Assembly (NCBI GenBank): GCA_965178655.1
Contig: OZ238266.1
Location: 1,578,295-1,642,294 of the forward strand
DNA: 64,000 bases
Direction of reading: 5' to 3'
Source: Flavobacteriaceae bacterium
Lineage (GTDB): Bacteria; Bacteroidota; Bacteroidia; Flavobacteriales; Flavobacteriaceae
Shown: positions 1 through 64,000 of the stretch, one piece after another
How the letters are laid out: every line of letters starts with the position of its first letter
Numbering within the stretch: the first letter of the stretch is position 1
Program-made: the position numbers and the translations under genes
The notes under the pieces: generated by a model
The model's database searches: none
Told to the model about the DNA's origin: nothing
The model's input: the letters and a program-made list of their open reading frames with translations, nothing else

Positions 1-2078
1 CCTCCATCGGTTTGTGGATTCCCGGCACCTTCGCCTACTTGAGAAACCGCACTTTCTACTAAAAAGTTATGGTCACCATCTTTATAGGCGGCTTGGTTTA
101 AAACGGCATATACTTTTGTTTCAATATCTTTTGTAATAGCATTTGTTTTCTCGATAGCTGTTCCTTCAGGATATTCTATATATACAATAATCTGGTTTGG
201 GGTATTGTCAGGAAAAAATTCTATCTGTGTGCGATTGTTTTTAATAGAAACACCAAAACCACCAAAGACTACAAATAGTAAAAGTATAGTTCCGAGGGTA
301 AGTGTGTATGGACGCCATCCTTTTAAAAAAGCGCGTAATGATTTTTCGTAAAAGCGTTCCCATTTAACCAGTATTTTGGTTTGAAAATACGTGGCTGCCT
401 TACGAAGTATAAACCTATATACCCATAGCATAATAGCCGTAACAATTAATATAGAGCCTAGGGCGCGGTATGGCCCTCCAATAATGAGTATTAATATTCC
501 GAAGAGTGCAATAATCCCCGATGTTTTAATTATTTTAGATAACGGCATTTCATTGTCTTCAACAGTCATTAATTCTGACACTAGTACAGAATTAAAAAAG
601 ATGGCAACAAATAATGACGAGCCTAAAACTACGGAAAGTGTTATAGGAAAATAGATCATAAACTGACCCATCATTCCTGGCCACATTCCTAGCGGAATAA
701 AGGCAGCAACAGTTGTTGCGGTAGATATGATTATAGGAAAAGCAATTTCGCTAATTCCTTTTTTTGCAGCCTGTGTTCTAGAAAGCCCTTCTTCGTCCAT
801 TAGTCGATATACATTTTCAACAACAACAATTCCGTTATCAACAAGCATACCGAGTCCCATAATTAGTCCAAAAAGAATCATGGTATTAAGCGTGTATCCT
901 AGAGCGTTTAATATCATGAGAGACATAAACATAGACATTGGTATGGCAAAACCAACAAATAAGGCATTTTTAAAGCCTAAAAAGAACATAAGTACTCCAA
1001 CAACAAGGATGATTCCGAAAATGATGTTATTTACTAAGTCATCTACCTGACCAATAGTTTTAGCAGATAGGTCGTTGGTAATGCTAATAGATAAATCACT
1101 CGGGAATATATTTTTCTCAGTTTGTTTTACTAATGTTTTTATTTTTTCTGCCGCGGCAACCATGTTTTTTCCTGAACGTTTTTTTACATCAAGCATTACA
1201 ACAGGTGTTCCAAAAGCTCTGGCAAAAGTGCTTCGTTTTTTTTCTTTGAAAGCAACACTAGCAACATCTTTTAAGTAGATAGGGTTGTTGCGTTCGTTTT
1301 TTACAATAAAATGCTCTAGTTCATTAGGAGAATTTACTTCGCCTAAAACCCGAAGGGTGCGTCGTTGTCCATTAACAACTAAATTACCAGCAGATATGGT
1401 TGTGTTTCCGTTTTTTATGGCGCCAATAATATCATCAAAACTTACTTTTGAAGCCATCATTTTATAAATATCTACAGCAATTTCTATTTCTTTTTCTTGC
1501 GCTCCGCGAATATCTACTTGTTTTATTTCGCTTAAGCCTTCAATTTCATCTTCAAGGTATTCGGCAAATTCTTTTAATTTTTCAACGGTATAGTCTCCCG
1601 AAAGATTAATGTTTAGAATTGGCATTTCTTCTGAAAGATTTAAGTCAAATACATTCGGAGACACTTTTGCGCCATTAAAAGAGGGCCAATCTTCACTAGA
1701 AGTTTCAGTATCTATTTTGTCTTTTACTTTTTGCTTTGCAGTATCAACAGTAATATTTTCATCAAACTCAACAATTACAATAGAATAATCTTCTTGAGAT
1801 GTAGAAGTGATTTTAGAAACGTTTGTTATTGTTTTTAGCTTTTTTTCAAGAGGGTTAGTAATTAGTTTTTCTATGTCTTCTGCAGTGTTTCCGGGGTAAA
1901 CAGAACTAATGTATATTTTGGTTTCTCGTATTTCAGGAAAATCTTCTCTAGGCATTGAATTGTATGCCGAAATCCCTAGAAACAGTATCATACTAATTAA
2001 GACATAGATGGTAGTTTTATTATTAATTGCCCAAGAGGATAGTCCAAATTCTTTTTCGGTGTTTTTTTGTGTTTTCAT
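1..2078 (-). CDS. RND (AcrB/CzcA-family) efflux permease, N-terminal ~690 codons; 3' end lies beyond the window edge
   Basis: Absent from the ORF track because it runs off the window. Hand translation of the minus strand from ATG 2078..2076 gives MKTQKNTEKEFGLSSWAINNKTTIYVLISMILFLGISAYNSMPREDFPEIRETKIYISSVYPGNTAEDIEKLITNPLEK. The same frame is still open at nt 3..59 (..VESAVSQVGEGAGNPQTDG). The plus-strand ORFs 391..1467 are antisense shadows. It is the last gene of a TetR-TolC-MFP-RND operon. Confidence 0.85.
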   Translation of the reverse strand, partial: MKTQKNTEKEFGLSSWAINNKTTIYVLISMILFLGISAYNSMPREDFPEIRETKIYISSVYPGNTAEDIEKLITNPLEKKLKTITNVSKITSTSQEDYSIVIVEFDENITVDTAKQKVKDKIDTETSSEDWPSFNGAKVSPNVFDLNLSEEMPILNINLSGDYTVEKLKEFAEYLEDEIEGLSEIKQVDIRGAQEKEIEIAVDIYKMMASKVSFDDIIGAIKNGNTTISAGNLVVNGQRRTLRVLGEVNSPNELEHFIVKNERNNPIYLKDVASVAFKEKKRSTFARAFGTPVVMLDVKKRSGKNMVAAAEKIKTLVKQTEKNIFPSDLSISITNDLSAKTIGQVDDLVNNIIFGIILVVGVLMFFLGFKNALFVGFAIPMSMFMSLMILNALGYTLNTMILFGLIMGLGMLVDNGIVVVENVYRLMDEEGLSRTQAAKKGISEIAFPIIISTATTVAAFIPLGMWPGMMGQFMIYFPITLSVVLGSSLFVAIFFNSVLVSELMTVEDNEMPLSKIIKTSGIIALFGILILIIGGPYRALGSILIVTAIMLWVYRFILRKAATYFQTKILVKWERFYEKSLRAFLKGWRPYTLTLGTILLLFVVFGGFGVSIKNNRTQIEFFPDNTPNQIIVYIEYPEGTAIEKTNAITKDIETKVYAVLNQAAYKDGDHNFLVESAVSQVGEGAGNPQTDG

Positions 2079-2085
2079 AAGAATT

Positions 2086-3255
2086 TTATTTGTGTGCAAT
2101 AATAGTTACTTCTTGTCCGTCCTTAATATTTCTTGCGCCTTCAACAATTATTTGCGCTCCAGGAGTAAGTCCTTTAAGGATTTCTACTAATCCGTCTTGT
2201 GTTTTTCCAGTGGTTACAAAAACTTTTTCGACATGATTATTTTTTGTGTCTGTTTTGGTTTTAATCTGATACAGATACTGTGTTCCTTGTGCGTTTTCAG
2301 AAAGTACGCTTTGAGGAATTAGCAACGCTGTTGCATTACTATAGTCGTTAACTTTTAGTTTAGCGGTAAGGTTGGGTTTAATTTCTTTTGCAGTATTTTT
2401 AATTGGAATTTCAATCTCAAAAGTTCTGTTTGCGGGGTTTATAAAAGCACTTACTTTGTCTATTTTTGCGTTTTGTGTTTTCCCTAAAACCGGAATACTA
2501 ACTAGCACTTCTTTTCCTTTTTTTAGATGAGCAATATGTTTTTCAGGAACAGTTGTTTTTACATACATATTGTTAAGGTTAAGTATGCGAATAATTTGCG
2601 ATTGCCCGGCAGCTACAACGCTACCTTTTTTGGCTATAACGGCGTCAATTGTTCCTGAAAAAGGCGCAACGATAGTTGTTTTTTGAAGTTGTTTTTTTAA
2701 TTGATTAACAGCTTTTTGTTGTGCGTTATAAGCCGATTTTACTTGTAGAAATTGCATTTCAGAACCAATTTTTTGTTCCCATAAACGCGTTTGCTTTTCA
2801 AAGGTGATTTTGGCCAAATCTGCTTGTATTTGTAAGGCGCTAAGTTGTTGTGCTAATCCGCCATCATCAATTTTGGCTAATAATTGTCCTTTTTTTACAT
2901 ATTGCCCTTCTGTAACATAAATGTCGTATATAATTCCGGAGTATTCAGGATAAAGCATTAATAATTGTTTTGTGGTTACATTTCCTTGCAATTCTATATA
3001 GTGCTTAAATGATTGTTCTTTTATGGCCAATGTTGTTACCAAAGGTAATTTTTTAGAACGGTCAAATTTGTCTATTGCAGCATTTAGCTGTGCTAATTGC
3101 GTGGTTGTTTTTTGTTGAGCAGCTAATATTTCGGCTTTTTTAGTTTGCATAGCCGAAAGGTCATTTTTGGCGATTATAGCTGAGATATCGGTTTCTTTTT
3201 CGGTACATGCTGTTAGCAAGATAGAAAGGGTAAAAAGGATGTATATATTTTTCAT
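2086..3255 (-). CDS. RND efflux membrane-fusion (periplasmic adaptor) lipoprotein
   Basis: 389 aa. Lipobox LSILLTAC, a Q/A-rich coiled-coil hairpin, then a beta-barrel region typical of the HlyD/MFP family. Gaps of 7 nt to the RND gene and 6 nt after the TolC gene. Confidence 0.9.
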   Translation of the reverse strand: MKNIYILFTLSILLTACTEKETDISAIIAKNDLSAMQTKKAEILAAQQKTTTQLAQLNAAIDKFDRSKKLPLVTTLAIKEQSFKHYIELQGNVTTKQLLMLYPEYSGIIYDIYVTEGQYVKKGQLLAKIDDGGLAQQLSALQIQADLAKITFEKQTRLWEQKIGSEMQFLQVKSAYNAQQKAVNQLKKQLQKTTIVAPFSGTIDAVIAKKGSVVAAGQSQIIRILNLNNMYVKTTVPEKHIAHLKKGKEVLVSIPVLGKTQNAKIDKVSAFINPANRTFEIEIPIKNTAKEIKPNLTAKLKVNDYSNATALLIPQSVLSENAQGTQYLYQIKTKTDTKNNHVEKVFVTTGKTQDGLVEILKGLTPGAQIIVEGARNIKDGQEVTIIAHK

Positions 3256-3261
3256 AGCAGA

Positions 3262-4590
3262 TTATTTAGTAGTGTTTGATAAGGTTTCTAATTGTGTTTT
3301 TTTAACAAGAATGTCAAGCATTGCTTTAAGGTATTCTTGTTGAGCAGCATAAAGTTGCATTTGTGCCTGGCGTAATTCAAAACTTGTTGCAAGGCCTTCG
3401 GTGTATTTAATGCTATTTTTTTGTTCAATACGTGTAGCAAGGGATAGGTTTTCTTTTGAAAGATGGAATTGTTCAATAGAAAAAGTATAATCACTATGTG
3501 CTGCGCTTAATTGAAAATGTAATTGCTCTTCTGTTTCGGTAAGGTTATTTTTAGATTTTTGAAATTCCATTTTAGCACGTTGTACGTTGGCCGCTTGTCT
3601 AAAAGAACTAAAAACAGGGATAGATAATTGTATGCCTGCTAATGATGCACCATACCACTTTTGAGCACTTGAGCTAAACTCAAAGTGTTGGTTATATGCG
3701 CTATATTCACCATTAATAAAAGCCGATAATGTTGGTAGTGCTTTGGCTTTTTCAAGTTTGAATAATAATTTCTTTAGCTGTGTGTCATTTGTAGCAATTT
3801 GGTAATCAATAGTTTTTGTAACGGTTACAGGGTTGTTATTGTGCAGTAAAGACTGTGTTGCTAAATCCTCTAAAGTGTTTTTTAAAACAAGAGTAGTCTT
3901 AATTGACTCCCCTAAAACAAGATTTAAAAATTTAGAGGCTATTTTTTGTAATCGCTGTGCGTTTTTATAGCCACTTTCAAGCTGTTTAAGTGTAATTTGT
4001 AATTGCTCTACTTGTTCTTCTTCAGCAAAACCATTATTAAAAACCGTTTGAGTTTCAGATAGGTTTTTTTGTAAGGCTTTAATGTTACTCTTATAAATAC
4101 GAATACTTTCTTGAGAGAGTAGTACATTTCCGTAGGCATTAATGGTTGCTTTTCGGATTTCTAAATCCGTTTTTACTTTGGCATTTTTTGAAACTTCTAA
4201 ATATACTTTTGCAGATTGTAAACCAACAATATATGAGCCATCAAAAAGCAGTTGTGTGGCAGTTGCAGAGGCACTCATGCTTTGTTTTTTTCCAAAGGCA
4301 AAAATTTCATCTACCCCATCATGATTCATGTCAGAAACATTAACTTTTTGTTTTAGCCAGTTTTGATAACTTAGTGTTGTAGATATTTGAGGGAGTCCCA
4401 TAGCGGTAGCCTCCCATTTTATTTTTTTGGCAATATTAATGTCGAGTGCAGCATTTTTTACAGTTCTATTGTTTTTTAGAGCGTAATTAATAGCCTCTTC
4501 TAGAGATAGCTCTAGTGTTTTTTCTTGAGAAAATAGTGTTGCTGAAAACAGTATTGCAATACAGCAGCTGAGGTAGGTTATTTTATTCAT
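3262..4590 (-). CDS. TolC-family outer membrane efflux protein
   Basis: 442 aa with a signal peptide and a long internally repeated helical region typical of outer membrane factors. Operon position; overlaps the TetR stop by 8 nt. Confidence 0.85.
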   Translation of the reverse strand: MNKITYLSCCIAILFSATLFSQEKTLELSLEEAINYALKNNRTVKNAALDINIAKKIKWEATAMGLPQISTTLSYQNWLKQKVNVSDMNHDGVDEIFAFGKKQSMSASATATQLLFDGSYIVGLQSAKVYLEVSKNAKVKTDLEIRKATINAYGNVLLSQESIRIYKSNIKALQKNLSETQTVFNNGFAEEEQVEQLQITLKQLESGYKNAQRLQKIASKFLNLVLGESIKTTLVLKNTLEDLATQSLLHNNNPVTVTKTIDYQIATNDTQLKKLLFKLEKAKALPTLSAFINGEYSAYNQHFEFSSSAQKWYGASLAGIQLSIPVFSSFRQAANVQRAKMEFQKSKNNLTETEEQLHFQLSAAHSDYTFSIEQFHLSKENLSLATRIEQKNSIKYTEGLATSFELRQAQMQLYAAQQEYLKAMLDILVKKTQLETLSNTTK

Positions 4591-5191
4591 AAGTATGTTT
4601 AGTGATAAGGGTGTTAATTATAGTAGCGCCTTTTTTGGTGCAAATACCACGCAAATGGTATTCAATATAGTATTCCATAAGTGTTTTAACAGTGTAATTT
4701 TCTTTAGGAAACAAGTCAGGGTTTTTAATAGCCATCATACCATTAAAGTATAGGCGTGCAATGAAATCTACATTAATGGTATCTCTATAAATTCCAAGGG
4801 CTATACCGCGATTTAAGTTCTTGGTAATGCAAGATTGTACTGTTTCAAATTGTTTGGCTTTTAAGTTTTTAGCTATTTCCGGATAATATTTTTGTAGCTG
4901 ATATTGCGGAGATGATTTTTCGTCTTTTAAATACGTCATAACCGTTTGCTTAATGCTATAAATCTCTTCAATAGGGTTGCTTTCTAAGGCACAAATATGA
5001 TCTATACTTGTAGAAATTTGCTCAAAAACATATAGCGATACGGCTTTTACTAAAGTTGTTTTAGTGGCATAATGTTGGTAAATGGTTTTTTTAGAAATCC
5101 CCATTTCTTGCGCAATATCATCCATGGTAACACTTTTAAAGCCAAGTGTAATGAATAAATCGGTTGCTTTTTTAAGAATAAGTTGTTGCAT
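4583..5191 (-). CDS. TetR/AcrR-family transcriptional repressor of the efflux operon
   Basis: N-terminal HTH KKATDLFITLGFKSVTMDDIAQEMGISKKTIYQHY. I prefer ATG 5191 (MQQLILKK) to the track's TTG at 5209. Confidence 0.85.
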   Translation of the reverse strand: MQQLILKKATDLFITLGFKSVTMDDIAQEMGISKKTIYQHYATKTTLVKAVSLYVFEQISTSIDHICALESNPIEEIYSIKQTVMTYLKDEKSSPQYQLQKYYPEIAKNLKAKQFETVQSCITKNLNRGIALGIYRDTINVDFIARLYFNGMMAIKNPDLFPKENYTVKTLMEYYIEYHLRGICTKKGATIINTLITKHTYE

Positions 5192-5210
5192 AATCGTTGC
5201 AAGGTACAAC

Positions 5211-5240
5211 AGGAAACTTTAAAAACAATAAAAGTTTCCT
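5211..5240. promoter_or_regulatory. Candidate TetR operator: perfect 10-bp inverted repeat AGGAAACTTT-N10-AAAGTTTCCT
   Basis: Read directly. Lies 20 nt upstream of the TetR ATG, in the divergent spacer to the polyprenyl synthase gene. A second 7-bp inverted repeat, TAGTTTTgctaAAAACTA, lies at about 5283..5300. Confidence 0.4.
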
Positions 5241-5309
5241 AAGAATATATTTAAGAAAGAGATGAATAACCTATAGAATGGTTTAGTTTTGCTAAAAACT
5301 AGTTTAAGA

Positions 5310-6287
5310 ATGTCAGATATTACTACTTACCGTTCAATATTTACTGCTTATTTACAAGATAAAGTTCAGACAAAATCACCTAAAAATCTGTATGAACCAA
5401 TGACGTATATTATGAAGTTAGGAGGGAAGCGTTTGCGCCCGGTATTAACTTTAATTACGGCAGATATATTTGATACAGATTATAAAAAAGCGTTAGATGC
5501 GGCATTGGCAATTGAGATTTTTCATAATTTTTCATTGGTTCATGATGATATTATGGATGATGCGCCGTTGCGTAGAGGCGCTTATACTGTTCATGAAAAA
5601 TGGAACTTAAACACCGGTATTTTATCGGGGGATGCTATGCTTATTACGGCATATCAATTATTTGAAAACTATGATGACGCTACATTTAGGGCATTGGCAA
5701 AAATATTTAGTAAAACGGCATTAGAGGTTTGTGAAGGGCAGCAATATGATGTTGACTTTGAAGAACGTAATGATGTTACTGAGGCAGAGTACTTAAAAAT
5801 GATTGAGTATAAAACAGCTGTTTTGGTAGGCGCGTCAATGAAAATGGGTGCAATTGTAGCAGGGGCCTCTAAAGATGATGCTCAAAAAATATACGATTTT
5901 GGACGTTTATTAGGGGTTGCGTTTCAGTTACAAGACGACTATTTAGACGCTTTTGGAGATCCAGAAACTTTCGGGAAACAAGTTGGGGGTGATATTATTG
6001 AAAACAAAAAAACATTCTTATATCTAAAGGCTTTAAAAGGCGCTTCTAGCGAGGATAAAGCAAAACTGATAGCGTTATTTTCAGAGAAAACAACCGTTGA
6101 TGTAGCTGAAAAAATTAAGTTTTCTAAAGCAATATTTAAGTCTAGTGGCGCTGCAAATCTAACTAAAGAAGCTATTAAGGCATATACATTGTCTGCTTTT
6201 AAGGTGCTAGACAATTTAACTATTTCTGAAGATAAAAAAGACTTGCTTAGGTCATTTGGCGAAAGCTTAATGTATAGAACAGTGTAA
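5310..6287 (+). CDS. Polyprenyl (geranylgeranyl/farnesyl) diphosphate synthase
   Basis: Two Asp-rich motifs, FSLVHDDIMDD and FQLQDDYLD. ATG at 5310; the track start at 5289 is TTG. Confidence 0.9.
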   Translation: MSDITTYRSIFTAYLQDKVQTKSPKNLYEPMTYIMKLGGKRLRPVLTLITADIFDTDYKKALDAALAIEIFHNFSLVHDDIMDDAPLRRGAYTVHEKWNLNTGILSGDAMLITAYQLFENYDDATFRALAKIFSKTALEVCEGQQYDVDFEERNDVTEAEYLKMIEYKTAVLVGASMKMGAIVAGASKDDAQKIYDFGRLLGVAFQLQDDYLDAFGDPETFGKQVGGDIIENKKTFLYLKALKGASSEDKAKLIALFSEKTTVDVAEKIKFSKAIFKSSGAANLTKEAIKAYTLSAFKVLDNLTISEDKKDLLRSFGESLMYRTV

Positions 6288-6643
6288 TGAGTATTCCGGT
6301 TAAAATGAGTGACCAACTACTAGAAGACGCGCAGGGTAAAGCGCTGTATAAAAAATTAATACAACAGTTAAACAAGGACTTTTTGCTTACAAGCATACCG
6401 GTGTCTTTTTCTGAAACAGTTTTGCCTTCTCAATTAAAAACAATGTTATTTGCTACAATTAAGGATCTGATTGATGAACAATTTGAAGTGTTTTTAAATC
6501 TGTTGTATCGCATTGACTTGCCAGAGGCTAAAATCAGAAATTTACCCAAAGAAAATCACCAAGAATATATTGCTATGGTTTCATATTTAATTCTAGAACG
6601 TGAATGGCAAAAAGTGGTTTTTAAAAGTAAGTTTTCTTTGTGA
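6287..6643 (+). CDS. Hypothetical protein (118 aa)
   Basis: The ORF start overlaps the upstream stop (TAATG-type coupling). No motif recognised. Confidence 0.55.
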   Translation: MSIPVKMSDQLLEDAQGKALYKKLIQQLNKDFLLTSIPVSFSETVLPSQLKTMLFATIKDLIDEQFEVFLNLLYRIDLPEAKIRNLPKENHQEYIAMVSYLILEREWQKVVFKSKFSL

Positions 6644-6685
6644 AAATACAGCCTAATTTGTTTATCATCCATTTTGAAATTGGTA

Positions 6686-8686
6686 TTACTGAAGCATATA
6701 GGTTAGGTTGATGTAGAAGTTTCGCCCTTTTCGTTTTAAATTATTCCAATCAGCATATGTTGTATAGTTTGTGTCAAGCACATTTTCAACACCATACCTT
6801 AAAATAGTTTTGTTGTTTTTTACACGAAAAGTATTCCCTAAATGTAAATTTATAATAGCATAGCTAGGTATTTCTTTTTCGCCAAAATTAATGCTGTAGG
6901 ATCCTTTTTTTTGATTCCCTGTAATTTGTACTGAAGCATGTATTTTAGGAGTGTGATATGTAATATCAGCGCTATAAAAGAAAGGACTAATTAAGGGTAG
7001 ATTTCCATAAGTATCTCCTGTTCCATGGGCATAACCAAAAGTTGCTTTTGCGTGTATTGCTTTTAAAAAACTATACTGGGTTTGTATACTCACATTGTAC
7101 ATGTTAGCATAGGGTAGTGCAATATATGTTTTTACGCCATTTGCCCCAATAGTCATAGCACTTAAGTCAGGGTTTATTTTTCCAATGGCATAGTTGTATA
7201 TTTTAAAATAAGAGGCTTCAAAACTAAGATTAAATTGTTCTTTTTTGTAGCTGCTACTAAGGTTAAATTCAAGTGACTGTTCTTTTTTTAGTTTTGGGTT
7301 TCCTATGTAATCATAGCCGTCAAAACTATTAAATAAATAAAAACCATAAGCTTCACTAACAGAGCTGGCTCTTTGTCCATATCCTATGCCAAAAGAATGT
7401 TTTAAATTATTGTTTTTATAGGTGTAATTGGAAGAAAAACTCCCAAGAAGGGTGTTTTTTTCAGGCGATAAGTTCGGGTAAAAAATTTGCAAACTCTCCA
7501 GGCCGACAGTGTTTTTTATCGCATTTTTCTGACTTCCTAAACGTGCTGAAAATTGAATTTTTTGTTTTTTATTTAAGGCAATAACATCTTTTAAATATAG
7601 TCCTACATAAGTTGTTCTTATATCTGGCCAAGTATACATAAACATGTCGTTTTCATCAGGATTATTAGGGTACATTGTCATTTCGGCTAAAGAACGATTG
7701 TAGTGTGCTGTAATATTGGCTGTTAGTTGGTGTTTTTTTAAGGTTTTATGTAATTTTGAATAAAGCCCATAGGTGTCACTATATCCAGGCATATCCATGC
7801 GTATAGGAACATCAGGCCGTTTGGAGTCGTCCATAATATGCGTTATAGTATTGGCGTATACTTTTGTTTCCCAGTGTTGAATAAACGCATTCTTGTCTGT
7901 AGCATTATAATGATGCGCTAACGAAGCTATTGTTGCCGTTGCTAATGATACATCCATAGGCAAGGAAGGGTATCCAATGTTGGTAGCGCGGTCATGAATT
8001 ATGGTGGTGTTTATGGCGTGTTTTTTTGATAATTGATGTCCAGATTGTAATGAAAAATTGTATTTTCTAAATTGGGAGTATAAAACCTCTTTATTATTAC
8101 CAGCATTGTAGTTATCGGTGTCTCGGAAAATACCATCAATAGTAATGTAATGCTTTTTACCCGAATAAGTTACATCAAGACCAGTAGTGGTATAATTTCC
8201 GTTGGTTTCATACCCGAGGTCAATGACACTTTTTAATCCAGTATTTGTATAATGTGCTGTAGGGAGTTTTAGGTCAATTGCACCACCAATACTATTTCCG
8301 TTTTCAGTACCTTCTTGCCCAGAATGAATACTGACTTCTTTTAGATTTGAAACTGCAACATATGAGGTGGTTGGGTCCATTTTGTCTGTACATGCTCCGT
8401 AAATTTGCATTCCATCAATGGTTAAAGAAATACGTTCTGTGCTCATGTTGTTTATTGTTGGTTCCCAAGCATAACTTCCGCGTTTAATCATAGTAACACG
8501 GCTAGATTTTTCCAAATAGTCATCAATAGTTATTAATGATTTGTGTTGGTTTTTTTGACTTGCTTTTTTATTTCCAATAACAATAATCTCACCGAGTTTA
8601 GTGCTTGTGCTATCTTCTTTTGCTTGCTGAGCAAACAATACTGTAGTGTATAGGATAGCAAAAAGAATGGTGTGTACTTTTTTCAT
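6686..8686 (-). CDS. TonB-dependent outer membrane receptor (possible NosA/OprC-like copper receptor)
   Basis: Signal peptide, a plug-like N-terminus (GEIIVIGNKK.., RVTMIKRGS..) and the C-terminal beta-barrel ending ..GRNFYINLTYMLQ typical of TBDTs. ATG at 8686 (MKKVHTILF) is preferred to TTG at 8698. Confidence 0.85.
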   Translation of the reverse strand: MKKVHTILFAILYTTVLFAQQAKEDSTSTKLGEIIVIGNKKASQKNQHKSLITIDDYLEKSSRVTMIKRGSYAWEPTINNMSTERISLTIDGMQIYGACTDKMDPTTSYVAVSNLKEVSIHSGQEGTENGNSIGGAIDLKLPTAHYTNTGLKSVIDLGYETNGNYTTTGLDVTYSGKKHYITIDGIFRDTDNYNAGNNKEVLYSQFRKYNFSLQSGHQLSKKHAINTTIIHDRATNIGYPSLPMDVSLATATIASLAHHYNATDKNAFIQHWETKVYANTITHIMDDSKRPDVPIRMDMPGYSDTYGLYSKLHKTLKKHQLTANITAHYNRSLAEMTMYPNNPDENDMFMYTWPDIRTTYVGLYLKDVIALNKKQKIQFSARLGSQKNAIKNTVGLESLQIFYPNLSPEKNTLLGSFSSNYTYKNNNLKHSFGIGYGQRASSVSEAYGFYLFNSFDGYDYIGNPKLKKEQSLEFNLSSSYKKEQFNLSFEASYFKIYNYAIGKINPDLSAMTIGANGVKTYIALPYANMYNVSIQTQYSFLKAIHAKATFGYAHGTGDTYGNLPLISPFFYSADITYHTPKIHASVQITGNQKKGSYSINFGEKEIPSYAIINLHLGNTFRVKNNKTILRYGVENVLDTNYTTYADWNNLKRKGRNFYINLTYMLQ

Positions 8687-8701
8687 AATGAAAGGCAATT
8701 A

Positions 8702-8742
8702 TTTTTCAGCGCCTTTACGTTCTTGTAAAGGCGCTGAAAAAA
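8702..8742 (-). terminator. Strong GC-containing hairpin flanked by A/T runs (bidirectional terminator-like)
   Basis: TTTTTCAGCGCCTTTAC-gttcttg-GTAAAGGCGCTGAAAAA, about 17-bp arms. Lies between the lipoprotein stop (8744) and the TBDT start (8686). Confidence 0.6.
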
Positions 8743-8743
8743 G

Positions 8744-9586
8744 TTAAAATTCTAAGTTGAGGTTTAAGCTACTTTCAATGTTTTCGGCTGTAACATCTTC
8801 TCCTTTAAGAAGTGTATTGTTGGTATTAAACAGTTTCAAGTTGAGCACCCAGTATCCGGTCATGGTTAATGATAGATCACCATGGTAAAGTGTGTCGTTA
8901 ATAGAATAACTTAGATCTGTGTTGTTTGGTGAGCTATGATTTCCCATAGATGGCATACGTGGGTCTAGTGAAATACTATAATCACTTACCGGAGGAAAAG
9001 ACATCATGTTTTCCATTTTGTAAAGTCCTGCTGTTAATGAATTTACCCCTATTGTTGGGTTCTCAGGTGTAATTAGGGCAATAATATACTTAACATCATC
9101 ACTTCCCATAAATGTGGTTACATTTTTAGAAGCGTTTTGGTGAACAATAATTGTATCTTCAGCAGTATATGTAATATCGTTAATAGTATAGGTAAACGTA
9201 ATAGACCAGCCAGAGCCATCAGTTTCTGTCATTTGAAAAACCAATGTTCCGTGGTATAGGCTATTGGTGCCTTCTTTTCTGACAATTGTTGATTTTGGAC
9301 AAGAATGCGACATTGTTGTCATTTGCATAACAGGTATCCAATTGATGTTTGCGTCGTTAATGTAGCTTTCATCGCTATTGTTTTTTACTCGTATGGTAAT
9401 ATTGTTATGACCGGTATAAAAATTACCTGAAGAAGTGTAGAGTTCTAAGGTGTGTTCATCGGTAATAAACTCTTGTGCTTTTTGTAAGTTTTCCGTTTCA
9501 TTAATACTGAATACAGCATCATCATCAGTATCACATGAGATGAATAAGCTAGATATTAGGACTGGTATTATATATAAAAATTTCAT
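8744..9586 (-). CDS. Lipoprotein with two Met/His-rich motif modules (putative metal/copper binding)
   Basis: Lipobox SLFISCD. Two repeated modules: PVMQMTTMSHSCP...LYHGTLVFQMTETDGSGW and DPRMPSMGNHSSP...LYHGDLSLTMTGYW. Confidence 0.7.
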   Translation of the reverse strand: MKFLYIIPVLISSLFISCDTDDDAVFSINETENLQKAQEFITDEHTLELYTSSGNFYTGHNNITIRVKNNSDESYINDANINWIPVMQMTTMSHSCPKSTIVRKEGTNSLYHGTLVFQMTETDGSGWSITFTYTINDITYTAEDTIIVHQNASKNVTTFMGSDDVKYIIALITPENPTIGVNSLTAGLYKMENMMSFPPVSDYSISLDPRMPSMGNHSSPNNTDLSYSINDTLYHGDLSLTMTGYWVLNLKLFNTNNTLLKGEDVTAENIESSLNLNLEF

Positions 9587-9692
9587 TTGTTTTTATTTAA
9601 ATGTTAGAGGTAAGGAACGCTATTTTAAGCCATAGCAATCCTAGCTAAAAATGTTTTAGCGTGTTATTAGTTAATTTTTAATACTGGTAAAA

Positions 9693-10082
9693 TTAACTTG
9701 TTATAGGAGGAGGAATATCAAGCTCATAGTGCACATTAATTACATGATATGCGCTATGATCAATAATGAAGTTTTGTAGATATTGTTGCTTAGGAACAAC
9801 AACATCATTATTAGGTTGTATGTAAGCACATCTAAGTGTTTCAATAGAGATCTGCTGTAGGGGTATTTCTTGCTCTGCGGCAGAAGAAATGTTTAGCTTT
9901 TTTTTAAGTTGACATTTTCCGTTACATCCATTTTGAGCTTCTTTCTGTATACATAAGGTTTTTGCAATTTGTTCTTGGTTTACCACAAAATGTACTACAG
10001 TAACAATATTGCTAATGGCGTGTAAGCAAAGTATTAAGCTTAAGACAATGGCCTTAACGATATGTTTTTTAGCAGCGATCAT
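9693..10082 (-). CDS. Small membrane-anchored Cys-containing hypothetical protein
   Basis: 129 aa. N-terminal TM helix (AIVLSLILCLHAISNIV), then LCIQKEAQNGCNGKCQLKKKL. Located between nosY and the lipoprotein/TBDT genes. Confidence 0.55.
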   Translation of the reverse strand: MIAAKKHIVKAIVLSLILCLHAISNIVTVVHFVVNQEQIAKTLCIQKEAQNGCNGKCQLKKKLNISSAAEQEIPLQQISIETLRCAYIQPNNDVVVPKQQYLQNFIIDHSAYHVINVHYELDIPPPITS

Positions 10083-10134
10083 TTACACAAAAATACAGCC
10101 TAATTTAGGCTTTGAATATGATTTTAGTCAGTGT

Positions 10135-10917
10135 TTAAAAATCTTTTTTACGGGCTTTTTTTAAGATGATTGCTACAGGAGAAATAACCCATAGACACAA
10201 GATGCCTATAGACGAAAACAGCCCAATGTTTGTTCCGAAAAATTGTTGAAAAACTGCTCCAGTATATCCCAGTAGGGCAGAAATGTCAAGTTTTAGTAAA
10301 ATTAAAATTCGGGATAAATCAATAGGATTAAAAACGGTAGCTACTAAGGCAAAATTATCTAAAGGATATTCGCTAAAATAAATTAGTGAAATTAAAAACG
10401 CACCATCGTAAAGTACGGCCAGTGTCAACCATAGTACAATAGCATACCCAAATCCTTTAATTTTATTTTCGGTTGATAGCGAAATAGTATAGGCTAAGGC
10501 AACAAAAATAAAGTTCAAGAAAACACCCACGACCAATAGTAAAATAAAATTTGTAATTGTAGTGGAAACCAATAGACCGTATGCTAAAAATGGAATTCCT
10601 AATCCTAAGGCTAAGCTTAAACTTAGTGAAATGCTTAAGCCTAGGTATTGTCCAATAAAAATAGTATTTCTTTTTAAAGGTTGTGCTAAAAGCAGTTCGG
10701 TAAATTCTCTGGAGTTGTAATAATACATTACGCCAAAAATAGTAGCGATTAGTGGGGTAAGTATAATAATAATATTCATTAATGTAATTACTGCTTTATC
10801 AATATCATTATTTAAAAATAATAATACAAACCCGAGTAATAGGTAGAATGAAAAATAAACATAACTCCATCTACTTCTCATTAAGTCAAAAAAACTGTAT
10901 GTTAATATTTTAAGCAT
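10135..10917 (-). CDS. nosY: NosY, ABC-2-type permease for N2O reductase maturation
   Basis: 260 aa, about 6 TM helices, overlaps nosF by 8 nt. Assigned by position in the nosLDFY order. Confidence 0.8.
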   Translation of the reverse strand: MLKILTYSFFDLMRSRWSYVYFSFYLLLGFVLLFLNNDIDKAVITLMNIIIILTPLIATIFGVMYYYNSREFTELLLAQPLKRNTIFIGQYLGLSISLSLSLALGLGIPFLAYGLLVSTTITNFILLLVVGVFLNFIFVALAYTISLSTENKIKGFGYAIVLWLTLAVLYDGAFLISLIYFSEYPLDNFALVATVFNPIDLSRILILLKLDISALLGYTGAVFQQFFGTNIGLFSSIGILCLWVISPVAIILKKARKKDF

Positions 10918-11617
10918 ATTGTTTAGATATTAAGTGGGCTATTGCCTGTTCTAAATTAGGGTGATTTGTTTGTGTTTTCAGTGCGTTAACACTTCCTTTA
11001 AAGTAAATAGTTCCGTCTAATAAAAACACAATTTCATCAGCCATTTCATCTACAAAACTCATGATGTGTGTTGTAATTAAGATGGTTTTTCCTTTTGTTT
11101 TTTCAAGTTGTATTAGTTCTTTTAGATGAATAAGAGCAATAGGATCTAAGCCTGTTGTTGGTTCGTCAAGAATGATAAGTTCACTATCAAACATGAAGAC
11201 AAGAACTAAATTTACTTTTTGCTTGGTGCCTCCGGAAAGGGTTCCTAGTTTTTTATTTAAAAATGGTGTTAAGCCAAAAAGGTTAATAAGGTGTTGCTCA
11301 TTTGCTGTTTTTGAGCGAAGGTTTTTAACCATGTTAATGAGCTCAATAACAGATAGGTTTTCTGGGAAATTTGCAATTTGTGGAAGGTAGTTTAGATTGT
11401 CGCGATACGCCCATTTTTTTAAAACAGAAGTGCCATCTAAAAGAATATCTCCTTTGTTTGGGATAACCATTCCAAGTAAACATTTTATTAGGGTTGTTTT
11501 TCCAGAGCCGTTAGGGCCCAAAATAGCAAAAACACCGCCTTTTGAAATAGTTAAATCCACACCTTGTAGCACGGATAGTTTTCCAAATTTCTTATGTAAA
11601 TCTCTAATTTCTATCAT
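10910..11617 (-). CDS. nosF: NosF, ABC transporter ATPase
   Basis: Walker A GPNGSGKTT, signature LSGGTKQK, Walker B LIILDEPTTGLD. Overlaps nosD by 14 nt. Confidence 0.85.
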   Translation of the reverse strand: MIEIRDLHKKFGKLSVLQGVDLTISKGGVFAILGPNGSGKTTLIKCLLGMVIPNKGDILLDGTSVLKKWAYRDNLNYLPQIANFPENLSVIELINMVKNLRSKTANEQHLINLFGLTPFLNKKLGTLSGGTKQKVNLVLVFMFDSELIILDEPTTGLDPIALIHLKELIQLEKTKGKTILITTHIMSFVDEMADEIVFLLDGTIYFKGSVNALKTQTNHPNLEQAIAHLISKQYA

Positions 11618-12842
11618 CTATTTTTTTCATTATGGGTTTGCTGTCTACTAAGTTTGTAGGGGTAAATACAGGCGATACTTTTTCGGAAAAATTGATAACA
11701 TCAATAAATAAACTACGCAAAAGCACTAATGATTCTGGTGTTTTACTAGTGATGTATGAAAAAAGTTTTACGGGCCTGTGTGGTACATCTCCAATACCAT
11801 CTTTGTTTAAGTCATAGCCAGTGTATTCGCTCCAGTGGTTTGCTTCAAACTTGTTGTCATTAAGTTTGCTGTTGTATGCTAAATCAAAGGCATTATGCAT
11901 AAAATTATTGTATTCAAACACATTTTTGTAGCAGCCACCATTAAACTTAACACCCCAACCATTTCGGATAAAATGATTATTGGTATAATTAACTCTGGAG
12001 CAGCCTTCAATATTAATGGCTATTGTATTTTGAGTAAAATAATTATTTTCAATTACGGCATCATTAATTTCTTTTAATAGGAGCCCATAAGAAGCGGTTC
12101 CCCAGTTAAAACGGAATGTATTATGATGCATTTTAAGATGTTTTGAGAACATAATAGCTACTCCTGCACCGTTGTTATTAAAGTCGTTGTGGTGGTATTC
12201 ATTGTGATTTGAAAACATAAAATGTAACCCATAGCGTACATTTTCGGTACTGGTGTTATTCGTTACAAGGCTGTTTTTTACAAACTCAAAGTAAATACCA
12301 TCTCTTAATCGTTTAACGCGATTATTGTTTACTCGCATGTGTGAGCTATGCCATATATGAATACCGTTACCAGAGTTGGCTTCGGTAACCGCCTGACTTG
12401 ATATGGTATTGTTTTCAATATGTCCGTAATTTGACTTTTCAATTAATATACCAAAGAAAACATCTTTTAATATGTTATTTTTAATACTAAAATAGTTGCT
12501 TTTAGAGACTAAAATAGCAGCAAAATCTTTAACATAACTTTGGCCTACATTTATAATAGTAAACCCTTCAATTGAAAAATGATCAGAACTTATTTTAAAA
12601 ATAGTTTCCTGATTTCCTCCGTCTACAATAGGGTTTCCTTCGCCAATTAAATGCAATGATTTATTGATAAGGATAATAGAATGTTCTTTGTAGGTGCCTT
12701 TTTTTACAAGAATACTATCTCCGTTTTTAGCAAGGTTTACTGCGTCGTTAATGGTTGTTACAGTACAGTTGCCACAAACAGTTATGGTGTTTGCTTTTGT
12801 GTAAAAGGATACAAGAAATAGGAATAAAAATCTCCAGCGCAT
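11604..12842 (-). CDS. nosD: NosD, periplasmic parallel beta-helix copper-processing protein
   Basis: 412 aa with a signal peptide and many N-x-(I/F)-x-x-N beta-helix repeats (IENNTIS, VNNNRV, VTNNTS, HHNDFNNNG...). Position between nosL and nosF. Confidence 0.85.
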   Translation of the reverse strand: MRWRFLFLFLVSFYTKANTITVCGNCTVTTINDAVNLAKNGDSILVKKGTYKEHSIILINKSLHLIGEGNPIVDGGNQETIFKISSDHFSIEGFTIINVGQSYVKDFAAILVSKSNYFSIKNNILKDVFFGILIEKSNYGHIENNTISSQAVTEANSGNGIHIWHSSHMRVNNNRVKRLRDGIYFEFVKNSLVTNNTSTENVRYGLHFMFSNHNEYHHNDFNNNGAGVAIMFSKHLKMHHNTFRFNWGTASYGLLLKEINDAVIENNYFTQNTIAINIEGCSRVNYTNNHFIRNGWGVKFNGGCYKNVFEYNNFMHNAFDLAYNSKLNDNKFEANHWSEYTGYDLNKDGIGDVPHRPVKLFSYITSKTPESLVLLRSLFIDVINFSEKVSPVFTPTNLVDSKPIMKKIDDRN

Positions 12843-12848
12843 ATGTGG

Positions 12849-13286
12849 TTAATTTGAAAATTTTACTTTAAGTGTTTCCCAATTGTATAACGTTCCGCCG
12901 TGGGTTTCTTTAAGATTTTTAGCTGCGGTTTTGTTACTTACTGCGGAGAGGTATGCTCCCATTGGACTCTTAATTTCTTTACTAATAATATATGCTGCAT
13001 TGCGAGCATCGATTAGCGTGCCAGGGTTTTGATAATCGGCAACTAATATATGTGCTAGGGTAGGTTCGTTCTGCTCGTCTGTAACGGTGTTAGCTAAACA
13101 TTCAATGGCATCAAAAACAAATACTTTCCCTTTTTTGGTAACATATTGTGCTGAGTGTGTCTTGTCCACTACAGTCATTTTACAATAATGACAATTGTCT
13201 TTTCCGTAGGCAATTTTTTTCGGAGTAGGTGTGCATGCACTAAGTATAATGGCACACGTGATTATGGTGTATAGTTGCTTTTTCAT
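12849..13286 (-). CDS. nosL: NosL copper chaperone lipoprotein
   Basis: 145 aa, lipobox ILSAC, CHYCKM motif near the N-terminus, typical NosL size and position. Confidence 0.85.
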   Translation of the reverse strand: MKKQLYTIITCAIILSACTPTPKKIAYGKDNCHYCKMTVVDKTHSAQYVTKKGKVFVFDAIECLANTVTDEQNEPTLAHILVADYQNPGTLIDARNAAYIISKEIKSPMGAYLSAVSNKTAAKNLKETHGGTLYNWETLKVKFSN

Positions 13287-13289
13287 AAA

Positions 13290-13883
13290 TTATGATGTTT
13301 GTTTAGAAGATTTTCTTCCCATTAAAAAGGCAATAAAACTTAAAAGCATTCCTGTAAATAAAAAGTATGCCCCAATCATAGGGTAAGAGTGTGCTCTAAA
13401 GTTAAGAATGTCTTTTGAGCCTAGTAATGGTGGTTGAAAGCCCATTACAGACCCGTCTGGGTTTTTAAAGTTCATGATTGCTTTTGGATCTAAATCGTGT
13501 CCATAGTCATATTCCCATAAATAGAAATCATACATTCCTGCAAGACCTAATAAGGCCACTATAATGACCCATGCTAAAAATAATTTATGTTTTCCAATGA
13601 ATCCTAAAACAATACCTAAGACTGACATAAAACCAATGACAATAGGAAATATTTTAAATTCAGGAATGGTTTCAGGAATGTATTTCATTCCAACATAATG
13701 ATTCATGAGATTGATGTTTTTAATATCAAATTCATGGGTATCTTTAAACTTGTTAATATAAATGTCCATTCCTAATGGAGTAGGGTATTGTGGGGCTTCA
13801 AGAGTGATGTTCCATAACGGAAAGATAAATAATCCTAAAAGCAGGGAGGACCCTATAATCATTATAATGTTTGCTTTTTTCAT
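13290..13883 (-). CDS. Four-TM membrane protein in the nosB position of clade II nos clusters
   Basis: 197 aa with four hydrophobic helices. Lies between nosZ and nosL. Assigned by position and topology only. Confidence 0.6.
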   Translation of the reverse strand: MKKANIIMIIGSSLLLGLFIFPLWNITLEAPQYPTPLGMDIYINKFKDTHEFDIKNINLMNHYVGMKYIPETIPEFKIFPIVIGFMSVLGIVLGFIGKHKLFLAWVIIVALLGLAGMYDFYLWEYDYGHDLDPKAIMNFKNPDGSVMGFQPPLLGSKDILNFRAHSYPMIGAYFLFTGMLLSFIAFLMGRKSSKQTS

Positions 13884-13940
13884 AGAATAAAAATGTATTG
13901 TGTTTTGTGAGTATAAAAATACCCCTTTTATAGGGGTAAT

Positions 13941-13960
13941 AATGTGACTTTTGTCACATT
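13941..13960. promoter_or_regulatory. Perfect CRP/FNR-family-type palindrome AATGTGAC-TTTT-GTCACATT (TGTGA-N6-TCACA)
   Basis: Read directly. Centre lies about 67 nt upstream of the nosB-like ATG (13883) and downstream of the nosZ terminator hairpin. Confidence 0.45.
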
Positions 13961-13977
13961 GGAGCTATTATTTTAAT

Positions 13978-14010
13978 AAAAAAAGCGAATAGATTAACTA
14001 TTCGCTTTTT
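13978..14010 (-). terminator. Rho-independent terminator after nosZ
   Basis: Stem AGCGAATAG/CTATTCGCT (13984..13992 and 13998..14006), 5-nt loop, flanked by A7 and T5 runs, so it can act in either direction. Confidence 0.65.
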
Positions 14011-14037
14011 GAGTATAATTTAAAAAAAAGTATCGAA

Positions 14038-16017
14038 TTAAAAGTCTTCCTCTCCAGGGACTTCGTTATCTACTGTGAACTTTAAGGGAACGTCAGAGCC
14101 TTTTGCTGAAACACGAACATAGCCTTGCATTTCTTGGTGTAATGCAGAGCAGAAATCGGTACAATAAAATGGCCAAACCCCCACTTGTTTAGGTTCCCAG
14201 GTAAATGTCGTTGTTCTACCAGGCATAATTAAAAGTTCCGAAGTATTAGCTCCAATCATTGAAATGCCATGTGGCACATCATAATCTTGTTCTAGATTTG
14301 TTACGTGAAAGAAAACTTTGTCACCAACTTTAACACCTTCAATATTATCAGGAGAGAAGTGAGAACGAATCATCGACATGTAAATGTGTACTTCGTTACC
14401 TTTTCTAACAACAGTAGTTTCTGCTTCACTCTTAACAGCGTAAGGGTGTTTGTTGTCTTCTAAGCGGAATATCTTTTTAGAATTTGCAGCAACTTTTTCA
14501 GCAGCAATACCTGCAGCGTAGTGTGGTTCTCCGATGGTAGGGAAATCCAATAGCAATTCCATTTTGTCTCCAGAAATATCAAATAATTGCGCTGACTGAC
14601 AAACTTCAGGTCCTGTTGGTAAGTAACGGTCTTTTGTAATTTTATTCATGGCAACTAAGTATTTGTCGTCAGGAGTTCTAGAGTTTCCTCCAGGAATCAT
14701 AAGGTGTCCTACAGAGTAGTATACTGGGTGACGGTCAATTACTTTAAGGTCTTTAATATTCCATTTTACAACCTCTGACGATATAAAGAATGTGGTATAT
14801 CCATTACCTCTAGTATCAAATTCAGTATGTAAAGGTCCTAAACCAGGTTGCTCTAAAGTACCGTAGTTAATTGCATCAAAGTTTAAAATTGGAATTCCAT
14901 AACTTTCTCCATCAAACGCTTCGTTAGCAATTGCTTCTTCCATTTTAGTAAATGAGTGAATGGTCATTGCAGCAGCTAATTTACCATTACCAATAATGTA
15001 TTCTCCTGTAGGGTCTACGTCACAACCATGTGGTGATTTTGGAGTAGGTAAAAAGAAAACAGCTCCAGGAACATCTTCAGGGTTAACAACAAGTACTTCT
15101 TTTTTCATTACTGTTGTGGCCATGTGTGTTGCATCATCCCAAGTATTGTGGGCATAGTTTGCAGGTTCTTTTTTACCCCCACCATTAGCCACATATTCTT
15201 CAATTTTTTTCCAGTTAATTGCGGCAATAAAATCTTTATCATTTTGAGAAGAGTTTACCTCCATTAGGGTGTTTGCTTCCTCTGTGTTATATGTAGAGAA
15301 GAAGAACCATCCGTGTGATTTCCCTCTACCAGGGTGTGATAAATCAAAGTTAAATCCTGGCATTCTTAATTGAAACTCAATATTCATGTGTCCGTGGTCA
15401 GGATCAATTTTTAAGAATGATAAGGTCCCTTTAAAGTTTCCTTTGTACTCATCAATAGGCATATCACGTTGTGGAACAGGAACAGCAAAACGAGTTCCGG
15501 CAACAACATATTCAGAGTTTTCGGTAACAAATGATGAAGAGTGGTTTCCGGCAGAATTAGGGATTTCAATAATCTCTTCTGTTTCAAAGGTTTCCAGACT
15601 TATACGTGCAATACGTGGGGTGTTGTTTTCGTTAATGAAAACCCATCGCCCATCAACTTCTCCATTGGTTTGTGAAATATCTGGGTGGTGTGAATCTCCC
15701 CAGGGTACAAGACCGTGTGAGGTCATTAACATTGGTTTTGTTTCCTCACTATATCCGTATCCTTTTTCAGGGTCTTGTGAGAATACTGGAATAACTCTAA
15801 ACAATCGTCCAGACGGTAATCCATACACGGATAATTGTCCGCTAAAACCTCCAGAAATAAAGGCATAATGAGAATCGTGCTCTCCAGGAGCTACATACAC
15901 TTTTTCTGCAGCATTACCGGTAAGTATTCCGTTGTTGTTACTTTTTTCAGCAGGCCCTCCGCAACTCACTAAAGAAGCGATTGCAATGGCTGCAATTGAT
16001 TTGATAATTAGTTTCAT
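14038..16017 (-). CDS. nosZ: Nitrous-oxide reductase NosZ, clade II (Sec/lipoprotein-type) form
   Basis: 659 aa. N-terminus MKLIIKSIAAIAIASLVSCGG has no twin-arginine motif. His cluster WGDSHHPD. C-terminal CuA motif FYCTDFCSALHQEMQGY. nosL/D/F/Y lie downstream. Confidence 0.95.
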   Translation of the reverse strand: MKLIIKSIAAIAIASLVSCGGPAEKSNNNGILTGNAAEKVYVAPGEHDSHYAFISGGFSGQLSVYGLPSGRLFRVIPVFSQDPEKGYGYSEETKPMLMTSHGLVPWGDSHHPDISQTNGEVDGRWVFINENNTPRIARISLETFETEEIIEIPNSAGNHSSSFVTENSEYVVAGTRFAVPVPQRDMPIDEYKGNFKGTLSFLKIDPDHGHMNIEFQLRMPGFNFDLSHPGRGKSHGWFFFSTYNTEEANTLMEVNSSQNDKDFIAAINWKKIEEYVANGGGKKEPANYAHNTWDDATHMATTVMKKEVLVVNPEDVPGAVFFLPTPKSPHGCDVDPTGEYIIGNGKLAAAMTIHSFTKMEEAIANEAFDGESYGIPILNFDAINYGTLEQPGLGPLHTEFDTRGNGYTTFFISSEVVKWNIKDLKVIDRHPVYYSVGHLMIPGGNSRTPDDKYLVAMNKITKDRYLPTGPEVCQSAQLFDISGDKMELLLDFPTIGEPHYAAGIAAEKVAANSKKIFRLEDNKHPYAVKSEAETTVVRKGNEVHIYMSMIRSHFSPDNIEGVKVGDKVFFHVTNLEQDYDVPHGISMIGANTSELLIMPGRTTTFTWEPKQVGVWPFYCTDFCSALHQEMQGYVRVSAKGSDVPLKFTVDNEVPGEEDF

Positions 16018-16022
16018 AGTAT

Positions 16023-16529
16023 TTAGTTTAATTGTCTTAAAAATTCTAATATGGCACGTGCCTCATCAGTAGTTAAATTTTGGTTTGCCATAGGAGCACT
16101 ATATTCTTTTAGTAGTGCTTTAGCAGTAGGGTTTTTTGCCAACATCTCTTCAGGATTTAGCATCATGTTCATAATCCATTCAGGAGAGCGTCGTTTAGTA
16201 ACACCTTTCATCTCAGGTCCGATATATCGTTTTTTAGTTTTATGACAAGCGGTACATTTAGATCTATACACTTCTTTTCCTTTTTCAACTAAAGCAGCAT
16301 CAATAGTCTCTAAGGTCAATGTTTTAATAGGGCCAATTCCTTTGTCGTTTAGGTCAATTGTAATACTGGCTTTTGCTTCAGTTTTTTTAGTTTCTTTTTT
16401 TTCTGCTGGTTTTCTGGCAGCACGTTCCTTTCGAGCGGTAGGAGTTGCTTCTTCTTTTTTAGCATCGCCTCCACAGCTGGAAAACAATAGTGCAGCTAAG
16501 GCAAATAGTGCTAGGTTTTTTAAGTTCAT
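16023..16529 (-). CDS. Monoheme c-type cytochrome lipoprotein (likely electron donor to NosZ)
   Basis: Lipobox LFSSCGG, a K/E/A-rich linker, a single CTACH heme motif. 5 nt upstream of nosZ. Confidence 0.85.
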   Translation of the reverse strand: MNLKNLALFALAALLFSSCGGDAKKEEATPTARKERAARKPAEKKETKKTEAKASITIDLNDKGIGPIKTLTLETIDAALVEKGKEVYRSKCTACHKTKKRYIGPEMKGVTKRRSPEWIMNMMLNPEEMLAKNPTAKALLKEYSAPMANQNLTTDEARAILEFLRQLN

Positions 16530-16544
16530 ACGTTTTGGTTTTAA

Positions 16545-17114
16545 TTAATTAGTGGGTACTAGAACATCTGAAATTACATGAATCCATCCGTTACTAACCT
16601 TTACAGTTTTTAGAATTTTAGTTCCTCCAACATATAAGCCGTCTTCTTTTTTAACAACATCTAGGTAGTTTCCAGAGGCCATATATAACTTTCGGCCTTT
16701 TTTAGCTTCTTTCCTTAGTTGTTTTTCTGGGTAATTTGCAGGTGCAACATGGTTTACAAGAACATAGCCAAGTTTGGCTTTGTTTTCAGGTTTTAAAAGA
16801 CTTTCTACAGTTCCTTCAGGAAGTTTGTCGAATGCTGCATTTACAGGAGCAAAAATTGTTAAAGGCCCGGCATTTACTACGGCATCTTCAACACCAGCAG
16901 CCTTAATGGCAACGACTAAAGTTTTAAAATCATCAAGTGATTTTGCTACCTGTAGCGCATTAGCATCTGATACACCATCAGCGACAGCTGCTTGTCCTTT
17001 ATGCACTGTTTTTGTCACAGTTTCAGTTGTAGACGGTTCTGTTTTTGTAGTTTTATTGCAAGCGGTAAATGACATTACAATAGCGGTTAATAATAGAATA
17101 AATTTTGTGTTCAT
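16545..17114 (-). CDS. Fasciclin (FAS1) domain lipoprotein
   Basis: Lipobox SFTACN. FAS1 motifs TIFAPVNAAFDKLP and YVLVNHV. First gene of the nos transcription unit. Confidence 0.85.
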   Translation of the reverse strand: MNTKFILLLTAIVMSFTACNKTTKTEPSTTETVTKTVHKGQAAVADGVSDANALQVAKSLDDFKTLVVAIKAAGVEDAVVNAGPLTIFAPVNAAFDKLPEGTVESLLKPENKAKLGYVLVNHVAPANYPEKQLRKEAKKGRKLYMASGNYLDVVKKEDGLYVGGTKILKTVKVSNGWIHVISDVLVPTN

Positions 17115-17587
17115 GATCAGTTATATTTTAATTATGAACAAAATTAAGGCAAGTATTTAGGTTTTTTCATGATAAAAATCATAAAAAAGACAAACTAGTC
17201 TTTTATTGTAAAAAGAGAGCGAACAAAACTAATAAGGATAAATTAGCATAAAAAAAACACGCTAAATTATATAAAAAATAATGCGTTGTTTTTCTGAATT
17301 GTTGTATTTTTGACCCGATTTTATTAGGGAGGTTCTAAAAAAATAATTTAACTTTTTTAGTTAACCGAACTAATCCCGCTTTTTTTAGCGGGATATTGAT
17401 TTAAGATATCGATTTTAATCGGTCGATTTCTTATAATAAATTAAGGGTTCTGCCTTGAGGTTTGACCCCGTTATTTGCAGGCGTAATAAACTGCACGAAT
17501 ACATAAAAAAACACAACAGTTTGTACATGTATAACATTGATAAACAAAGGTTTTTTTTGTAAATTAAAAAGAGACAAGCGAAACATA

Positions 17588-20317
17588 ATGGACAAGTATT
17601 CCTTTTTAAACGCAGCACATACAGCACACTTTGCGGCTCTGTATGATCAGTATTTAGTAAATCCAGATAGTGTAGAACCAAGTTGGAGAGCATTTTTTCA
17701 AGGTTATGATTTTGGTACAGAAACATTTACTGAAGATGCGCAAATAGCAACAATCCCTGAAAATGTATTAAAAGAGTTTCAGGTAGTAAAATTAATAGAT
17801 GGCTATAGAACACGTGGTCACTTGTTTACCAAAACAAACCCTGTTCGTAATAGACGACAATATAAACCAACCCTTGCATTAGAGAACTTTGGATTATCAA
17901 AATCTGATTTATCTGAAACATTTGATGCAGGATCTATTCTTGGTTTAGGCAAAACAAGCCTGTCAGAAATTATTAAACATTTAGAAGCTATTTACTGCGA
18001 TTCAACAGGTGTTGAGTACATGTATATCAGAAATCCAGAAGAAATTAAATGGATTCAAAACTGGCTAAATGTTAATGATAATTCTCCAAAATTTTCTGGA
18101 GAAGAAAAGAAAAACATCCTTAAAAAATTAAATCAAGCAGTTTCTTTTGAAACTTTTATGCACTCAAAATATGTAGGGCAAAAACGTTTTTCAGTAGAAG
18201 GTAATGAAACTTTAATACCCGGGTTAAATCACTTAATGGAAACCGCAACAAACAAAGGCGTTAGTCAGTTTGTAGTTGGAATGGCACACCGTGGCCGATT
18301 AAATGTATTGGCCAATATTTTTGGAAAATCTGCAGAAAACATTTTCTCAGAATTTGATAGTAAAGAATATGCAGAAGACGAACTTTTTGATGGAGATGTA
18401 AAATACCATATGGGTTGGACATCTTACCAAGAAGCCGATTCAGGAAAAATGGTTCGTATGGATTTGGCTCCAAACCCATCACACCTAGAAACAGTAAATA
18501 CTGTTGTAGAAGGAATTTGTAGAGCAAAAATAGATAATGAACTAAAAGGTAATGAAAAAGAAATATTACCTATACTAATTCACGGAGATGCTGCAATAGC
18601 CGGACAAGGTGTTGTGTATGAAACCATACAAATGGCACAGCTTGACGGATATAAAGTAGGTGGAACAATACATGTGGTTGTTAACAATCAAGTAGGGTTT
18701 ACCACTAACTATTTAGATGCACGTTCAAGTACGTATTGTACAGATATCGGAAAAGTAACCCTATCTCCAGTATTGCATGTAAATGCAGACGATGTAGAGG
18801 CAGTATGCCACGCATTTAGTTTTGCATTGGCGTTTAGAACACAGTTTGGTAGAGATGTGTTTATTGACTTGTTAGGATTCCGTAAATACGGACATAATGA
18901 AGGAGATGAACCGCGATTTACACAACCAAAACTATATAAATCAATTGCAAAGCACGCCAATCAGCGTGATATTTATGCAGAGAGATTATTAGCAGAAGGT
19001 ATTATTGAGCAAGGCTATGTAAAACAACTTGAAAAAGAGTATAAAGACTCTTTAGAAATAGGATTAGAAGCCTCTAGAAAAAAAGATAAAACCATTGTTA
19101 CCGAAATAATGGCAGCAGACTGGAAAGACTATACACTAGGTAAACTAGAAGATATTCAAGCGCCAGTTGATACTACATATAACAAAGAAAAATTAGATAA
19201 ACTTGCCGAAGGTATTACAAAGTTACCATCAGATAAAAAGTTTATCCGAAAAATAGAACGCATTATAGCCGATAGAAATAAACGTTATTTTGAAACCGAT
19301 ACCCTTGATTGGGCTATGGGAGAACTATTGGCATACGGAACCCTAATGGAAGAAGGTTACAATGTGCGTATTTCTGGGCAAGATGTAGAGCGAGGAACAT
19401 TCTCTCACCGTCATGCTATTGTAAAAACAGAAGAAGTAGAAGAGATTAACCTGCATAATACATTAGGATTAAAAGGTAATTTTGATATCTATAACTCACT
19501 ATTATCAGAATACGGAGTTGTTGGTTTTGATTATGGATACGCTATGGCAAGTCCAAAAACACTAACCATTTGGGAAGCACAATTCGGAGATTTTAGTAAT
19601 GGTGCACAGATTATGTTAGACCAATATATTTCTGCAGCAGAGTCTAAATGGAAAGTGCAAAACGGACTGGTAATGTTATTACCTCACGGATATGAATTTC
19701 AAGGTTCTGAACACTCTTCAGCACGTATGGAACGCTATCTGCAATTGTGCTCTAACTATAATATGATTGTAGCAGATTGTACTACACCAGCAAATATATA
19801 TCACCTATTAAGGCGACAAATGAAATGGAATTTCAGAAAGCCACTAATAGTGTTTACGCCAAAAAGTTTATTGCGTAACCCGTTAGCAGTTTCTACTAAA
19901 GACGAACTATTAAATGGTCGTTTTCAAGAAGTTATAGATGATGCTACAGTAAATAAAAACAACGTAAAATCATTGGTATTCTGTACGGGTAAGTTTTACT
20001 ATGATTTATTAGAAGAACGTACCGCAAACGGAAGAGAAGATGTTGCCCTAGTGCGTATAGAACAATTGTTCCCTCTACCGCAAAAAGAGTTAGATGCCAT
20101 TATTGCAAGCTACCCTAATGTAACCGATTACGTATGGGCACAAGAAGAGCCTAAAAACATGGGTGCTTACGGATATATGCTAATGAATTTTGAATCGGTA
20201 AAATTCCGTTGTGCATCAAGAAACGTGCATAGTGCTCCGGCAGCAGGAAGCTCAACGCGTTCTAAAGCAAGACACAAAAAAGTAATACAGAGTGTATTTA
20301 ATACACCAAAACAATAA
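17588..20317 (+). CDS. sucA: 2-oxoglutarate dehydrogenase E1 component
   Basis: MDKYSFLNAAHTAHFAALYDQYL N-terminus and HGDAAIAGQGVVYE ThDP region, about 910 aa. Start moved to ATG 17588, 17 codons inside the track ORF. Confidence 0.95.
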   Translation: MDKYSFLNAAHTAHFAALYDQYLVNPDSVEPSWRAFFQGYDFGTETFTEDAQIATIPENVLKEFQVVKLIDGYRTRGHLFTKTNPVRNRRQYKPTLALENFGLSKSDLSETFDAGSILGLGKTSLSEIIKHLEAIYCDSTGVEYMYIRNPEEIKWIQNWLNVNDNSPKFSGEEKKNILKKLNQAVSFETFMHSKYVGQKRFSVEGNETLIPGLNHLMETATNKGVSQFVVGMAHRGRLNVLANIFGKSAENIFSEFDSKEYAEDELFDGDVKYHMGWTSYQEADSGKMVRMDLAPNPSHLETVNTVVEGICRAKIDNELKGNEKEILPILIHGDAAIAGQGVVYETIQMAQLDGYKVGGTIHVVVNNQVGFTTNYLDARSSTYCTDIGKVTLSPVLHVNADDVEAVCHAFSFALAFRTQFGRDVFIDLLGFRKYGHNEGDEPRFTQPKLYKSIAKHANQRDIYAERLLAEGIIEQGYVKQLEKEYKDSLEIGLEASRKKDKTIVTEIMAADWKDYTLGKLEDIQAPVDTTYNKEKLDKLAEGITKLPSDKKFIRKIERIIADRNKRYFETDTLDWAMGELLAYGTLMEEGYNVRISGQDVERGTFSHRHAIVKTEEVEEINLHNTLGLKGNFDIYNSLLSEYGVVGFDYGYAMASPKTLTIWEAQFGDFSNGAQIMLDQYISAAESKWKVQNGLVMLLPHGYEFQGSEHSSARMERYLQLCSNYNMIVADCTTPANIYHLLRRQMKWNFRKPLIVFTPKSLLRNPLAVSTKDELLNGRFQEVIDDATVNKNNVKSLVFCTGKFYYDLLEERTANGREDVALVRIEQLFPLPQKELDAIIASYPNVTDYVWAQEEPKNMGAYGYMLMNFESVKFRCASRNVHSAPAAGSSTRSKARHKKVIQSVFNTPKQ

Positions 20318-20348
20318 TAAATAAAAACAGACTAAACATTATATAGTT

Positions 20349-21557
20349 ATGATTTTAGAAATGAAAGTACCTTCACCAGGTGAATCAATTACAGAAGTAG
20401 AAATTGCAGAATGGCTAGTAGAAGACGGCGATTATGTTGAAAAAGACCAAGCAATTGCTGAAGTAGATTCCGACAAAGCAACCCTAGAATTACCTGCAGA
20501 AATGAGTGGTATTATTTCCCTAAAAGCAGAAGAAGGCGATGCCGTTGCCGTAGGTGAGGTAGTATGTTTAATAGATACAAGCGCCAAAGCTCCAGAAGGT
20601 AATAAGCCAGCTGAAGCAGCACCAAAAGCTGTAGAGAAGCCAGCAGCAACACCTGCGCCATCAGCTCCTAAAACAAGCTATGCTACAGGAACACCATCTC
20701 CAGCAGCTAAGAAAATCTTAGATGAAAAAGGAATGGACGCTACTGCAGTAACTGGTACCGGACGCGATGGTAGAGTAACCAAAGAAGATGCTGTAAAAGC
20801 AGTACCAGCAATGGGAACACCAACAGGAGGTTCTCGTGGTACTGGGCGTAAAAAAATGTCTATGTTACGCCGTAAGGTTGCAGAGCGTTTGGTAGAAGCA
20901 AAAAATACTACCGCAATGTTAACTACTTTTAACGAAGTAGATATGCAACCAATATTTAACTTACGTAGCGAATATAAAGAAACGTTTAAGACCAAACACG
21001 GTGTTGGATTAGGATTTATGTCATTCTTTTCAAAAGCAGTTGTAAGAGCATTAGAATTATACCCTGATGTTAACTCTATGATTGATGGTAAAGAAATGAT
21101 TACCTATGATTACTGCGACATTTCTATTGCTGTTTCTGGACCAAAAGGATTGATGGTACCCGTAATGCGTAACGCCGAAATGTTAACCTTTAGAGGTATA
21201 GAAGCCGAAATAAAACGATTGGCTATTAGAGCAAGAGACGGACAAATTACAGTTGATGATATGACAGGAGGAACCTTTACCATTTCTAACGGAGGGGTAT
21301 TTGGATCTATGATGTCTACACCAATTATTAACCCACCACAGTCTGGTATTTTAGGAATGCACAATATTATTAACCGCCCAGTTGTTGTAGATGGCGAAAT
21401 TGTAGCACGACCAATGATGTACCTTGCATTATCTTACGACCATAGAATTATTGATGGTAAAGAATCTGTAGGCTTTTTAGTAGCAATTAAAGAAGCATTA
21501 GAAAACCCGGTAGAACTATTGATGGATAACGATGTTAAAAAAGCATTAGAACTTTAA
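20349..21557 (+). CDS. sucB: Dihydrolipoyllysine-residue succinyltransferase (E2 of 2-oxoglutarate dehydrogenase)
   Basis: Lipoyl domain [13 protein letters not shown], an Ala/Pro linker, an E3-binding segment, catalytic [10 protein letters not shown]. Confidence 0.95.
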
Positions 21558-21582
21558 TATTTAAACACTTAGTTTATAAGAA

Positions 21583-21608
21583 AGCCCTTGAGAAATCAAG
21601 GGCTTTTA
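21583..21608 (+). terminator. sucB terminator hairpin
   Basis: AGCCCTTGA-gaaa-TCAAGGGCT followed by TTTT. Overlaps the stop codon of the convergent ORF 21606..21905. Confidence 0.7.
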
Positions 21609-21905
21609 TTGTTGTAGGGTTTTTATTTCGTTTTCATATTCCGTTTGCTCTGGTGGGTAGTCCATTTTCACTCTTCTAATTATTTCTTCTCGATTATGAG
21701 CCCATTCAGGGTATTCAGTCCACTTTTTCTCATTTTTGAAATATATAACATTGAGCATTTTTCCAACAAGAATTTCTCTACTTATTTCAATTTTTTCCCA
21801 TTCGTTATTTATCTTCTCTTCATAATAGATTGAATCTCTTCCTAAAGGTCGGGTTCTCCATTTTCGTTTATTTTCTTTGATTTTACAGAGTTGGAATCGA
21901 ATCAA
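21606..21905 (-). CDS. Hypothetical small protein (99 aa), possibly 5'-truncated
   Basis: E/K/W-rich ORF. The only start at the 5' end is TTG, and the first ATG is 48 codons in. No family recognised. Confidence 0.4.
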   Translation of the reverse strand: MIRFQLCKIKENKRKWRTRPLGRDSIYYEEKINNEWEKIEISREILVGKMLNVIYFKNEKKWTEYPEWAHNREEIIRRVKMDYPPEQTEYENEIKTLQQ

Positions 21906-21998
21906 AAACCAAAAAAAGATAGGTTCTATAGAATAGGTGTTGGTTTTCCAGAATTAGTATATTTAGGAGGAGGAATACGGTTTTAATTTTTTGTCAAT

Positions 21999-22673
21999 TT
22001 AATTACATTTCGTGTTATAATATTCTACTATCTCAATAAGTCTTTTTTTCTTAAAATCATCATTGTCAATTTTGTTAATCAATTCGGTGCAATCTAAGAA
22101 GTATCTCTTTGCTGTTTTCTTAAAACTCTTAAAGATATTTACAAAGAACTCATTGCTAGCTATTTTTTCATCCTCTCTTTTTATGTACATATTTACGTAT
22201 TCATACGAATAATTATTCCCCCAATTTCCTGTATGCGTATTGAAAGTACTATTATTGACTCGAGATATAGCTTCATAAACTATAACCTTACCCTCTGCTA
22301 AAACCTTTAGTAGTTGTATCTTTTTTTTAGAGGTATAAACAGTAGCGTATTTTTCAACTTTTTTATCATTTTTAGTAATTGTAAATGAGGAAAAATCTTC
22401 TTTCTTATATTTTTTATTTTCTCCTTTTTTAGTCTTTTTATAAAAAACCTTATTTGTTTTGCTTCCAAGACCTGCCATTCCTTTGGTGGCACTCTCAAAC
22501 TTAAGCCATCCATTTAGTGTATCTCCACTATGGAGAACTAAATCGCCTTTATGCCATTTATTCGAAAATGTTCCATTTTTGCCAAAACTAATTTGAGAAT
22601 AAGTGTTGTTTGAAAAAAACACTAGTAGCCCTGTTGTTAACAAAGTTTTGATTCCAATTTTCATTCTGTGCAT
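21999..22673 (-). CDS. Secreted Lys-rich hypothetical protein (224 aa)
   Basis: Signal peptide ..LLVFFSNNTYSQ. ATG lies 23 nt downstream (minus sense) of repeat copy A. Confidence 0.6.
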   Translation of the reverse strand: MHRMKIGIKTLLTTGLLVFFSNNTYSQISFGKNGTFSNKWHKGDLVLHSGDTLNGWLKFESATKGMAGLGSKTNKVFYKKTKKGENKKYKKEDFSSFTITKNDKKVEKYATVYTSKKKIQLLKVLAEGKVIVYEAISRVNNSTFNTHTGNWGNNYSYEYVNMYIKREDEKIASNEFFVNIFKSFKKTAKRYFLDCTELINKIDNDDFKKKRLIEIVEYYNTKCN

Positions 22674-22696
22674 TTTTTAGGTTTAATTACTTATAT

Positions 22697-22825
22697 CGTG
22701 TTCGTGTATGGTTTGTTGCAGTTTTCAGGCTCTAAGTTAATAAATTAAGCTTTATCAGAGAAAATTCCAACGGAATTTTCGCAAGTGATTACTGTTTTAA
22801 GTAATTAATTATACACCGTGTTGGC
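22697..22825. repeat. Islet repeat copy A (~129 nt, structured)
   Basis: CGTGTTCGTGTATGGTTTGTTGC...GAAAATTCCaacGGAATTTTC...GTAATTAATTATACACCGTGTTGGC. About 6 mismatches to copy C over the first ~113 nt (hand alignment). Confidence 0.9.
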
Positions 22826-22862
22826 ATTAGTTATTGAATTTTTAATAAAAAAATAACATTTT

Positions 22863-22898
22863 GACGTAACGTCGTTTCGTTTATTTCGTTTACATTTG
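22863..22898 (+). promoter_or_regulatory. Candidate promoter/operator of the HTH-PIN operon
   Basis: Palindrome GACGTaACGTC (22863..22873), perfect tandem TTTCGTTTA x2 (22875..22892) and a Bacteroidetes-type -7 box TAcaTTTG (22891..22898). The ATG lies 27 nt downstream. Confidence 0.4.
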
Positions 22899-22924
22899 TA
22901 GTAACTGATGAAAACTTAAACAAA

Positions 22925-23380
22925 ATGGAATACTTTAACGACATAAAAAAACCTTCTAAAAAAGAGCAGATTGCTGCAATGGAATCATATAATGCTCTTG
23001 CTGCAACATTGGAAGAATTGCGTTCCGAAAACCCTGAAATAGAAATTGAGGAAACTTCTGAAAAGATTAAGATTCCTTTGAAGGCTCTTAAACTTTTAGC
23101 AAAAATGTTAAAGGCCACTAGTCAAGGTAAGCCGATTTCTTTAGTACCTATTGCGACTGAAATGACTACTCAAGCAGCAGCTGAGTTATTGGGTTGTTCG
23201 AGACCTCATTTTGTTAAATTACTTGAGAAAGGAAATATTCCTTTTACAATGGTTGGAAGGCATCGTAGGGTTAAATTTCAAGATGTAATGAAATATAAGA
23301 AAGAAATGAAATTGAAGCAGGAACAACACCTTATAGATTTAATGAAGTCTGATGAAGAATTAGGGTTATATGATTCATAG
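22925..23380 (+). CDS. Excisionase-type helix-turn-helix DNA-binding protein (putative antitoxin)
   Basis: C-terminal MTTQAAAELLGCSRPHFVKLLEKGNIPFTMVGRHRRVKFQDV resembles HTH_17/excisionase domains. 11-nt overlap with the PIN gene. Confidence 0.75.
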   Translation: MEYFNDIKKPSKKEQIAAMESYNALAATLEELRSENPEIEIEETSEKIKIPLKALKLLAKMLKATSQGKPISLVPIATEMTTQAAAELLGCSRPHFVKLLEKGNIPFTMVGRHRRVKFQDVMKYKKEMKLKQEQHLIDLMKSDEELGLYDS

Positions 23381-23933
23381 CGTACGTTTTACTTGTGTTC
23401 TTGACACTAATATTATTTATCCAATAGAAATCAGAGATTTATTGTTTTGGTTTGCACATTTTGATTTATTTACACCTAAATGGAGTAATCATATTTTTGA
23501 TGAATGGCAAGATGTGATGGATAGAAAAGGAGTAACAGAAGAAGAAATTAAGAAAAGAACCAATGTTGCAAATTTAGCCTTTCCAGATGCGCTTGTAATA
23601 AATTATGAGCCATTGATTGAAGGATTAACCTTGCCTGATGAAAAGGATAGACACGTACTTGCAGCTGCAATTAAAACAAATGCAAATGTAATTGTCACAA
23701 ACAATTTAAAAGATTTTCCAAAAGAATATTTGGCGTCTTTCGGATTAGTCGCAAAATCTGCTGATGATTTTATTGCAGATATAATTGATTTGAATCACGA
23801 AAAGGCGATAGAAGCTTTTAAAAAATTAGTCTTAAACAGAAGAAATCCAGATTTAGATGAGTACGAAGTTTTAGATAATTTAAGGAAGAATGGATTAAAT
23901 GACGCAGCTAATTACTTACATTCTTTGATTTAG
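23370..23933 (+). CDS. PIN-domain ribonuclease (putative toxin)
   Basis: VLDTNIIY, DEKDRHVLAAAI and VTNNLKDF occur in the order expected for PIN acidic residues. Translationally coupled to the upstream HTH gene. Confidence 0.75.
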   Translation: MIHSVRFTCVLDTNIIYPIEIRDLLFWFAHFDLFTPKWSNHIFDEWQDVMDRKGVTEEEIKKRTNVANLAFPDALVINYEPLIEGLTLPDEKDRHVLAAAIKTNANVIVTNNLKDFPKEYLASFGLVAKSADDFIADIIDLNHEKAIEAFKKLVLNRRNPDLDEYEVLDNLRKNGLNDAANYLHSLI

Positions 23934-23948
23934 CTGAATGTATTCCAT

Positions 23949-24076
23949 CGTGTTCATGTATGGTTTCTTGCGTTTTTAACGCTCTAAGTTAGCAAATAAA
24001 TCACAGATAGAAAGTCCGCGAGGACTTTCGTAAGTAAGCTAGAAATTAGCAATTAATTTTATACGGTGTTGTAAGC
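23949..24076. repeat. Islet repeat copy B (divergent copy)
   Basis: Left block matches copy C at 41/45 nt. The central hairpin is GAAAGTCCgcgaGGACTTTC. The right block is AGCAATTAATTTTATACGGTGTTGTAAGC. Its last ~18 nt encode the C-terminus and stop of the minus-strand nuclease gene. Confidence 0.85.
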
Positions 24077-24781
24077 TGGCTTTTCTATCCACTTTTTGAT
24101 TTCAGCCACAATTATATCTGTATTTTCATTAACGTCTTTTCCTGTATATCTTAAAACTTGAAATCCTAATTCTTGAAGTTTTCTGTCAATTCGTTTATCT
24201 CGTTGAGCTTGTTCTTCAGTTCTTTCGTGATATGTATGTCCATCTGTATAAACGCACAATTTCACGTCTCTTTTCTCGATATAAAAGTCCGCAACAGTTA
24301 GTACTTCTTTAAAGTTGTTTTTCGGATTGTTATATGATTTTCCTGCGATTGAAATATTCTCGCCTTTCCAATTCAAAGGATATTGGGCTTCAAATCGAAT
24401 ATATTTTTTGTTTAATGCAAGAAATAATTTTCTTTCGAGAGGACTTTGTAAATCGAAAATACAAGTCAGACAATGGTTTGATAATTTATAATCACAATTT
24501 TGGCAAAGTTTATCTTCTGCATAATGTTTGTCAATTATGTTTGCTTTGTCATTCGTAATGTCTAATTTTTCGGCAGTCGTGGTTGATTCTATTAATTCCG
24601 AAATTTCGTCACGTAACTTTGTTAATTCCTTTAGTCCACAACGAATAGTTTTTTTCCAATTCTGTCCTTTTTCGGTTACAGAAATTAGATATTCGGTCGT
24701 TTCCTTTTCAGAATTATCATCGCTTATTAAATTCCGATATATTTTTTTGATTTTTTCAAATTCGATTGGGATTCTTGCCAT
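24059..24781 (-). CDS. Zn-ribbon plus DUF559/Vsr-like (restriction-endonuclease-fold) nuclease domain protein
   Basis: CQNC-x7-CLTC cluster, then SPLERKLFLALNKK...VADFYIEKRDVKLCVYTDGHTYHERTEEQAQRDKRIDRKLQELGFQVLRYTGKDV, the DUF559-type pattern. The N-terminal ~90 aa are helical with no recognised family. Confidence 0.7.
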   Translation of the reverse strand: MARIPIEFEKIKKIYRNLISDDNSEKETTEYLISVTEKGQNWKKTIRCGLKELTKLRDEISELIESTTTAEKLDITNDKANIIDKHYAEDKLCQNCDYKLSNHCLTCIFDLQSPLERKLFLALNKKYIRFEAQYPLNWKGENISIAGKSYNNPKNNFKEVLTVADFYIEKRDVKLCVYTDGHTYHERTEEQAQRDKRIDRKLQELGFQVLRYTGKDVNENTDIIVAEIKKWIEKPAYNTV

Positions 24782-24823
24782 AGTTTATTTTCAGTTATTG
24801 TCGTTTCTTTAGCTTGCTTACAA

Positions 24824-24952
24824 CGTGTTCGTGTATGGTTTGTTGCGTTTTTCACGCTCTAAGTTAGTAAATTAAGCTTTATCAGAGAAAATTCCAGCGG
24901 AATTTTCGCAAGTGATTACTGTTTTAAGCAATTAATTATATGCGTTGTTGCC
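24824..24952. repeat. Islet repeat copy C
   Basis: Near-identical to copy A. Hairpins GCGTtttttcACGC and GAAAATTCCagcGGAATTTTC (24887..24907). Ends ..GCAATTAATTATATGCGTTGTTGCC. Confidence 0.9.
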
Positions 24953-24977
24953 ATTTCGTTGTTTATCAGAGTTCTAT

Positions 24978-25247
24978 CTATTCTTGTTCGGTTCTATTTC
25001 CTCCAAACATTAAAATTTCTATTTTCTCAGTATCTCTATCTCCAACAGGATTAGTTATTCCGATATATAACTCAGTCGTTGCACTTTCTGTTTCTGCTAC
25101 TAATTCTGTTTCGTCAGAATATTTTTCAAGTAATTTTTTCAATTCGCCAACAGTATTTAGTTGTTTGATATTTTTAATAAATATGCTTTCTTTCATTTTA
25201 AACTTGTTTTTTAATTTTATTCCGCAATATTTAGATTCTGTATTCAT
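24978..25247 (-). CDS. Hypothetical small acidic protein (89 aa)
   Basis: ORF with an ATG start and an alternative ATG 17 codons in. No family recognised. Confidence 0.45.
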   Translation of the reverse strand: MNTESKYCGIKLKNKFKMKESIFIKNIKQLNTVGELKKLLEKYSDETELVAETESATTELYIGITNPVGDRDTEKIEILMFGGNRTEQE

Positions 25248-25280
25248 TTCAGTTTTCAGACTTGCTTAAATTCCTATTAA

Positions 25281-25493
25281 TTATTTTCTTTTTTTCTTGA
25301 CATCTCTAATTGTAAATAGCATTGCTGAAACCAAAAGTATATTTGATACAATTCCAGCAAAAGGTCCTTTTTCAAGATTATCAAAATCAAGTTCAAAAAT
25401 GTTATAAATCATAAGCACAATACTTGTAATAATAATTAAGTATATAAAATAAATTTTTTTCAATTTTGGTTCAGTTTGAGTTTGTTCAGCCAA
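25281..25493 (-). CDS. Hypothetical small two-TM membrane protein (70 aa)
   Basis: Two hydrophobic helices and a KKKRK tail. Only a TTG start is available. Preceded by a 15-nt fragment of the islet repeat. Confidence 0.35.
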   Translation of the reverse strand: MAEQTQTEPKLKKIYFIYLIIITSIVLMIYNIFELDFDNLEKGPFAGIVSNILLVSAMLFTIRDVKKKRK

Positions 25494-26161
25494 TGAATGG
25501 CAATTAATTATACATAGAACTAGACTCCTCTTTGTTTAATTTACTGTCTTTTTTTAAAGGCAGTGAAATTTTATTAATAGAGTTACCCTTCCTTACAAAT
25601 ATACCTCTTATAAATCAGCTAAAAAACACCAAGTACTTGGTATTTTTTAAAACAACAAAAAAACATAACTAACTAGAATTCAGTAAAGTATGTTTTTTAT
25701 GTAAAAATTAGAAAATTTTAAAATGTCTAAAAACAATAGAAAATAGTAATCGGAATACTAAAAATAAAGTTGTTTTAAACACAACAGTATCTTTTTAAAA
25801 AAAGAGAGAGAGAAGTATTGTTAATTTACTGTTGTACTTTGTAAAAGCACCTGTTTAGCTTTGTGAATATACTAGTATATTTGCAGAAATTATCTAGTAT
25901 TTTTAATAAAATTATCTAGTATTTATTTATTTATAGAAATAGTACTATACTTATAAAACATAGTTAAACGCCCTTTAAAATAACGCTTGGTGGTAAGAGC
26001 TATAAATATACAAAAAAAAGTTCTAATAATGACTTTTATAGGAGGCTGTTGTAGTGCAAATTTTTATATTAAACACTTATAATAATAGCAGAGCTGTAGA
26101 GAAACAAAAACCAGACTTGTAAAACAAATCATTTTAAACAAGTTCTTGTTTTTTAATCACA

Positions 26162-28999
26162 CTAATGCGCTTCCAGCCAATTTAGACCGCTACCCAATTC
26201 CACATCTAGCGGAACAATCATTTTAAAAGCGTTTTCCATTTGTGTTTTTACCATGTTTTTTAACTGAATTTCTTCGGTTTTAGGCACATCAAAAACCAAT
26301 TCATCATGCACTTGTAAAAGCATTTTACTTTGGTAGTTTTCGGTATGTAATACTTTGTGTATGTTTATCATGGCCAATTTAATAATATCGGCAGCACTAC
26401 CTTGAATAGGTGCATTTACGGCATTTCGCTCATCGGCAGCACGTACAATTGCATTTTGAGAGTTAATGTTTTTTAAATAGCGCCTACGGTTTGATATGGT
26501 TTCTACATAGCCATGATCTCTAGCAAAATCTACCTGACCTGCCATATATGCTTTTAGCTTTGGGTAGGTTTTGTAATAATTATCTATAAGTGCTTTAGCT
26601 TCTTTACGGGGTATGTTTTGTTGTTGTGCAAGGGTAAAAGCACCTTGTCCGTAAATAATACCAAAATTAACAGCTTTAGCATTACTACGCTGCTCTCGTG
26701 TAACATCATTTAAAGGCACGTTAAATACTTTAGCGGCAGTGGCTGCATGAATATCTTCGCCGTTAATAAAAGACTCAATCATGCTTTCGTCTTTACTTAA
26801 GGCCGCAATAATACGCAGTTCAATTTGCGAGTAATCGGCAGCTACTAAAATGTGCTGCTCATCTCTAGGTACAAATGCTTTTCGCACTTGTTTACCGCGT
26901 TCAGTACGGATAGGTATGTTTTGTAAGTTAGGATTATTAGAGCTTAATCTTCCTGTAGCAGCAACCGCTTGATGGTAATCTGTATGTACCCGTTTTGTAT
27001 TAGGGTTTACCTGATTGGGTAGGGCATCTACATAAGTGTTTTGTAGTTTTATTAAACTACGCCACTTTAAAATATCTTGTATAATTTGATGCTCACCGAG
27101 TTTGCTAAGCACATCTTCGGAAGTAGAATACTGTCCGGTTTTTGTCTTTTTGGGTTTATCAACGAGTTTTAAATCTTCAAATAAAACAATACCCAGTTGT
27201 CTTGGCGATGCCAAATTAAACGTTTTATTAGCGGTAGTATAAATAGCTGTTTCAAGCGCTTTAATATCGGTAGATAAATCTGCCGATAGGCTATTTAAAA
27301 AAGTAACGTCTAGGTTAATACCTTCTAACTCCATAGCAGTTAATACAGGCACTAAAGGCATTTCTATAGTGTTGAATAATTGCTGGGTGCCTGTGTCTAA
27401 CAACTGTTTTTTAAATTGTTGTTTTAATTGAAAAACAAGGTCTGTTTGTTCTACAGCATAATTGGTTTGCTGTGTTAAATCAATCTCTTGTAATAGTTTT
27501 TGATTTTTACCTTTTTTACCAATAATACTATACAACTCAATAGTTTCATAGTTTAAATAGTTACTAGCCAAAACACTTAATCCGTGACGTGTGTCAGGGT
27601 TAATTAAGTAATGCGCTAGCGTAGTATCAAACATTGGTCCTTTTACTAAAATGCTATAGGCATCTAGTATTTTGCAAGTTGTTTTAGTATTGTGACTGAT
27701 TTTCTCGATAGCTTCGTTTTCAAAAAACGGACGCAAATCGTTTAAAAGTAATTGAGCGCTTTCTTGTGCTTTCGGAAAAGGAATATAGTATCCTTTATGG
27801 GCTTCCCAAGAAAATGCTATACCAATAATATGTGTTTCAAAAGCGTTTTGGGAGTAGGTTTCTATATGTACAGCAACGGCTGTTTGTTTTAGCAGTTGTT
27901 GTAAAAATAATTGCCTTGAAAAATCAGTATTAATATATTGATATACATGCGGACTGTTCTGTATGGTTTTATAACCATTATCTGCAAGCGCATCAGTATC
28001 ATTAGTATTGGCGCCAAATAATGAAAATTGTCCTTCTTCAGCGGTGTTTTTAGGTGTTTCTTTAGGTGCTTTGTTGGTGTCGTTAGTTGGTACAACAGTT
28101 TTAGCAACAGTATTGGTGTTGTAAATACGCTCAAAAGTTTGTTGTAGCCTTCTAAATTCAAGGGTTTTAAATAACGAGGTTACTTCAGCAGTATTCGGAC
28201 TCGATAATATAAACTCCGAAGCGTTAAAATTAACGGGGCAATCAAGTAGTATGGTAGCCAGTTTTTTTGACAACAAGCCAAGCTCGGCGTTGGCTTCTAC
28301 CTTTTCTTTCATTTTACCTTTTAAATCGGCAGTGTTTGCAAGTAAGTTTTCCATAGAGCCGTAGGCTTTTAAAAACTTTTTAGCAGTTTTATCGCCAACA
28401 CCAGGTAATCCAGGAATATTATCAACAGCATCTCCCATCATTCCTAAATAATCAATAACCTGTTCTGGGTGTTCTATTTCAAACTTTTTTTGAACCTCTG
28501 GTATTCCCCAAATTTCAATACCATTTCCCATTCTGGCAGGGCGATACATAAAAATATGTTCCGATACCAGTTGCGCAAAATCTTTATCTGGCGTAACCAT
28601 ATAAGTTGTAAACCCCTCTTTTTCGGCTTGTTTGGCAAGTGTTCCTATTAAGTCATCGGCTTCAAAACCAGCAACTTCTACTACCGGAATATCCATCGCT
28701 TTTAATAGCTGCTGTATATAAGGCACTGCAATTTTAATAGCTTCAGGTGTTTCTTGTCGGTTTGCTTTATACTCCGGAAACATATCGTTTCTAACATGAC
28801 TCCCGCCTTTGTCAAAACAAACGGCTAAATACTCAGGTTTTTCTTTTCGTAAAATTTCAAATAACGAATTGGTAAACCCCATTATAGCAGAAACATCCAT
28901 ACCCGTCGAGGTAATTCTTGGATTCTTAATAAGGGCATAGTAGCCTCTAAAAATTAATGCAAATGCATCTAAAAGGAATAGTCTTTTTGGTGTAGCCAT
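26162..28999 (-). CDS. polA: DNA polymerase I
   Basis: 945 aa. 5'-nuclease N-terminus, polymerase motifs DYSQIELR, RSNAKAVNFGIIYG and QVHDELVF. Confidence 0.97.
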   Translation of the reverse strand: MATPKRLFLLDAFALIFRGYYALIKNPRITSTGMDVSAIMGFTNSLFEILRKEKPEYLAVCFDKGGSHVRNDMFPEYKANRQETPEAIKIAVPYIQQLLKAMDIPVVEVAGFEADDLIGTLAKQAEKEGFTTYMVTPDKDFAQLVSEHIFMYRPARMGNGIEIWGIPEVQKKFEIEHPEQVIDYLGMMGDAVDNIPGLPGVGDKTAKKFLKAYGSMENLLANTADLKGKMKEKVEANAELGLLSKKLATILLDCPVNFNASEFILSSPNTAEVTSLFKTLEFRRLQQTFERIYNTNTVAKTVVPTNDTNKAPKETPKNTAEEGQFSLFGANTNDTDALADNGYKTIQNSPHVYQYINTDFSRQLFLQQLLKQTAVAVHIETYSQNAFETHIIGIAFSWEAHKGYYIPFPKAQESAQLLLNDLRPFFENEAIEKISHNTKTTCKILDAYSILVKGPMFDTTLAHYLINPDTRHGLSVLASNYLNYETIELYSIIGKKGKNQKLLQEIDLTQQTNYAVEQTDLVFQLKQQFKKQLLDTGTQQLFNTIEMPLVPVLTAMELEGINLDVTFLNSLSADLSTDIKALETAIYTTANKTFNLASPRQLGIVLFEDLKLVDKPKKTKTGQYSTSEDVLSKLGEHQIIQDILKWRSLIKLQNTYVDALPNQVNPNTKRVHTDYHQAVAATGRLSSNNPNLQNIPIRTERGKQVRKAFVPRDEQHILVAADYSQIELRIIAALSKDESMIESFINGEDIHAATAAKVFNVPLNDVTREQRSNAKAVNFGIIYGQGAFTLAQQQNIPRKEAKALIDNYYKTYPKLKAYMAGQVDFARDHGYVETISNRRRYLKNINSQNAIVRAADERNAVNAPIQGSAADIIKLAMINIHKVLHTENYQSKMLLQVHDELVFDVPKTEEIQLKNMVKTQMENAFKMIVPLDVELGSGLNWLEAH

Positions 29000-29122
29000 G
29001 GTTGTGTATTATGTGGTAAAGATAAAAATATATAAAATGTAACTACCGACGATTGTTAATTTTTATAAAATTAAAAAAACAACGCAACTACAATTTATTA
29101 TCTTTGAAAAAAATACACCTTT

Positions 29123-30358
29123 ATGTCACGCTTTTACATTGCCTTACTAATACTATCTGTTGTTTTTTTAGTGATCGAAATTTATGCCTTTCAAGCATTT
29201 AGAGTCCTTACTAAAAATAAGGTGCTTGCATTTGTATGGATTGTTGTTGCCTTATTAATATACGTGCAATTTTTTACAATGATATTTACTTACTCTCGTG
29301 CAGAAGGGCAAACAAAAGGGTTTCAATATTCGTTTTCAATATTGCTATTGTTTTTATTGCCAAAGTTAGTGTTACTACTTGCCATGTTTGGCGAAGATAT
29401 ATACAGAGTTTTTGTTAAGTTAATACGAGTGGTAACAGCTTCTGAAACACGTAGTTTACCAGGACGAAGAGCATTTGTAGCACAATTAGCGCTTGGTTTA
29501 GCAGCAATTCCTTTTGCGTCATTATTATACGGCATTGTAAAAGGAAAGTATAACTTTAAAGTGCTAAAATATGCTTTAGAGTTTGATGACCTTCCAGAAG
29601 CATTTGATGGGTTTACCATTACACAAATCTCCGATATTCACTCTGGGAGTTTTAAAGATAAAGACAAAGTGCAATATGCCGTAGATTTGGTTGCTAAACA
29701 GCAATCTGATATGTTGTTATTTACAGGAGATATAGTCAATAATAAGGCTGAAGAAATGACACCTTTTATAGATATGTTTAAAAAATTAGAAGCGCCTTAC
29801 GGAAAGTACTCCATTTTAGGAAATCATGATTATGGCGATTATGCAGAATGGGAATCTAAAGCCGCAAAAAAACAAAATTTTGAAGCCGTTAAAGCAATAC
29901 ACTCAAAAATAGGATTCGATTTATTATTGAATGACTCTAGATTTATACATAAAGATAATCAGAAAATAGCTTTACTTGGTGTAGAGAACTGGGGACAAGG
30001 TTGGAAAAAAGCGGGCGACTTAGAAAAAGCAGCTACTCATGTAAAAAAAGAAGATTTTAAAGTGCTCATGACGCATGATCCATCGCATTGGGAATATAAA
30101 GTTAAAAACGACCCTCATAATTATCATTTAACCCTAAGTGGTCATACCCATGGTTTACAATTGGGTATTGAAATACCGGGGTTTATAAAATGGAGCCCAT
30201 CAAGTTTAATTTATAAGCAATGGGCAGGGCTGTATAAAGAATTAGGACGATATATTAACGTAAATAGAGGCTTTGGTTTTCATGGTTTTTCAGGACGGGT
30301 AGGGATATGGCCAGAGATAACCGTTATACAGTTGAAGAAAGCAAATAAAAGTGTGTAA
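29123..30358 (+). CDS. Membrane-anchored metallophosphoesterase
   Basis: N-terminal TM helices. Motifs ISDIHSG, TGDIVN, GNHD and SGHTHG. Confidence 0.85.
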   Translation: MSRFYIALLILSVVFLVIEIYAFQAFRVLTKNKVLAFVWIVVALLIYVQFFTMIFTYSRAEGQTKGFQYSFSILLLFLLPKLVLLLAMFGEDIYRVFVKLIRVVTASETRSLPGRRAFVAQLALGLAAIPFASLLYGIVKGKYNFKVLKYALEFDDLPEAFDGFTITQISDIHSGSFKDKDKVQYAVDLVAKQQSDMLLFTGDIVNNKAEEMTPFIDMFKKLEAPYGKYSILGNHDYGDYAEWESKAAKKQNFEAVKAIHSKIGFDLLLNDSRFIHKDNQKIALLGVENWGQGWKKAGDLEKAATHVKKEDFKVLMTHDPSHWEYKVKNDPHNYHLTLSGHTHGLQLGIEIPGFIKWSPSSLIYKQWAGLYKELGRYINVNRGFGFHGFSGRVGIWPEITVIQLKKANKSV

Positions 30359-30499
30359 AAAGGCTTTTATAAGTTGAAATATAGTAGTATTTAATTTGCT
30401 GTTTGGAAGTTTATTTGTCTTAATGGCTTAAAAATGTTAACTTTGTGAGAGGTCGGTCTTTTTAGAGGCTGATATTGTAGCATTAAAAAACACGCGCAT

Positions 30500-30796
30500 A
30501 TGTCTAAATTTGGAAAATTAATTGATGCCACGGTTCCCGTATTATTAGATTTTTACACGGAATGGAATGAGCAGTCTGTAGCAATGCATCCTGTGCTTCG
30601 TAATGTTGCGGCGGCACTTGGTGATCGTGCAAAAGTAATTAAAATTGATGTAGATAAAAACGCAGAATTAGCTGAAGCACTTCGTGTAAAAGGCTTACCT
30701 ACATTAATGATTTACAAAGAAGGTGAAATGAAATGGCGTCAATCTGGAGAGCAAGATGCTAATACTTTAATAGGTCTTGTTCAAGAATACGCATAA
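30500..30796 (+). CDS. Thioredoxin-fold protein lacking the CxxC active site
   Basis: Aligns by eye to thioredoxin (VLLDFYTEW....KVIKIDVDKN..LA....V.GLPTLMIYKEGE), but WCGPC is replaced by WNEQS and the protein has no Cys. Confidence 0.7.
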   Translation: MSKFGKLIDATVPVLLDFYTEWNEQSVAMHPVLRNVAAALGDRAKVIKIDVDKNAELAEALRVKGLPTLMIYKEGEMKWRQSGEQDANTLIGLVQEYA

Positions 30797-30847
30797 TCTA
30801 TATTGCAGTTCCTAAATAAATAAGGGATAGCTTTTAATTACATTTAT

Positions 30848-30882
30848 AAAAAAAGGTGCAACTTTTAAGTTGCACCTTTTTT
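30848..30882. terminator. Bidirectional terminator between the trx-like and PiT genes
   Basis: A7-GGTGCAACT-ttta-AGTTGCACC-T6. Confidence 0.75.
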
Positions 30883-30903
30883 GGTATTAGTTGTTAGCGT
30901 ACT

Positions 30904-33159
30904 TTAGTCTTTGTACGCTTCTAACAAGCTCATTGTAGCTTTAATTAAATCCTTTGTTTCTAACAACAGACTAAAATATAGTGTGGTGTTTTTAGGACTA
31001 TCATCTTCAGTTCTTGTTCTAGATACTTGTTTCTTAATACGGTCATTTACTTCGTCTAGTAATTGTTGTTTCTCTGCCATAATAGCAGGGATATTATCAA
31101 AATCACGTTCAGAGAAAGTACTCTTTATTTTTCCAAACAATGTCTTTAACTGTTGCACAGTTTCTTTTAAGTCTTTAATCTGGTTAAAGCGTAACTTTAG
31201 GTGATTATTGTTTACATGCTTATGACTTGCTTTAGCAATATACTCTAGAGATTGCGACATGTCTTGTAAGTCTCCCAATACATTAATGTAAAAATCACTT
31301 GCTCCAACACTAGACTCGTCTAAGTTTTTAATGAAATAGAAAATGTTATCCTTTAATTCTTCAACCTCAGTATTTAACTTGTTTACTCCTTTTTTACTCT
31401 TTTTAAGTCCTACTAAATCTTGTTTAGCCAAACCATCTATAGTAGTGGTGTAAATCTTAGAAGCTCTACTTACAACGGCTCTAATGTTATCAGCACTTTC
31501 GTTAACAACACCTTGTATAGAACTGCTTTCCGCTTTATTAATACTGTCTTCTTCTTTTACAGCATTTGCTTTTTTACGGTGTGCTAGCATGTTTTTAATT
31601 AATAACATTGCAGTAAGAAGTAATAGTATAGGAACCATAACTTCTACATTCCAAGAAATTAAAAAGGCAACTGTAGCGGCAGCACAAAAGGCACTAATAG
31701 CAGTTAAGAACCATCCTCCAATAACATTTAATACTCCTGCAACTCTATATACTGCACTTTCAGCTCCCCAAGCTTTATCTGCTAAAGAGGTACCCATAGC
31801 TACCATGAAAGTAACATAGGTTGTAGATAATGGTAGTTTATATGATGTTGCTATAGAAATTAGTATTCCGGCAACCATTAAGTTTACAGAAGCCCTAACC
31901 ATATCAAAAGCAGGTAGCTCATGTGTTTTACCTTTAGCTAATGCAATTGTTGGCTTTTCAAATTGTGAATCAATCTTATTAGTAACAGCAGTTGGTAAAA
32001 TAGCCGAGAACCCTCTAGAAGCTAAAATAGAAACACGTACTAATCCTCTAGAAATAAAGTTTGGCTGAAAACGCTCTTTTGTTTCTCCTTGGCTAGATAG
32101 GTCTAAAGAGGTTTTTAAAACTTCTTTAGATTTTGATGATAACCATAAGGTAGCAACCATAATAATACTGGCAAGAAGTAACCAAAGTGTAGGTGTTGGT
32201 ACTTTTTTACCTAAGGCATCCATAGCAAATTCTGATGCTGGAATACCAGAACCATTCCATGCTTCAAACGATTGCCATCCTGCAATAGGAACTCCAATAA
32301 AGTTCACCAAGTCATTACCTGCAAAGGCAAGTGCTAATGAAAAAGTACCTACTATAATAATAAGTTTATAAATATTCTTCTTAAAGAACTTCATGAATAC
32401 ATAAGAGAATGCAGTCCAAAAAATAAAGAAACCGGCAACTAGTTCAGCAACAAATGTTTCTAAATAGGTCTTAATAGTTAGTCCGTTTGTAAAGTCAAAA
32501 CTTTTCTTAGCAAGGTCAGATCCTTTAATACCTTTCATTAATATAAAGTAAATCAATGCGGTTAAAGCAATACCTCCAAATAAAGCACCTACCCAAACGG
32601 CTTTCTTTTCGAAATGAAATGATAATAAAACACGAGATACATATTGTACAATAGCACCCACAGAAAAGGCTACAATTACAGAGAGTAGAATACCACCAAT
32701 AATTTGTTTTGCTTTAGAAGTGTTTATGTACTCAAATAAATCTGTGTATTGTTGTGTGCTGTCGGCTCCAATTTTTAATAAAGCAATACAAACAGCTGCA
32801 CCTAATAGGTTAAAAACAATAGAAACAGTTGTAGAGGTAGGCATACCTAAAGTATTAAAGATATCTAATAACAAGATATCAGTAATCATTACTGCCATGA
32901 AAATAATCATGATTTCATCAAACATAAAGTTTCCAGGAACAAAAATTCCTTTTCGGGCAACTTCCATCATACCACTAGAGAATAGTGCCCCACAGGCAAT
33001 ACCAATACTGGCAACAATCATAATTGTTTTAAATGATACTGCTTTTGATCCTATAGCAGAGTTTAAAAAATTAACGGCATCATTACTAACACCAACAACC
33101 AAATCGATTACCGCTAATACTCCTAGCGCAATAACCATTAAAAGATAAATATTATCCAT
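30904..33159 (-). CDS. PiT-family inorganic phosphate transporter with a long C-terminal cytoplasmic helical domain
   Basis: GVSNDAVNFLNSAIGSKA and a second GNDLVNFIGVP PHO4 repeat, many TM helices. ATG at 33159 (MDNIYLL) is preferred to the track start. Confidence 0.85.
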   Translation of the reverse strand: MDNIYLLMVIALGVLAVIDLVVGVSNDAVNFLNSAIGSKAVSFKTIMIVASIGIACGALFSSGMMEVARKGIFVPGNFMFDEIMIIFMAVMITDILLLDIFNTLGMPTSTTVSIVFNLLGAAVCIALLKIGADSTQQYTDLFEYINTSKAKQIIGGILLSVIVAFSVGAIVQYVSRVLLSFHFEKKAVWVGALFGGIALTALIYFILMKGIKGSDLAKKSFDFTNGLTIKTYLETFVAELVAGFFIFWTAFSYVFMKFFKKNIYKLIIIVGTFSLALAFAGNDLVNFIGVPIAGWQSFEAWNGSGIPASEFAMDALGKKVPTPTLWLLLASIIMVATLWLSSKSKEVLKTSLDLSSQGETKERFQPNFISRGLVRVSILASRGFSAILPTAVTNKIDSQFEKPTIALAKGKTHELPAFDMVRASVNLMVAGILISIATSYKLPLSTTYVTFMVAMGTSLADKAWGAESAVYRVAGVLNVIGGWFLTAISAFCAAATVAFLISWNVEVMVPILLLLTAMLLIKNMLAHRKKANAVKEEDSINKAESSSIQGVVNESADNIRAVVSRASKIYTTTIDGLAKQDLVGLKKSKKGVNKLNTEVEELKDNIFYFIKNLDESSVGASDFYINVLGDLQDMSQSLEYIAKASHKHVNNNHLKLRFNQIKDLKETVQQLKTLFGKIKSTFSERDFDNIPAIMAEKQQLLDEVNDRIKKQVSRTRTEDDSPKNTTLYFSLLLETKDLIKATMSLLEAYKD

Positions 33160-33370
33160 ACGTCTTAATTTTGTTTTTAAATAACGATGCAAACTTAACC
33201 GAAATAAAAAGGTTTAATGTTATGCTAATGTTATGAATTGATAAAATGTATGTTATATGTAGTGCTTTTTAGTAATACTAAACAGAATAAAGAACGCTTT
33301 TATTTTGCGTCGTTTTTTAGGAGATATAAAACACAAATAATGTATTTTTGTGTTTTAAAATTAGATAGTA

Positions 33371-34642
33371 ATGTTACAAGTACCCTTTATTAAAGAAAAC
33401 ACTGCATTAATTGTTGAGCGATTACAAAAAAGAAATTTTGATGCCGCAGCAATTTTAGATGAGGTTATAGCCTTAGATGACAAAAGACGCAGCACGCAAG
33501 TAAAGTTTGATGATTCACAAGCAGAATTAAACAAACTATCCAAAGAGATTGGTATGTTGTTTAAAAAAGGGGAAACACAAAAAGCAACCTTACTAAAAGA
33601 AAAAACTGTTCAATTAAAAGAGTCAAGTAAAGCGTTACAAGAAGTAGTTGCTGCAACACAAAAATCTTTAAATAACCTATTGTACACTATACCTAATGTA
33701 CCACATGAGTTGGTAAAAGCAGGAAATAGTGAGGCTGATAATGAAGAAGTTTTTGCTGCAGGACACATACCAGTATTGCATGACGGCGCACTACCACATT
33801 GGGAGTTGGCTAAGAAATATGACATTATTGATTTTGAACTAGGAAACAAAATTTCGGGAGCAGGATTTCCGGTATATAAAGGTAAAGGTGCACGTTTACA
33901 ACGCGCCTTAATTTCATATTTTTTAGATAAAAATGTAGCTGCTGGATATACCGAGGTTCAAGTGCCACACATGGTTAATGAGGCTTCTGCAACTGCAACA
34001 GGTCAATTGCCAGATAAAGAAGGACAAATGTATCATGATGCACAAGATGATTTGTATCTGATTCCTACAGGAGAAGTGCCAGTAACTAACATTTTAAGAA
34101 ACGATTTACTTTCGGAAACAGAATTGCCAATCTGTTTTACAGCATATACACCGTGTTTTAGAAGAGAAGCAGGAAGTTATGGTGCACATGTACGTGGATT
34201 AAATAGACTACATCAGTTCGATAAAGTAGAAATTGTACGTTTTGAGCACCCTGAAAAATCTTATGAGGCTTTAGAAGGCATGGTTGACCATGTTAAAAAT
34301 ATTTTAGAAGAACTAGCAGTACCTTATAGAATACTACGTTTATGTGGTGGAGATACTGGGTTTACAGCTGCAATGACTTATGATTTTGAATTGTTCTCAA
34401 CAGCGCAAGACCGTTGGTTAGAAATTAGTTCAGTATCAAATTTTGAAACCTTTCAGGCAAACCGATTAAAAGTTCGTTACAAAGACGAGAACAATAAAAA
34501 ACACTTGCCACACACATTAAATGGTAGTGCTTTAGCCTTGCCAAGAGTATTGGCAGGAATATTAGAAAATTGCCAGACAGAAAAAGGAATAAAAATTCCT
34601 GATTGTTTGGTGCCGTACACTGGTTTTGAGTACATTGATTAA
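33371..34642 (+). CDS. serS: Seryl-tRNA synthetase
   Basis: 423 aa. Coiled-coil N-arm and class II motifs (FRREAGSYG, GSALALPR). Confidence 0.95.
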   Translation: MLQVPFIKENTALIVERLQKRNFDAAAILDEVIALDDKRRSTQVKFDDSQAELNKLSKEIGMLFKKGETQKATLLKEKTVQLKESSKALQEVVAATQKSLNNLLYTIPNVPHELVKAGNSEADNEEVFAAGHIPVLHDGALPHWELAKKYDIIDFELGNKISGAGFPVYKGKGARLQRALISYFLDKNVAAGYTEVQVPHMVNEASATATGQLPDKEGQMYHDAQDDLYLIPTGEVPVTNILRNDLLSETELPICFTAYTPCFRREAGSYGAHVRGLNRLHQFDKVEIVRFEHPEKSYEALEGMVDHVKNILEELAVPYRILRLCGGDTGFTAAMTYDFELFSTAQDRWLEISSVSNFETFQANRLKVRYKDENNKKHLPHTLNGSALALPRVLAGILENCQTEKGIKIPDCLVPYTGFEYID

Positions 34643-34668
34643 TTTGAAAGTGGTTTTTTAAAACCTCC

Positions 34669-35652
34669 TTGTTTATGCTTGACCAACAAATATTTGAGAT
34701 AGATTCCGCTGAGGCGTTCAATAAAACAGCCTTGGCAGTGTTTGCACATCAATTTAAGCATAATAAAGTGTACCGTTCATTTTGCGATTTACTGCATCGC
34801 CACCCAAATGATGTTACTACAATTAATGAAATACCCTTTTTACCAATATCTTTTTTTAAATCAAGAACGGTAGTATCATCTACAGACCCTGTTAAGGCAG
34901 TATTTACAAGTTCAGGAACTACAGGTAGTCTTACAAGTAAGCATCAGGTTACAGATTTAGCATTGTACCAAAAAAGCTATATAACTGCTTTTCAGCAAAC
35001 ATACGGACCTGTTACAGATTATGTGGTATTGGCATTATTGCCATCTTATTTAGAGCGCGACGGCTCTTCATTGGTATATATGGTTAACGATTTAATTCAG
35101 CAATCTGCACATGCCGAGAGTGGTTTTTATCTAAATAACATTAATGCCCTTTGTAAAACTTTAAAAGAGCTTGATGCCCAAGGTAAAAAAGTGCTTTTGA
35201 TAGGTGTTTCGTTTGCTTTGTTAGATTTAGTTGAGCAACACCAATTTGCACTAAAGCATACCATAGTTATGGAAACTGGAGGTATGAAAGGCCGACGCAA
35301 AGAGTTAATAAGACCTGAATTGCACGCTAGATTAAAAAAAGGATTTGGAGTGTCTGAAATTCATTCGGAGTATGGAATGACAGAGTTGTTATCACAAGCC
35401 TATTCAACAGGGAGTGGTGTTTTTAAGACGCCTAAATGGATGAAAGTATTGGCGCGAGATACGGAAGATCCGTTAACAATATTAAATAAATCAACTACAG
35501 GTGGTTTAAATATTATTGATTTAGCAAATATAAATTCTTGTGCATTTATAGCCACCCAAGATCTAGCAAAAGTCTTTGATGATGGCTCTTTTGAAGTGCT
35601 TGGAAGATTCGATAATTCCGATATTAGAGGATGTAACTTAATGGTTTTATAA
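34669..35652 (+). CDS. LuxE/PaaK-like acyl-adenylate-forming (acyl-protein synthetase) family protein
   Basis: 327 aa with FTSSGTTG (P-loop-like adenylation motif), typical of the LuxE-like family found in Flavobacteriia. Confidence 0.6.
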   Translation: MFMLDQQIFEIDSAEAFNKTALAVFAHQFKHNKVYRSFCDLLHRHPNDVTTINEIPFLPISFFKSRTVVSSTDPVKAVFTSSGTTGSLTSKHQVTDLALYQKSYITAFQQTYGPVTDYVVLALLPSYLERDGSSLVYMVNDLIQQSAHAESGFYLNNINALCKTLKELDAQGKKVLLIGVSFALLDLVEQHQFALKHTIVMETGGMKGRRKELIRPELHARLKKGFGVSEIHSEYGMTELLSQAYSTGSGVFKTPKWMKVLARDTEDPLTILNKSTTGGLNIIDLANINSCAFIATQDLAKVFDDGSFEVLGRFDNSDIRGCNLMVL

Positions 35653-35673
35653 AAACCTTTTTGTAATTAATCT

Positions 35674-36966
35674 CTATTCAGCTACAATAACATAGTAGTT
35701 TTTCTTACCACGTTGTAGCAATACAAACTTATTATTTATTAATTGTTCAGGGGTGATTGTAAACGCGTCTGTAACCTTTTCTTTATTAACCGAAATGGCA
35801 TTTTCTTTTAATGCTCTACGGGCGTCTCCGTTAGATTTTAAAAAGCCAGTTTTTGCTGCTAAGGCACCAATCATATCTAATCCGTTAGTGATGTCTTCTC
35901 TAGAAATAGTGGCTTGTGGCACGCCATCAAACACATCTAAAAATGTTTGCTCGTCAAGAGATTTTAGGTCTTCTGAAGTCGATTTTCCAAACAATATATT
36001 AGCAGCTTTTATAGCATTGTCTAAGTCCGCTTTAGAGTGTACCATAGTGGTTACTTCTTCAGCAACCTTTTTTTGTAGCAAACGTAAATGTGGTGCTTCA
36101 TTATGAGCTTTAATCAAAGATTCAATAGTGTCTTTGTCAAGAAAGGTAAATATTTTAATATATTTTTCAGCATCTGCATCAGAAGCATTTAGCCAATATT
36201 GATAAAATTTATAAGGAGAAGTTCTGTGTCTGTCTAACCAAACATTTCCACCTTCAGTTTTTCCAAATTTAGTACCATCTGCTTTAGTAATTAGCGGACA
36301 GGTCATAGCGTATGCTTTTCCTCCTGCAACACGACGAACCAATTCTGTTCCGGTGGTAATATTTCCCCACTGGTCACTACCGCCCATTTGAATTTTACAA
36401 TTTTTTGCTCTGTATAAGTGTAAAAAATCATAGCCTTGAAAAAGTTGATATGTAAACTCGGTAAACGACATGCCTACTTTAGATTCAGCGCTTAAGCGTT
36501 TTTTTACAGAATCTTTGGCCATCATGTAGTTTACGGTAATATGTTTTCCAATATCACGTGCAAAATCAATGAATGAAAAATCTTTCATCCAATCGTAATT
36601 GTTTACCAATTCGGCTTTGTTTTTAATATCAGAATCAAAATCAATAAAACGTTCTAACTGCGATTTAATTCCGGCAATGTTTTTTGCTAAAGTTTCTTCA
36701 TTTAACAAGTTTCGTTCTGCAGATTTACCCGATGGGTCTCCAATCATTCCAGTAGCGCCTCCTACTAAGGCAATAGGGGTGTGTCCTGCTTTTTGAAAAT
36801 GCATTAAAATAATGATTTGTACCAGACTACCAATATGTAAAGACTCTCCGGTAGGATCAAATCCAATATATCCAGCAGTAGATTCCTTAAGTAGTAAGGC
36901 TTCAGTTTCTGGCATAATATCATGGAGCATTCCTCTCCAACGTAATTCTTCTACAAAATTCATCAT
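35674..36966 (-). CDS. tyrS: Tyrosyl-tRNA synthetase
   Basis: [13 protein letters not shown] (HIGH), KFGKTEGG (KMSKS), C-terminal S4-like domain. Confidence 0.95.
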
Positions 36967-37173
36967 AATTCAACTAAAATTTAGGCAAATATAATTCTAT
37001 ATCACGAAACAAAGAAAGGAAAATGGGTTTATATAAGGGGCTTTTTTAAGGAAAATATAACCCTGTAAGAAATCACTCTAGTTTAATAATTAAATTGTGC
37101 ATTCTTAATTCGGAATAATCTTTAAATAACCAAAGTAGGTGTCTAAAGCGATGTAAATTCTGTTTTTATAATT

Positions 37174-38685
37174 TTATATAAGACGGTTTAGCTCTTCTAA
37201 AAATTCACGAGAATTAGATAGTCTTACAATTTTATTTTGTCCGCCAAGCTTGCTATTTTGTTTAAGCCAATTATAGAATAAACCTGATGGTGCTATGCGT
37301 ACTTTTGGTAAAGAGAGCGTACTGTTATGTTGCCTCTTTGCCTCATAGTCTGAGTTAAGTGTTTTTAAAGCATTGTCTAATATTTGGGTAAAATTATCAA
37401 TGTTTTTTGGCGGCACTTTAAATTCAATAAGCCACTCATGAGCGCCGTTGTTTTTGCCTTTCATAAAAATTGGCGCTACGGTATATTCTACAATTTCGGT
37501 TGCGGTGTTTTTACAGGCTATTTTTAGTGCAGTATCACTATTCTCAATCATAAGTTCTTCGCCAAAAACATTAATATGGTGCTTGGTACGCCCGGTTACT
37601 TTTATACGATACGGGTTTGTATTGGTAAATCGGATGGTGTCGCCAATTTGATAACGCCATAACCCAGCATTACTTGTAATAACCATGGCGTAATTAACGC
37701 CAATTTGCACTTCACTTAACGGAAGTATATGTTGTTGTGCACCACCAAAAGTATCCATAGGAATAAACTCGTAAAAAATACCATAGTCTAGCATGAGTAA
37801 TAGTTCATCGGAATTATTTCTGTCTTGAATGGCAAAAAAACCTTCGGAAGCATTATAAATTTCGTAATAATTAAAATCTGGTGATGGGAATAATTTTTTG
37901 TACTGTTCTCTATAGGGCTCAAAACTTACACCACCATGAAAATAAACTTCGCAGTCTTGCCATAAATCTAATAAATGTTTGTGCTGGGTGTTTTCTAGCA
38001 CATGATTTAATAACACGAGCATCCATGAAGGCACTCCTGCAATATTTGTAACATTTTGAGTGATAACTTCGTTAACGGTTGCTTGTAATTTATCTTCCCA
38101 ATTGGTCATTAATGATATGGCATTGCTTGGGGTAGAACTAAATTCTGCCCAAAAAGGCATATTGTCAATAATTATAGCCGATAAATCTCCGAAAGTGCTA
38201 CCGTTTTCTTGATAAAGTTGCTTGCTACCTCCTAAGCGTAAGTTTTTACCGGTAAATAGTTTTGAGTTTTCGTTATTGTTTAGGTATAAGCATAATAAAT
38301 CTTTACTTGCCTTATAATGGCAATCGTCTAGCGCTTCTTGGCTAACCGGTATAAACTTGCTCTTTGCATTTGTAGTACCACTTGATTTGGCAAATAGCTT
38401 AATGGGAGCATCCCAGAATAGTTGTTGTTCTCCTTTTCTAGTTCGGTTAATGGTATCAGCAATAGACTCGTAAGTGCTTAGAGGGACTCTTGCTGTAAAA
38501 TCACGATAGGAGGAGATGGATTTAAAATCGTATTTTTTTCCAAAATCAGTGTTTTTTGCACGTTGCACTAAATTTAGTAGCAACTCATGTTGTACTTCAT
38601 TAGGGTATTTTAAAAAGAATTCTATTTGGTGAATTCGCTTTTTTAAAAACCAAGAGGCTACAGAATTTATAAGAGGATTTGGCAT
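37174..38685 (-). CDS. GH3 (auxin-responsive promoter) family acyl-acid amido synthetase homologue
   Basis: MPNPLINSVASWFLKKRIHQIEFFLKYPNEVQ N-terminus and SSGTT adenylation motif. Start moved to ATG 38685. Confidence 0.8.
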   Translation of the reverse strand: MPNPLINSVASWFLKKRIHQIEFFLKYPNEVQHELLLNLVQRAKNTDFGKKYDFKSISSYRDFTARVPLSTYESIADTINRTRKGEQQLFWDAPIKLFAKSSGTTNAKSKFIPVSQEALDDCHYKASKDLLCLYLNNNENSKLFTGKNLRLGGSKQLYQENGSTFGDLSAIIIDNMPFWAEFSSTPSNAISLMTNWEDKLQATVNEVITQNVTNIAGVPSWMLVLLNHVLENTQHKHLLDLWQDCEVYFHGGVSFEPYREQYKKLFPSPDFNYYEIYNASEGFFAIQDRNNSDELLLMLDYGIFYEFIPMDTFGGAQQHILPLSEVQIGVNYAMVITSNAGLWRYQIGDTIRFTNTNPYRIKVTGRTKHHINVFGEELMIENSDTALKIACKNTATEIVEYTVAPIFMKGKNNGAHEWLIEFKVPPKNIDNFTQILDNALKTLNSDYEAKRQHNSTLSLPKVRIAPSGLFYNWLKQNSKLGGQNKIVRLSNSREFLEELNRLI

Positions 38686-38730
38686 AAAACACGTATCTTT
38701 ATGCCATAAAATTACTATAAAATTATTGAT

Positions 38731-39525
38731 ATGCAATACAAAGGGGTGCTACAGAAAATGCAAACAGAGCTGCAAGATACTATTCAGTATTATATGCTTC
38801 TTGATGATAATGTATTAAACATGAATCAGTTGATTGATAAAAAGCTGCATTTTTCATTTCAGAGCTATAGTTGTATGAACTGTAAAAAAGATAAAGAAAT
38901 CTTTAGGCAGGGCTTTTGTAAGTCTTGTTTTTTTGAAGCGCCACAGGCTGGTGAATGGATTATGCATCCAGAAAAATCTACAGCACATTTGGGTATTGCA
39001 GATAGAGATTTGGAATATGAACAGCGCGTACAACTACAACCACATATTGTGTATTTAGCACTAAGTAGTAATGTAAAGGTTGGTGTAACTCGAAAAACAC
39101 AAGTGCCTACCCGTTGGATAGATCAAGGCGCTATACAAGCAGTGCCAATTGTTGAGGTGCCTAATAGATATTTGGCTGGTATTGCCGAAGTTGCATTAAA
39201 AGACTATGTGGCCGATAAAACAAACTGGCGAGCAATGCTAAAGAACGAAGTGCCAGAAGTTAATTTATTAACAGAAAAAGCGGCATTAAAAAAACATTTA
39301 CCAGCTGAGGTATTGCCTTATTTTTTAGCAGATTCACCGGTACTGGATTTAAATTTTCCGGTAACACAATACCCTTTAAAGATTAAAAGTTTAAACCTAA
39401 CTAAAACCCCTGAGTATTCAGGTGTTTTAAAAGGAGTTAAGGGGCAGTACCTGATTTTTGAAGATAATACAGTGTTTAATGTTAGAAATAACGAAGGACT
39501 TGTGGTTGATTTAACAATAACTTAG
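38731..39525 (+). CDS. DUF2797-like protein with a CxxC...CxxC zinc ribbon
   Basis: 264 aa. YSCMNCKKDKEIFRQGFCKSCFF. Divergent from the GH3 gene with a 45-nt spacer. Confidence 0.7.
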   Translation: MQYKGVLQKMQTELQDTIQYYMLLDDNVLNMNQLIDKKLHFSFQSYSCMNCKKDKEIFRQGFCKSCFFEAPQAGEWIMHPEKSTAHLGIADRDLEYEQRVQLQPHIVYLALSSNVKVGVTRKTQVPTRWIDQGAIQAVPIVEVPNRYLAGIAEVALKDYVADKTNWRAMLKNEVPEVNLLTEKAALKKHLPAEVLPYFLADSPVLDLNFPVTQYPLKIKSLNLTKTPEYSGVLKGVKGQYLIFEDNTVFNVRNNEGLVVDLTIT

Positions 39526-39590
39526 CTTTATCATACAGTGTTCAGTATTTAGAATTGGCTATCTCATCCTGAACGGGTTTTAGGGTCTGG

Positions 39591-39854
39591 CTATTTCCAG
39601 CGTTCTAGTTTTGGAATTCCTCGGGTTAGAATCCATGCAACAATGCCATTCATACCGTCTTTTTTCATCATCTTAATGCACATTTTTTGCATTTTCTGAG
39701 GGGTATCTATTTCGTTAGCCATAGTAAACTCACCACTTTGGTAGCAGTAAGAACAGTATTTATCAGATTTTGATCCATCTTTTTCAGTGCCTCCGTTTCC
39801 AACGTCTTTGTTTTTAGGTATGCTGCAACTTTGGCAAAACTTGTATGTTTTCAT
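39591..39854 (-). CDS. Small zinc-ribbon domain protein
   Basis: MKTYKFCQSCSIP...KYCSYCYQSGEF...GIPKLERWK. ATG at 39854 preferred. Confidence 0.7.
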   Translation of the reverse strand: MKTYKFCQSCSIPKNKDVGNGGTEKDGSKSDKYCSYCYQSGEFTMANEIDTPQKMQKMCIKMMKKDGMNGIVAWILTRGIPKLERWK

Positions 39855-39974
39855 TTGTAAAGTAATATGATGTGCCAGCAAGATACAAAATCTACCTTTT
39901 TAATTGCTAAAAATATCTACCCATATTCAGTTAACTGAATATAGTGACATAATTATATGTATTACATTTAGCAT

Positions 39975-41981
39975 ATGAAGGGAGTTAACCATGTTATGTT
40001 GCGACTAACTATTTGCTTAGTAATTGGTATTGTTTTAGGGTATTATACCCAATTTCAATATCAAATATTACTAATATTCTCTGTGCCTATAGTTGTTTTT
40101 TGGTGTATTGATCTTTACCGCGTAAGACAGGCTGCTCAAGAATCAATTCTTTTTGGTGTACTGTCTTATATATTAATGATTGGTGTTGGAATGGGGATTG
40201 TCTTTGTAAAAACACACCACAACCATGCATCGCATTACTCACATCAATTAAAAAACGGAAAGGAGCAAGCGTTAACAGTACAGGTGTATAAAAAAATGAA
40301 AACCACCGCTAATCGCATTACTTTTTTAGCAAAAGTAATAGGGGTTAATCCTGTGCCAACCACAGGCATTATAATGGTGCATGCGGATAGTACTCAGCTG
40401 ATTGATATAGATAATGTTATTAGAGTTATTACAATTCCGCAACTTATTAGTGCGCCAAAAAACCCACATCAATTTAATTATCGTGCATATTTAAAGCAAC
40501 AACAAATACATCATCAACTATATGTAAATTCTTCTAATTCCGTGCAACTTACTCCAGTATATACTGGATATGGTATGGCGCAAAAAATCCGAACTAAAAT
40601 AATTGAAGGATTGCGTTTAAGAGGTGTTTCTGAAACCAATATAAGCATTATAAGTGCATTATTTTTAGGACAAAGGCAAGGTATGTCGGCTGATATATAT
40701 GAACAATTTAAAAATTCAGGAAGCTTGCATATACTCGCTATTTCGGGCTTACATATAGGAATAGTAATGCTGTTGCTAACACTGTTTTTTAGTCCGCTAT
40801 GTTATTTAAAGCACGGAAAAATGTATAGGGCAATTATAGTTGTAGTGTTGTTATGGTCTTACGCGTTTATTGCAGGAATGCCTGTGTCTGCAGTGCGTGC
40901 GGTATTAATGTGTACATTAGCAAGTGTAGCATTTTATAATACCCGTATATTAAGTAGCTATCAGGTGGTGGTATTGGCGGCATTTTTACAATTACTATGG
41001 AATCCGTATGAATTATTTTCGGTAGGGTTTCAGTTAAGTTATGTAGCGGTGATATCTATATTAGTATTCAGGCCTTTTTTCTCTAAAATATGGGAGCCAA
41101 AACGCTACATCACTAAAATAATATGGGATACATTCACCATAACAATAGCTGTACAAATAGGTATTCTGCCATTACTGCTTTTTTATTTTCACCAGTTTCC
41201 AGGGTTATTTTTAGTGTCGAACATGTTGCTTGTGCCATTTTTAGGGGTTTTATTGAGTATAGGCGGCGTCTGTTTAATTGCTATATATTTTAATAGTGCG
41301 CCCACAATATTCATTACAGTTTTTGAGTATTGTATTGGTATGCTACACGATGTAGTCTCTTTTATAGCAGAACAAGACCAATATTTAATAACCGATATTT
41401 CATTTCCTGTAGGATATTTAATAGTGAGCTATATGTTATTGTTTGCATTGGCGCTTCTTTTAAAAAAAGGGAGTTATAAACGAATCTTATATGTGTTACT
41501 GGCTGTTTGCCTTTTACAAGGGGTAAAAATTTACACAAAGCACTATTTTAACAAAGAAAAATGGGTGCTTTTTGCAACTTATAAAAGAATATTGATTGCT
41601 CATAAAAAAGGAAATCATTTAGAGTATTATACTACACAAGATTTGCGAGGGAAAGCCTTACAAACATTTTCGGAACAGGAGCATATAAAAACCCGTTTTC
41701 AAAAACCATTTCGGGAGGTATATCAATATAGGCAAAAAACTATAGTTATAATTGATAGTACAGGAGTGTATGCTTCTGGGATTAAGCCAGATGTTTTAAT
41801 TATAGATGGCAGCCCTAAAATAAATTTAAACCGTGTAATTAAAGATTTAACCCCAGGTAAAATAGTATTTACGATTAGCAATTATAAAAATAAAGTATTG
41901 TCTTGGGAAAAAACCTGTAATACTAAAGGTGTTTTACATTATAATATGCGCAAACACGGTGCCTTTATATTAGAAGAATAA
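39975..41981 (+). CDS. comEC: ComEC/Rec2-family competence membrane protein
   Basis: 668 aa polytopic protein. SGSLHILAISGLHIG motif typical of the ComEC competence domain. Confidence 0.85.
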   Translation: MKGVNHVMLRLTICLVIGIVLGYYTQFQYQILLIFSVPIVVFWCIDLYRVRQAAQESILFGVLSYILMIGVGMGIVFVKTHHNHASHYSHQLKNGKEQALTVQVYKKMKTTANRITFLAKVIGVNPVPTTGIIMVHADSTQLIDIDNVIRVITIPQLISAPKNPHQFNYRAYLKQQQIHHQLYVNSSNSVQLTPVYTGYGMAQKIRTKIIEGLRLRGVSETNISIISALFLGQRQGMSADIYEQFKNSGSLHILAISGLHIGIVMLLLTLFFSPLCYLKHGKMYRAIIVVVLLWSYAFIAGMPVSAVRAVLMCTLASVAFYNTRILSSYQVVVLAAFLQLLWNPYELFSVGFQLSYVAVISILVFRPFFSKIWEPKRYITKIIWDTFTITIAVQIGILPLLLFYFHQFPGLFLVSNMLLVPFLGVLLSIGGVCLIAIYFNSAPTIFITVFEYCIGMLHDVVSFIAEQDQYLITDISFPVGYLIVSYMLLFALALLLKKGSYKRILYVLLAVCLLQGVKIYTKHYFNKEKWVLFATYKRILIAHKKGNHLEYYTTQDLRGKALQTFSEQEHIKTRFQKPFREVYQYRQKTIVIIDSTGVYASGIKPDVLIIDGSPKINLNRVIKDLTPGKIVFTISNYKNKVLSWEKTCNTKGVLHYNMRKHGAFILEE

Positions 41982-42072
41982 AAAAACAAATTTAAATATG
42001 TCTGCTATCTTGTTGAATAACAAAACCTTGCTAAAACCGAATAAAATAATATTAAAATAAATGTTTTTTTTC

Positions 42073-42103
42073 TTTGTGGTAAGTTAAATCTATTCTATAT
42101 TTG
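42073..42103 (+). promoter_or_regulatory. Bacteroidetes-type promoter for tRNA-Asp (-33 TTTG, -7 TATATTTG)
   Basis: TTTG at 42073..42076, a 19-nt spacer, TAtaTTTG at 42096..42103. The tRNA starts 19 nt downstream. Confidence 0.6.
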
Positions 42104-42121
42104 CACTCGCTATACGCAAAC

Positions 42122-42195
42122 GGTCTGGTAGTTCAGCTGGTTAGAATACATGCCTGTCACGCATGGGGTCGCGGGTTCGAATCCCGTCCAGACCG
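42122..42195 (+). tRNA. tRNA-Asp (anticodon GTC)
   Basis: Hand-folded cloverleaf. Acceptor GGTCTGG/CCAGACC, anticodon stem CATGC/GCATG with loop CTGTCAC, T-arm GCGGG-TTCGAAT-CCCGT, 74 nt, no encoded CCA. Confidence 0.95.
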
Positions 42196-42206
42196 CAAAA
42201 TAGCAA

Positions 42207-42235
42207 AAGCTCCGACACAGTTGGAGCTTTTTTTT
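42207..42235 (+). terminator. tRNA-Asp terminator
   Basis: AAGCTCC-N9-GGAGCTT followed by T8. Confidence 0.75.
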
Positions 42236-42418
42236 GCTATAACAATAAGTTGTGTTGTTTGACAAATATAGTGTTTGTCAAAAACTGGTTTAGTAGTAAA
42301 CCGATGGAAAGCTTCCCAAAATTCCTTTTTTAGAGGATCATCGGGAGCTTTTTTTAGTTTTTGGGCAATTCAAATAATATGAGATTGTGTACCTTTGCAC
42401 AAATATTTAGTTTAGTAT

Positions 42419-43303
42419 ATGGAACACAGAGCAGGTTTTGTAAATATTATTGGAAATCCAAACGTTGGTAAGTCAACACTAATGAATGCGTTTATTGGTG
42501 AAAAACTATCTATAATCACCTCTAAGGCACAAACCACAAGGCATCGTATTTTGGGTATTGTAAATGGCGATGATTTTCAGGTAGTATTATCAGATACGCC
42601 AGGAATTATAAAACCCGCATATGAATTGCAAGCCTCAATGATGGACTTTGTTAAGTCTGCATTTGAAGATGCCGATGTGCTAATTTATATGGTAGAAATT
42701 GGAGAAAAGAGCTTAAAAGACGAAGCCTTTTTCAATAAAATTGCCCATTCAAAAATTCCTGTAATATTACTGCTAAATAAAATTGATGTTTCTAATCAAG
42801 AAACATTAGAAGAGCAAGTACAGTTTTGGGCAACAAAAGTGCCTACGGCTGAAATATATCCAATATCTGCTTTAGAAAACTTTAATGTACCTGAAGTGTT
42901 TGAGCGTATTGTAGAATTATTGCCAGTATCGCCAGCATATTATCCAAAAGACCAATTAACCGATAAGCCAGAACGCTTTTTTGTAAACGAGTGTATTCGT
43001 GAAAAAATACTATTGCATTATAAAAAAGAAATTCCATACGCTGTTGAGGTAACAACGGAAGAGTTTTTTGAAGATGATGATATCATCCGAATGCGATCTA
43101 TAATAATGGTAGAACGCGAAACGCAAAAAGGAATTATCATAGGGCATAAAGGTGCCGCATTAAAACGTGTAGGTGTAGAGGCACGAAAAGATTTAGAAAA
43201 ATTTTTCGGAAAGCAAGTACATCTTGAGCTGTATGTAAAAGTGAATAAAAACTGGCGCTCAGATGCAAGGCAGTTAAAACGATTTGGATACAATAATAAA
43301 TAA
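42419..43303 (+). CDS. era: GTPase Era
   Basis: [16 protein letters not shown] and a C-terminal KH domain. 294 aa. Confidence 0.95.
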
Positions 43304-43329
43304 GAAACCTTAGTAAAGGCCATAAGAAT

Positions 43330-44634
43330 ATGAGTAATATAGTAGCAATTGTCGGACGACCAAATGTTGGTAAATCAACCTTATTTAATAGACTAATTCA
43401 AAAACGTGAAGCCATAATAGATTCTGTTAGTGGCGTAACTCGCGACCGCCATTATGGAAAATCGGACTGGAACGGAAAAGAATTTTCGGTAATTGATACA
43501 GGTGGATATGTACTTGGAAGTGATGATGTTTTTGAGGCCGAAATTGATAAGCAAGTAGAACTTGCAATTGATGAGGCAGATGCCATTATTTTTATGGTAG
43601 ATGTAGAGTCTGGTATTACCGGGATGGATGAAGATGTTGCAAAACTATTACGCCGTGTAAACAAACCTGTACTTTTAGTAGTTAATAAAGTAGACGCAGG
43701 AAACCGATTAAACGATGCTGCGGAATTTTATGGCTTAGGCTTAGGAGATTTTTTTCCAATAGCAAGTATTAGTGGTAGTGGAACAGGTGAGTTGTTAGAT
43801 GCTTTAGTTGAAGCGCTTCCAGAAGTTGAAGAGGAAGAAGAAACCACTCTGCCGCGTTTTGCCGTTGTTGGACGTCCAAACGCAGGAAAATCATCGTTTA
43901 TTAATGCCTTAATTGGTGAAGAACGTTACATTGTTACAGATATTGCCGGTACAACACGTGATTCGATAGATACAAAATACAATCGTTTTGGTTTTGAATT
44001 TAACCTTATAGATACAGCAGGAATTAGACGAAAAGCAAAAGTAAAAGAAGATTTAGAATTTTACTCGGTAATGCGTTCTGTACGTGCTATTGAATTTAGT
44101 GATGTTTGTTTAGTTGTTGTTGATGCCACTCGTGATTTTGACTCACAAGTACAAAATATATTCTGGTTGGCTGTAAAAAACAGTAAAGGCGTAGTGATTT
44201 TGGTAAACAAATGGGATTTAGTAAACAAAGACACTAAAACAGCAAAAGCTTACGAAGCACACATACGCGAACAAATTCAACCATTTACCGATGTGCCAAT
44301 TGTATTTATGTCGACCATTACAAAACAACGTATTTTTAAAGCCATTGAAACAGCTGTTGAAGTATTTCAGAACCGAAGTAAGAAAATACAAACAAGTAAG
44401 TTTAATGAAACCATGTTGCCAATTATTGAGCGCACCTCACCACCGGCATACAAAGGAAAATTCATTAAGATTAAATACTGTATGCAATTGCCTACAAAAA
44501 CACCACAGTTTGTGTTTTTCTGTAACCTACCACAGTATATTAGAGATGGATACAAACGTTTCTTAGAAAACAAATTGCGAGAGCATTATGGGTTTTCAGG
44601 AGTGCCAATTAAAATGTATTTTAGAAAAAAATAA
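43330..44634 (+). CDS. der: Ribosome-associated GTPase Der/EngA
   Basis: Two G domains ([16 protein letters not shown] and [16 protein letters not shown]) plus a KH-like C-terminus. Confidence 0.95.
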
Positions 44635-44830
44635 TAAAAAAGCCAAAAGAGAATTAGCGAACAGGTAAAAGTGTTAGCCGGTCTTTATTATTATATTTGA
44701 AAAGGTGATGTTATTACCAAGCCTAAAAGTTGGAATCACATCATAAAAAACATGTCTTTGCAAGAAGTGAGGTCATCACATTATCTCAAACATGAGAGTA
44801 TTGTTTTAATAATAAAAATAAGTACGCAAT

Positions 44831-44971
44831 ATGGCTATAAAAGAAGAAATATTCTTACAAAGAATTGAACGGTTGGAGAAAAAAATTAAAAAGTACAAAC
44901 GAGAGCGCTATGTTGGAGCTGTGATAGTACTACTGTTAATAGCTATTGAGTTGTATAATAATTTCGGCTAA
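44831..44971 (+). CDS. Possible 46-aa tail-anchored small protein
   Basis: Hand translation: MAIKEEIFLQRIERLEKKIKKYKRERYVGAVIVLLLIAIELYNNFG. An amphipathic/charged N-half and one TM helix. Below the track's size cut-off. Confidence 0.3.
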   Translation: MAIKEEIFLQRIERLEKKIKKYKRERYVGAVIVLLLIAIELYNNFG

Positions 44972-45011
44972 ATAAAGCAATATTGTTTCAGGCCTAAGAA
45001 AAGGGAAAGGG

Positions 45012-45344
45012 TTAATCCAATTGTTCCTTAAATTTTAGCAACTCATTTTTAACATGTGTTAGTTTTTCAATAATTTCAAGCGAGTCTAAAGGTTTTTTTC
45101 GGGACTCTTTCAGGTGTATTTTAGCGCCATCAAGCGTATAGCCTTTATCTTTTACTAGGTAATGTATTTGCTGGAGGTTTTTAATGTCTTCAGGCGTAAA
45201 TTTACGATCTCCTTTAGCGTTTTTTTTAGGCTGTAAAACATCAAATTCTTTTTCCCAAAATCTAATTAGCGATGTGTTTACGCCAAAAGCCTTAGCTACT
45301 TCGCCAATTTTATAATATCGTTTTTCAGGAAGATGATGCTGCAT
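45012..45344 (-). CDS. MerR-family transcriptional regulator
   Basis: YYKIGEVAKAFGVNTSLIRFWEKEF HTH. 1-nt overlap with the upstream M23 gene. Confidence 0.85.
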   Translation of the reverse strand: MQHHLPEKRYYKIGEVAKAFGVNTSLIRFWEKEFDVLQPKKNAKGDRKFTPEDIKNLQQIHYLVKDKGYTLDGAKIHLKESRKKPLDSLEIIEKLTHVKNELLKFKEQLD

Positions 45345-46312
45345 TAATCTAAAGATTGATTTTCTTGTGCTGCCTTTTCAGACATTAAAATGTACTCTTC
45401 CGGAGTTAAATCGCCGTGATAAAAATTTATAGGATTTACTGCGCGTCCGTTTTTGTGTACTTCATAGTGTAAATGCGGTGCAGTAGATAATCCGGAACTT
45501 CCAACATAGCCAATAATATCACCACGTTTTACACGCCTGCCTCTACGAGTATTGTATTTACGCATGTGTGCATATTTGGTAACATAGCCAAAACCATGAT
45601 CAATATATACAACCCTTCCAAATCCTGCCGAGTAAGATGCTCTGGTAACTTTTCCATCTCCGGTAGCATATATTGGAGTACCTCTTGGAGCGGTAAAATC
45701 CATCCCATTATGTTTTTTTCGGTATTTTAAAATAGGGTGCATTCGCATACCATACCCTGAAGCCATTCGTGTTAAATCTTTATTTTGAATAGGTTGTATA
45801 GCAGGTATGGCTTTTAGTAAAGCTTCTTTGTTTGCTGCCAAAGCTTCTATTTCATCTAAAGAGCGAGATTGTACTTCAATTTCTTTAGTAAGTTTATCAA
45901 TCTTTTTAGTAGTACCAATTAGTATATCGGAGTATTTTGTACCCTCTAAGTATTGGTAACGGTTTATGCCTCCAAAACCAGCTTTTCGTTGTGCGGCAGA
46001 AATAGGGTTAGCTTCAAAATGAACGCGATAAATTTGCTCATCCCTGTCAGCAATGTTTTGCATAACTTGTTCTGCAAGTGCTATTCTTTTGTTTAGGTAA
46101 GTGTAGTTTAGTTGTAAGTTTTCGTTTTCACGTTGTAGCATCTTTTCTTTAGGGGAATCTATATAAGTTGCCGTAAGCAAATAGGTTAAGAAACCAAATA
46201 AAGCAGTAGTTGCTATAAAAACAATACCAAAGGCAAAAGCATGTCTTTTTTTACGAATAACCTTTTTGTAAGAAAGGGTTTCTGAATCATAATAATATTT
46301 TACTTTAGCCAT
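45344..46312 (-). CDS. M23-family (LytM) metallopeptidase, membrane anchored
   Basis: N-terminal TM helix, coiled coil, HNGMDFTAPRGTPIYATGDG and GSSGLSTAPHLHYEV motifs. Confidence 0.9.
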   Translation of the reverse strand: MAKVKYYYDSETLSYKKVIRKKRHAFAFGIVFIATTALFGFLTYLLTATYIDSPKEKMLQRENENLQLNYTYLNKRIALAEQVMQNIADRDEQIYRVHFEANPISAAQRKAGFGGINRYQYLEGTKYSDILIGTTKKIDKLTKEIEVQSRSLDEIEALAANKEALLKAIPAIQPIQNKDLTRMASGYGMRMHPILKYRKKHNGMDFTAPRGTPIYATGDGKVTRASYSAGFGRVVYIDHGFGYVTKYAHMRKYNTRRGRRVKRGDIIGYVGSSGLSTAPHLHYEVHKNGRAVNPINFYHGDLTPEEYILMSEKAAQENQSLD

Positions 46313-46419
46313 AAGTTAAAAAGTGCTATTTTTGTGCGTTTAAAGGAAAACGTTACGCAAATATAAAAATTGTTTTGCAATAAAAATAGTAGTGTAACAT
46401 AAGCTTAATATAATTACCG

Positions 46420-49032
46420 ATGAAATCTCAAGACATACGATCTACATTTTTAAATTTTTTTGAATCTAAAACGCACAAAATAGTACCCTCGGCACCAATG
46501 GTGCTACGTGATGATCCTACTTTAATGTTTGTTAATGCAGGAATGGTTCCGTTTAAAGAATTTTTCTTGGGGCAAAAAAAAGTGGTGAATAGTCGTGTTG
46601 CAGATTCTCAAAAATGTTTGCGCGTTTCAGGGAAGCACAATGATTTAGAAGAGGTGGGAAAAGATACTTACCACCATACCATGTTTGAAATGCTAGGAAA
46701 CTGGAGTTTTGGCGACTATTTTAAAGAAGAAGCTATAGCATGGGCTTGGGAGTTGCTTACTGAAGTGTATAAAATTGATAAAGATATTTTATATGTCACC
46801 ATTTTTGAAGGTGATGAAAAAGAAGGTCTGGCAAAAGATACTGAAGCATATAATATTTGGAAAAAATATATTGCAGAAGACCGCATTTTATTAGGTAATA
46901 AAAAAGATAATTTTTGGGAAATGGGTGCGCAAGGCCCTTGCGGACCATGTTCTGAAATTCACGTAGATATTCGTTCTGCTGAAGACAAAGAAAAAGTATC
47001 AGGGGCATCATTAGTAAATCTAGACCATCCGCATGTTGTTGAGGTGTGGAATTTGGTATTTATGCAATACAACCGTAAAGCAAACGGAAACTTAGAAAAT
47101 TTACCCGCAACACATATCGATACAGGAATGGGGTTTGAGCGTTTGTGTATGGTACTTCAAAACGTACAATCTAATTATGATACTGATGTGTTTACGCCTT
47201 TAATTCAGAAAATTGTAAATATCACAGGTGTTGCTTACGAAAAAGATGAAGAAACCGATATCGCTATTCGAGTTATAGCAGATCATGTGCGTGCGGTAGC
47301 CTTTGCTATTGCTGACGGACAATTGCCAAGTAATACGGGGGCAGGATACGTAATTCGTAGAATTTTACGCCGTGCCATACGATACGGATTTACCTTTTTA
47401 AATAAAAAAGAGGCTTTTATACACCAACTGGTAGAAACACTTTGTGCTGAAATGGGTAATGCATTCCCGGAGTTAAACACTCAAAAAACATTGATTTATA
47501 ATGTTATAAAAGAAGAGGAGCAATCATTCTTAAAAACCTTAGAACAAGGTTTATTATTGTTAGAAAATATAACTGCTAATACTGTAGACACGGTAATTTC
47601 AGGACGAAAAGTATTTGAATTAAAAGATACTTATGGGTTTCCGGAAGATTTAACAGCATTAATCTTATCAGAAAAAGGATTAGAATACGATAAAGAAGCT
47701 TATAAAACAGCACTAAAAGAACAACAAAATAGAGGAAGAGAAGCTACTGCAATTGAAACTGATGATTGGAAAATTCTTTCGGAATCTACAGACGAAGAGT
47801 TTGTAGGGTATGATACTTTAGAAACTAGCTCAAAAATTGTTAGATACAGAAAAGTAACCTCTAAAAAAGACGGAGAACAATATCAGATAGTATTAAATAC
47901 AACTCCATTTTATCCAGAAGGTGGCGGACAAGTAGGTGATAAAGGACAGATTTTAACTGCCGAAGGTGAAGTTATACCGGTACTTTCTACTAAAAAAGAG
48001 AACAATTTAATTGTCCATTTTACAAAAAAACTACCTGCCAATACAACAGCAGTACTTACAGCAAAAGTAAATGCAGAAAAGCGTCAGGCATCAGCAAGTA
48101 ACCACTCTGCTACGCATTTGTTGCATGAAGCGCTAAGAACTGTTTTAGGAACACATGTAGCACAAAAAGGATCTATGGTAAATGCTGATTATTTACGATT
48201 TGATTTTTCTCACTTTTCAAAAGTTACTCCAGAAGAGTTACAACAAGTTAGCGATATTGTAAACACAAAAATAAATGCTCAAATACCTTTAGTTGAACGT
48301 AGAAACATCCCTTTTCAGCAAGCAATAGATGAAGGTGCCATGGCATTGTTTGGTGAGAAATATGGCGATAATGTTCGCGCAATAAAATTTGAAAGCTCAA
48401 TGGAATTATGTGGGGGAACTCATGTAAAAAACACGAGCGATATTTGGCATTTTGTACTAAAATCAGAAGGAGCAGTTGCTTCGGGTGTTCGTCGTATAGA
48501 AGCCATAACAGGCGCTGTTGCAAAAGAATACTTTACAGAACAAGCGGCTAGTTTTTCAGCTGTAAAATTGGCGCTTAAAAACACCAAATCGCCATTAAAA
48601 GCAATTGTCACTTTACAAGATGAAAATACAATGCTTAAAAAGCAAGTGGAGCAGTTGTTAAAAGAGAAAGCAGGTGGTTTAAAAGATAGCTTAAAGCAAG
48701 AAATTACAACAGTTAATGGTGTAAACTTTTTAGCAAAACAAATTGATTTAGATGCTAAAGGAATTAAAGATTTAGCCCATGAATTAGGAGGTGAATTAGA
48801 TAACTTGTTTTTGTTTTTTGGAGCAGAAAATCAAGGAAAAGCAACATTAACATGCTATATTTCTAAAAAATTAGCCGCAGATAAAAACTTACATGCGGGT
48901 ACCATTGTTCGTGAATTAGGAAAGCACATTAATGGTGGCGGTGGCGGACAACCATTTTTTGCCACTGCAGGTGGTAAGAATCCAGCAGGTATAAATGCTG
49001 CTTTAGAAGCTGTAAAAAGTTATATTTCATAA
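46420..49032 (+). CDS. alaS: Alanyl-tRNA synthetase
   Basis: 870 aa. Class II core, editing-domain HSATHLLH, C-terminal GGGGGQ DHHA1 region. Confidence 0.97.
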
Positions 49033-49041
49033 TCATAGGTT

Positions 49042-50007
49042 ATGGAGCATAACTTTAGAACGCAAATACCCATAGAAAAACTAACGACTGTGGAAGTAGA
49101 TAAAATAAGTTATGCGTCAAAAACACTGTTACTAGGGTCTTGTTTCTCGGAGAATATTGGTCAAAAATTTAAGTATCATAAATTTCAAGCAGTAGATAAT
49201 CCGCTTGGAATATTATTTCACCCTAAAGCAATTGAGGTTTTTTTAAAACGTGTTGTTTTACAACAATTATATACAGAAGCCGATTTAGGTTACCACAACG
49301 AACAGTATTATTGTTTTGAAACGCATTCTTCTTGTAGTAGTGCTGATAAAGCAGAAATGCTTCAGGCGTTAAATACGAAAATAGCCGAAACATATTTGTT
49401 TTTAAGTACAGCGTCTCACTTGTGTATTACTCTCGGAACCGCATGGGTATATACACATAAAGCAACAGAGAAAACAGTGGCAAATTGTCATAAAATCCCT
49501 CAAAAAGAATTTAAAAAACAGTTGTTATCGGTTTCCGAAATAACAGCAAGTATTCAGGCTATAGAAAAAGCGGTTAAAGATGTAAATCCGTCATGTAATT
49601 TTATATATACAGTATCTCCTGTACGTCATTTAAAAGATGGGTTTGTAGAAAACCAACAAAGTAAAGCGCATTTAATAGCCGCTGTGCATGAGGTGGTTTC
49701 TAAGCAAGAACAATCTTCATACTTCCCGTCTTATGAAATAATGATGGACGATCTTCGAGATTATCGTTTTTATAAAACCGATATGCTACACCCAAATCAA
49801 ATGGCAATAGACTATATATGGGATGTGTTTAAAAGTATTTGGGTACATGAAACCGCAACACCTACAATGGCGCGTGTTTCTGAAATTCAAAAAGGGCTAG
49901 CACATAAGCCATTTAATCCCAGTTCAGCACAGCATCAATTGTTTTTAAAAGCACTTGCTAAAAAACAAGACAGGTTAGTTGAGGTGTTTCCTTTTATGAG
50001 ATTTTAA
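49042..50007 (+). CDS. GSCFA-family protein
   Basis: LLLGSCFSENIG motif at the expected N-terminal position. 321 aa. Confidence 0.8.
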   Translation: MEHNFRTQIPIEKLTTVEVDKISYASKTLLLGSCFSENIGQKFKYHKFQAVDNPLGILFHPKAIEVFLKRVVLQQLYTEADLGYHNEQYYCFETHSSCSSADKAEMLQALNTKIAETYLFLSTASHLCITLGTAWVYTHKATEKTVANCHKIPQKEFKKQLLSVSEITASIQAIEKAVKDVNPSCNFIYTVSPVRHLKDGFVENQQSKAHLIAAVHEVVSKQEQSSYFPSYEIMMDDLRDYRFYKTDMLHPNQMAIDYIWDVFKSIWVHETATPTMARVSEIQKGLAHKPFNPSSAQHQLFLKALAKKQDRLVEVFPFMRF

Positions 50008-50153
50008 AATTAGTAATATCTGACTGAAATTATAGAATACTTTAAATACGCAGTTTAAACGTTTTTTTAATAGGGTATTTTGTTTTTATGCAGCAATGTA
50101 CAATTGTTTTAAAACAACAGGTTTACTTCTAGATATACCGTTTATTTACAGCA

Positions 50154-50196
50154 AAGTCTTTGTTCTAATTTCTAACAGCGTAGCGGTCTAACATCT
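50154..50196. repeat. 43-nt intergenic repeat, copy 1
   Basis: AAGTCTTTGTTCTAATTTCTAACAGCGTAGCGGTCTAACATCT. 35/43 ungapped identity to 51279..51321. Confidence 0.6.
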
Positions 50197-50264
50197 TTTA
50201 TTGGGCAACAATGGTTTAAAAAGTCTGTCTATATAGCTGTTAACGATAATGTTTGTATAAAATT

Positions 50265-50279
50265 CGTTACATTGTAACG
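50265..50279. promoter_or_regulatory. Palindrome CGTTACAtTGTAACG, candidate autoregulatory operator
   Basis: Perfect 7-1-7 palindrome 22 nt upstream of the TetR ATG at 50301. Confidence 0.4.
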
Positions 50280-50300
50280 CTTAATAACGCAAAACCAGCA

Positions 50301-50870
50301 ATGAAAAAAGAAACCCGAAAGCAAGAAATCATAAAAGCTGCCGCACTATTGTTTAAAGAAAAAGGATATAGCGCTGTAACCATGCGCGATATAGCACAGC
50401 ATTTAGGGATTAAAGCAGCAAGTTTATACAATCATATTAAGGCCAAACAAGAGATACTAACTAGTATAATAGTATCATTAGCCGAAGAGTTTACTGCAGA
50501 AATGGATCAGATTATTGCTGCAGATGCTACAAATACCGAAAAACTAGAATTAATTATAGCGCTTCATGTAGCCATCACTACAAATAACCCTAATGGTATG
50601 GCAACATTGAATGCAGATTGGATGCATTTAGAAGAAAAAATGGAACATTATTTAACCCTGAGAACCAATTATGAGCAAAATTTTAAAAGCGTAATAACGG
50701 CAGGAATTAAAAATAATGAAATTAAAGCAGTTGACAGCAAAATAGTAACCCTATCAATTTTAGCAACACTACGCTCATTATATTTATGGCTTCCAGAAAG
50801 CGAACATAAAAATCAAGATACATTAACGGCAAGCTTAAGCGAAGTATTGCTAAAAGGCGTATGTTACTAA
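50301..50870 (+). CDS. TetR-family regulator (candidate PaaR-like regulator of the paa cluster)
   Basis: KAAALLFKEKGYSAVTMRDIAQHLGIKAASLYNHI HTH. ATG at 50301 preferred to the alternative start at 50253. Confidence 0.8.
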   Translation: MKKETRKQEIIKAAALLFKEKGYSAVTMRDIAQHLGIKAASLYNHIKAKQEILTSIIVSLAEEFTAEMDQIIAADATNTEKLELIIALHVAITTNNPNGMATLNADWMHLEEKMEHYLTLRTNYEQNFKSVITAGIKNNEIKAVDSKIVTLSILATLRSLYLWLPESEHKNQDTLTASLSEVLLKGVCY

Positions 50871-50916
50871 AGAGGTTTAGTTTTAAAATGAAAAGTATAA
50901 TCAAAATAATAGTTGC

Positions 50917-51240
50917 ATGATAGCAAAGACACCAAAACCACCATATTATGCTGTAATTTTTAGTTCGATACAAGTAAAAGACAGTAAGGAATATTCTAAA
51001 ATGGCGGATAAAATGATTGTCTTGGCAAAGCAACAAGATGGCTTTATTGGTGTTGAAAGCGCAAAAAACGATATAGGAATAACAGTTTCATATTGGCGAG
51101 ATTTAGAGTCAATAAAAAAATGGAAAGAAAATACCGAACATTCCGTAGCAAGAGAAAAAGGAAGAAATGAATGGTATAGTTCTTTTAAAACACGTATATC
51201 AAAAGTGGAACGCGATTATGAATTTGACAGAGAACAGTAG
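50917..51240 (+). CDS. Antibiotic-biosynthesis-monooxygenase (ABM/Dabb-fold) family protein
   Basis: 107 aa. PPYYAVIFSS...GFIGVES......VSYWRDLESIKKWKEN..H pattern typical of ABM domains. Confidence 0.7.
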   Translation: MIAKTPKPPYYAVIFSSIQVKDSKEYSKMADKMIVLAKQQDGFIGVESAKNDIGITVSYWRDLESIKKWKENTEHSVAREKGRNEWYSSFKTRISKVERDYEFDREQ

Positions 51241-51278
51241 GTGAGTAAAATTTAGATGTAAGTCAGATAGTTAAGATC

Positions 51279-51321
51279 AAGTCTTTATTCTCAGTTCTAA
51301 TAGCAAAGCGGTCTTAAATCT
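51279..51321. repeat. 43-nt intergenic repeat, copy 2
   Basis: AAGTCTTTATTCTCAGTTCTAATAGCAAAGCGGTCTTAAATCT. See copy 1. Confidence 0.6.
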
Positions 51322-51367
51322 AAAATTTAAGAGACACATGTACAATTAAAATAAAACTTGCAAAATC

Positions 51368-51385
51368 AACTAACAAACGTTAGTT
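51368..51385. promoter_or_regulatory. Palindrome AACTAAC-aaac-GTTAGTT upstream of paaE, candidate repressor operator
   Basis: Perfect 7-bp arms, 62 nt upstream of the paaE ATG. Confidence 0.4.
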
Positions 51386-51446
51386 TTGAGGCATAGAAAT
51401 GAAAACAATAATAAGTGATAACCACTTTTAAAAACACTATAAAATA

Positions 51447-52523
51447 ATGGCTAATTTTTATAAATTACGTGTTAAAGCACTACATAAAGAAACAAAAGAT
51501 ACGGTTGTTGTAAGTTTTGATGTTCCTAAAGTAGCGCAACAACAATTTCAATATAAACAAGGACAATATCTAACACTTAAAGCGGTAATAAACGGCGAAG
51601 AGGTTCGTAGGTCATATTCACTATGCTCTAGTCCAGTTGAAAACAAATGGCAGGTTGCCATTAAAAAAATTGAAAACGGATTGTTTTCAACATACGCAAA
51701 TGAAGTGCTTAAAGAAGGAGATGTTTTAGAGGTTTTACCGCCAGACGGAAAATTCTATGTTGATGTTGCTCCAGAAACTCCAAAAAACTATGTGCTTTTT
51801 GCTGCAGGTAGTGGTATTACACCAATACTGTCAATCATAAAAACACATTTAGCCTTAGAGCCAAATGCAACAATACAGTTGTTTTACTTAAATAAATCTG
51901 TAAAAACCATTATATTTAAAGAGGAAATAGAGGCACTTAAAAATAAATATCTAGAACGCCTAGAAGTGTTTTATTTCTTAACAAAAGAAAATAGAGGAAT
52001 ACCATTATTAAACGGAAGGTTTACATCCGAAAAATTACAACAACTAACCACAGAAATAATAAATGTTCCTATGGTTGGTGATGCGTTTATTTGTGGGCCA
52101 GAAGACATGATATTCCTGATAAAAGATAGTCTTGAAGCAACAGGGCTAGATGCTAAAAAAATTCATTTCGAATTATTTAATGCAGGAAATACAGCTGCTA
52201 ATAAAAAACACATTGCTGAGGTTTTAGAGCACCAAGCCAATCATACCGAAGTTACTATTATTGATGGCGATAAAGAGTTTCATTTTGAAATGGATGTAGC
52301 AGATCACGATAATATACTAGATGCTGCTTTAGCCAATGATGCCGACTTGCCGTTTGCCTGTAAAGGTGGTGTTTGCTGTACATGTAGAGCAAAAGTTATA
52401 GAAGGTAATGTAGAGATGAAATTAAATTACGGTTTAGAACCAGATGAGGTAGCAGCAGGGTATGTGCTAACATGCCAAGCAGTACCTACAACAAATAAAG
52501 TAGTAGTAGATTTTGACGCTTAA
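51447..52523 (+). CDS. paaE: Phenylacetyl-CoA epoxidase reductase subunit (FNR-like domain plus 2Fe-2S ferredoxin)
   Basis: RSYS FAD motif, GSGITP NAD(P) motif, C-terminal CKGGVCCTC...C cluster. Confidence 0.9.
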
Positions 52524-52536
52524 AAATAGTAATTAT

Positions 52537-53478
52537 ATGGACGCCGCAACACAAGAAAAATTAGAAATCGCATTTGAGAAAAAAATTGCCGATGATGTAC
52601 GCATTGAACCTAAAGATTGGATGCCAGAGAAATATAGAAAAACTCAAATTCGTCAAATCTCACAACATGCACATTCCGAAATTATAGGAATGTTACCTGA
52701 AGGAAATTGGATTACCAGAGCACCTTCATTAAGACGTAAAGTAGCCTTGCTAGCAAAAATTCAAGATGAAGCTGGACACGGATTGTACTTATACAGTGCA
52801 GCAGAAACCCTAGGGGTATCTCGCGAAGAATTGTATGAGCAATTGCATACCGGAAAAGCAAAATACTCAAGTATTTTTAACTACCCTACCATTACTTGGG
52901 CAGATATGGGCGCAATTGGTTGGTTAGTAGATGGCGCAGCAATAATCAATCAAATTCCTCTAATGAACACCTCTTACGGACCTTATGCAAGAGCAATGGT
53001 ACGTGTGTGTAAGGAAGAAAGTTTTCATCAGCGTCAAGGTTTTGAAATCATGATTAAACTTACAGAAGGAACACCAGAACAAAAGGCAATGGCACAAGAC
53101 GCCTTAAACAGATGGTGGTGGCCAGCCTTAATGATGTTAGGTCCTACAGATGCGGAATCTGTACACACAGAACAATCACTGCGTTGGAAATTAAAAAGAA
53201 AAACTAACGATGAACTTCGTCAGCAATTTATAGATCAAACAGTACCACAAGCCGAGCTGATAGGTTTAACCATTCCCGATCCAGATTTAAAATGGAATGA
53301 AGACCGAAAAAGCTATGATTTTGGAGCAATTGATTGGGATGAATTCTGGCAAGTAGTAAAAGGACACGGCCCTTGTAATAAAGAGCGTTTAAGCGCTCGT
53401 ATAAACGCATGGGAAGAAGGAACATGGGTTCGTGATGCTGCTATGGCATATGCGGAAAAACAAACAAATAACAAATAA
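52537..53478 (+). CDS. paaA: Phenylacetyl-CoA 1,2-epoxidase catalytic subunit
   Basis: Di-iron ferritin-like motifs (QDEAGH, EESFHQ). ATG at 52537 (MDAATQEK) preferred. Confidence 0.9.
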
Positions 53479-53515
53479 AAATAAACTCCAGTAGGAAAAC
53501 TAAAATATAGAAATT

Positions 53516-53800
53516 ATGAAAAATAATTGGCCTCTTTGGGAAGTATTTATACGAAGTAAAAACGGATTAGAACACAAACACTGTGGTAGCTTACGTGCTT
53601 CAGATGCCGAAATGGCACTTGAAAACGCACGTGATGTATATACACGTAGGTTAGAAGGTGTTAGTATTTGGGTAGTAGCATCAAAAGATATTACAGCATC
53701 AAACCCGGAAAAGAACGGAGAGCTTTTTGAACCAGCACAAGATAAAGCATACCGCCATCCAACATTCTATAATTTACCAGACGAATTAAAACACATGTAA
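53516..53800 (+). CDS. paaB: Phenylacetyl-CoA epoxidase subunit PaaB
   Basis: 94 aa, WPLWEVFIRSKNGLEHKHCGSL signature. The stop overlaps the paaC start. Confidence 0.9.
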   Translation: MKNNWPLWEVFIRSKNGLEHKHCGSLRASDAEMALENARDVYTRRLEGVSIWVVASKDITASNPEKNGELFEPAQDKAYRHPTFYNLPDELKHM

Positions 53801-54555
53801 TGCAAAACGAAAATTTATATAAATATATTTTAGGAGTTGCAGATAATTCCTTGATCTTAGCACAGCGTATAGGGGAACTATGCGGTCATGGCCCAAGCCT
53901 TGAAACCGATATTGCCTGTACCAATGTGTCGTTAGATTTATTCGGACAAGTACGCAGTTACTATCAATACGCAGCAACATTAGTAGGAGAGGATACCACA
54001 GAAGATGATATTGCTTTTTTACGTCGTGAGCAAGAGTATAGAAATGTATTATTAGTAGAGCAACCAAATACAAATTTTGCCTATACAATTGTACGTCACT
54101 TTTTATTTGATGTATACCATTTATTATTTTTAGAGCAGCTACAAAGTAGTACCGATGATACCCTTTCAGCAATTGCTAAAAAATCAATAAAAGAGGTCAG
54201 CTATCACGAACGATTCTCTTCCGATTGGATAAAACGTTTGGGAGATGGAACATCAGAAAGTCGTCAAAAAACACAAGATGCTATTGATGGGTTATGGACG
54301 TATACCGACGAACTGTTTCATCAAACCGAAGCTGATAAGTTAATGGTTACTGAAGGTGTTGGGGTAGATGTTACCGTTTTAAAAACAGCCTACTATAAAA
54401 AAGTAGACAGTATTTTAACGGCCGCTACAATAAAAACACCAGAATTAAAATGGTTTCAAAAAGGAGGGAAACAAGGCGTACATACCGAACATTTAGGATA
54501 TCTATTAGCAGACATGCAATATATGCAACGTAGTTTCCCTAATATGGAATGGTAA
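53800..54555 (+). CDS. paaC: Phenylacetyl-CoA epoxidase structural subunit PaaC
   Basis: 251 aa ferritin-like protein following paaB (ATGTAATG coupling). Confidence 0.85.
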   Translation: MQNENLYKYILGVADNSLILAQRIGELCGHGPSLETDIACTNVSLDLFGQVRSYYQYAATLVGEDTTEDDIAFLRREQEYRNVLLVEQPNTNFAYTIVRHFLFDVYHLLFLEQLQSSTDDTLSAIAKKSIKEVSYHERFSSDWIKRLGDGTSESRQKTQDAIDGLWTYTDELFHQTEADKLMVTEGVGVDVTVLKTAYYKKVDSILTAATIKTPELKWFQKGGKQGVHTEHLGYLLADMQYMQRSFPNMEW

Positions 54556-54570
54556 ACAAGTAGTTGTAAA

Positions 54571-55065
54571 ATGGATAAACCAATAATCGACATAGCATTA
54601 CGGCCTATATTAGCACAGGTTTCTGATCCGGAAATACCAGTGCTATCCATTTTAGAAATGGGTGTTGTTAGAAAAGCACAATTGGTAAATGATATTGTTG
54701 AAGTAGTCATTACACCAACATATTCAGGTTGTCCGGCAATGGATGTTATTGGAGATGACATTAAAAAAGCCTTAAAAACACATGGCTTTGCAAGTAAGGT
54801 TAAGTTGGTATTATCACCTGCATGGACCACCGATTGGATTACAGAAAAAGGCAGAAATGCACTACTAGCCTATGGAATTGCACCACCACTAGATGCTGTT
54901 TCTGACAAGGAGGTATTATTAAAAGATAAAAAATTAGTAGCCTGTCCACAATGTGGATCAACTACTACAAAAATGATAAGTCAGTTTGGCTCAACAGCAT
55001 GTAAAGCATTTTTTCAATGCGAAAGCTGTCTAGAACCGTTCGATTACTTTAAATGTTTAAAATAA
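54571..55065 (+). CDS. paaD: Phenylacetate degradation protein PaaD (DUF59 plus C-terminal Cys cluster)
   Basis: DPEIPVLSILEMGVV DUF59 motif and CPQCGS...CESC tail. Confidence 0.85.
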   Translation: MDKPIIDIALRPILAQVSDPEIPVLSILEMGVVRKAQLVNDIVEVVITPTYSGCPAMDVIGDDIKKALKTHGFASKVKLVLSPAWTTDWITEKGRNALLAYGIAPPLDAVSDKEVLLKDKKLVACPQCGSTTTKMISQFGSTACKAFFQCESCLEPFDYFKCLK

Positions 55066-55844
55066 TGAGTTCAATTAATTTAAAAATAGAGAATAATGTA
55101 GCGTATTTAACGCTCAATCGTCCAGAGGTATTTAATAGCTTTAACAGAGAAATGGCACTTTCTTTTCAAGAAAAATTAGACCATTGTAAAGACAACGCTG
55201 ATGTACGCGCAATTGTAATAATAGGAGAAGGAAAGGCATTCTGTGCTGGGCAAGATATTGCCGAGATTACAAATCCAGAATTAAACCCAGGATTTAAAGC
55301 AATTCTTGATGAGCACTATAATCCAATTATAACACGAATTAGAGCAATTGAAAAGCCAATTATTGCCGCAGTAAATGGTGTTGCTGCTGGAGCCGGAGCA
55401 AATATAGCACTGGCCTGTGACATTGTTATAGCACATGAAAAAGCAAGCTTTATACAAGCTTTTAGTAAAATAGGATTGATACCAGATAGTGCAGGAACGT
55501 TCTTTTTACCACGTTTAATAGGCTTTCAAAAGGCATCAGCATTAATGCTGTTAGGAGATAAAGTAGGTGCTGTTGAAGCAGAACGCATAGGAATGATATA
55601 TAAGTATGTTGCTGCAGAAACTTTTTTAGAAGAAGTAGAAAAAACAGCAGTAAAACTTGCTAAGATGCCAACAAAAGCATTAGGATTAACAAAAAGAGTG
55701 CTAAACCAATCACTTTCTAATACGGTTGAAGAACAATTAGTATTAGAGTCTAAATATCAAATAGAATCTGCACAAACTGCAGATTATACCGAAGGTGTCA
55801 ACGCTTTTGTAGAAAAAAGAAAACCAAATTTTATTGGTAAATAA
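55065..55844 (+). CDS. paaG: 1,2-epoxyphenylacetyl-CoA isomerase (crotonase family)
   Basis: LTLNRPEVFNSF, FCAGQDI, AAVNGVAAGAGANIALACDIV and the C-terminal YTEGVNAFVEKRKPNFIGK closely parallel E. coli PaaG as I recall it. The ATG overlaps the paaD stop (TAATG). Confidence 0.85.
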   Translation: MSSINLKIENNVAYLTLNRPEVFNSFNREMALSFQEKLDHCKDNADVRAIVIIGEGKAFCAGQDIAEITNPELNPGFKAILDEHYNPIITRIRAIEKPIIAAVNGVAAGAGANIALACDIVIAHEKASFIQAFSKIGLIPDSAGTFFLPRLIGFQKASALMLLGDKVGAVEAERIGMIYKYVAAETFLEEVEKTAVKLAKMPTKALGLTKRVLNQSLSNTVEEQLVLESKYQIESAQTADYTEGVNAFVEKRKPNFIGK

Positions 55845-55875
55845 ATAAAAACTACAGTATTCAAAATTTAATAAT

Positions 55876-57030
55876 ATGAAAGTAGGAATTATAGGGTCAG
55901 GAACAATGGGGAGTGGTATTGCACAAGTAGCAGCAACCGCAGGATGCGCCGTTAAGATATATGATACCAATCAAAATGCTTTAGAAAAAAGTAGAGCGAG
56001 CTTAGAAAAAGTATTAGCCCGATTAGTTGTTAAAGCTAGAATTGATACCACTGAAAAAACGAGAATTCAAAGTAATATTTCATACGTAAGTAGTTTAAAA
56101 GACTTAGGAGATTCTAATTTAACTATTGAAGCTATAGTTGAAAATCTAACCATTAAACAAAAAGTGTTTTCGGAGTTAGAAACGTATGTTTCGGATAATT
56201 GCATTATTGCATCAAACACATCATCATTATCAATAGCCTCTATAGCAGCATCTTTGCAAAAACCAGAACGTTGTGTAGGAATTCACTTTTTTAATCCAGC
56301 ACCGTTAATGAAATTGGTAGAAGTCATACCAGCAATACAGACAAGCAATGAAGTGCTTGAGCAAGCAACAGCAATAATTACAGATTGGAAAAAAATAGTA
56401 GCTATTGCTAAAGATACTCCAGGGTTTATTGTTAACCGTGTTGCGCGTCCGTTTTATGGAGAAGCATTGCGTATTTATGAAGAAGGTCTGGCAGATTTCT
56501 CTACAATAGATTACGCTTTAAAAACCGTTGGAGGATTTAGAATGGGACCGTTCGAATTAATGGATTTTATAGGTAACGATGTTAATTACACGGTTACCGA
56601 AACAGTATTTACGGCATTTTATTTTGACCCGAGATACAAACCATCTTTTACACAAAAGCGCTTTTCTGAAGCAGGATATTTAGGACGAAAATCAGGAAAA
56701 GGATATTATGATTACAGTGAAAATGCAGTGAAACCTAGTCCTGTGAAAAATGATGCTTTAGCAGAGATTATTTTTAATAGAGTATTGGTAATGTTAATAA
56801 ACGAAGCCGCAGATGCACTGTTTTTAAATATTGCTTCTGCTGAAGATATAGATAATGCAATGACCAAAGGGGTTAATTACCCTAAAGGTTTACTGGCATG
56901 GGCAGATGAAAAAGGAATTGATTGGTGTGTTGAAAAACTTGATAGTATGTATAACGAATACCATGAAGACAGATACCGATGCTCTCCATTATTGCGAAAA
57001 ATGAACACTGAAAAAAGCACATTTTTTTAA
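55876..57030 (+). CDS. paaH: 3-hydroxyadipyl-CoA (3-hydroxyacyl-CoA) dehydrogenase
   Basis: GIIGSGTMGSGIA Rossmann motif. 3HCDH N- and C-domains. Confidence 0.85.
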   Translation: MKVGIIGSGTMGSGIAQVAATAGCAVKIYDTNQNALEKSRASLEKVLARLVVKARIDTTEKTRIQSNISYVSSLKDLGDSNLTIEAIVENLTIKQKVFSELETYVSDNCIIASNTSSLSIASIAASLQKPERCVGIHFFNPAPLMKLVEVIPAIQTSNEVLEQATAIITDWKKIVAIAKDTPGFIVNRVARPFYGEALRIYEEGLADFSTIDYALKTVGGFRMGPFELMDFIGNDVNYTVTETVFTAFYFDPRYKPSFTQKRFSEAGYLGRKSGKGYYDYSENAVKPSPVKNDALAEIIFNRVLVMLINEAADALFLNIASAEDIDNAMTKGVNYPKGLLAWADEKGIDWCVEKLDSMYNEYHEDRYRCSPLLRKMNTEKSTFF

Positions 57031-57031
57031 A

Positions 57032-57439
57032 ATGAATTCAAATAAAATAGTACAAAAAATGTATGATAGCGACCATTTTTCTAAATGGTTGGGTATACAT
57101 ATAGATGCTGTTTCTGCAGGAAGTTGTCAAGTATCTATGACTATTAAAAAAGAGATGTTAAATGGCTTTGGAATAGCGCACGGCGGAATAACGTATTCAT
57201 TGGCAGATACAGCTTTAGCCTTTGCTGCAAATACACATGGTAGACAAGCAGTTTCAATAGATACTGCAATTAATCATACAGAAGCTTTGCATGAAGGCGA
57301 TAAAATTATAGCAATTGCAACAGAAGAATCCTTAAAAAACAAATTCGGATTCTACAGCATAACAATAAAAAAGAATGATACCATTGTAGCTTTGTTTAAA
57401 GGCACTGTGTATCGCACAAATAAAAATTGGGAGGAATAA
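57032..57439 (+). CDS. paaI: Hotdog-fold thioesterase PaaI
   Basis: 135 aa. GIAHGGITYSLADTA motif. Confidence 0.85.
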   Translation: MNSNKIVQKMYDSDHFSKWLGIHIDAVSAGSCQVSMTIKKEMLNGFGIAHGGITYSLADTALAFAANTHGRQAVSIDTAINHTEALHEGDKIIAIATEESLKNKFGFYSITIKKNDTIVALFKGTVYRTNKNWEE

Positions 57440-57488
57440 AGTTTAAATATCCAAGTCTAAGATTGCTATAAAAACAAAATGTTACCCA

Positions 57489-57539
57489 GAACTTGTTTCA
57501 GGGTCTTAATATAAATATTTGAGATACTGAAACAAGTTC
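57489..57539. repeat. REP-like 13-bp inverted repeat GAACTTGTTTCAG...CTGAAACAAGTTC
   Basis: Perfect arms at 57489..57501 and 57527..57539 in the paaI-paaJ spacer. A related half-site (17/21 nt) lies at 39568..39588. Confidence 0.55.
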
Positions 57540-57605
57540 AGTATGACAGGCGAATGAATGCTGTTAGCGAAGATGGATATACAAACACTAAAATTTTAAA
57601 TTTAA

Positions 57606-58817
57606 ATGGAAGCATATATTATAGACGGAGTTCGTACTCCAATAGGGAAATACAAAGGAACCTTATCACCTGTAAGAACAGATGATTTAGGAGCGCTAGT
57701 GATAAAAGAAATTGCGGATAGAAATTCAAATATTCCTAAAGACGCTTATGATGATGTTATTATAGGTTGTGCCAACCAAGCCGGAGAAGATAACCGTAAT
57801 GTTGCACGTATGTCCTTACTGCTAGCAGGTTTACCATATACCGTTCCTGGCGAAACAGTAAACAGACTTTGTAGTTCTGGTTTGTCAGCAATTATACATG
57901 CTAATAGAGCAATTAAAGCAGGCGATGGAGATGTGTTTATAGCAGGAGGAGTAGAACACATGACACGTGGTCCGTTAGCAATTTCAAAACCAGCAACAGG
58001 ATTTGGTGGAGACTCTAAAATGTATGATACCACTTTTGGATGGCGTTTTGTAAATAAAAAAATGCATACTATGTACGGTACAGATGGCATGGGTGTTACT
58101 GCTGAAAATTTAGTAGAAAAATATAATATTTCTCGTGAAGATCAAGATGCTTTTGCTTACCGTAGTCAAATGAAAGCTACAAAAGCACAAGAGTCAGGAC
58201 GATTTGCTAAAGAAATTGTAGCAGTTGAAATTCCACAGCGAAAAAAAGACCCAATCATTTTTGCAAATGATGAGTTTATAAAACCAACCACAACCCCAGA
58301 AATACTAGCAAAGCTACGCGGCGCTTTTAAAAAAGAAGGCGGTAGTGTAACAGCAGGTAATGCATCGGGATTAAATGATGGTGCTGCTGCAACAATTATA
58401 GCTTCAGAAGCTGCAGTAAAAAAATACGGACTAACACCAATGGCACGTATTGTAAGCTCAGCAGTAGTAGGGGTAGAGCCAAGAATTATGGGTATAGGCC
58501 CTGTAAATGCCTCCAATAAAGCTTTAGAAAAAGCAGGATTAACTATGAGTGATATGGATGTTATTGAGCTAAACGAAGCTTTTGCAGCACAAAGTTTAGC
58601 ATGCATTCGCGAATGGGGATTAGCAGATGATGATGCTCGTATTAATCCAAACGGCGGCGCAATTGCAATAGGCCACCCATTAGGGGTTACAGGTGCAAGA
58701 ATAGCCTATTCTGCAGCAGTAGAATTGCAACAAAAAAATAAGCGTTACGCACTAATTACCATGTGTATTGGTGTAGGACAGGGTTATGCTGCAATTATTG
58801 AAAACACAAATATATAA
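57606..58817 (+). CDS. paaJ: 3-oxoadipyl-CoA/3-oxo-5,6-dehydrosuberyl-CoA thiolase
   Basis: Thiolase motifs NRLCSSGL, NPNGGAIAIGHPLG and CIGVGQG. Confidence 0.9.
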   Translation: MEAYIIDGVRTPIGKYKGTLSPVRTDDLGALVIKEIADRNSNIPKDAYDDVIIGCANQAGEDNRNVARMSLLLAGLPYTVPGETVNRLCSSGLSAIIHANRAIKAGDGDVFIAGGVEHMTRGPLAISKPATGFGGDSKMYDTTFGWRFVNKKMHTMYGTDGMGVTAENLVEKYNISREDQDAFAYRSQMKATKAQESGRFAKEIVAVEIPQRKKDPIIFANDEFIKPTTTPEILAKLRGAFKKEGGSVTAGNASGLNDGAAATIIASEAAVKKYGLTPMARIVSSAVVGVEPRIMGIGPVNASNKALEKAGLTMSDMDVIELNEAFAAQSLACIREWGLADDDARINPNGGAIAIGHPLGVTGARIAYSAAVELQQKNKRYALITMCIGVGQGYAAIIENTNI

Positions 58818-58859
58818 ACCAATAAACGTAAAAGTTTAGAGCAGATTACATTTATTAAT

Positions 58860-61355
58860 ATGAACAAATTAGAAAACTACATAAACGGTCACTGGGTAGC
58901 AGGAGCAGGTAATGGAACACCAATGTTCGATGCTGTAACGGGAGAAATCATAGGGCACTCAACAACAGAAGGTTTAGATATTCCAAACGTTTTGCAATAC
59001 GGTAGAACTAAAGGTGGTGAAAAGTTGCGTAAAATGACTTTTCAGGAGCGTGGAAATATGTTAAAATCTTTAGCACTTTATTTAACCAAACGTAAAAATG
59101 AATTCTATGAATTAAGTTACCGCACAGGAGCAACCCGTGTAGATAGTTGGATTGATATTGAAGGTGGTTTTGGAAACTTATTTGCCAATGCTTCTTTACG
59201 TAAACTATTCCCTAACCAACCTTTTCATGTAGAAGGAGATCCAATAGATTTATCTAAAGGAGGGCGCTTTATGGCACATCATATTCTAGTGCCTAAAAAA
59301 GGGGTAGCCGTTCATATTAATGCTTTTAACTTTCCTATTTGGGGAATGTTAGAAAAATGTGCAGTAAACTGGATGGCAGGTATGCCAGCAGTAGTATTAC
59401 CAGCACCACAAACAGCATATTTAACTGAAGCCGTAGTACGTGTAATTGTTAATTCAGGAATCCTTCCGGAAGGCGCTTTACAATTGTTAAGCGGTATGAC
59501 TAAAAACATATTAGATACTGTTGAGTCTCAAGATGTAGTAACATTTACGGGGTCGGCACATACAGGACGTATATTAAAAGCACACCCAAGATTAGTACAA
59601 GAAGCAGTGCCGTTTACTATGGAAGCAGATTCTCTAAATTGCTCTATACTAGGAAAAGATGCTGTGCCAGGAACTCCAGAATTTGATTTATTTGTAAAAG
59701 AAGTTCGCAAAGAAATGACGGTGAAAACCGGACAAAAATGTACGGCAATTCGTCGTATAATGGTGCCTGAAAATTTAGTAGAAGATGTGCAGGTAGCTCT
59801 AGCAAAACAACTAGATAAAGTCACTATAGGAGACCCACGCTTAAAAGAAGTTAGAATGGGGGCTTTGGTTAGTAAGGCACAAGTTGAAAGTGTTAAAAAT
59901 CAAGTGGCTGCATTATCAAAAACCGCAAAATTGGTTTATGGTAATTTAGAAGAGGTCAATACAATTGGTGCAGATGCTAATAAGGGCGCATTTATGAGTC
60001 CTGTTGTGTTACGAGAAGACAATCCGTTTAAAAATACAGCAGTACATGAGCTTGAAGCGTTTGGACCAGTAAGCACAATAATGCCATACAAAGATTTAGA
60101 CGAAGCAGTTCAATTAGCACAAATGGGTAAAGGTTCTTTAGTGTCATCTATTTTTACATTCGATGATAAAATTGCAAGCGATTATATTGTAGAGGCAGCA
60201 TCACATCACGGACGTATTTTAGTAGGAAACCGTGAAAATGCAAAAACAAGTACCGGACACGGGTCACCATTACCACAACTTACTCACGGCGGGCCTGGTA
60301 GAGCAGGAGGAGGAGAAGAAATGGGTGGTATGCGTGGTGTAAAACACTACATGCAGCGCTGTGCCATTCAGGGTACACCAACAACATTAACCGAAGTTAC
60401 TGGAATTTATCAGCCAAATGCCGATTATAAAGAAACAGATAAGCACCCTTTTGCATACCACTGGGAAGATATAAAACCAGGTATGTCATTAAAAACACAT
60501 AACCGTACCGTAACAGATACCGATATTATTAATTTCGGAAACCTGACTTGGGATCATTTTTATGCCCATACAGATATAACATCTTTAGAAGGAAGTATTT
60601 TTGAAAAACGTACTGCTCACGGATACTTTATTATTGCCGCAGCCGCAGGGTTGTTTGTGTATCCCAATAAAGGACCAGTAGCTGCAAATTACGGATTGGA
60701 AGAGTGTAGGTTTTTACGCCCTATATATCATAACGATACTATTTACGTGCGTTTAACCTGTAAGGAACGTGTTGACCGTGATTCACGAGGTACTGAATTG
60801 CCAAGTGGTATTGTAAAATGGTTTGTAGAGGTTTTTGATCAAGAAGATGAATTAGTTGCCGTGGCAACAATTTTAACAATGGTTCAAAAAAAGAGTCCAT
60901 TTGCAGTAATATCAAAAAAAACAATAGCAAGTTATTTAGATAAACTTACCAAAAGCACAAAAGCACAATGGGGCGATATGAACGCTCAACAAATGGTAGA
61001 ACATTTAGAGTATTCGTTACGTGTAGCTTCAGAAGATGTTAAGAATGTAGCCATTGAAACTCCTGAAAAAATACTAGAAAAAGTACACGAAACAATTTAT
61101 ACACATGATCCAATGCCTAAAAATTATAAGGCGCCAAAAGTGTTAGAAAACCAATTGGCAAGTGTGCAATATCAAAATTTAGAAGAAGCAAAGGCTAAAC
61201 TATTAGAGGCTTATGCCAATTTTGAAATATATTTTAAGGATAACTCAGAGATAAGAACTACGAATTCCGTTTTTGGAAACCTTACAAAATTTGAATGGGA
61301 TTTAACCCACACAAAACATTTCAATCATCATTTTAAACAATTTGGATTGTTGTAA
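58860..61355 (+). CDS. paaZ: Bifunctional PaaZ (aldehyde dehydrogenase plus MaoC hydratase) with an extra C-terminal DUF1569/DinB-like domain
   Basis: ALDH region to about aa 510, MaoC hotdog region to about aa 680, then 150 aa with AQWGDMNAQQMVEHL and FGNLTKFEWDLTHTKHFNHHFKQFG. Confidence 0.9.
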   Translation: MNKLENYINGHWVAGAGNGTPMFDAVTGEIIGHSTTEGLDIPNVLQYGRTKGGEKLRKMTFQERGNMLKSLALYLTKRKNEFYELSYRTGATRVDSWIDIEGGFGNLFANASLRKLFPNQPFHVEGDPIDLSKGGRFMAHHILVPKKGVAVHINAFNFPIWGMLEKCAVNWMAGMPAVVLPAPQTAYLTEAVVRVIVNSGILPEGALQLLSGMTKNILDTVESQDVVTFTGSAHTGRILKAHPRLVQEAVPFTMEADSLNCSILGKDAVPGTPEFDLFVKEVRKEMTVKTGQKCTAIRRIMVPENLVEDVQVALAKQLDKVTIGDPRLKEVRMGALVSKAQVESVKNQVAALSKTAKLVYGNLEEVNTIGADANKGAFMSPVVLREDNPFKNTAVHELEAFGPVSTIMPYKDLDEAVQLAQMGKGSLVSSIFTFDDKIASDYIVEAASHHGRILVGNRENAKTSTGHGSPLPQLTHGGPGRAGGGEEMGGMRGVKHYMQRCAIQGTPTTLTEVTGIYQPNADYKETDKHPFAYHWEDIKPGMSLKTHNRTVTDTDIINFGNLTWDHFYAHTDITSLEGSIFEKRTAHGYFIIAAAAGLFVYPNKGPVAANYGLEECRFLRPIYHNDTIYVRLTCKERVDRDSRGTELPSGIVKWFVEVFDQEDELVAVATILTMVQKKSPFAVISKKTIASYLDKLTKSTKAQWGDMNAQQMVEHLEYSLRVASEDVKNVAIETPEKILEKVHETIYTHDPMPKNYKAPKVLENQLASVQYQNLEEAKAKLLEAYANFEIYFKDNSEIRTTNSVFGNLTKFEWDLTHTKHFNHHFKQFGLL

Positions 61356-61402
61356 TAAAATAAAACGAATCCGCAACAAATGCGGATTGACAAATAAAAA
61401 AT

Positions 61403-62155
61403 ATGACTAAAGAATACGTAAAACAAAACATTGAAAACGGAGTAGCAACGATTGAGTTTTTTCATCCAGCGCATAATTCACTACCAGGACATATACTATC
61501 GCAATTAGCAGAAACAATTACCGCAGCAGGAACAAACGCTGAGATAAAAGTAATTGTATTAAAAAGTGGCGGTGCAAGAACATTTTGTGCAGGCGCAAGT
61601 TTTAAAGAACTAATGACAATAAACGATGCAGAAACAGGAAAAATATTTTTCTCAGGATTTGCAAACGTTATAAACGCAATGCGTAAATGTCCAAAATTTA
61701 TAATCGGACGCATACAAGGAAAAACCGTAGGTGGCGGTGTAGGAATTGCTTCTGCAACAGATTATTGTATGGCCTCTAAATTTGCAGCTATTAAATTGAG
61801 TGAGTTAAATGTAGGTATTGGCCCGTTTGTAGTTGGTCCTGCAGTACAAAGAAAACTAGGACTTACAGGAATGTCGCAAATTGCTATTGATGCCAACTCA
61901 TTTTATTCAGCAGAATGGGCACAAGCAAAAGGCTTATTTGCTCAAGTATATGATACTACAGAACTTTTAGATGAAGCAGTACAGGCCTTTGCAGAAAACT
62001 TGTGTACATATAACCCAGAAGCTATGTCAGAAATGAAAAAAATGATGTGGGAAGGTACAGAACATTGGGATACACTATTGGCAGAACGTGCTATTATTTC
62101 CGGACGATTAGTTTTATCTGATTTCACAAAAGAAACATTGAAAAGGTTTAAATAA
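61403..62155 (+). CDS. Enoyl-CoA hydratase/isomerase family protein (PaaF candidate)
   Basis: 250 aa crotonase fold (FCAGASF, GKTVGGGVGIASATD). Located in the paa cluster. Confidence 0.75.
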   Translation: MTKEYVKQNIENGVATIEFFHPAHNSLPGHILSQLAETITAAGTNAEIKVIVLKSGGARTFCAGASFKELMTINDAETGKIFFSGFANVINAMRKCPKFIIGRIQGKTVGGGVGIASATDYCMASKFAAIKLSELNVGIGPFVVGPAVQRKLGLTGMSQIAIDANSFYSAEWAQAKGLFAQVYDTTELLDEAVQAFAENLCTYNPEAMSEMKKMMWEGTEHWDTLLAERAIISGRLVLSDFTKETLKRFK

Positions 62156-62193
62156 GGCAGGCATCTCACAGATAGTAAGTAGGTAATTAAAAT

Positions 62194-62790
62194 ATGATAT
62201 ATTCATTTAAAGGATTTATTCCTGTAGTTCATAAAAGTAGTTTTGTGCACCCGCAAGCTACTATTATCGGAAATGTAACCATCGGAAAAGATTGTTACAT
62301 AGGTCCAGGCGCTGTTATACGTGGCGATTGGGGAGAGATTATATTAGAAGATGGTGTAAACGTGCAAGAAAATTGTACAGTACACATGTTTCCAGGAAAA
62401 TCAATAACCCTTAAAAAAAGTGCCCATGTAGGACATGGTGCAGTGATTCATGGCGCAAACTTAGGAGAAAATTGCCTAATAGGAATGAATTCGGTTATTA
62501 TGGATGATGCTACTATAGGTAAAGAATGTATTGTTGGAGCCATGTCATTTGTAAAGGCAAATGAGTTATTTGAACCTAGACAATTAATAGTTGGTAATCC
62601 AGCAAAAGCAATCAAAACCATTTCAGATGATATGATGGCTTGGAAAACTAAAGGAACACAACTATACCAACAACTTCCGGCCGATTGTCATGCTACCATG
62701 AAAGCAGTAGAACCCTTACGAGAAAAGCCAAAAAACACCCCAAAACAAGACGCGTTTTACAATACATTAAACGATTTTTTAAAGACATAA
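62194..62790 (+). CDS. paaY: PaaY, hexapeptide-repeat (gamma-carbonic-anhydrase-like) thioesterase
   Basis: Collinear by eye with E. coli PaaY (..PVV...SFVHP.A..IG.V.IGK..Y.GP.A..RGD.G.I....G.N.Q.NC..H......AWK.KGT..YQ...........EPLRE). Confidence 0.85.
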   Translation: MIYSFKGFIPVVHKSSFVHPQATIIGNVTIGKDCYIGPGAVIRGDWGEIILEDGVNVQENCTVHMFPGKSITLKKSAHVGHGAVIHGANLGENCLIGMNSVIMDDATIGKECIVGAMSFVKANELFEPRQLIVGNPAKAIKTISDDMMAWKTKGTQLYQQLPADCHATMKAVEPLREKPKNTPKQDAFYNTLNDFLKT

Positions 62791-62795
62791 TTACG

Positions 62796-63551
62796 ATGAT
62801 AGAAAAGGTTTTAGAAGCACTGAACCCCTTAAGAGAGCAATTAGTGCAACACCCCTTATACACACAGATTCATACCAGAAAAGATGTGCAGAAATTTACT
62901 GAAACACATGTGTTTGCAGTATGGGACTTTATGTCGCTATTAAAAGCATTACAACAGCATTTAACAGGTGTAGCACTGCCGTGGACACCTACAAAAAACC
63001 CTGTTACGAGACGCTTTATTAATGAAATTGTATTTGGCGAAGAAAGTGATGTTGATAGAAATGGCGTAGCTATGAGTCATTATGAAATGTACTTAGAAGC
63101 TATGCAGCAATTAGGCGCAAGTACCAATCAGGTGACCCAATTTGTTGCTCAAATTCAAAACGGAAATACAATTTCCCAAGCATTTAACACAATTAAAGCA
63201 AACCCAGTTGTAGAGGCATTTATAAACTTTACTTTTGAAGTAATTGCTACTCAAAAACCACATGTTATTGCAGCAGTATTTACCTTTGGTAGAGAAGATT
63301 TAATACCAGACATGTTTATTGAGCTTGTAAAAGGATTAGGAACAGCATCAGAAACCGACAAGCTTATTTATTACCTAGAACGCCATATAGAGCTAGATGG
63401 AGATGAACATGGACCAATGAGCTTAAAAATGATTGAAGAACTTTGTGGAGATGATAACCAAAAATGGGAAGAAGCAATTCACTATAGCAAACAAGCCTTA
63501 CAACAGCGTATATTATTATGGAACCATATTTTAGAAAATAAGGAATTGTAA
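62796..63551 (+). CDS. DUF3050-like (heme-oxygenase-like fold) protein
   Basis: HVFAVWDFMSLLKALQ and YLERHIELDGDEHGPMS motifs. ATG at 62796 is used instead of the track's 62685 start, which overlaps paaY. Confidence 0.65.
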   Translation: MIEKVLEALNPLREQLVQHPLYTQIHTRKDVQKFTETHVFAVWDFMSLLKALQQHLTGVALPWTPTKNPVTRRFINEIVFGEESDVDRNGVAMSHYEMYLEAMQQLGASTNQVTQFVAQIQNGNTISQAFNTIKANPVVEAFINFTFEVIATQKPHVIAAVFTFGREDLIPDMFIELVKGLGTASETDKLIYYLERHIELDGDEHGPMSLKMIEELCGDDNQKWEEAIHYSKQALQQRILLWNHILENKEL

Positions 63552-63626
63552 TAACTGAGTTTTTTTAGTAATTTTACACCACACAAACTAACAGTTGTTA
63601 GTTACCAGATAAATAGCATATAATTT

Positions 63627-64000
63627 ATGGCAACAATAGAGTTAAAAATGCCCAAAATGGGAGAGAGTATTAATGAAGCAACAATTATTAATTGGTTGTT
63701 TCAGGAGGGTGATACTATTGTTGTTGATGAAACAGTATTAGAGGTGGCTACTGATAAGGTAGACTCCGAAGTGCCTTCGCCATGTAATGGAGTGCTTACA
63801 AAGATACTTGTGCAAGTAAATGATGTTGTTCCGGTTGGTGCTGTAATGGCTATAATAGAAACCAATGAAACGGTTGCATCTACTTCTAAAAAAGAGGACG
63901 TTATTCCGGCGGTATCACCATCTATAAAAACAACGACAGTTGTAAAAAAGGATAATAATTTTCAAGTAAAGAATAGCCCTGATTCAGAAGCTTTTTTATC
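63627..64000 (+). CDS. 2-oxo acid dehydrogenase E2 (lipoyl domain), 5' part only
   Basis: Hand translation MATIELKMPKMGESINEATIINWLFQEGDTIVVDETVLEVATDKVDSEVPSP.. Runs off the window. Confidence 0.8.
   Translation, partial: MATIELKMPKMGESINEATIINWLFQEGDTIVVDETVLEVATDKVDSEVPSPCNGVLTKILVQVNDVVPVGAVMAIIETNETVASTSKKEDVIPAVSPSIKTTTVVKKDNNFQVKNSPDSEAFL

Follow-up and report, generated by a model that had tools for sequence, protein, structure and literature searches.

The DNA analysed, a 64,000-nt stretch of a Flavobacteriaceae contig (the window), carries a clade II (Sec-type) nos cluster, in which nosZ is accompanied by nosL, nosD, nosF and nosY, and, immediately 3′ of nosY (10135–10917), three further open reading frames on the minus strand (Table 1). 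In profile searches, NosZ scored 925 bits on TIGR04246 (cut-off 625) and NosD 422 bits on TIGR04247, and NosL matched PF05573. The three genes, which a preliminary description had read as encoding a small Cys protein, a Met/His-rich lipoprotein and a TonB-dependent receptor, were real, intact and conserved. Two copies of a 17-bp repeat flanked this module on either side; in a congener, nosY directly abutted an orf118 homologue, without the module. The source was a marine-type Flavobacterium with a genome of 2.1 Mb. The evidence given below is all computational, comprising gene structure, conservation of ligands and other features, fold similarity, synteny and promoter architecture.

Table 1. 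Features of the three-gene module and of the adjoining nos cluster in the window
Feature	Position	Strand	Remarks
Clade II nos cluster (fas1, cytochrome c, nosZ, nosB-like, nosL, nosD, nosF, nosY)	10135–17114	−	
Boxes of two nos promoters	17170–17181 and 13945–13956		Pattern match; box, 23 nt and −7-like element
FNR/CRP-type box (TGAY-N4-RTCA), TGACTAAAATCA	10119–10130	−	Pattern match; centre ~42 nt upstream of small-gene ATG
17-bp exact direct repeat, copy 2	10090–10106	none	Overlaps part of −7 element and a weak terminator-like hairpin that follows nosY
Bacteroidota −7 promoter element (TAnnTTTG), TATTTTTG	10088–10095	−	23 nt after box, 5 nt ahead of ATG
Small protein, 129 aa	9693–10082	−	N-terminal membrane helix, C-x8-C-x-G-K-C-x-L, tail of ~66 residues, PPP
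Spacer between small gene and lipoprotein gene, 106 nt	9587–9692	−	Moderate predicted fold (−16.9 kcal/mol); candidate attenuation region
Lipoprotein, 280 aa	8744–9586	−	Lipobox Cys18, two Met/His motif domains
Perfect 17-bp stem-loop	8702–8741	−	−26.5 kcal/mol; between lipoprotein stop and receptor start
Predicted OprC/NosA-type TonB-dependent transporter (TBDT), 670 aa from TTG	6686–8698	−	Profile and structure-database sequence matches, ligand conservation
17-bp exact direct repeat, copy 1	6643–6659	none	Sequence

Eighty Flavobacteriaceae loci were collected via the lipoprotein. The receptor gene was adjacent in all 80, the small gene was present in 76–79 and nosY lay directly upstream in 70, an association of the trio far above chance. 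The box ahead of the small gene was found again in 63 of 79 related loci, centred 40–44 nt from the ATG. TAnnTTTG ended 3–7 nt ahead of the small-gene ATG at 61 sites among the 79 loci and occurred in only one of 79 small gene–lipoprotein spacers; of 53 loci, 52 had box and motif 23 nt apart. With its palindromic TGA-N6-TCA-type box centred near −41.5, this arrangement is predicted to be a class II CRP/FNR-type promoter, and the genome codes for two HTH_Crp_2 proteins at other places. As the −7 element lies 5 nt from the ATG, the first cistron would be leaderless or nearly so. The same design of box, 23 nt and −7 element was seen at three promoters of the window, those of the small gene, fas1 and the nosB-like gene. 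The first spacer between cistrons had a median length of 106 nt and a median folding z-score of −2 over 78 loci. In the lipoprotein–receptor spacer, 73 of 78 related loci had a strong hairpin whose sequence was unrelated (median z-score −5.2).

The small protein has a hydrophobic N-terminus, found in all homologues and confidently modelled as a helix (residues 2–34), followed by a Cys motif (C44-x8-C53-x3-C57). The three Cys are invariant as C-x8/9-C-x-G-K-C; apart from them only the C-terminal PP(P) is conserved, and the tail of ~66 residues in between is predicted to be unstructured. In 72 of 79 loci, PPP stood three residues ahead of the stop and 65–70 residues from the Cys motif; with distant members included, PP lay 1–7 (mostly three) residues from the stop in all, and the spacing was 63–70. 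In another class a Cys/His cluster replaces the Cys motif and PP near the stop is retained. No Pfam family was matched in a profile search; PF11162 (DUF2946) gave no match at E up to 10 in 17 family members, nor in the whole genome, and the DUF6769 model likewise failed to detect the small protein. Look-alikes in a protein atlas, named DUF2946/CzcI, scored only 0.90–0.91.

By its architecture, we propose that the small protein is a copper-sensing leader peptide resembling the DUF2946 proteins CruR (Bordetella pertussis Bp2923) and CutF (Rhodobacter capsulatus). Shared features are an N-terminal export or (N-in/C-out) membrane signal, Pro-Pro about three residues from the stop, a fixed spacing between the motifs, an unconserved and unstructured body, and a place as first cistron of a copper-transport operon with a long structured spacer after it; a Cys motif that may bind metal is also present, in a pattern of its own. 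CutF bears a C-terminal PPP motif (10.1101/2025.02.05.636593), and CruR lies upstream of oprC in P. aeruginosa (PMC9426467). The small protein differs in escaping PF11162, in having C-x8/9-C-x-G-K-C or a Cys/His cluster instead of CXXC/CxxxC, a spacing of 63–70 instead of 45 and TPPP/QPP/RPP instead of RAPP, and in its apparently leaderless mRNA; regulation by it is putative. It could instead be a stable periplasmic copper chaperone anchored in the inner membrane, or a partner of the receptor, a reading that we regard as possible but the less likely one. A membrane helix with a Cys3 motif would fit Cu(I) binding at a tethered site, and no family model ties the protein to CruR/CutF; however, the region from Cys to PP conserves its length only, PP keeps its place even in the class with the different Cys/His motif, and the gene invariably follows the promoter as first cistron (the order being small–lipoprotein–TBDT or small–TBDT–lipoprotein in all arrangements) and is missing where the nos operon encloses the lipoprotein–receptor pair. 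The small Cys protein of the preliminary description is present, but looks like a regulatory leader of the CruR/CutF style and not like a component of transport.

The lipoprotein was modelled (pLDDT 89.4) as two duplicated β-sandwich domains, at about residues 33–150 and 154–280 (internal repeat E 1e-4). Its Met/His motifs lie at residues 85–97 and 208–220, the first domain carrying M87/M89/M92/H94/C96 and the second M211/M214/H217/M242, and C96, M211, M214, H217 and M242 were unchanged down to 30% identity. Residues 167–249 matched PF13115 (YtkA-like) at 29.3 bits, barely above the gathering score of 25.9, and many homologues carry a precomputed PF13115 label. The best structural match of the N-terminal domain model was CrdA (Z 13.1, rmsd 2.5 Å, 105 residues); others of the lipoprotein were P19/HftA/Tp34 (P19-type Z 9–10), PmoD and CopC. 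The domains are, on these models, CrdA/P19-like and YtkA-like. CrdA of Helicobacter pylori, CopC and P19-Tp34-HftA, the best structural matches of both domains, have Met-rich copper sites, to which the lipoprotein offers putative counterparts, but show no detectable sequence similarity to it, and are soluble periplasmic proteins of resistance or iron uptake rather than lipoproteins partnering a receptor. CtaK (YtkA) of Bacillus subtilis and the YtkA domain of YcnJ, implicated in extracytoplasmic copper supply to the CuA centre, resemble it as lipoprotein and PF13115 β-sandwich; the module lipoprotein differs by its two tandem domains, Gram-negative host, export signal and TBDT partner.

Lipid Cys18 is followed by DTDDD, resembling a surface-export signal, for which we required a lipobox Cys, a polar residue and at least two acidic residues at +2 to +6. 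The N-terminus of the family, C-S/T-x-D-D-D, fits the Bacteroidota consensus export signals SDDDD/SDDFE (PMC5080379), and at least two acidic residues were present at +2 to +7 in 103 of 106 homologues. Surface exposure is thus predicted, from the N-terminal motif only. A surface lipoprotein beside its barrel would recall SusD-SusC, BtuG-BtuB and XusB-XusA, in which the genes are likewise adjacent, the lipoprotein has an acidic signal and the ligand is expected to pass from capture to barrel; here, though, the folds are unrelated, the ligand would be an ionic metal and the receptor is not SusC-like. The lipoprotein might, less probably, face the periplasm and deliver copper from the receptor to CuA (or CuZ) of NosZ in the manner of CtaK or PCuAC, with no capture outside the cell. 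NosZ possesses a CuA centre, CtaK/YtkA has a role in CuA assembly (PMC13344008), which the YtkA-like domain brings to mind, and CrdA and CopC are periplasmic proteins (PMC9182242). Such a function is at odds with the acidic residues directly after the lipid Cys, with a receptor that is adjacent whatever the gene order or context, as in surface lipoprotein–TBDT pairs, and with the occurrence of the gene in genomes without nosZ.

The receptor, called from a TTG (a probable ATG start lies at 8686), has a plug domain matching PF07715, in keeping with the TBDT architecture of a plug and a 22-strand barrel, and its best NCBIfam match is the TonB-copper model TIGR01778, aligned over residues 60–648. 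In the profile search it scored 104.1 bits, below the equivalog cut-off of 472.45, and its identity to OprC/NosA is ~20%; on this evidence it is assigned to a distant OprC/NosA-type subfamily and not as an equivalog. All six PDB sequence matches were OprC, covering the plug plus the initial part of the barrel. Receptor GACTDKMD aligned with OprC GACPNRMD, and THIMDD with DHIMDN, so that its putative copper ligands C103, M107, H287 and M289 (CxxxM in the plug, HxM in the barrel wall) align with Cys143, Met147, His323 and Met325 of OprC (PMC8610252). None of 81 close or 20 distant homologues departed from these four residues. The preliminary view that the module was built from parts different from those of the Pseudomonas system has therefore to be given up for the receptor, itself of OprC/NosA type; such a nature had already been noted bioinformatically for a receptor of Bizionia argentinensis (PMC11213822).

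OprC (Pseudomonas aeruginosa) and NosA (P. stutzeri) are alike plug-and-barrel TBDTs with a small Cys/Pro-motif leader gene ahead of them, and NosA was historically linked to copper-loaded N2O reductase, although its role in NosZ metallation is disputed in P. stutzeri (PMC8610252). Characters of this receptor family are the binding and uptake of ionic copper and repression by the metal. The module receptor differs in its Bacteroidota host, in being always accompanied by the lipoprotein, in having no PepSY_TM gene, and in its physical linkage to clade II nos, which oprC and nosA do not have. Across Bacteroidota at least five independent arrangements placed the lipoprotein–receptor pair next to nos genes: besides following nosY, it was placed upstream of nos in flipped order, divergently from nos, or between nosL and nosD. 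Elsewhere its neighbours were nirK-nirV-sco (nirK-FGE-Sco) or mbnP-mbnH. Several Bacteroidota genomes thus join the pair, MbnP and a MauG/MbnH-like di-haem peroxidase in one cluster, recalling MbnT-MbnP-MbnH of methanotrophs, but there are no methanobactin genes, and the window itself lacks mbnPH.

Co-occurrence across Bacteroidota had been proposed earlier as a check; nosZ was commoner with the module, being present in 50 of 60 genera with it versus 107 of 241 without it in the family sample, and in 37/52 versus 98/349 in the phylum sample, counts which are inflated by shared ancestry. Module and nosZ lay within 20 kb of each other in 30 of 50 cases at family level and within 15 kb in 14 of 37 at phylum level. 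NosZ was not found in 10 of 60 (family) and 15 of 52 (phylum) module-bearing genomes, and at three loci (L007, L095 and L097) the module was kept in the same place after loss of nos. Of the Flavobacteriaceae genera with nosZ, about two thirds (107/157) had no module, nor did a congener with nos and a 90%-identical NosZ; since most nosZ genera, this congener included, do without the module, NosZ can mature in its absence. The module is therefore neither strictly dedicated to nos nor required. Of the dedication supposed at first, the repeated linkage to nos stands, but not the exclusiveness, given the genomes without nosZ and the nirK and mbnPH neighbours.

The genomes without nosZ and the persistence of the module after nos loss, together with its being the single OprC-type receptor of the whole 2.1-Mb genome and with the presence of OprC in non-denitrifiers (PMC8610252), are what would be expected of a housekeeping importer supplying all cuproenzymes (cytochrome oxidases, NirK and others), adjacent to nos by history and without special relation to NosZ. 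We consider this unlikely in view of the recurrence of the pair beside nos, including the nosL–nosD insertion, of a module promoter that copies the nos promoters and of an adjacency to nosZ far above chance in both samples. Import of another substrate (haem, an iron chelate, zinc), or sequestration or detoxification of copper or silver, is very improbable: the second-best NCBIfam models of the receptor are haem/haemoglobin receptors, CrdA is a resistance determinant and the matches of P19/Tp34 type bind both copper and iron, but the invariant Cys/Met/His/Met site aligns with the copper site of OprC, every informative neighbourhood encodes a copper enzyme or chaperone (nos, nirK, Sco, MbnPH) and a partner of efflux or oxidase type is absent.

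The operon is thus most likely one for copper sensing, cell-surface capture and import; as a whole, it is probable that the three genes form a single transcription unit bringing copper into the periplasm. The outer-membrane copper supply route suggested at first for clade II nos is upheld computationally by the OprC ligands, the CrdA fold, the several nos arrangements and the promoter design. In the mechanism we envisage, a CRP/FNR-family activator would turn on the operon, along with the nos genes, from the box near −41.5, the transcript starting at or beside the first ATG. The membrane-targeted peptide of the first cistron would sense copper by its Cys3 motif while the ribosome pauses on PPP, and thereby set the amount of downstream message made or translated, as with CruR/CutF in Proteobacteria. 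The lipoprotein, flipped to the cell surface, would pick up Cu(I) at two Met/His(/Cys) sites and pass it to the CxxxM-HxM site of the receptor, from where TonB energy would drive it into the periplasm; the intercistronic hairpin would adjust the ratio of lipoprotein to receptor. The imported copper would metallate NosZ or, in other genomes, NirK or other cuproproteins.

NosZ is, to our knowledge, the one biological sink that is known for N2O. Copper scarcity limits it, and the clade II reducers of Bacteroidota are prime candidates for N2O mitigation. An outer-membrane copper importer feeding NosZ has been disputed since the Pseudomonas NosA work; the varied and repeated linkage of OprC-type receptors to nos and the common promoter design are independent comparative evidence for a link between importer and NosZ, and they open this link to tests in marine flavobacteria that can be cultured. 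The module is present in some and absent from other close relatives with the same nos cluster, a natural experiment. A TBDT of this type would have in the lipoprotein its first surface partner that captures metal ions, and the small gene, as a candidate, would extend copper-sensing stalling leaders to a phylum where the Pfam model misses them. The operon may decide N2O removal under copper scarcity. Much more tentatively, Bacteroidota clade II N2O reducers could possess a self-contained copper-import operon, turned on at low O2 or by N-oxides and throttled by copper, consisting of a nascent-peptide sensor of an unrecognised family, a previously undescribed two-site surface lipoprotein and an OprC-type receptor, whose presence would decide whether active NosZ can be made at environmental (nanomolar) copper. 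If this is true, the operon, whose presence differs even among members of one genus, would serve to predict N2O-sink capacity from genomes.

A clade II nos cluster lies complete within the window, and the genome around it is one contig of 2.13 Mb. Analysis of the ORFs and family models confirmed the preliminary description that three genes, encoding a small protein, a lipoprotein and a TonB-dependent receptor, directly followed nosY at the coordinates listed in the table. Further along, a gene for a 118-aa protein (orf118) was translationally coupled to the polyprenyl synthase gene; it lacked a family match and held the same place in 19 related loci. The polyprenyl synthase gene was followed downstream by genes for a TetR regulator and for an efflux system of the RND type, made up of an outer-membrane factor, a membrane-fusion protein and an AcrB-type pump. 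This gene order was kept in many relatives and apparently had no relation to the copper module.

Features of the nos cluster, the adjoining module and their surroundings (window coordinates)
Feature	Position	Strand	Remarks
Box before fas1	17170-17181		box + 23 nt + -7-like element
fas1	16545-17114	minus	
Cytochrome c gene	16023-16529	minus	
nosZ	14038-16017	minus	TIGR04246, 925 bits
Box before nosB-like gene	13945-13956		box + 23 nt + -7-like element
Membrane protein gene at nosB position (nosB-like)	13290-13883	minus	
nosL, nosD, nosF		minus	between nosB-like gene and nosY
nosY	10135-10917	minus	
Box before small gene	10119-10130		box + 23 nt + -7 element
Small protein gene	9693-10082	minus	129 aa
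Lipoprotein gene	8744-9586	minus	280 aa
TonB-dependent receptor gene	6686-8698	minus	670 aa
orf118	6287-6643		
Polyprenyl synthase gene	5289-6287		
TetR regulator and RND efflux system	3-5209		

Among NCBIfam models the receptor best matched TonB-copper (TIGR01778), and its 104 bits, far under the curated cut-off of 472, indicated a distant relative. A sequence search against solved structures in the PDB gave six matches, all of them OprC entries. GACTDKMD and THIMDD of the receptor aligned with GACPNRMD and DHIMDN of OprC, in which Cys143, Met147, His323 and Met325 are the ligands of a CxxxM-HxM copper site (PMC8610252). Receptor residues C103, M107, H287 and M289 were invariant across 81 close homologues and also in 20 homologues from other families and classes, down to ~26% identity. 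The protein is thus predicted to be a distant copper transporter of the OprC/NosA type, and it was the sole receptor of OprC type within the 2.13-Mb genome. A single OprC-like receptor of Bizionia argentinensis was noted bioinformatically to carry the CxxxM-HxM motif, in a paper discussing neither a nos link nor partner genes (PMC11213822). Judged by the proximity of its locus tag to nosL, it appears to be the equivalent gene.

More than 1600 homologues of the lipoprotein were found, nearly all labelled hypothetical. Its C-terminal half matched the YtkA-like domain of Pfam; in Bacillus subtilis the lipoprotein YtkA/CtaK has been implicated in assembling the CuA centre (PMC13344008). A model built from 26 diverse sequences predicted two beta-sandwich domains (pLDDT 89.4, pTM 0.82). 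Foldseek with the whole model against the PDB returned only generic tandem-Ig matches (TM ≤ 0.32), and the single match of a PDB sequence search, a phage tail tube protein at E 0.034, was at chance level. The informative structural search was an exhaustive VIA search, domain by domain, in which residues 33-148 matched the Helicobacter pylori copper protein CrdA (Z 13.1, rmsd 2.5 Å, 105 of 108 residues). Copper/iron proteins of the P19 type (HftA, Tp34 and, on the C-terminal domain, FtrA-P19) followed at Z 9-10, and PmoD and CopC at Z 7-8. The two halves form an internal duplication (BLASTP E 1e-4), with the Met/His motifs of both aligned together. C96, M211, M214, H217 and M242, candidate ligands, were invariant in homologues down to 30% identity; the first-domain motif M87/M89/M92/H94 was invariant in 81 close (>50% identity) Flavobacteriaceae homologues and substituted in an MbnP-type subgroup. 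The mature protein begins C-D-T-D-D-D, and at least two acidic residues came straight after the lipid Cys in 103 of 106 homologues. Since this acidic N-terminus fits the known export signals of Bacteroidota lipoproteins (SDDDD, SDDFE and K-(D/E)2; PMC5080379), we infer that the lipoprotein would be exposed on the cell surface and capture the ligand there.

The small protein had no match in Pfam (tried to E 10) or NCBIfam. Genome-wide searches with DUF2946 (PF11162) and DUF6769 (PF20558) gave nothing, and the family model did not place the protein in DUF2946. A word-indexed homologue search recovered only four proteins, and its relatives were gathered by synteny and motif. Of all positions in 26 sequences drawn from several families, only C44, C53, G55, K56, C57, L59, P124 and P125 were invariant. 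PPP stood exactly three residues ahead of the stop codon in 72 of 79 close loci, where 65-70 residues separated the Cys motif from the prolines; in distant proteins the separation was 63-70 residues, despite the unconserved sequence between. The ORF standing in its place in another class had a different Cys/His cluster, a retained membrane helix and a C-terminus of RPP plus 2-3 residues. The structural model gave a confident N-terminal helix and left the rest unstructured. This pattern of conservation is very unusual, and the predicted architecture is that of CruR and CutF. CruR is encoded by the first ORF of a copper-repressed operon for a TonB-dependent receptor, and in Pseudomonas aeruginosa a cruR homologue lies upstream of oprC (PMC9426467). 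CutF, with a Sec signal, CxxxC and a C-terminal PPP, senses periplasmic copper during its co-translational export (PMC9973294; 10.1101/2025.02.05.636593). Our preferred reading, by analogy, is that the small protein would work like CruR/CutF, to which we give about an even chance or slightly better. A regulatory role was supported by a locus of another class (L112), in which the lipoprotein and receptor genes were embedded inside the nos operon and the small gene was missing.

nosY lay directly 5' of the trio in 70 of 80 Flavobacteriaceae loci. The proposed co-occurrence of the module with nosZ across Bacteroidota was checked via the lipoprotein: nosZ was commoner where the lipoprotein was present, and often lay near it. 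In a family sample of 301 genera, one genome each, the lipoprotein occurred in 60 genomes and nosZ in 157. nosZ was found in 50 of the 60 lipoprotein-positive versus 107 of the 241 lipoprotein-negative genomes, counts that are not phylogenetically independent, and in 30 of the 50 genomes having both, the two genes were <20 kb apart. In a phylum sample of 401 genomes, with the same phylogenetic non-independence, the corresponding figures were 37 of 52 and 98 of 349, and 14 genomes had both genes within 15 kb. Because of this non-independence, the variety of gene arrangements is a stronger argument for the link than the counts. There were at least five: (a) nosY-small-lipoprotein-receptor, the order of the window, which recurred at 30% identity in a different family (L106); (b) small-receptor-lipoprotein-cytochrome c-fas1-nosZ; (c) small-lipoprotein-receptor-cytochrome c-nosZ; (d) a lipoprotein-receptor pair divergent from cytochrome c-nosZ; and (e) nosL and nosD with the pair placed between them, as in L112 (genome G453, 3269-12882), where fas1 was at the far end. 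In some relatives (L017 8546-9379; L001 8990-9451; L063 7170-9448) an extra gene stood between nosY and the small gene, for either a 277-aa tandem universal stress protein or a ~150-aa protein without a name; one relative had, in addition, a 605-aa protein without a name there.

The Bacteroidota -7 promoter element TAnnTTTG ended 3-7 nt ahead of the small-gene ATG at 61 sites in 79 loci, and was essentially absent from the spacer between the small and lipoprotein genes. This placement points to a promoter of the trio's own, with the small ORF as a first cistron that is probably leaderless. A palindrome of FNR/CRP type, TGAY-N4-RTCA (the box), lay 23 nt 5' of the -7 element, a spacing found in 52 of 53 loci. 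The box was present in 63 of 79 loci, centred ~41 nt from the ATG. Seven boxes occurred in the window, three of them in promoter position with a 23-nt gap to a TAnnTTT(G/A) element. Loci of relatives typically had two copies of the composite site, one heading the nos cluster and one in front of the small gene, and stand-alone trios retained the box too (L016). The geometry argues for class II CRP/FNR activation and for co-regulation with nos, and suggests one CRP/FNR-type regulon of three transcription units. Two CRP-family regulators were encoded outside the window in the same genome. A separate candidate, orf208, was rejected as the CRP/FNR regulator, being a TetR regulator that heads an RND efflux operon.

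The spacer between the lipoprotein and receptor genes held a stem of 17 bp without mismatch (-26.5 kcal/mol). In 73 of 78 loci the spacer was filled by a strong hairpin whose sequence was unrelated (median z-score -5.2), indicating that the structure is under selection; most likely it would set the ratio of lipoprotein to receptor product.

Away from nos, the module was again found in copper contexts. In Snuella (L039 6134-9149; L079), the trio was directly preceded by genes for a copper nitrite reductase resembling nirK, for an FGE-sulfatase (NirV-like) protein and for Sco; the nirK-like copper oxidase was fused to cytochrome c, and Sco had a heavy-metal-binding domain. MbnP and a MauG/MbnH-like di-haem peroxidase were encoded directly up- or downstream of the module in some loci. 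They followed stand-alone modules in L093 (5230-12800), L094, L096, L098 and L119; in loci of this type one or two DUF4625 proteins preceded, and some had two tandem leader-type small ORFs.

Strict dedication of the module to nos, as first proposed, was not borne out. Three genomes (L007, L095 and L097) had lost the nos genes and still had the trio in its usual chromosomal place, and a congener with a 90% identical NosZ (L102, genome G081) had no trio, its nosY abutting the orf118 homologue. The congener has the same sucA-nos-polyprenyl synthase locus as the window; the comparison was of L102 9818-10987 with window 6643-10106. Thus, the module is accessory, gained and lost, and not an obligatory component of nos. 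In the window its 3.46 kb were flanked on both sides by an exact 17-bp direct repeat; an origin as mobile-element cargo, suggested by the repeat, seems unlikely, as there was no recombinase or transposase and the composition was unremarkable.

A literature search that covered few subscription journals found no work in which nos clusters of Bacteroidota were tied to a TonB-dependent receptor or to a lipoprotein with a YtkA-like domain. If the three proteins function as predicted, the module would be the equivalent, in Bacteroidota, of the cruR-oprC unit of Proteobacteria. It differs from that unit in adding a dedicated, previously undescribed two-domain Met/His lipoprotein partner, in having a leader family that escapes existing models, and in being repeatedly coupled, physically and by promoter, to clade II nos genes. 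This coupling bears on the relationship between NosA and NosZ, which is disputed (PMC8610252).

Follow-up and report, generated by a model that had tools for sequence, protein, structure and literature searches.

Repeats in a sucB-polA islet as probable attC-like sites of an integron-like cassette system in Flavobacteriaceae

Organization of the sucB-polA islet

The region between sucB and polA in a Flavobacteriaceae bacterium, contained in a 64-kb stretch of DNA that is referred to here as the window, is an islet of low GC content (29.5%, versus 36.5% for sucA-sucB and 36.3% for polA) where short ORFs are interspersed with three related elements, designated A, B and C. The islet and its edges comprise the following features.

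21606..21905, minus strand: small ORF, 99 aa, just outside the strain-variable segment; no Pfam match
21999..22673, minus strand: 224-aa ORF, distal ORF module, inside the variable segment; no Pfam match
22695..22822, plus strand: element A, probable attC-like site; covariance model 93.6 bits, E = 8e-18
22925..23933, plus strand: cargo in inverted orientation, HTH_17 (22925-23380) and PIN_3 (23370-23933)
23947..24070, plus strand: element B, probable diverged attC-like site with left end ATC; 95.3 bits, E = 4e-18
24059..24781, minus strand: cassette ORF, 240 aa, with a C-terminal DUF559/restriction-endonuclease-like domain (Pfam PF04480, E = 7e-8)
24822..24949, plus strand: element C, probable canonical attC-like site; covariance model 104.8 bits, E = 3e-20
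24978..25493, minus strand: proximal cassette with two small ORFs, 24978-25247 (89 aa) and 25281-25493 (70 aa), neither with a Pfam match
25496..25513, plus strand: proximal array boundary, AATGGC, AAT, then a remnant right arm (T)GGCAATTAATTATAC

The preliminary description of this DNA had proposed that the sucB-polA interval be compared between strains, and its content does differ between two near-identical ones. The sister strain (L050) has an identical SucB and flanks that are 98.2-98.5% identical. Homology continues to position 21908 on the left and resumes at 25498 on the right, with the variable segment extending from 21909 to 25497 and its right limit falling on a predicted junction. 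The 99-aa ORF is kept in the sister strain, and is thus either flank or a fixed last gene. The 224-aa ORF, previously described as a secreted protein, is absent from the sister strain. The covariance model finds no element of its own downstream of this distal ORF, and ORF modules outnumber elements by one in the window's array.

In the case of the module between elements A and B, the HTH_17 (excisionase-family; Pfam E = 2e-10) and PIN_3 (Pfam E = 1e-9) proteins are read from their domains as a presumed toxin-antitoxin module. This inverted cargo appears to have its own promoter-like sequence, TACATTTG, at 22891-22898; Bacteroidetes promoters have a TAnnTTTG -7 box. Homologues of the HTH protein with 77-95% identity occur in many genera, and three HTH-PIN loci outside the window that were looked up have no elements nearby, with a vestigial right end in one, which counts against the cassette interpretation. 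The stop codon of the 240-aa ORF overlaps the right end of element B, and the 70-aa ORF is the one previously termed a small membrane ORF. At the proximal boundary, AATGGC (25496-25501) is the reverse complement of GCCATT, the right flank of element C. A piece overlooked in the preliminary description, GGCAATTAATTATA at 25499-25512, belongs to a fourth element, the terminal one, and forms its right end; the sister strain has this element intact.

Three co-oriented elements in the window

Repeat and pattern searches of the window identified three co-oriented elements of ~125 nt at the positions listed above, with exactly three pattern matches versus none expected from shuffles. A covariance model built from relatives recovers the same elements at E = 3e-20 to 8e-18, and no match better than E = 0.1 in the rest of the 64 kb. 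The limits drawn by the model lie 2 bases further left at the left edges, and are a few bases shorter at the right edges, than those reported earlier. The three direct copies thus stand as originally described, as does their anatomy: the ~6 differences noted between A and C over the first ~113 nt were counted as 6 over 113 nt, and B, reported as diverged, keeps a left block identical to that of C at 41 of 45 nt, a right block conserved among all three copies, and a central hairpin that has undergone compensatory changes (GAAAATTCC/GGAATTTTC in A and C, GAAAGTCC/GGACTTTC in B). The ORF list likewise agrees with the claim that every copy lies at a gene boundary.

Element C reads AAC-GTGTTC-GTGTATGGTTTGTTGC ... 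GCAATTAATTATATGCGTTGTT and is followed by the right flank GCCATT (24950-24955). The left end of element A is ATC-GTGTTC-GTGTATGGTTTGTTGC, with ATC in place of the usual AAC, and its central hairpin is followed by the right end GTAATTAATTATACACCGTGTT and the flank GGCATT (22823-22828). No Rfam 15 family was found at the repeats when the window, at both gathering and permissive thresholds, and 18 related loci were scanned. Folded singly, the window copies give weak z-scores (-0.4 to -2.6), and their structure is visible only because comparative analysis was used.

Distribution of the repeat in related genomes

Of the 45 stretches returned by an exact 22-mer scan, 44 belong to Flavobacteriaceae or unclassified Bacteroidia. 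The covariance model finds 184 copies, 118-240 nt in length, in 46 related loci. In 44 of the 45 loci with matches, all copies lie on one strand, with a median spacing of 729 nt. The longest ORF is antisense to the repeat in 115 of the 128 ORF-bearing spacers (median length of the longest ORF, 186 aa), and 10 further spacers have no ORF. Thus, the same-orientation arrays separating short unrelated ORFs that the preliminary description proposed to look for in related Flavobacteriia do exist, and the scattered copies in random orientation typical of a REP or MITE were not seen. Sites within one genome resemble each other. The cargo is mostly of unknown or miscellaneous function, including DUF6090, RDD, beta-lactamase fold and AbiH proteins, a presumed toxin-antitoxin pair and nucleases; a single cassette ORF of 115 matches an immunity family (WapI). 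An exact-pattern scan of viral contigs returned no match.

The suggestion that the repeats might be a mobile promoter/leader module is not supported: relative to the cassette ORFs, they are on the downstream side and in antisense orientation. A related candidate, a promoter with a riboswitch-like leader, was prompted by an upstream 'AATTG/AATG' and TATGGTTTG, and was rejected: every long-interior copy has a right end, and the upstream motif is a cassette-specific flank.

A covarying and strand-asymmetric fold

The conserved ends of the element form a covarying 16-bp stem, in which GTGTATGGTTTGTTGC is paired with GCAATGAACTATACAC. For the 19 pairs tested, 93% of cells are paired and 9 pairs have changes on both sides, a result reached by none of 500 shuffles. 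Outside this stem lies an outer box, where N6-AAC pairs with GTT-N6', followed by an asymmetric internal loop with GTGTTC opposite GTT; inside it is a variable interior of ~60-180 nt that also tends toward hairpins. G·U (G·T) wobble pairs are fixed at three positions. Furthermore, with RNA parameters the strand of the repeat itself folds more stably than the complementary strand in 175 of 183 copies, and with DNA parameters it does so in 168 of 183. The better-folding strand, in about 92-96% of copies, is thus antisense to the cassette genes, and this asymmetry together with the fixed wobbles suggests that folded single-stranded DNA would be the recombination substrate, by analogy with the 'bottom' strand of integron sites.

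The preliminary description held that the ends of the repeat do not match the R''/R' consensus of attC. This view requires revision, since the AAC...GTT core is present and is bordered by cassette-specific bases. The flanking sequence conforms only loosely to RYYYAAC/GTTRRRY. The elements also have an internal loop, a second stem that covaries and a variable interior; regular extrahelical bases were not found in them. GC skew is positive, placing the folding strand on the G-rich strand, an observation that is not counted as evidence because the corresponding integron rule is uncertain.

Complementary flanks define the cassette junctions

The 6 nucleotides after the terminal GTT of an element are the reverse complement of the 6 nucleotides before the AAC of the next element. 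This junction rule holds at 6/6 positions in 98 of 141 neighbouring pairs, and at 5/6 or better in 118 of 141, compared with 1.06% and 4.7%, respectively, for control pairs drawn from different loci. In the window, the flank GTAAGC (24071-24076) to the right of B is the exact reverse complement of GCTTAC (24816-24821) preceding C, making the B-to-C junction a 6/6 match. The A-to-B junction matches at only 4/6, and in elements A and B the AAC of the family is replaced by ATC; for these reasons some of the array in the window may be fossil or inactive.

The crossover point is likely to be at the AAC/GTT core, with the proviso that two pairing registers are equally good and its exact position is thus not fixed. 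One cassette common to two genera (at loci L001 and L018) has 89% nucleotide identity, with homology starting exactly at GTT|N6, and both of its neighbouring elements differ in their interiors. A crossover at one element end was considered for this cassette, which fits neither an 'ORF plus downstream site' nor an 'upstream site plus ORF' unit. The pattern is not predicted by a strict integron model, with each cassette bringing its own attC, and would require either gene conversion between elements or a crossover at each end.

A linked tyrosine recombinase and an attI-like site

The preliminary description was correct in stating that no integrase is present in the window, where a tblastn search for tyrosine recombinases returned not even weak matches. 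It also proposed to look for a tyrosine or serine recombinase near other arrays, and a tyrosine recombinase is indeed linked to them. This conserved 376-aa protein, named 'tyrosine recombinase/integron integrase' by NCBI, is found in 4 of the 45 loci identified through the repeat. Conversely, it heads arrays in all 7 genomes examined: a co-oriented array lies immediately downstream in 7/7 loci found through the recombinase, and all 36 covariance-model matches at these loci are downstream and antisense. The catalytic residues R-K-H-R-H-Y are intact, and the protein probably catalyses recombination at the elements. An attI-like site, conserved in 8 genera, follows the stop codon of the recombinase gene, which is co-oriented with the cassettes. 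The site has an invariant GTT end followed by a variable N6 that, where checked (loci L048 and L010), pairs with the first cassette's own element.

The recombinase is Xer/IntI-like. Its closest solved folds are the integron integrase VchIntIA, tied with archaeal XerA; the top sequence match in both PDB and NCBIfam is XerA, and it scores equally well against XerA, XerC, XerD and IntI. In the alignment to VchIntIA (2A3V), query residues 282-300 stand opposite a skipped segment, chain residues 185-246, which leaves 18 residues in the region of the IntI-specific domain versus 61 in VchIntIA, and the family alignment has no IntI-type insertion. The recombinase possesses an extra N-terminal alpha/beta domain.

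Proposed mechanism and alternative explanations

The three repeats are probably attC-like recombination sites of an integron-like cassette system that is native to Flavobacteriaceae, related to the rAID-1 arrays of Bacteroidales, and provided with an Xer/IntI-like recombinase. The attC-like assignment is made because of the covarying, strand-asymmetric stem and the junction rule, and the original suggestion of an integron- or rAID-like cassette array with its recombinase out of sight is supported by the arrays in relatives, the recombinase linkage and the turnover between strains. In the model proposed here, the dedicated 376-aa recombinase would exchange strands at the AAC/GTT core, such that each ORF module would retain its own pair of 6-12-nt inverted flanks. 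Cassettes would be inserted at the attI-like site just past the recombinase stop codon, and the folded single-strand substrate would be provided by the only strand that folds well, that antisense to the cassette genes. Satellite arrays without a recombinase may also accumulate cassettes, being served in trans. The window's array is regarded as one such satellite because the window has no recombinase, and for the same reason the recombinase is assumed to act on it in trans. This absence counts against the model, as do the altered cores of A and B with their imperfect junction, the surplus ORF module, the differing element interiors around the cassette at L001 and L018, the two equally good pairing registers, and the HTH-PIN pairs outside arrays.

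One unlikely variant of this model, albeit the most probable of the alternatives, is that the same cassettes are moved by classical double-stranded recombination, with the inverted AACGTGT/ACACGTT cores bound as duplex sites (as for Xer/dif, IMEX or a shufflon) and the hairpin a by-product. Consistent with this, the recombinase does not have the IntI insertion that reads the extrahelical bases of a folded attC, and its scores against XerA, XerC and XerD are as good as that against IntI. Moreover, at one locus (L039), the right ends of two elements are joined to each other at TATACAC|GTGTATA, the expected remnant of an AC^GT crossover in a duplex core. However, covariation keeps 16 bp paired well past the recombinase half-site, and duplex sites would not select for wobble pairs fixed at three positions or for the strand asymmetry; the hairpin tendency of the variable interior also argues for the folded substrate.

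Integrons are the textbook gene-capture device, and many of their properties are shared by the Flavobacteriaceae arrays. In both, a cassette is made up of a single ORF, mostly promoterless, with a structured site behind it. This site is an imperfect hairpin built on an AAC/GTT core; its central loop is unpaired, and it has a second stem and a terminal structure that varies. As in integrons, the nucleotides that follow GTT are part of the next cassette and form pairs with the site of that same cassette, the better-folding strand is antisense to the genes, sites within a genome are alike, a presumed toxin-antitoxin cassette is reversed, recombinase-less arrays exist, and VchIntIA is among the two closest solved folds of the recombinase. 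The window has three sites in its 64 kb but no tyrosine recombinase, and its array would by analogy correspond to a CALIN (two or more sites, no integrase nearby), its sites being attC-like. Nevertheless, it is very improbable that the array is a genuine CALIN with true attC sites and a canonical IntI elsewhere in the genome, in spite of the matching layout of core, cassette-specific R box and promoterless co-oriented ORFs and the NCBI label of the linked recombinase. The protein scores 204-214 bits against TIGR02249, below the cut-off of 265, in a match split into two stretches; it has the short segment in place of the IntI-specific domain, and the extra N-terminal domain. The attI-like site follows the stop codon of a co-oriented recombinase gene, whereas attI lies beside the 5' end of a divergent intI with its Pc promoter. 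In addition, the cassette-specific box is longer (6-12 nt, against 4 in integrons), regular extrahelical bases are lacking, and the cassette common to two genera carries different site interiors. In a survey with IntegronFinder 2.0, only one complete integron was reported from Bacteroidetes, that of Salinibacter (PMC9024848).

Equally improbable is the idea that the repeats are intergenic structured elements without a role in recombination, such as REP/BIME-like sequences, terminators or insulators, or genes for small antisense RNAs. The repeats are indeed rich in hairpins, confined to intergenic positions and asymmetric between strands, and an RNA of that strand could use their G·U pairs. Such a reading, however, does not explain the complementarity of flanks across a whole 500-1000-nt ORF, the fixed link to a recombinase gene and an attI-like site, or strain-specific replacement bounded at junctions; it is the poorly folding strand that would be in the cassette mRNA, and no Rfam family matches. 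MITEs inserting between genes would fit the variable interiors, the multiple copies in each genome and the terminal inverted repeats, which are imperfect, but are a close to negligible prospect given the lack of target-site duplications (an element's own flanks average 2.4/7 matches, as for random sequence), the uniform orientation within arrays, and the clustering of copies, all 3 in the 64 kb being in one islet.

Relationship to rAID-1 and other known systems

The cassettes with their Xer-like recombinase look like a relative of rAID-1 rather than a true integron. rAID-1 arrays (recombinase-associated acquired interbacterial defence) of Bacteroidales are defined by a XerD-like recombinase at the 5' end with 44% or more identity to BF9343_RS08045, at least two co-directional genes directly downstream, an array GC content of no more than 41% and below that of the surroundings, conserved repetitive intergenic motifs, and orphan interbacterial immunity genes; recombinase homologues of more than 50% identity were found by the authors in Bacteroidales only (Ross et al. 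2019, bioRxiv 10.1101/471110; PMC12247911). The recombinase heading a B. ovatus immunity-gene array, taken as a proxy for BF9343_RS08045, is 42% identical to the Flavobacteriaceae protein over 366 aa; it aligns over its full length, the N-terminal region included, and has no IntI insertion. Both systems have a conserved motif after the recombinase stop codon, hairpin-forming intergenic repeats, and co-oriented short genes with a GC content below that of the surroundings, the islet at 29.5% lying within the 41% limit. The B. ovatus array also has complementary flanks, with 3 of 11 junctions matching at 9/9 and 4 at 8/9.

The differences are that the host order is Flavobacteriales, and that the repeats are unrelated in sequence, are 2-3 times longer (118-240 nt versus ~70 nt), and have AAC/GTT rather than TAA/TTA as core trinucleotides; the B. 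ovatus array has no matches to the Flavobacteriaceae covariance model. The cargo is not predominantly immunity genes, as evidenced by the lone WapI match. The window's array has no adjacent recombinase, whereas two or more co-directional genes are found downstream in 7/7 Flavobacteriaceae recombinase loci. This is a real cassette system, of a kind already known (rAID-1), and the variant in Flavobacteriaceae is new; a literature search found no paper describing cassette arrays in this family.

Other systems share individual features. Simple Xer-type tyrosine recombinases can use a hairpin whose central region is unpaired as their substrate, as for the CTX phage attP(+) with XerCD. That system and archaeal XerA/dif, XerA being the top PDB and NCBIfam match noted above, function in chromosome dimer resolution or phage integration at dif, without multi-cassette arrays. 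Polyimmunity loci are tandem, co-oriented and strain-variable small genes, sometimes beside an Xer-like recombinase, but are defined by immunity-gene content, with no recombination sites described, and immunity families are rare in the arrays studied here (Zhang et al. 2012, PMC3482391).

As late as 2025, the assembly of rAID-1 arrays was described as 'an area of active research'. The junction rule, which is also obeyed in the B. ovatus array, defines cassette boundaries, the AAC/GTT (or TAA/TTA) crossover region, the folding strand and the attI-like site, and offers a concrete, testable model. Together with the covariance model, it could be used to annotate such cassettes in a system that is wider than thought, extending beyond gut Bacteroidales into abundant marine Flavobacteriaceae and onto plasmids of other Bacteroidota. 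A tentative extension, to which we give somewhat less than an even chance, is that Bacteroidota harbour a second, phylum-wide integron-like gene-capture lineage with rAID-1 as its gut branch, characterized by an Xer/IntI-like recombinase with an extra N-terminal domain and without the IntI insertion, folded hairpin sites, an attI behind the recombinase's own gene, and satellites served in trans. If so, folded-site recombination would not need the IntI-specific domain, and cassette capture would have evolved twice or predate that domain.

Repeats of the sucB-polA islet

The islet between sucB and polA carries three direct copies (A, B and C) of a sequence of ~125 nt, which the preliminary description had interpreted as the partitions of a gene cassette array. 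The finding is real, and this interpretation holds. Exactly three matches were returned by pattern searches allowing up to 3 mismatches, and none by shuffles. A covariance model made afterwards from relatives recovers all three with E values of 3e-20 to 8e-18, with no match better than E = 0.1 in the rest of the 64-kb window, and gives the element limits listed here with the neighbouring features:

20349-21557, + strand: sucB, left neighbour of the islet
22695-22822: element A, covariance-model limits
23947-24070: element B, covariance-model limits
24822-24949: element C, covariance-model limits
25499-25512: stray GGCAATTAATTATA, part of the same system and the right arm of a terminal element that is still complete in a sister strain (L050)
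26162-28999, - strand: polA, right neighbour of the islet

Two counts made earlier from the sequence, namely 6 differing positions between A and C in the first 113 nt and 41/45 identities between the left blocks of B and C, proved exact, and the central hairpin has compensatory changes from copy to copy. The GC content of the islet is 29.5%, as compared with about 36% in the flanking genes. No Rfam family matches the repeats of the window; the only Rfam match of the window at gathering threshold is a tRNA gene (42122-42195, + strand), which is unrelated to the islet. Elements A and B have ATC in place of the AAC of the family, and the array in the window may therefore be partly fossil.

Distribution and layout of the repeat family

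An exact scan with GTGTTCNTGTATGGTTTNTTGC, using one genome per species, identified 45 stretches, 44 of them from Flavobacteriaceae genera or unclassified Bacteroidia (Psychroserpens, Winogradskyella, Aquimarina, Maribacter, Kordia and others). The remaining stretch, from a Syntrophorhabdales genome (L045), is without an element and was probably matched by chance. Every copy has a conserved left end, AAC-GTGTTC-GTGTATGGTTTGTTGC, and a conserved right end, GCAATGAAYTATACAC-GTT-GTT, enclosing an interior that belongs to one of several unrelated types, with a total length of 90-240 nt.

With the covariance model, 184 copies were found in 46 loci, at a maximum of 12 per 8 kb and a median spacing of 729 nt, and, of the 45 loci with hits, 44 have all their copies on a single strand. 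The longest ORF between neighbouring copies is opposite to the repeat strand in 115 of 128 ORF-bearing spacers (10 more spacers are ORF-free), and has a median length of 186 aa. In the orientation of the genes, an ORF is followed by an element, with a gap of roughly 15-20 nt between the element end and the start of the next ORF. The sole mixed-orientation locus, L039, has two elements (231-461) fused through their right ends into a perfect palindrome, TATACAC|GTGTATA; the fusion resembles the product of a crossover within the ACACGTT/AACGTGT core, and is a hint that strands are exchanged at AC^GT.

Junctions between elements and cassettes

The 6 nt after the terminal GTT of one element are the reverse complement of the 6 nt before the AAC of the next, the two matching flanks enclosing the ORF that lies between the elements. 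The match is 6/6 in 98 of 141 neighbouring pairs and at least 5/6 in 118 of 141, as compared with 1.06% and 4.7%, respectively, for control flank pairs from different loci, and no relation exists between the two flanks of a single element. Judged by eye from a listing of neighbour pairs, the flank pairing seems to extend over ~12 nt, and a G·T on the same strand is frequent at position 8. In the window, the B to C junction is perfect (GTAAGC at 24071-24076, GCTTAC at 24816-24821), the flank GCCATT of C pairs with AATGGC at 25496-25501, and the A to B junction matches at only 4/6 positions.

Exactly this signature would result from site-specific recombination at the AAC/GTT core, and integron cassettes follow the same logic, the bases after G|TT belonging to the next cassette. 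For the putative crossover point, there are two equally good pairing registers, one between the outer AAC and GTT, the other between AACGTGT and ACACGTT. A 190-aa cassette ORF is common to loci of two genera (L001, 731-1369; L018, 1288-1930) at 89% nucleotide identity, with the homology running from exactly GTT|GGCAAAC across the ORF to GCC|AAC. The element interiors on both sides of this cassette differ, and thus ORF modules and site interiors are not inherited together; the explanation is either gene conversion, homogenising the interiors, or the possibility of exchange at both element ends.

Folding and strand asymmetry

The ends of 69 distinct copies were aligned, and 19 pairs were proposed, consisting of the AAC with the terminal GTT and a 16-bp stem. 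Across these pairs and copies, 93% of cells are paired, 9 of the 19 pairs have both-sided changes, and none of 500 shuffles attained any of five measures; when the partner column is shifted by one to three positions, pairing falls to 25-50%. G·U (G·T) wobbles, invariant at three positions, become C·A mismatches on the complement, and hence the repeat's own strand folds better. The own strand is the more stable in 175/183 copies with RNA parameters (by a mean of 8.3 kcal/mol) and in 168/183 with DNA parameters (by a mean of 2.5 kcal/mol). This strand is antisense to the cassette genes, and is the equivalent of what is called the 'bottom' strand in integrons. The elements thus presumably fold as single strands.

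A group II intron reverse transcriptase gene (ltrA) lies antisense within recombinase-headed arrays on two mutually unrelated plasmids, one from Chryseobacterium (L056, 14723-16039, - strand) and one from Chondrinema (L057, 8708-9988, - strand). Group IIC introns target integron attC sites, and the placement of ltrA within arrays parallels that behaviour; it would fit with repeats that form single-stranded stem-loops.

The recombinase and an attI-like site

Clustering of long ORFs identified a tyrosine recombinase in 4 of 45 loci. The family is 376 aa in length, is 66-75% identical to the query from locus L010 in many genera, and has intact R-K-H-R-H-Y catalytic residues; it is the predicted catalyst of the recombination. 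In all seven genomic contexts examined, the recombinase is followed by a co-oriented array of short ORFs, and the covariance-model hits in these contexts are, without exception (36/36), downstream of the recombinase gene and antisense to it. Roughly 70 nt past the recombinase stop codon are conserved in eight genera, with an invariant GTT at the end followed by variable bases. The variable bases of this attI-like site pair with the first cassette's own element (GTGTTT/AAACAC in L048, GTGCTT in L010).

A divergent upstream ORF of about 125-130 aa, without a Pfam hit, is present in six of the seven contexts (L046-L048, L052, L053, L055; about 9500-9916, - strand), the one genome of the seven without it upstream of the recombinase being L054; its product may be a partner or regulator of the recombinase.

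With regard to known families, the recombinase scores 212-230 bits against NF040815 ('XerA / integron integrase', NCBIfam), near the cut-off of 220, and is under the cut-off of the IntI model, where the match is split in two. In the alignment with VchIntIA, 18 residues of the enzyme stand against the 61 of the IntI-specific domain. An AlphaFold model (mean pLDDT 80) includes an extra folded alpha/beta domain at residues 1-75, and among solved folds VchIntIA and XerA are the best matches, with practically no difference between them.

Turnover of the array in a sister strain

A 119-kb metagenome contig, L050, encodes an identical SucB protein and has flanks 98.2-98.5% identical to those of the window. 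Between these flanks, 21909-25497 of the window (3589 bp) corresponds to 1437 bp in L050, where a different ORF lies with two elements, one decayed and the other terminal and intact. On the right, the strain difference ends (25498) at the predicted junction AATGGC|AAT. No tyrosine recombinase was found in the 64-kb window, and its array is placed as a recombinase-less satellite that turns over, on which the recombinase would act in trans.

Directly upstream of sucA-sucB in L050 (1-5766) is a nitrous-oxide reductase accessory cluster (NosD, NosL, nos_propeller, cytochrome c, fasciclin). The same cluster is found in Gaetbulibacter (L054, 1-6176), about 4 kb upstream of a recombinase-headed array, which may be a coincidence.

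Relationship to integrons and rAID-1

The system of the window is neither a canonical integron nor, on published criteria, rAID-1. In the IntegronFinder 2.0 survey, the single complete Bacteroidetes integron was in Salinibacter (PMC9024848), and our literature searches found no description of the Flavobacteriaceae arrays. Among described systems, the nearest is the rAID-1 of Bacteroidales, which has a 5' XerD-like recombinase, low-GC co-directional short genes and intergenic repeats 'reminiscent of integrons' (10.1101/471110), and whose mechanism was still open in 2025 (PMC12247911).

A B. ovatus record contains a recombinase-headed array of this type, with immunity genes (SMI1/KNR4, Imm26, PoNe/PoNi, Tdi1) and a recombinase that shares 42% identity with the Flavobacteriaceae enzyme over 366 aa. 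Its ~70-nt repeats follow the same junction rule, in the form CATTA|N6 ... N6'|TAAC, with 9/9 matches at 3 of 11 junctions and 8/9 at 4 of 11, and with truncated repeats at most of the other junctions. The Flavobacteriaceae covariance model finds nothing in the B. ovatus array, and the repeat families are therefore distinct. On Chryseobacterium and Chondrinema plasmids, short-ORF arrays with AAC/GTT-type junctions are likewise headed by homologous recombinases (41-46% identical). The system and rAID-1 are placed in one cassette platform of Bacteroidota, the former as a variant from Flavobacteriaceae.

Cassette order and cargo

Counted from the polA side, the array of the window reads as follows:

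Cassette 1: two small ORFs, then element C
Cassette 2: DUF559-domain ORF, then element B
Cassette 3: inverted HTH-PIN pair with its own TAnnTTTG-like box, then element A
Last module, farthest from polA: one ORF without its own site

The HTH_17-PIN_3 pair (22925-23933) is very widespread, the HTH protein being 77-95% identical across many Flavobacteriaceae genera, with a 90%-identity cluster that takes in a Fulvivirga MAG. In three other loci (L058, 4886-6009; L059; L060), the pair is outside any array, and in L058 only a vestigial right end remains (AAATTATTTATAATGTT|AGCATT).

GC skew is positive in 8/8 8-kb bins of the window (+0.08 overall), and the strand that folds in the elements (+) is thus the G-rich one. 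The + strand is probably the lagging-strand template, in which case the cassette genes would be transcribed against replication.

The cargo of the Flavobacteriaceae arrays is miscellaneous, including DUF6090 (7 ORFs), RDD (4), beta-lactamase fold (3) and single cases of AbiH, GNAT and SDR. An immunity family is matched by only 1 of 115 cassette ORFs, and the majority are without a Pfam hit. Insertion sequences of the IS110 and IS3 families lie in or beside several arrays (L054, 15954-16919; L055, 12436-13658; L056, 12257-13258; L057, 247-1239), and break the regular cassette spacing.
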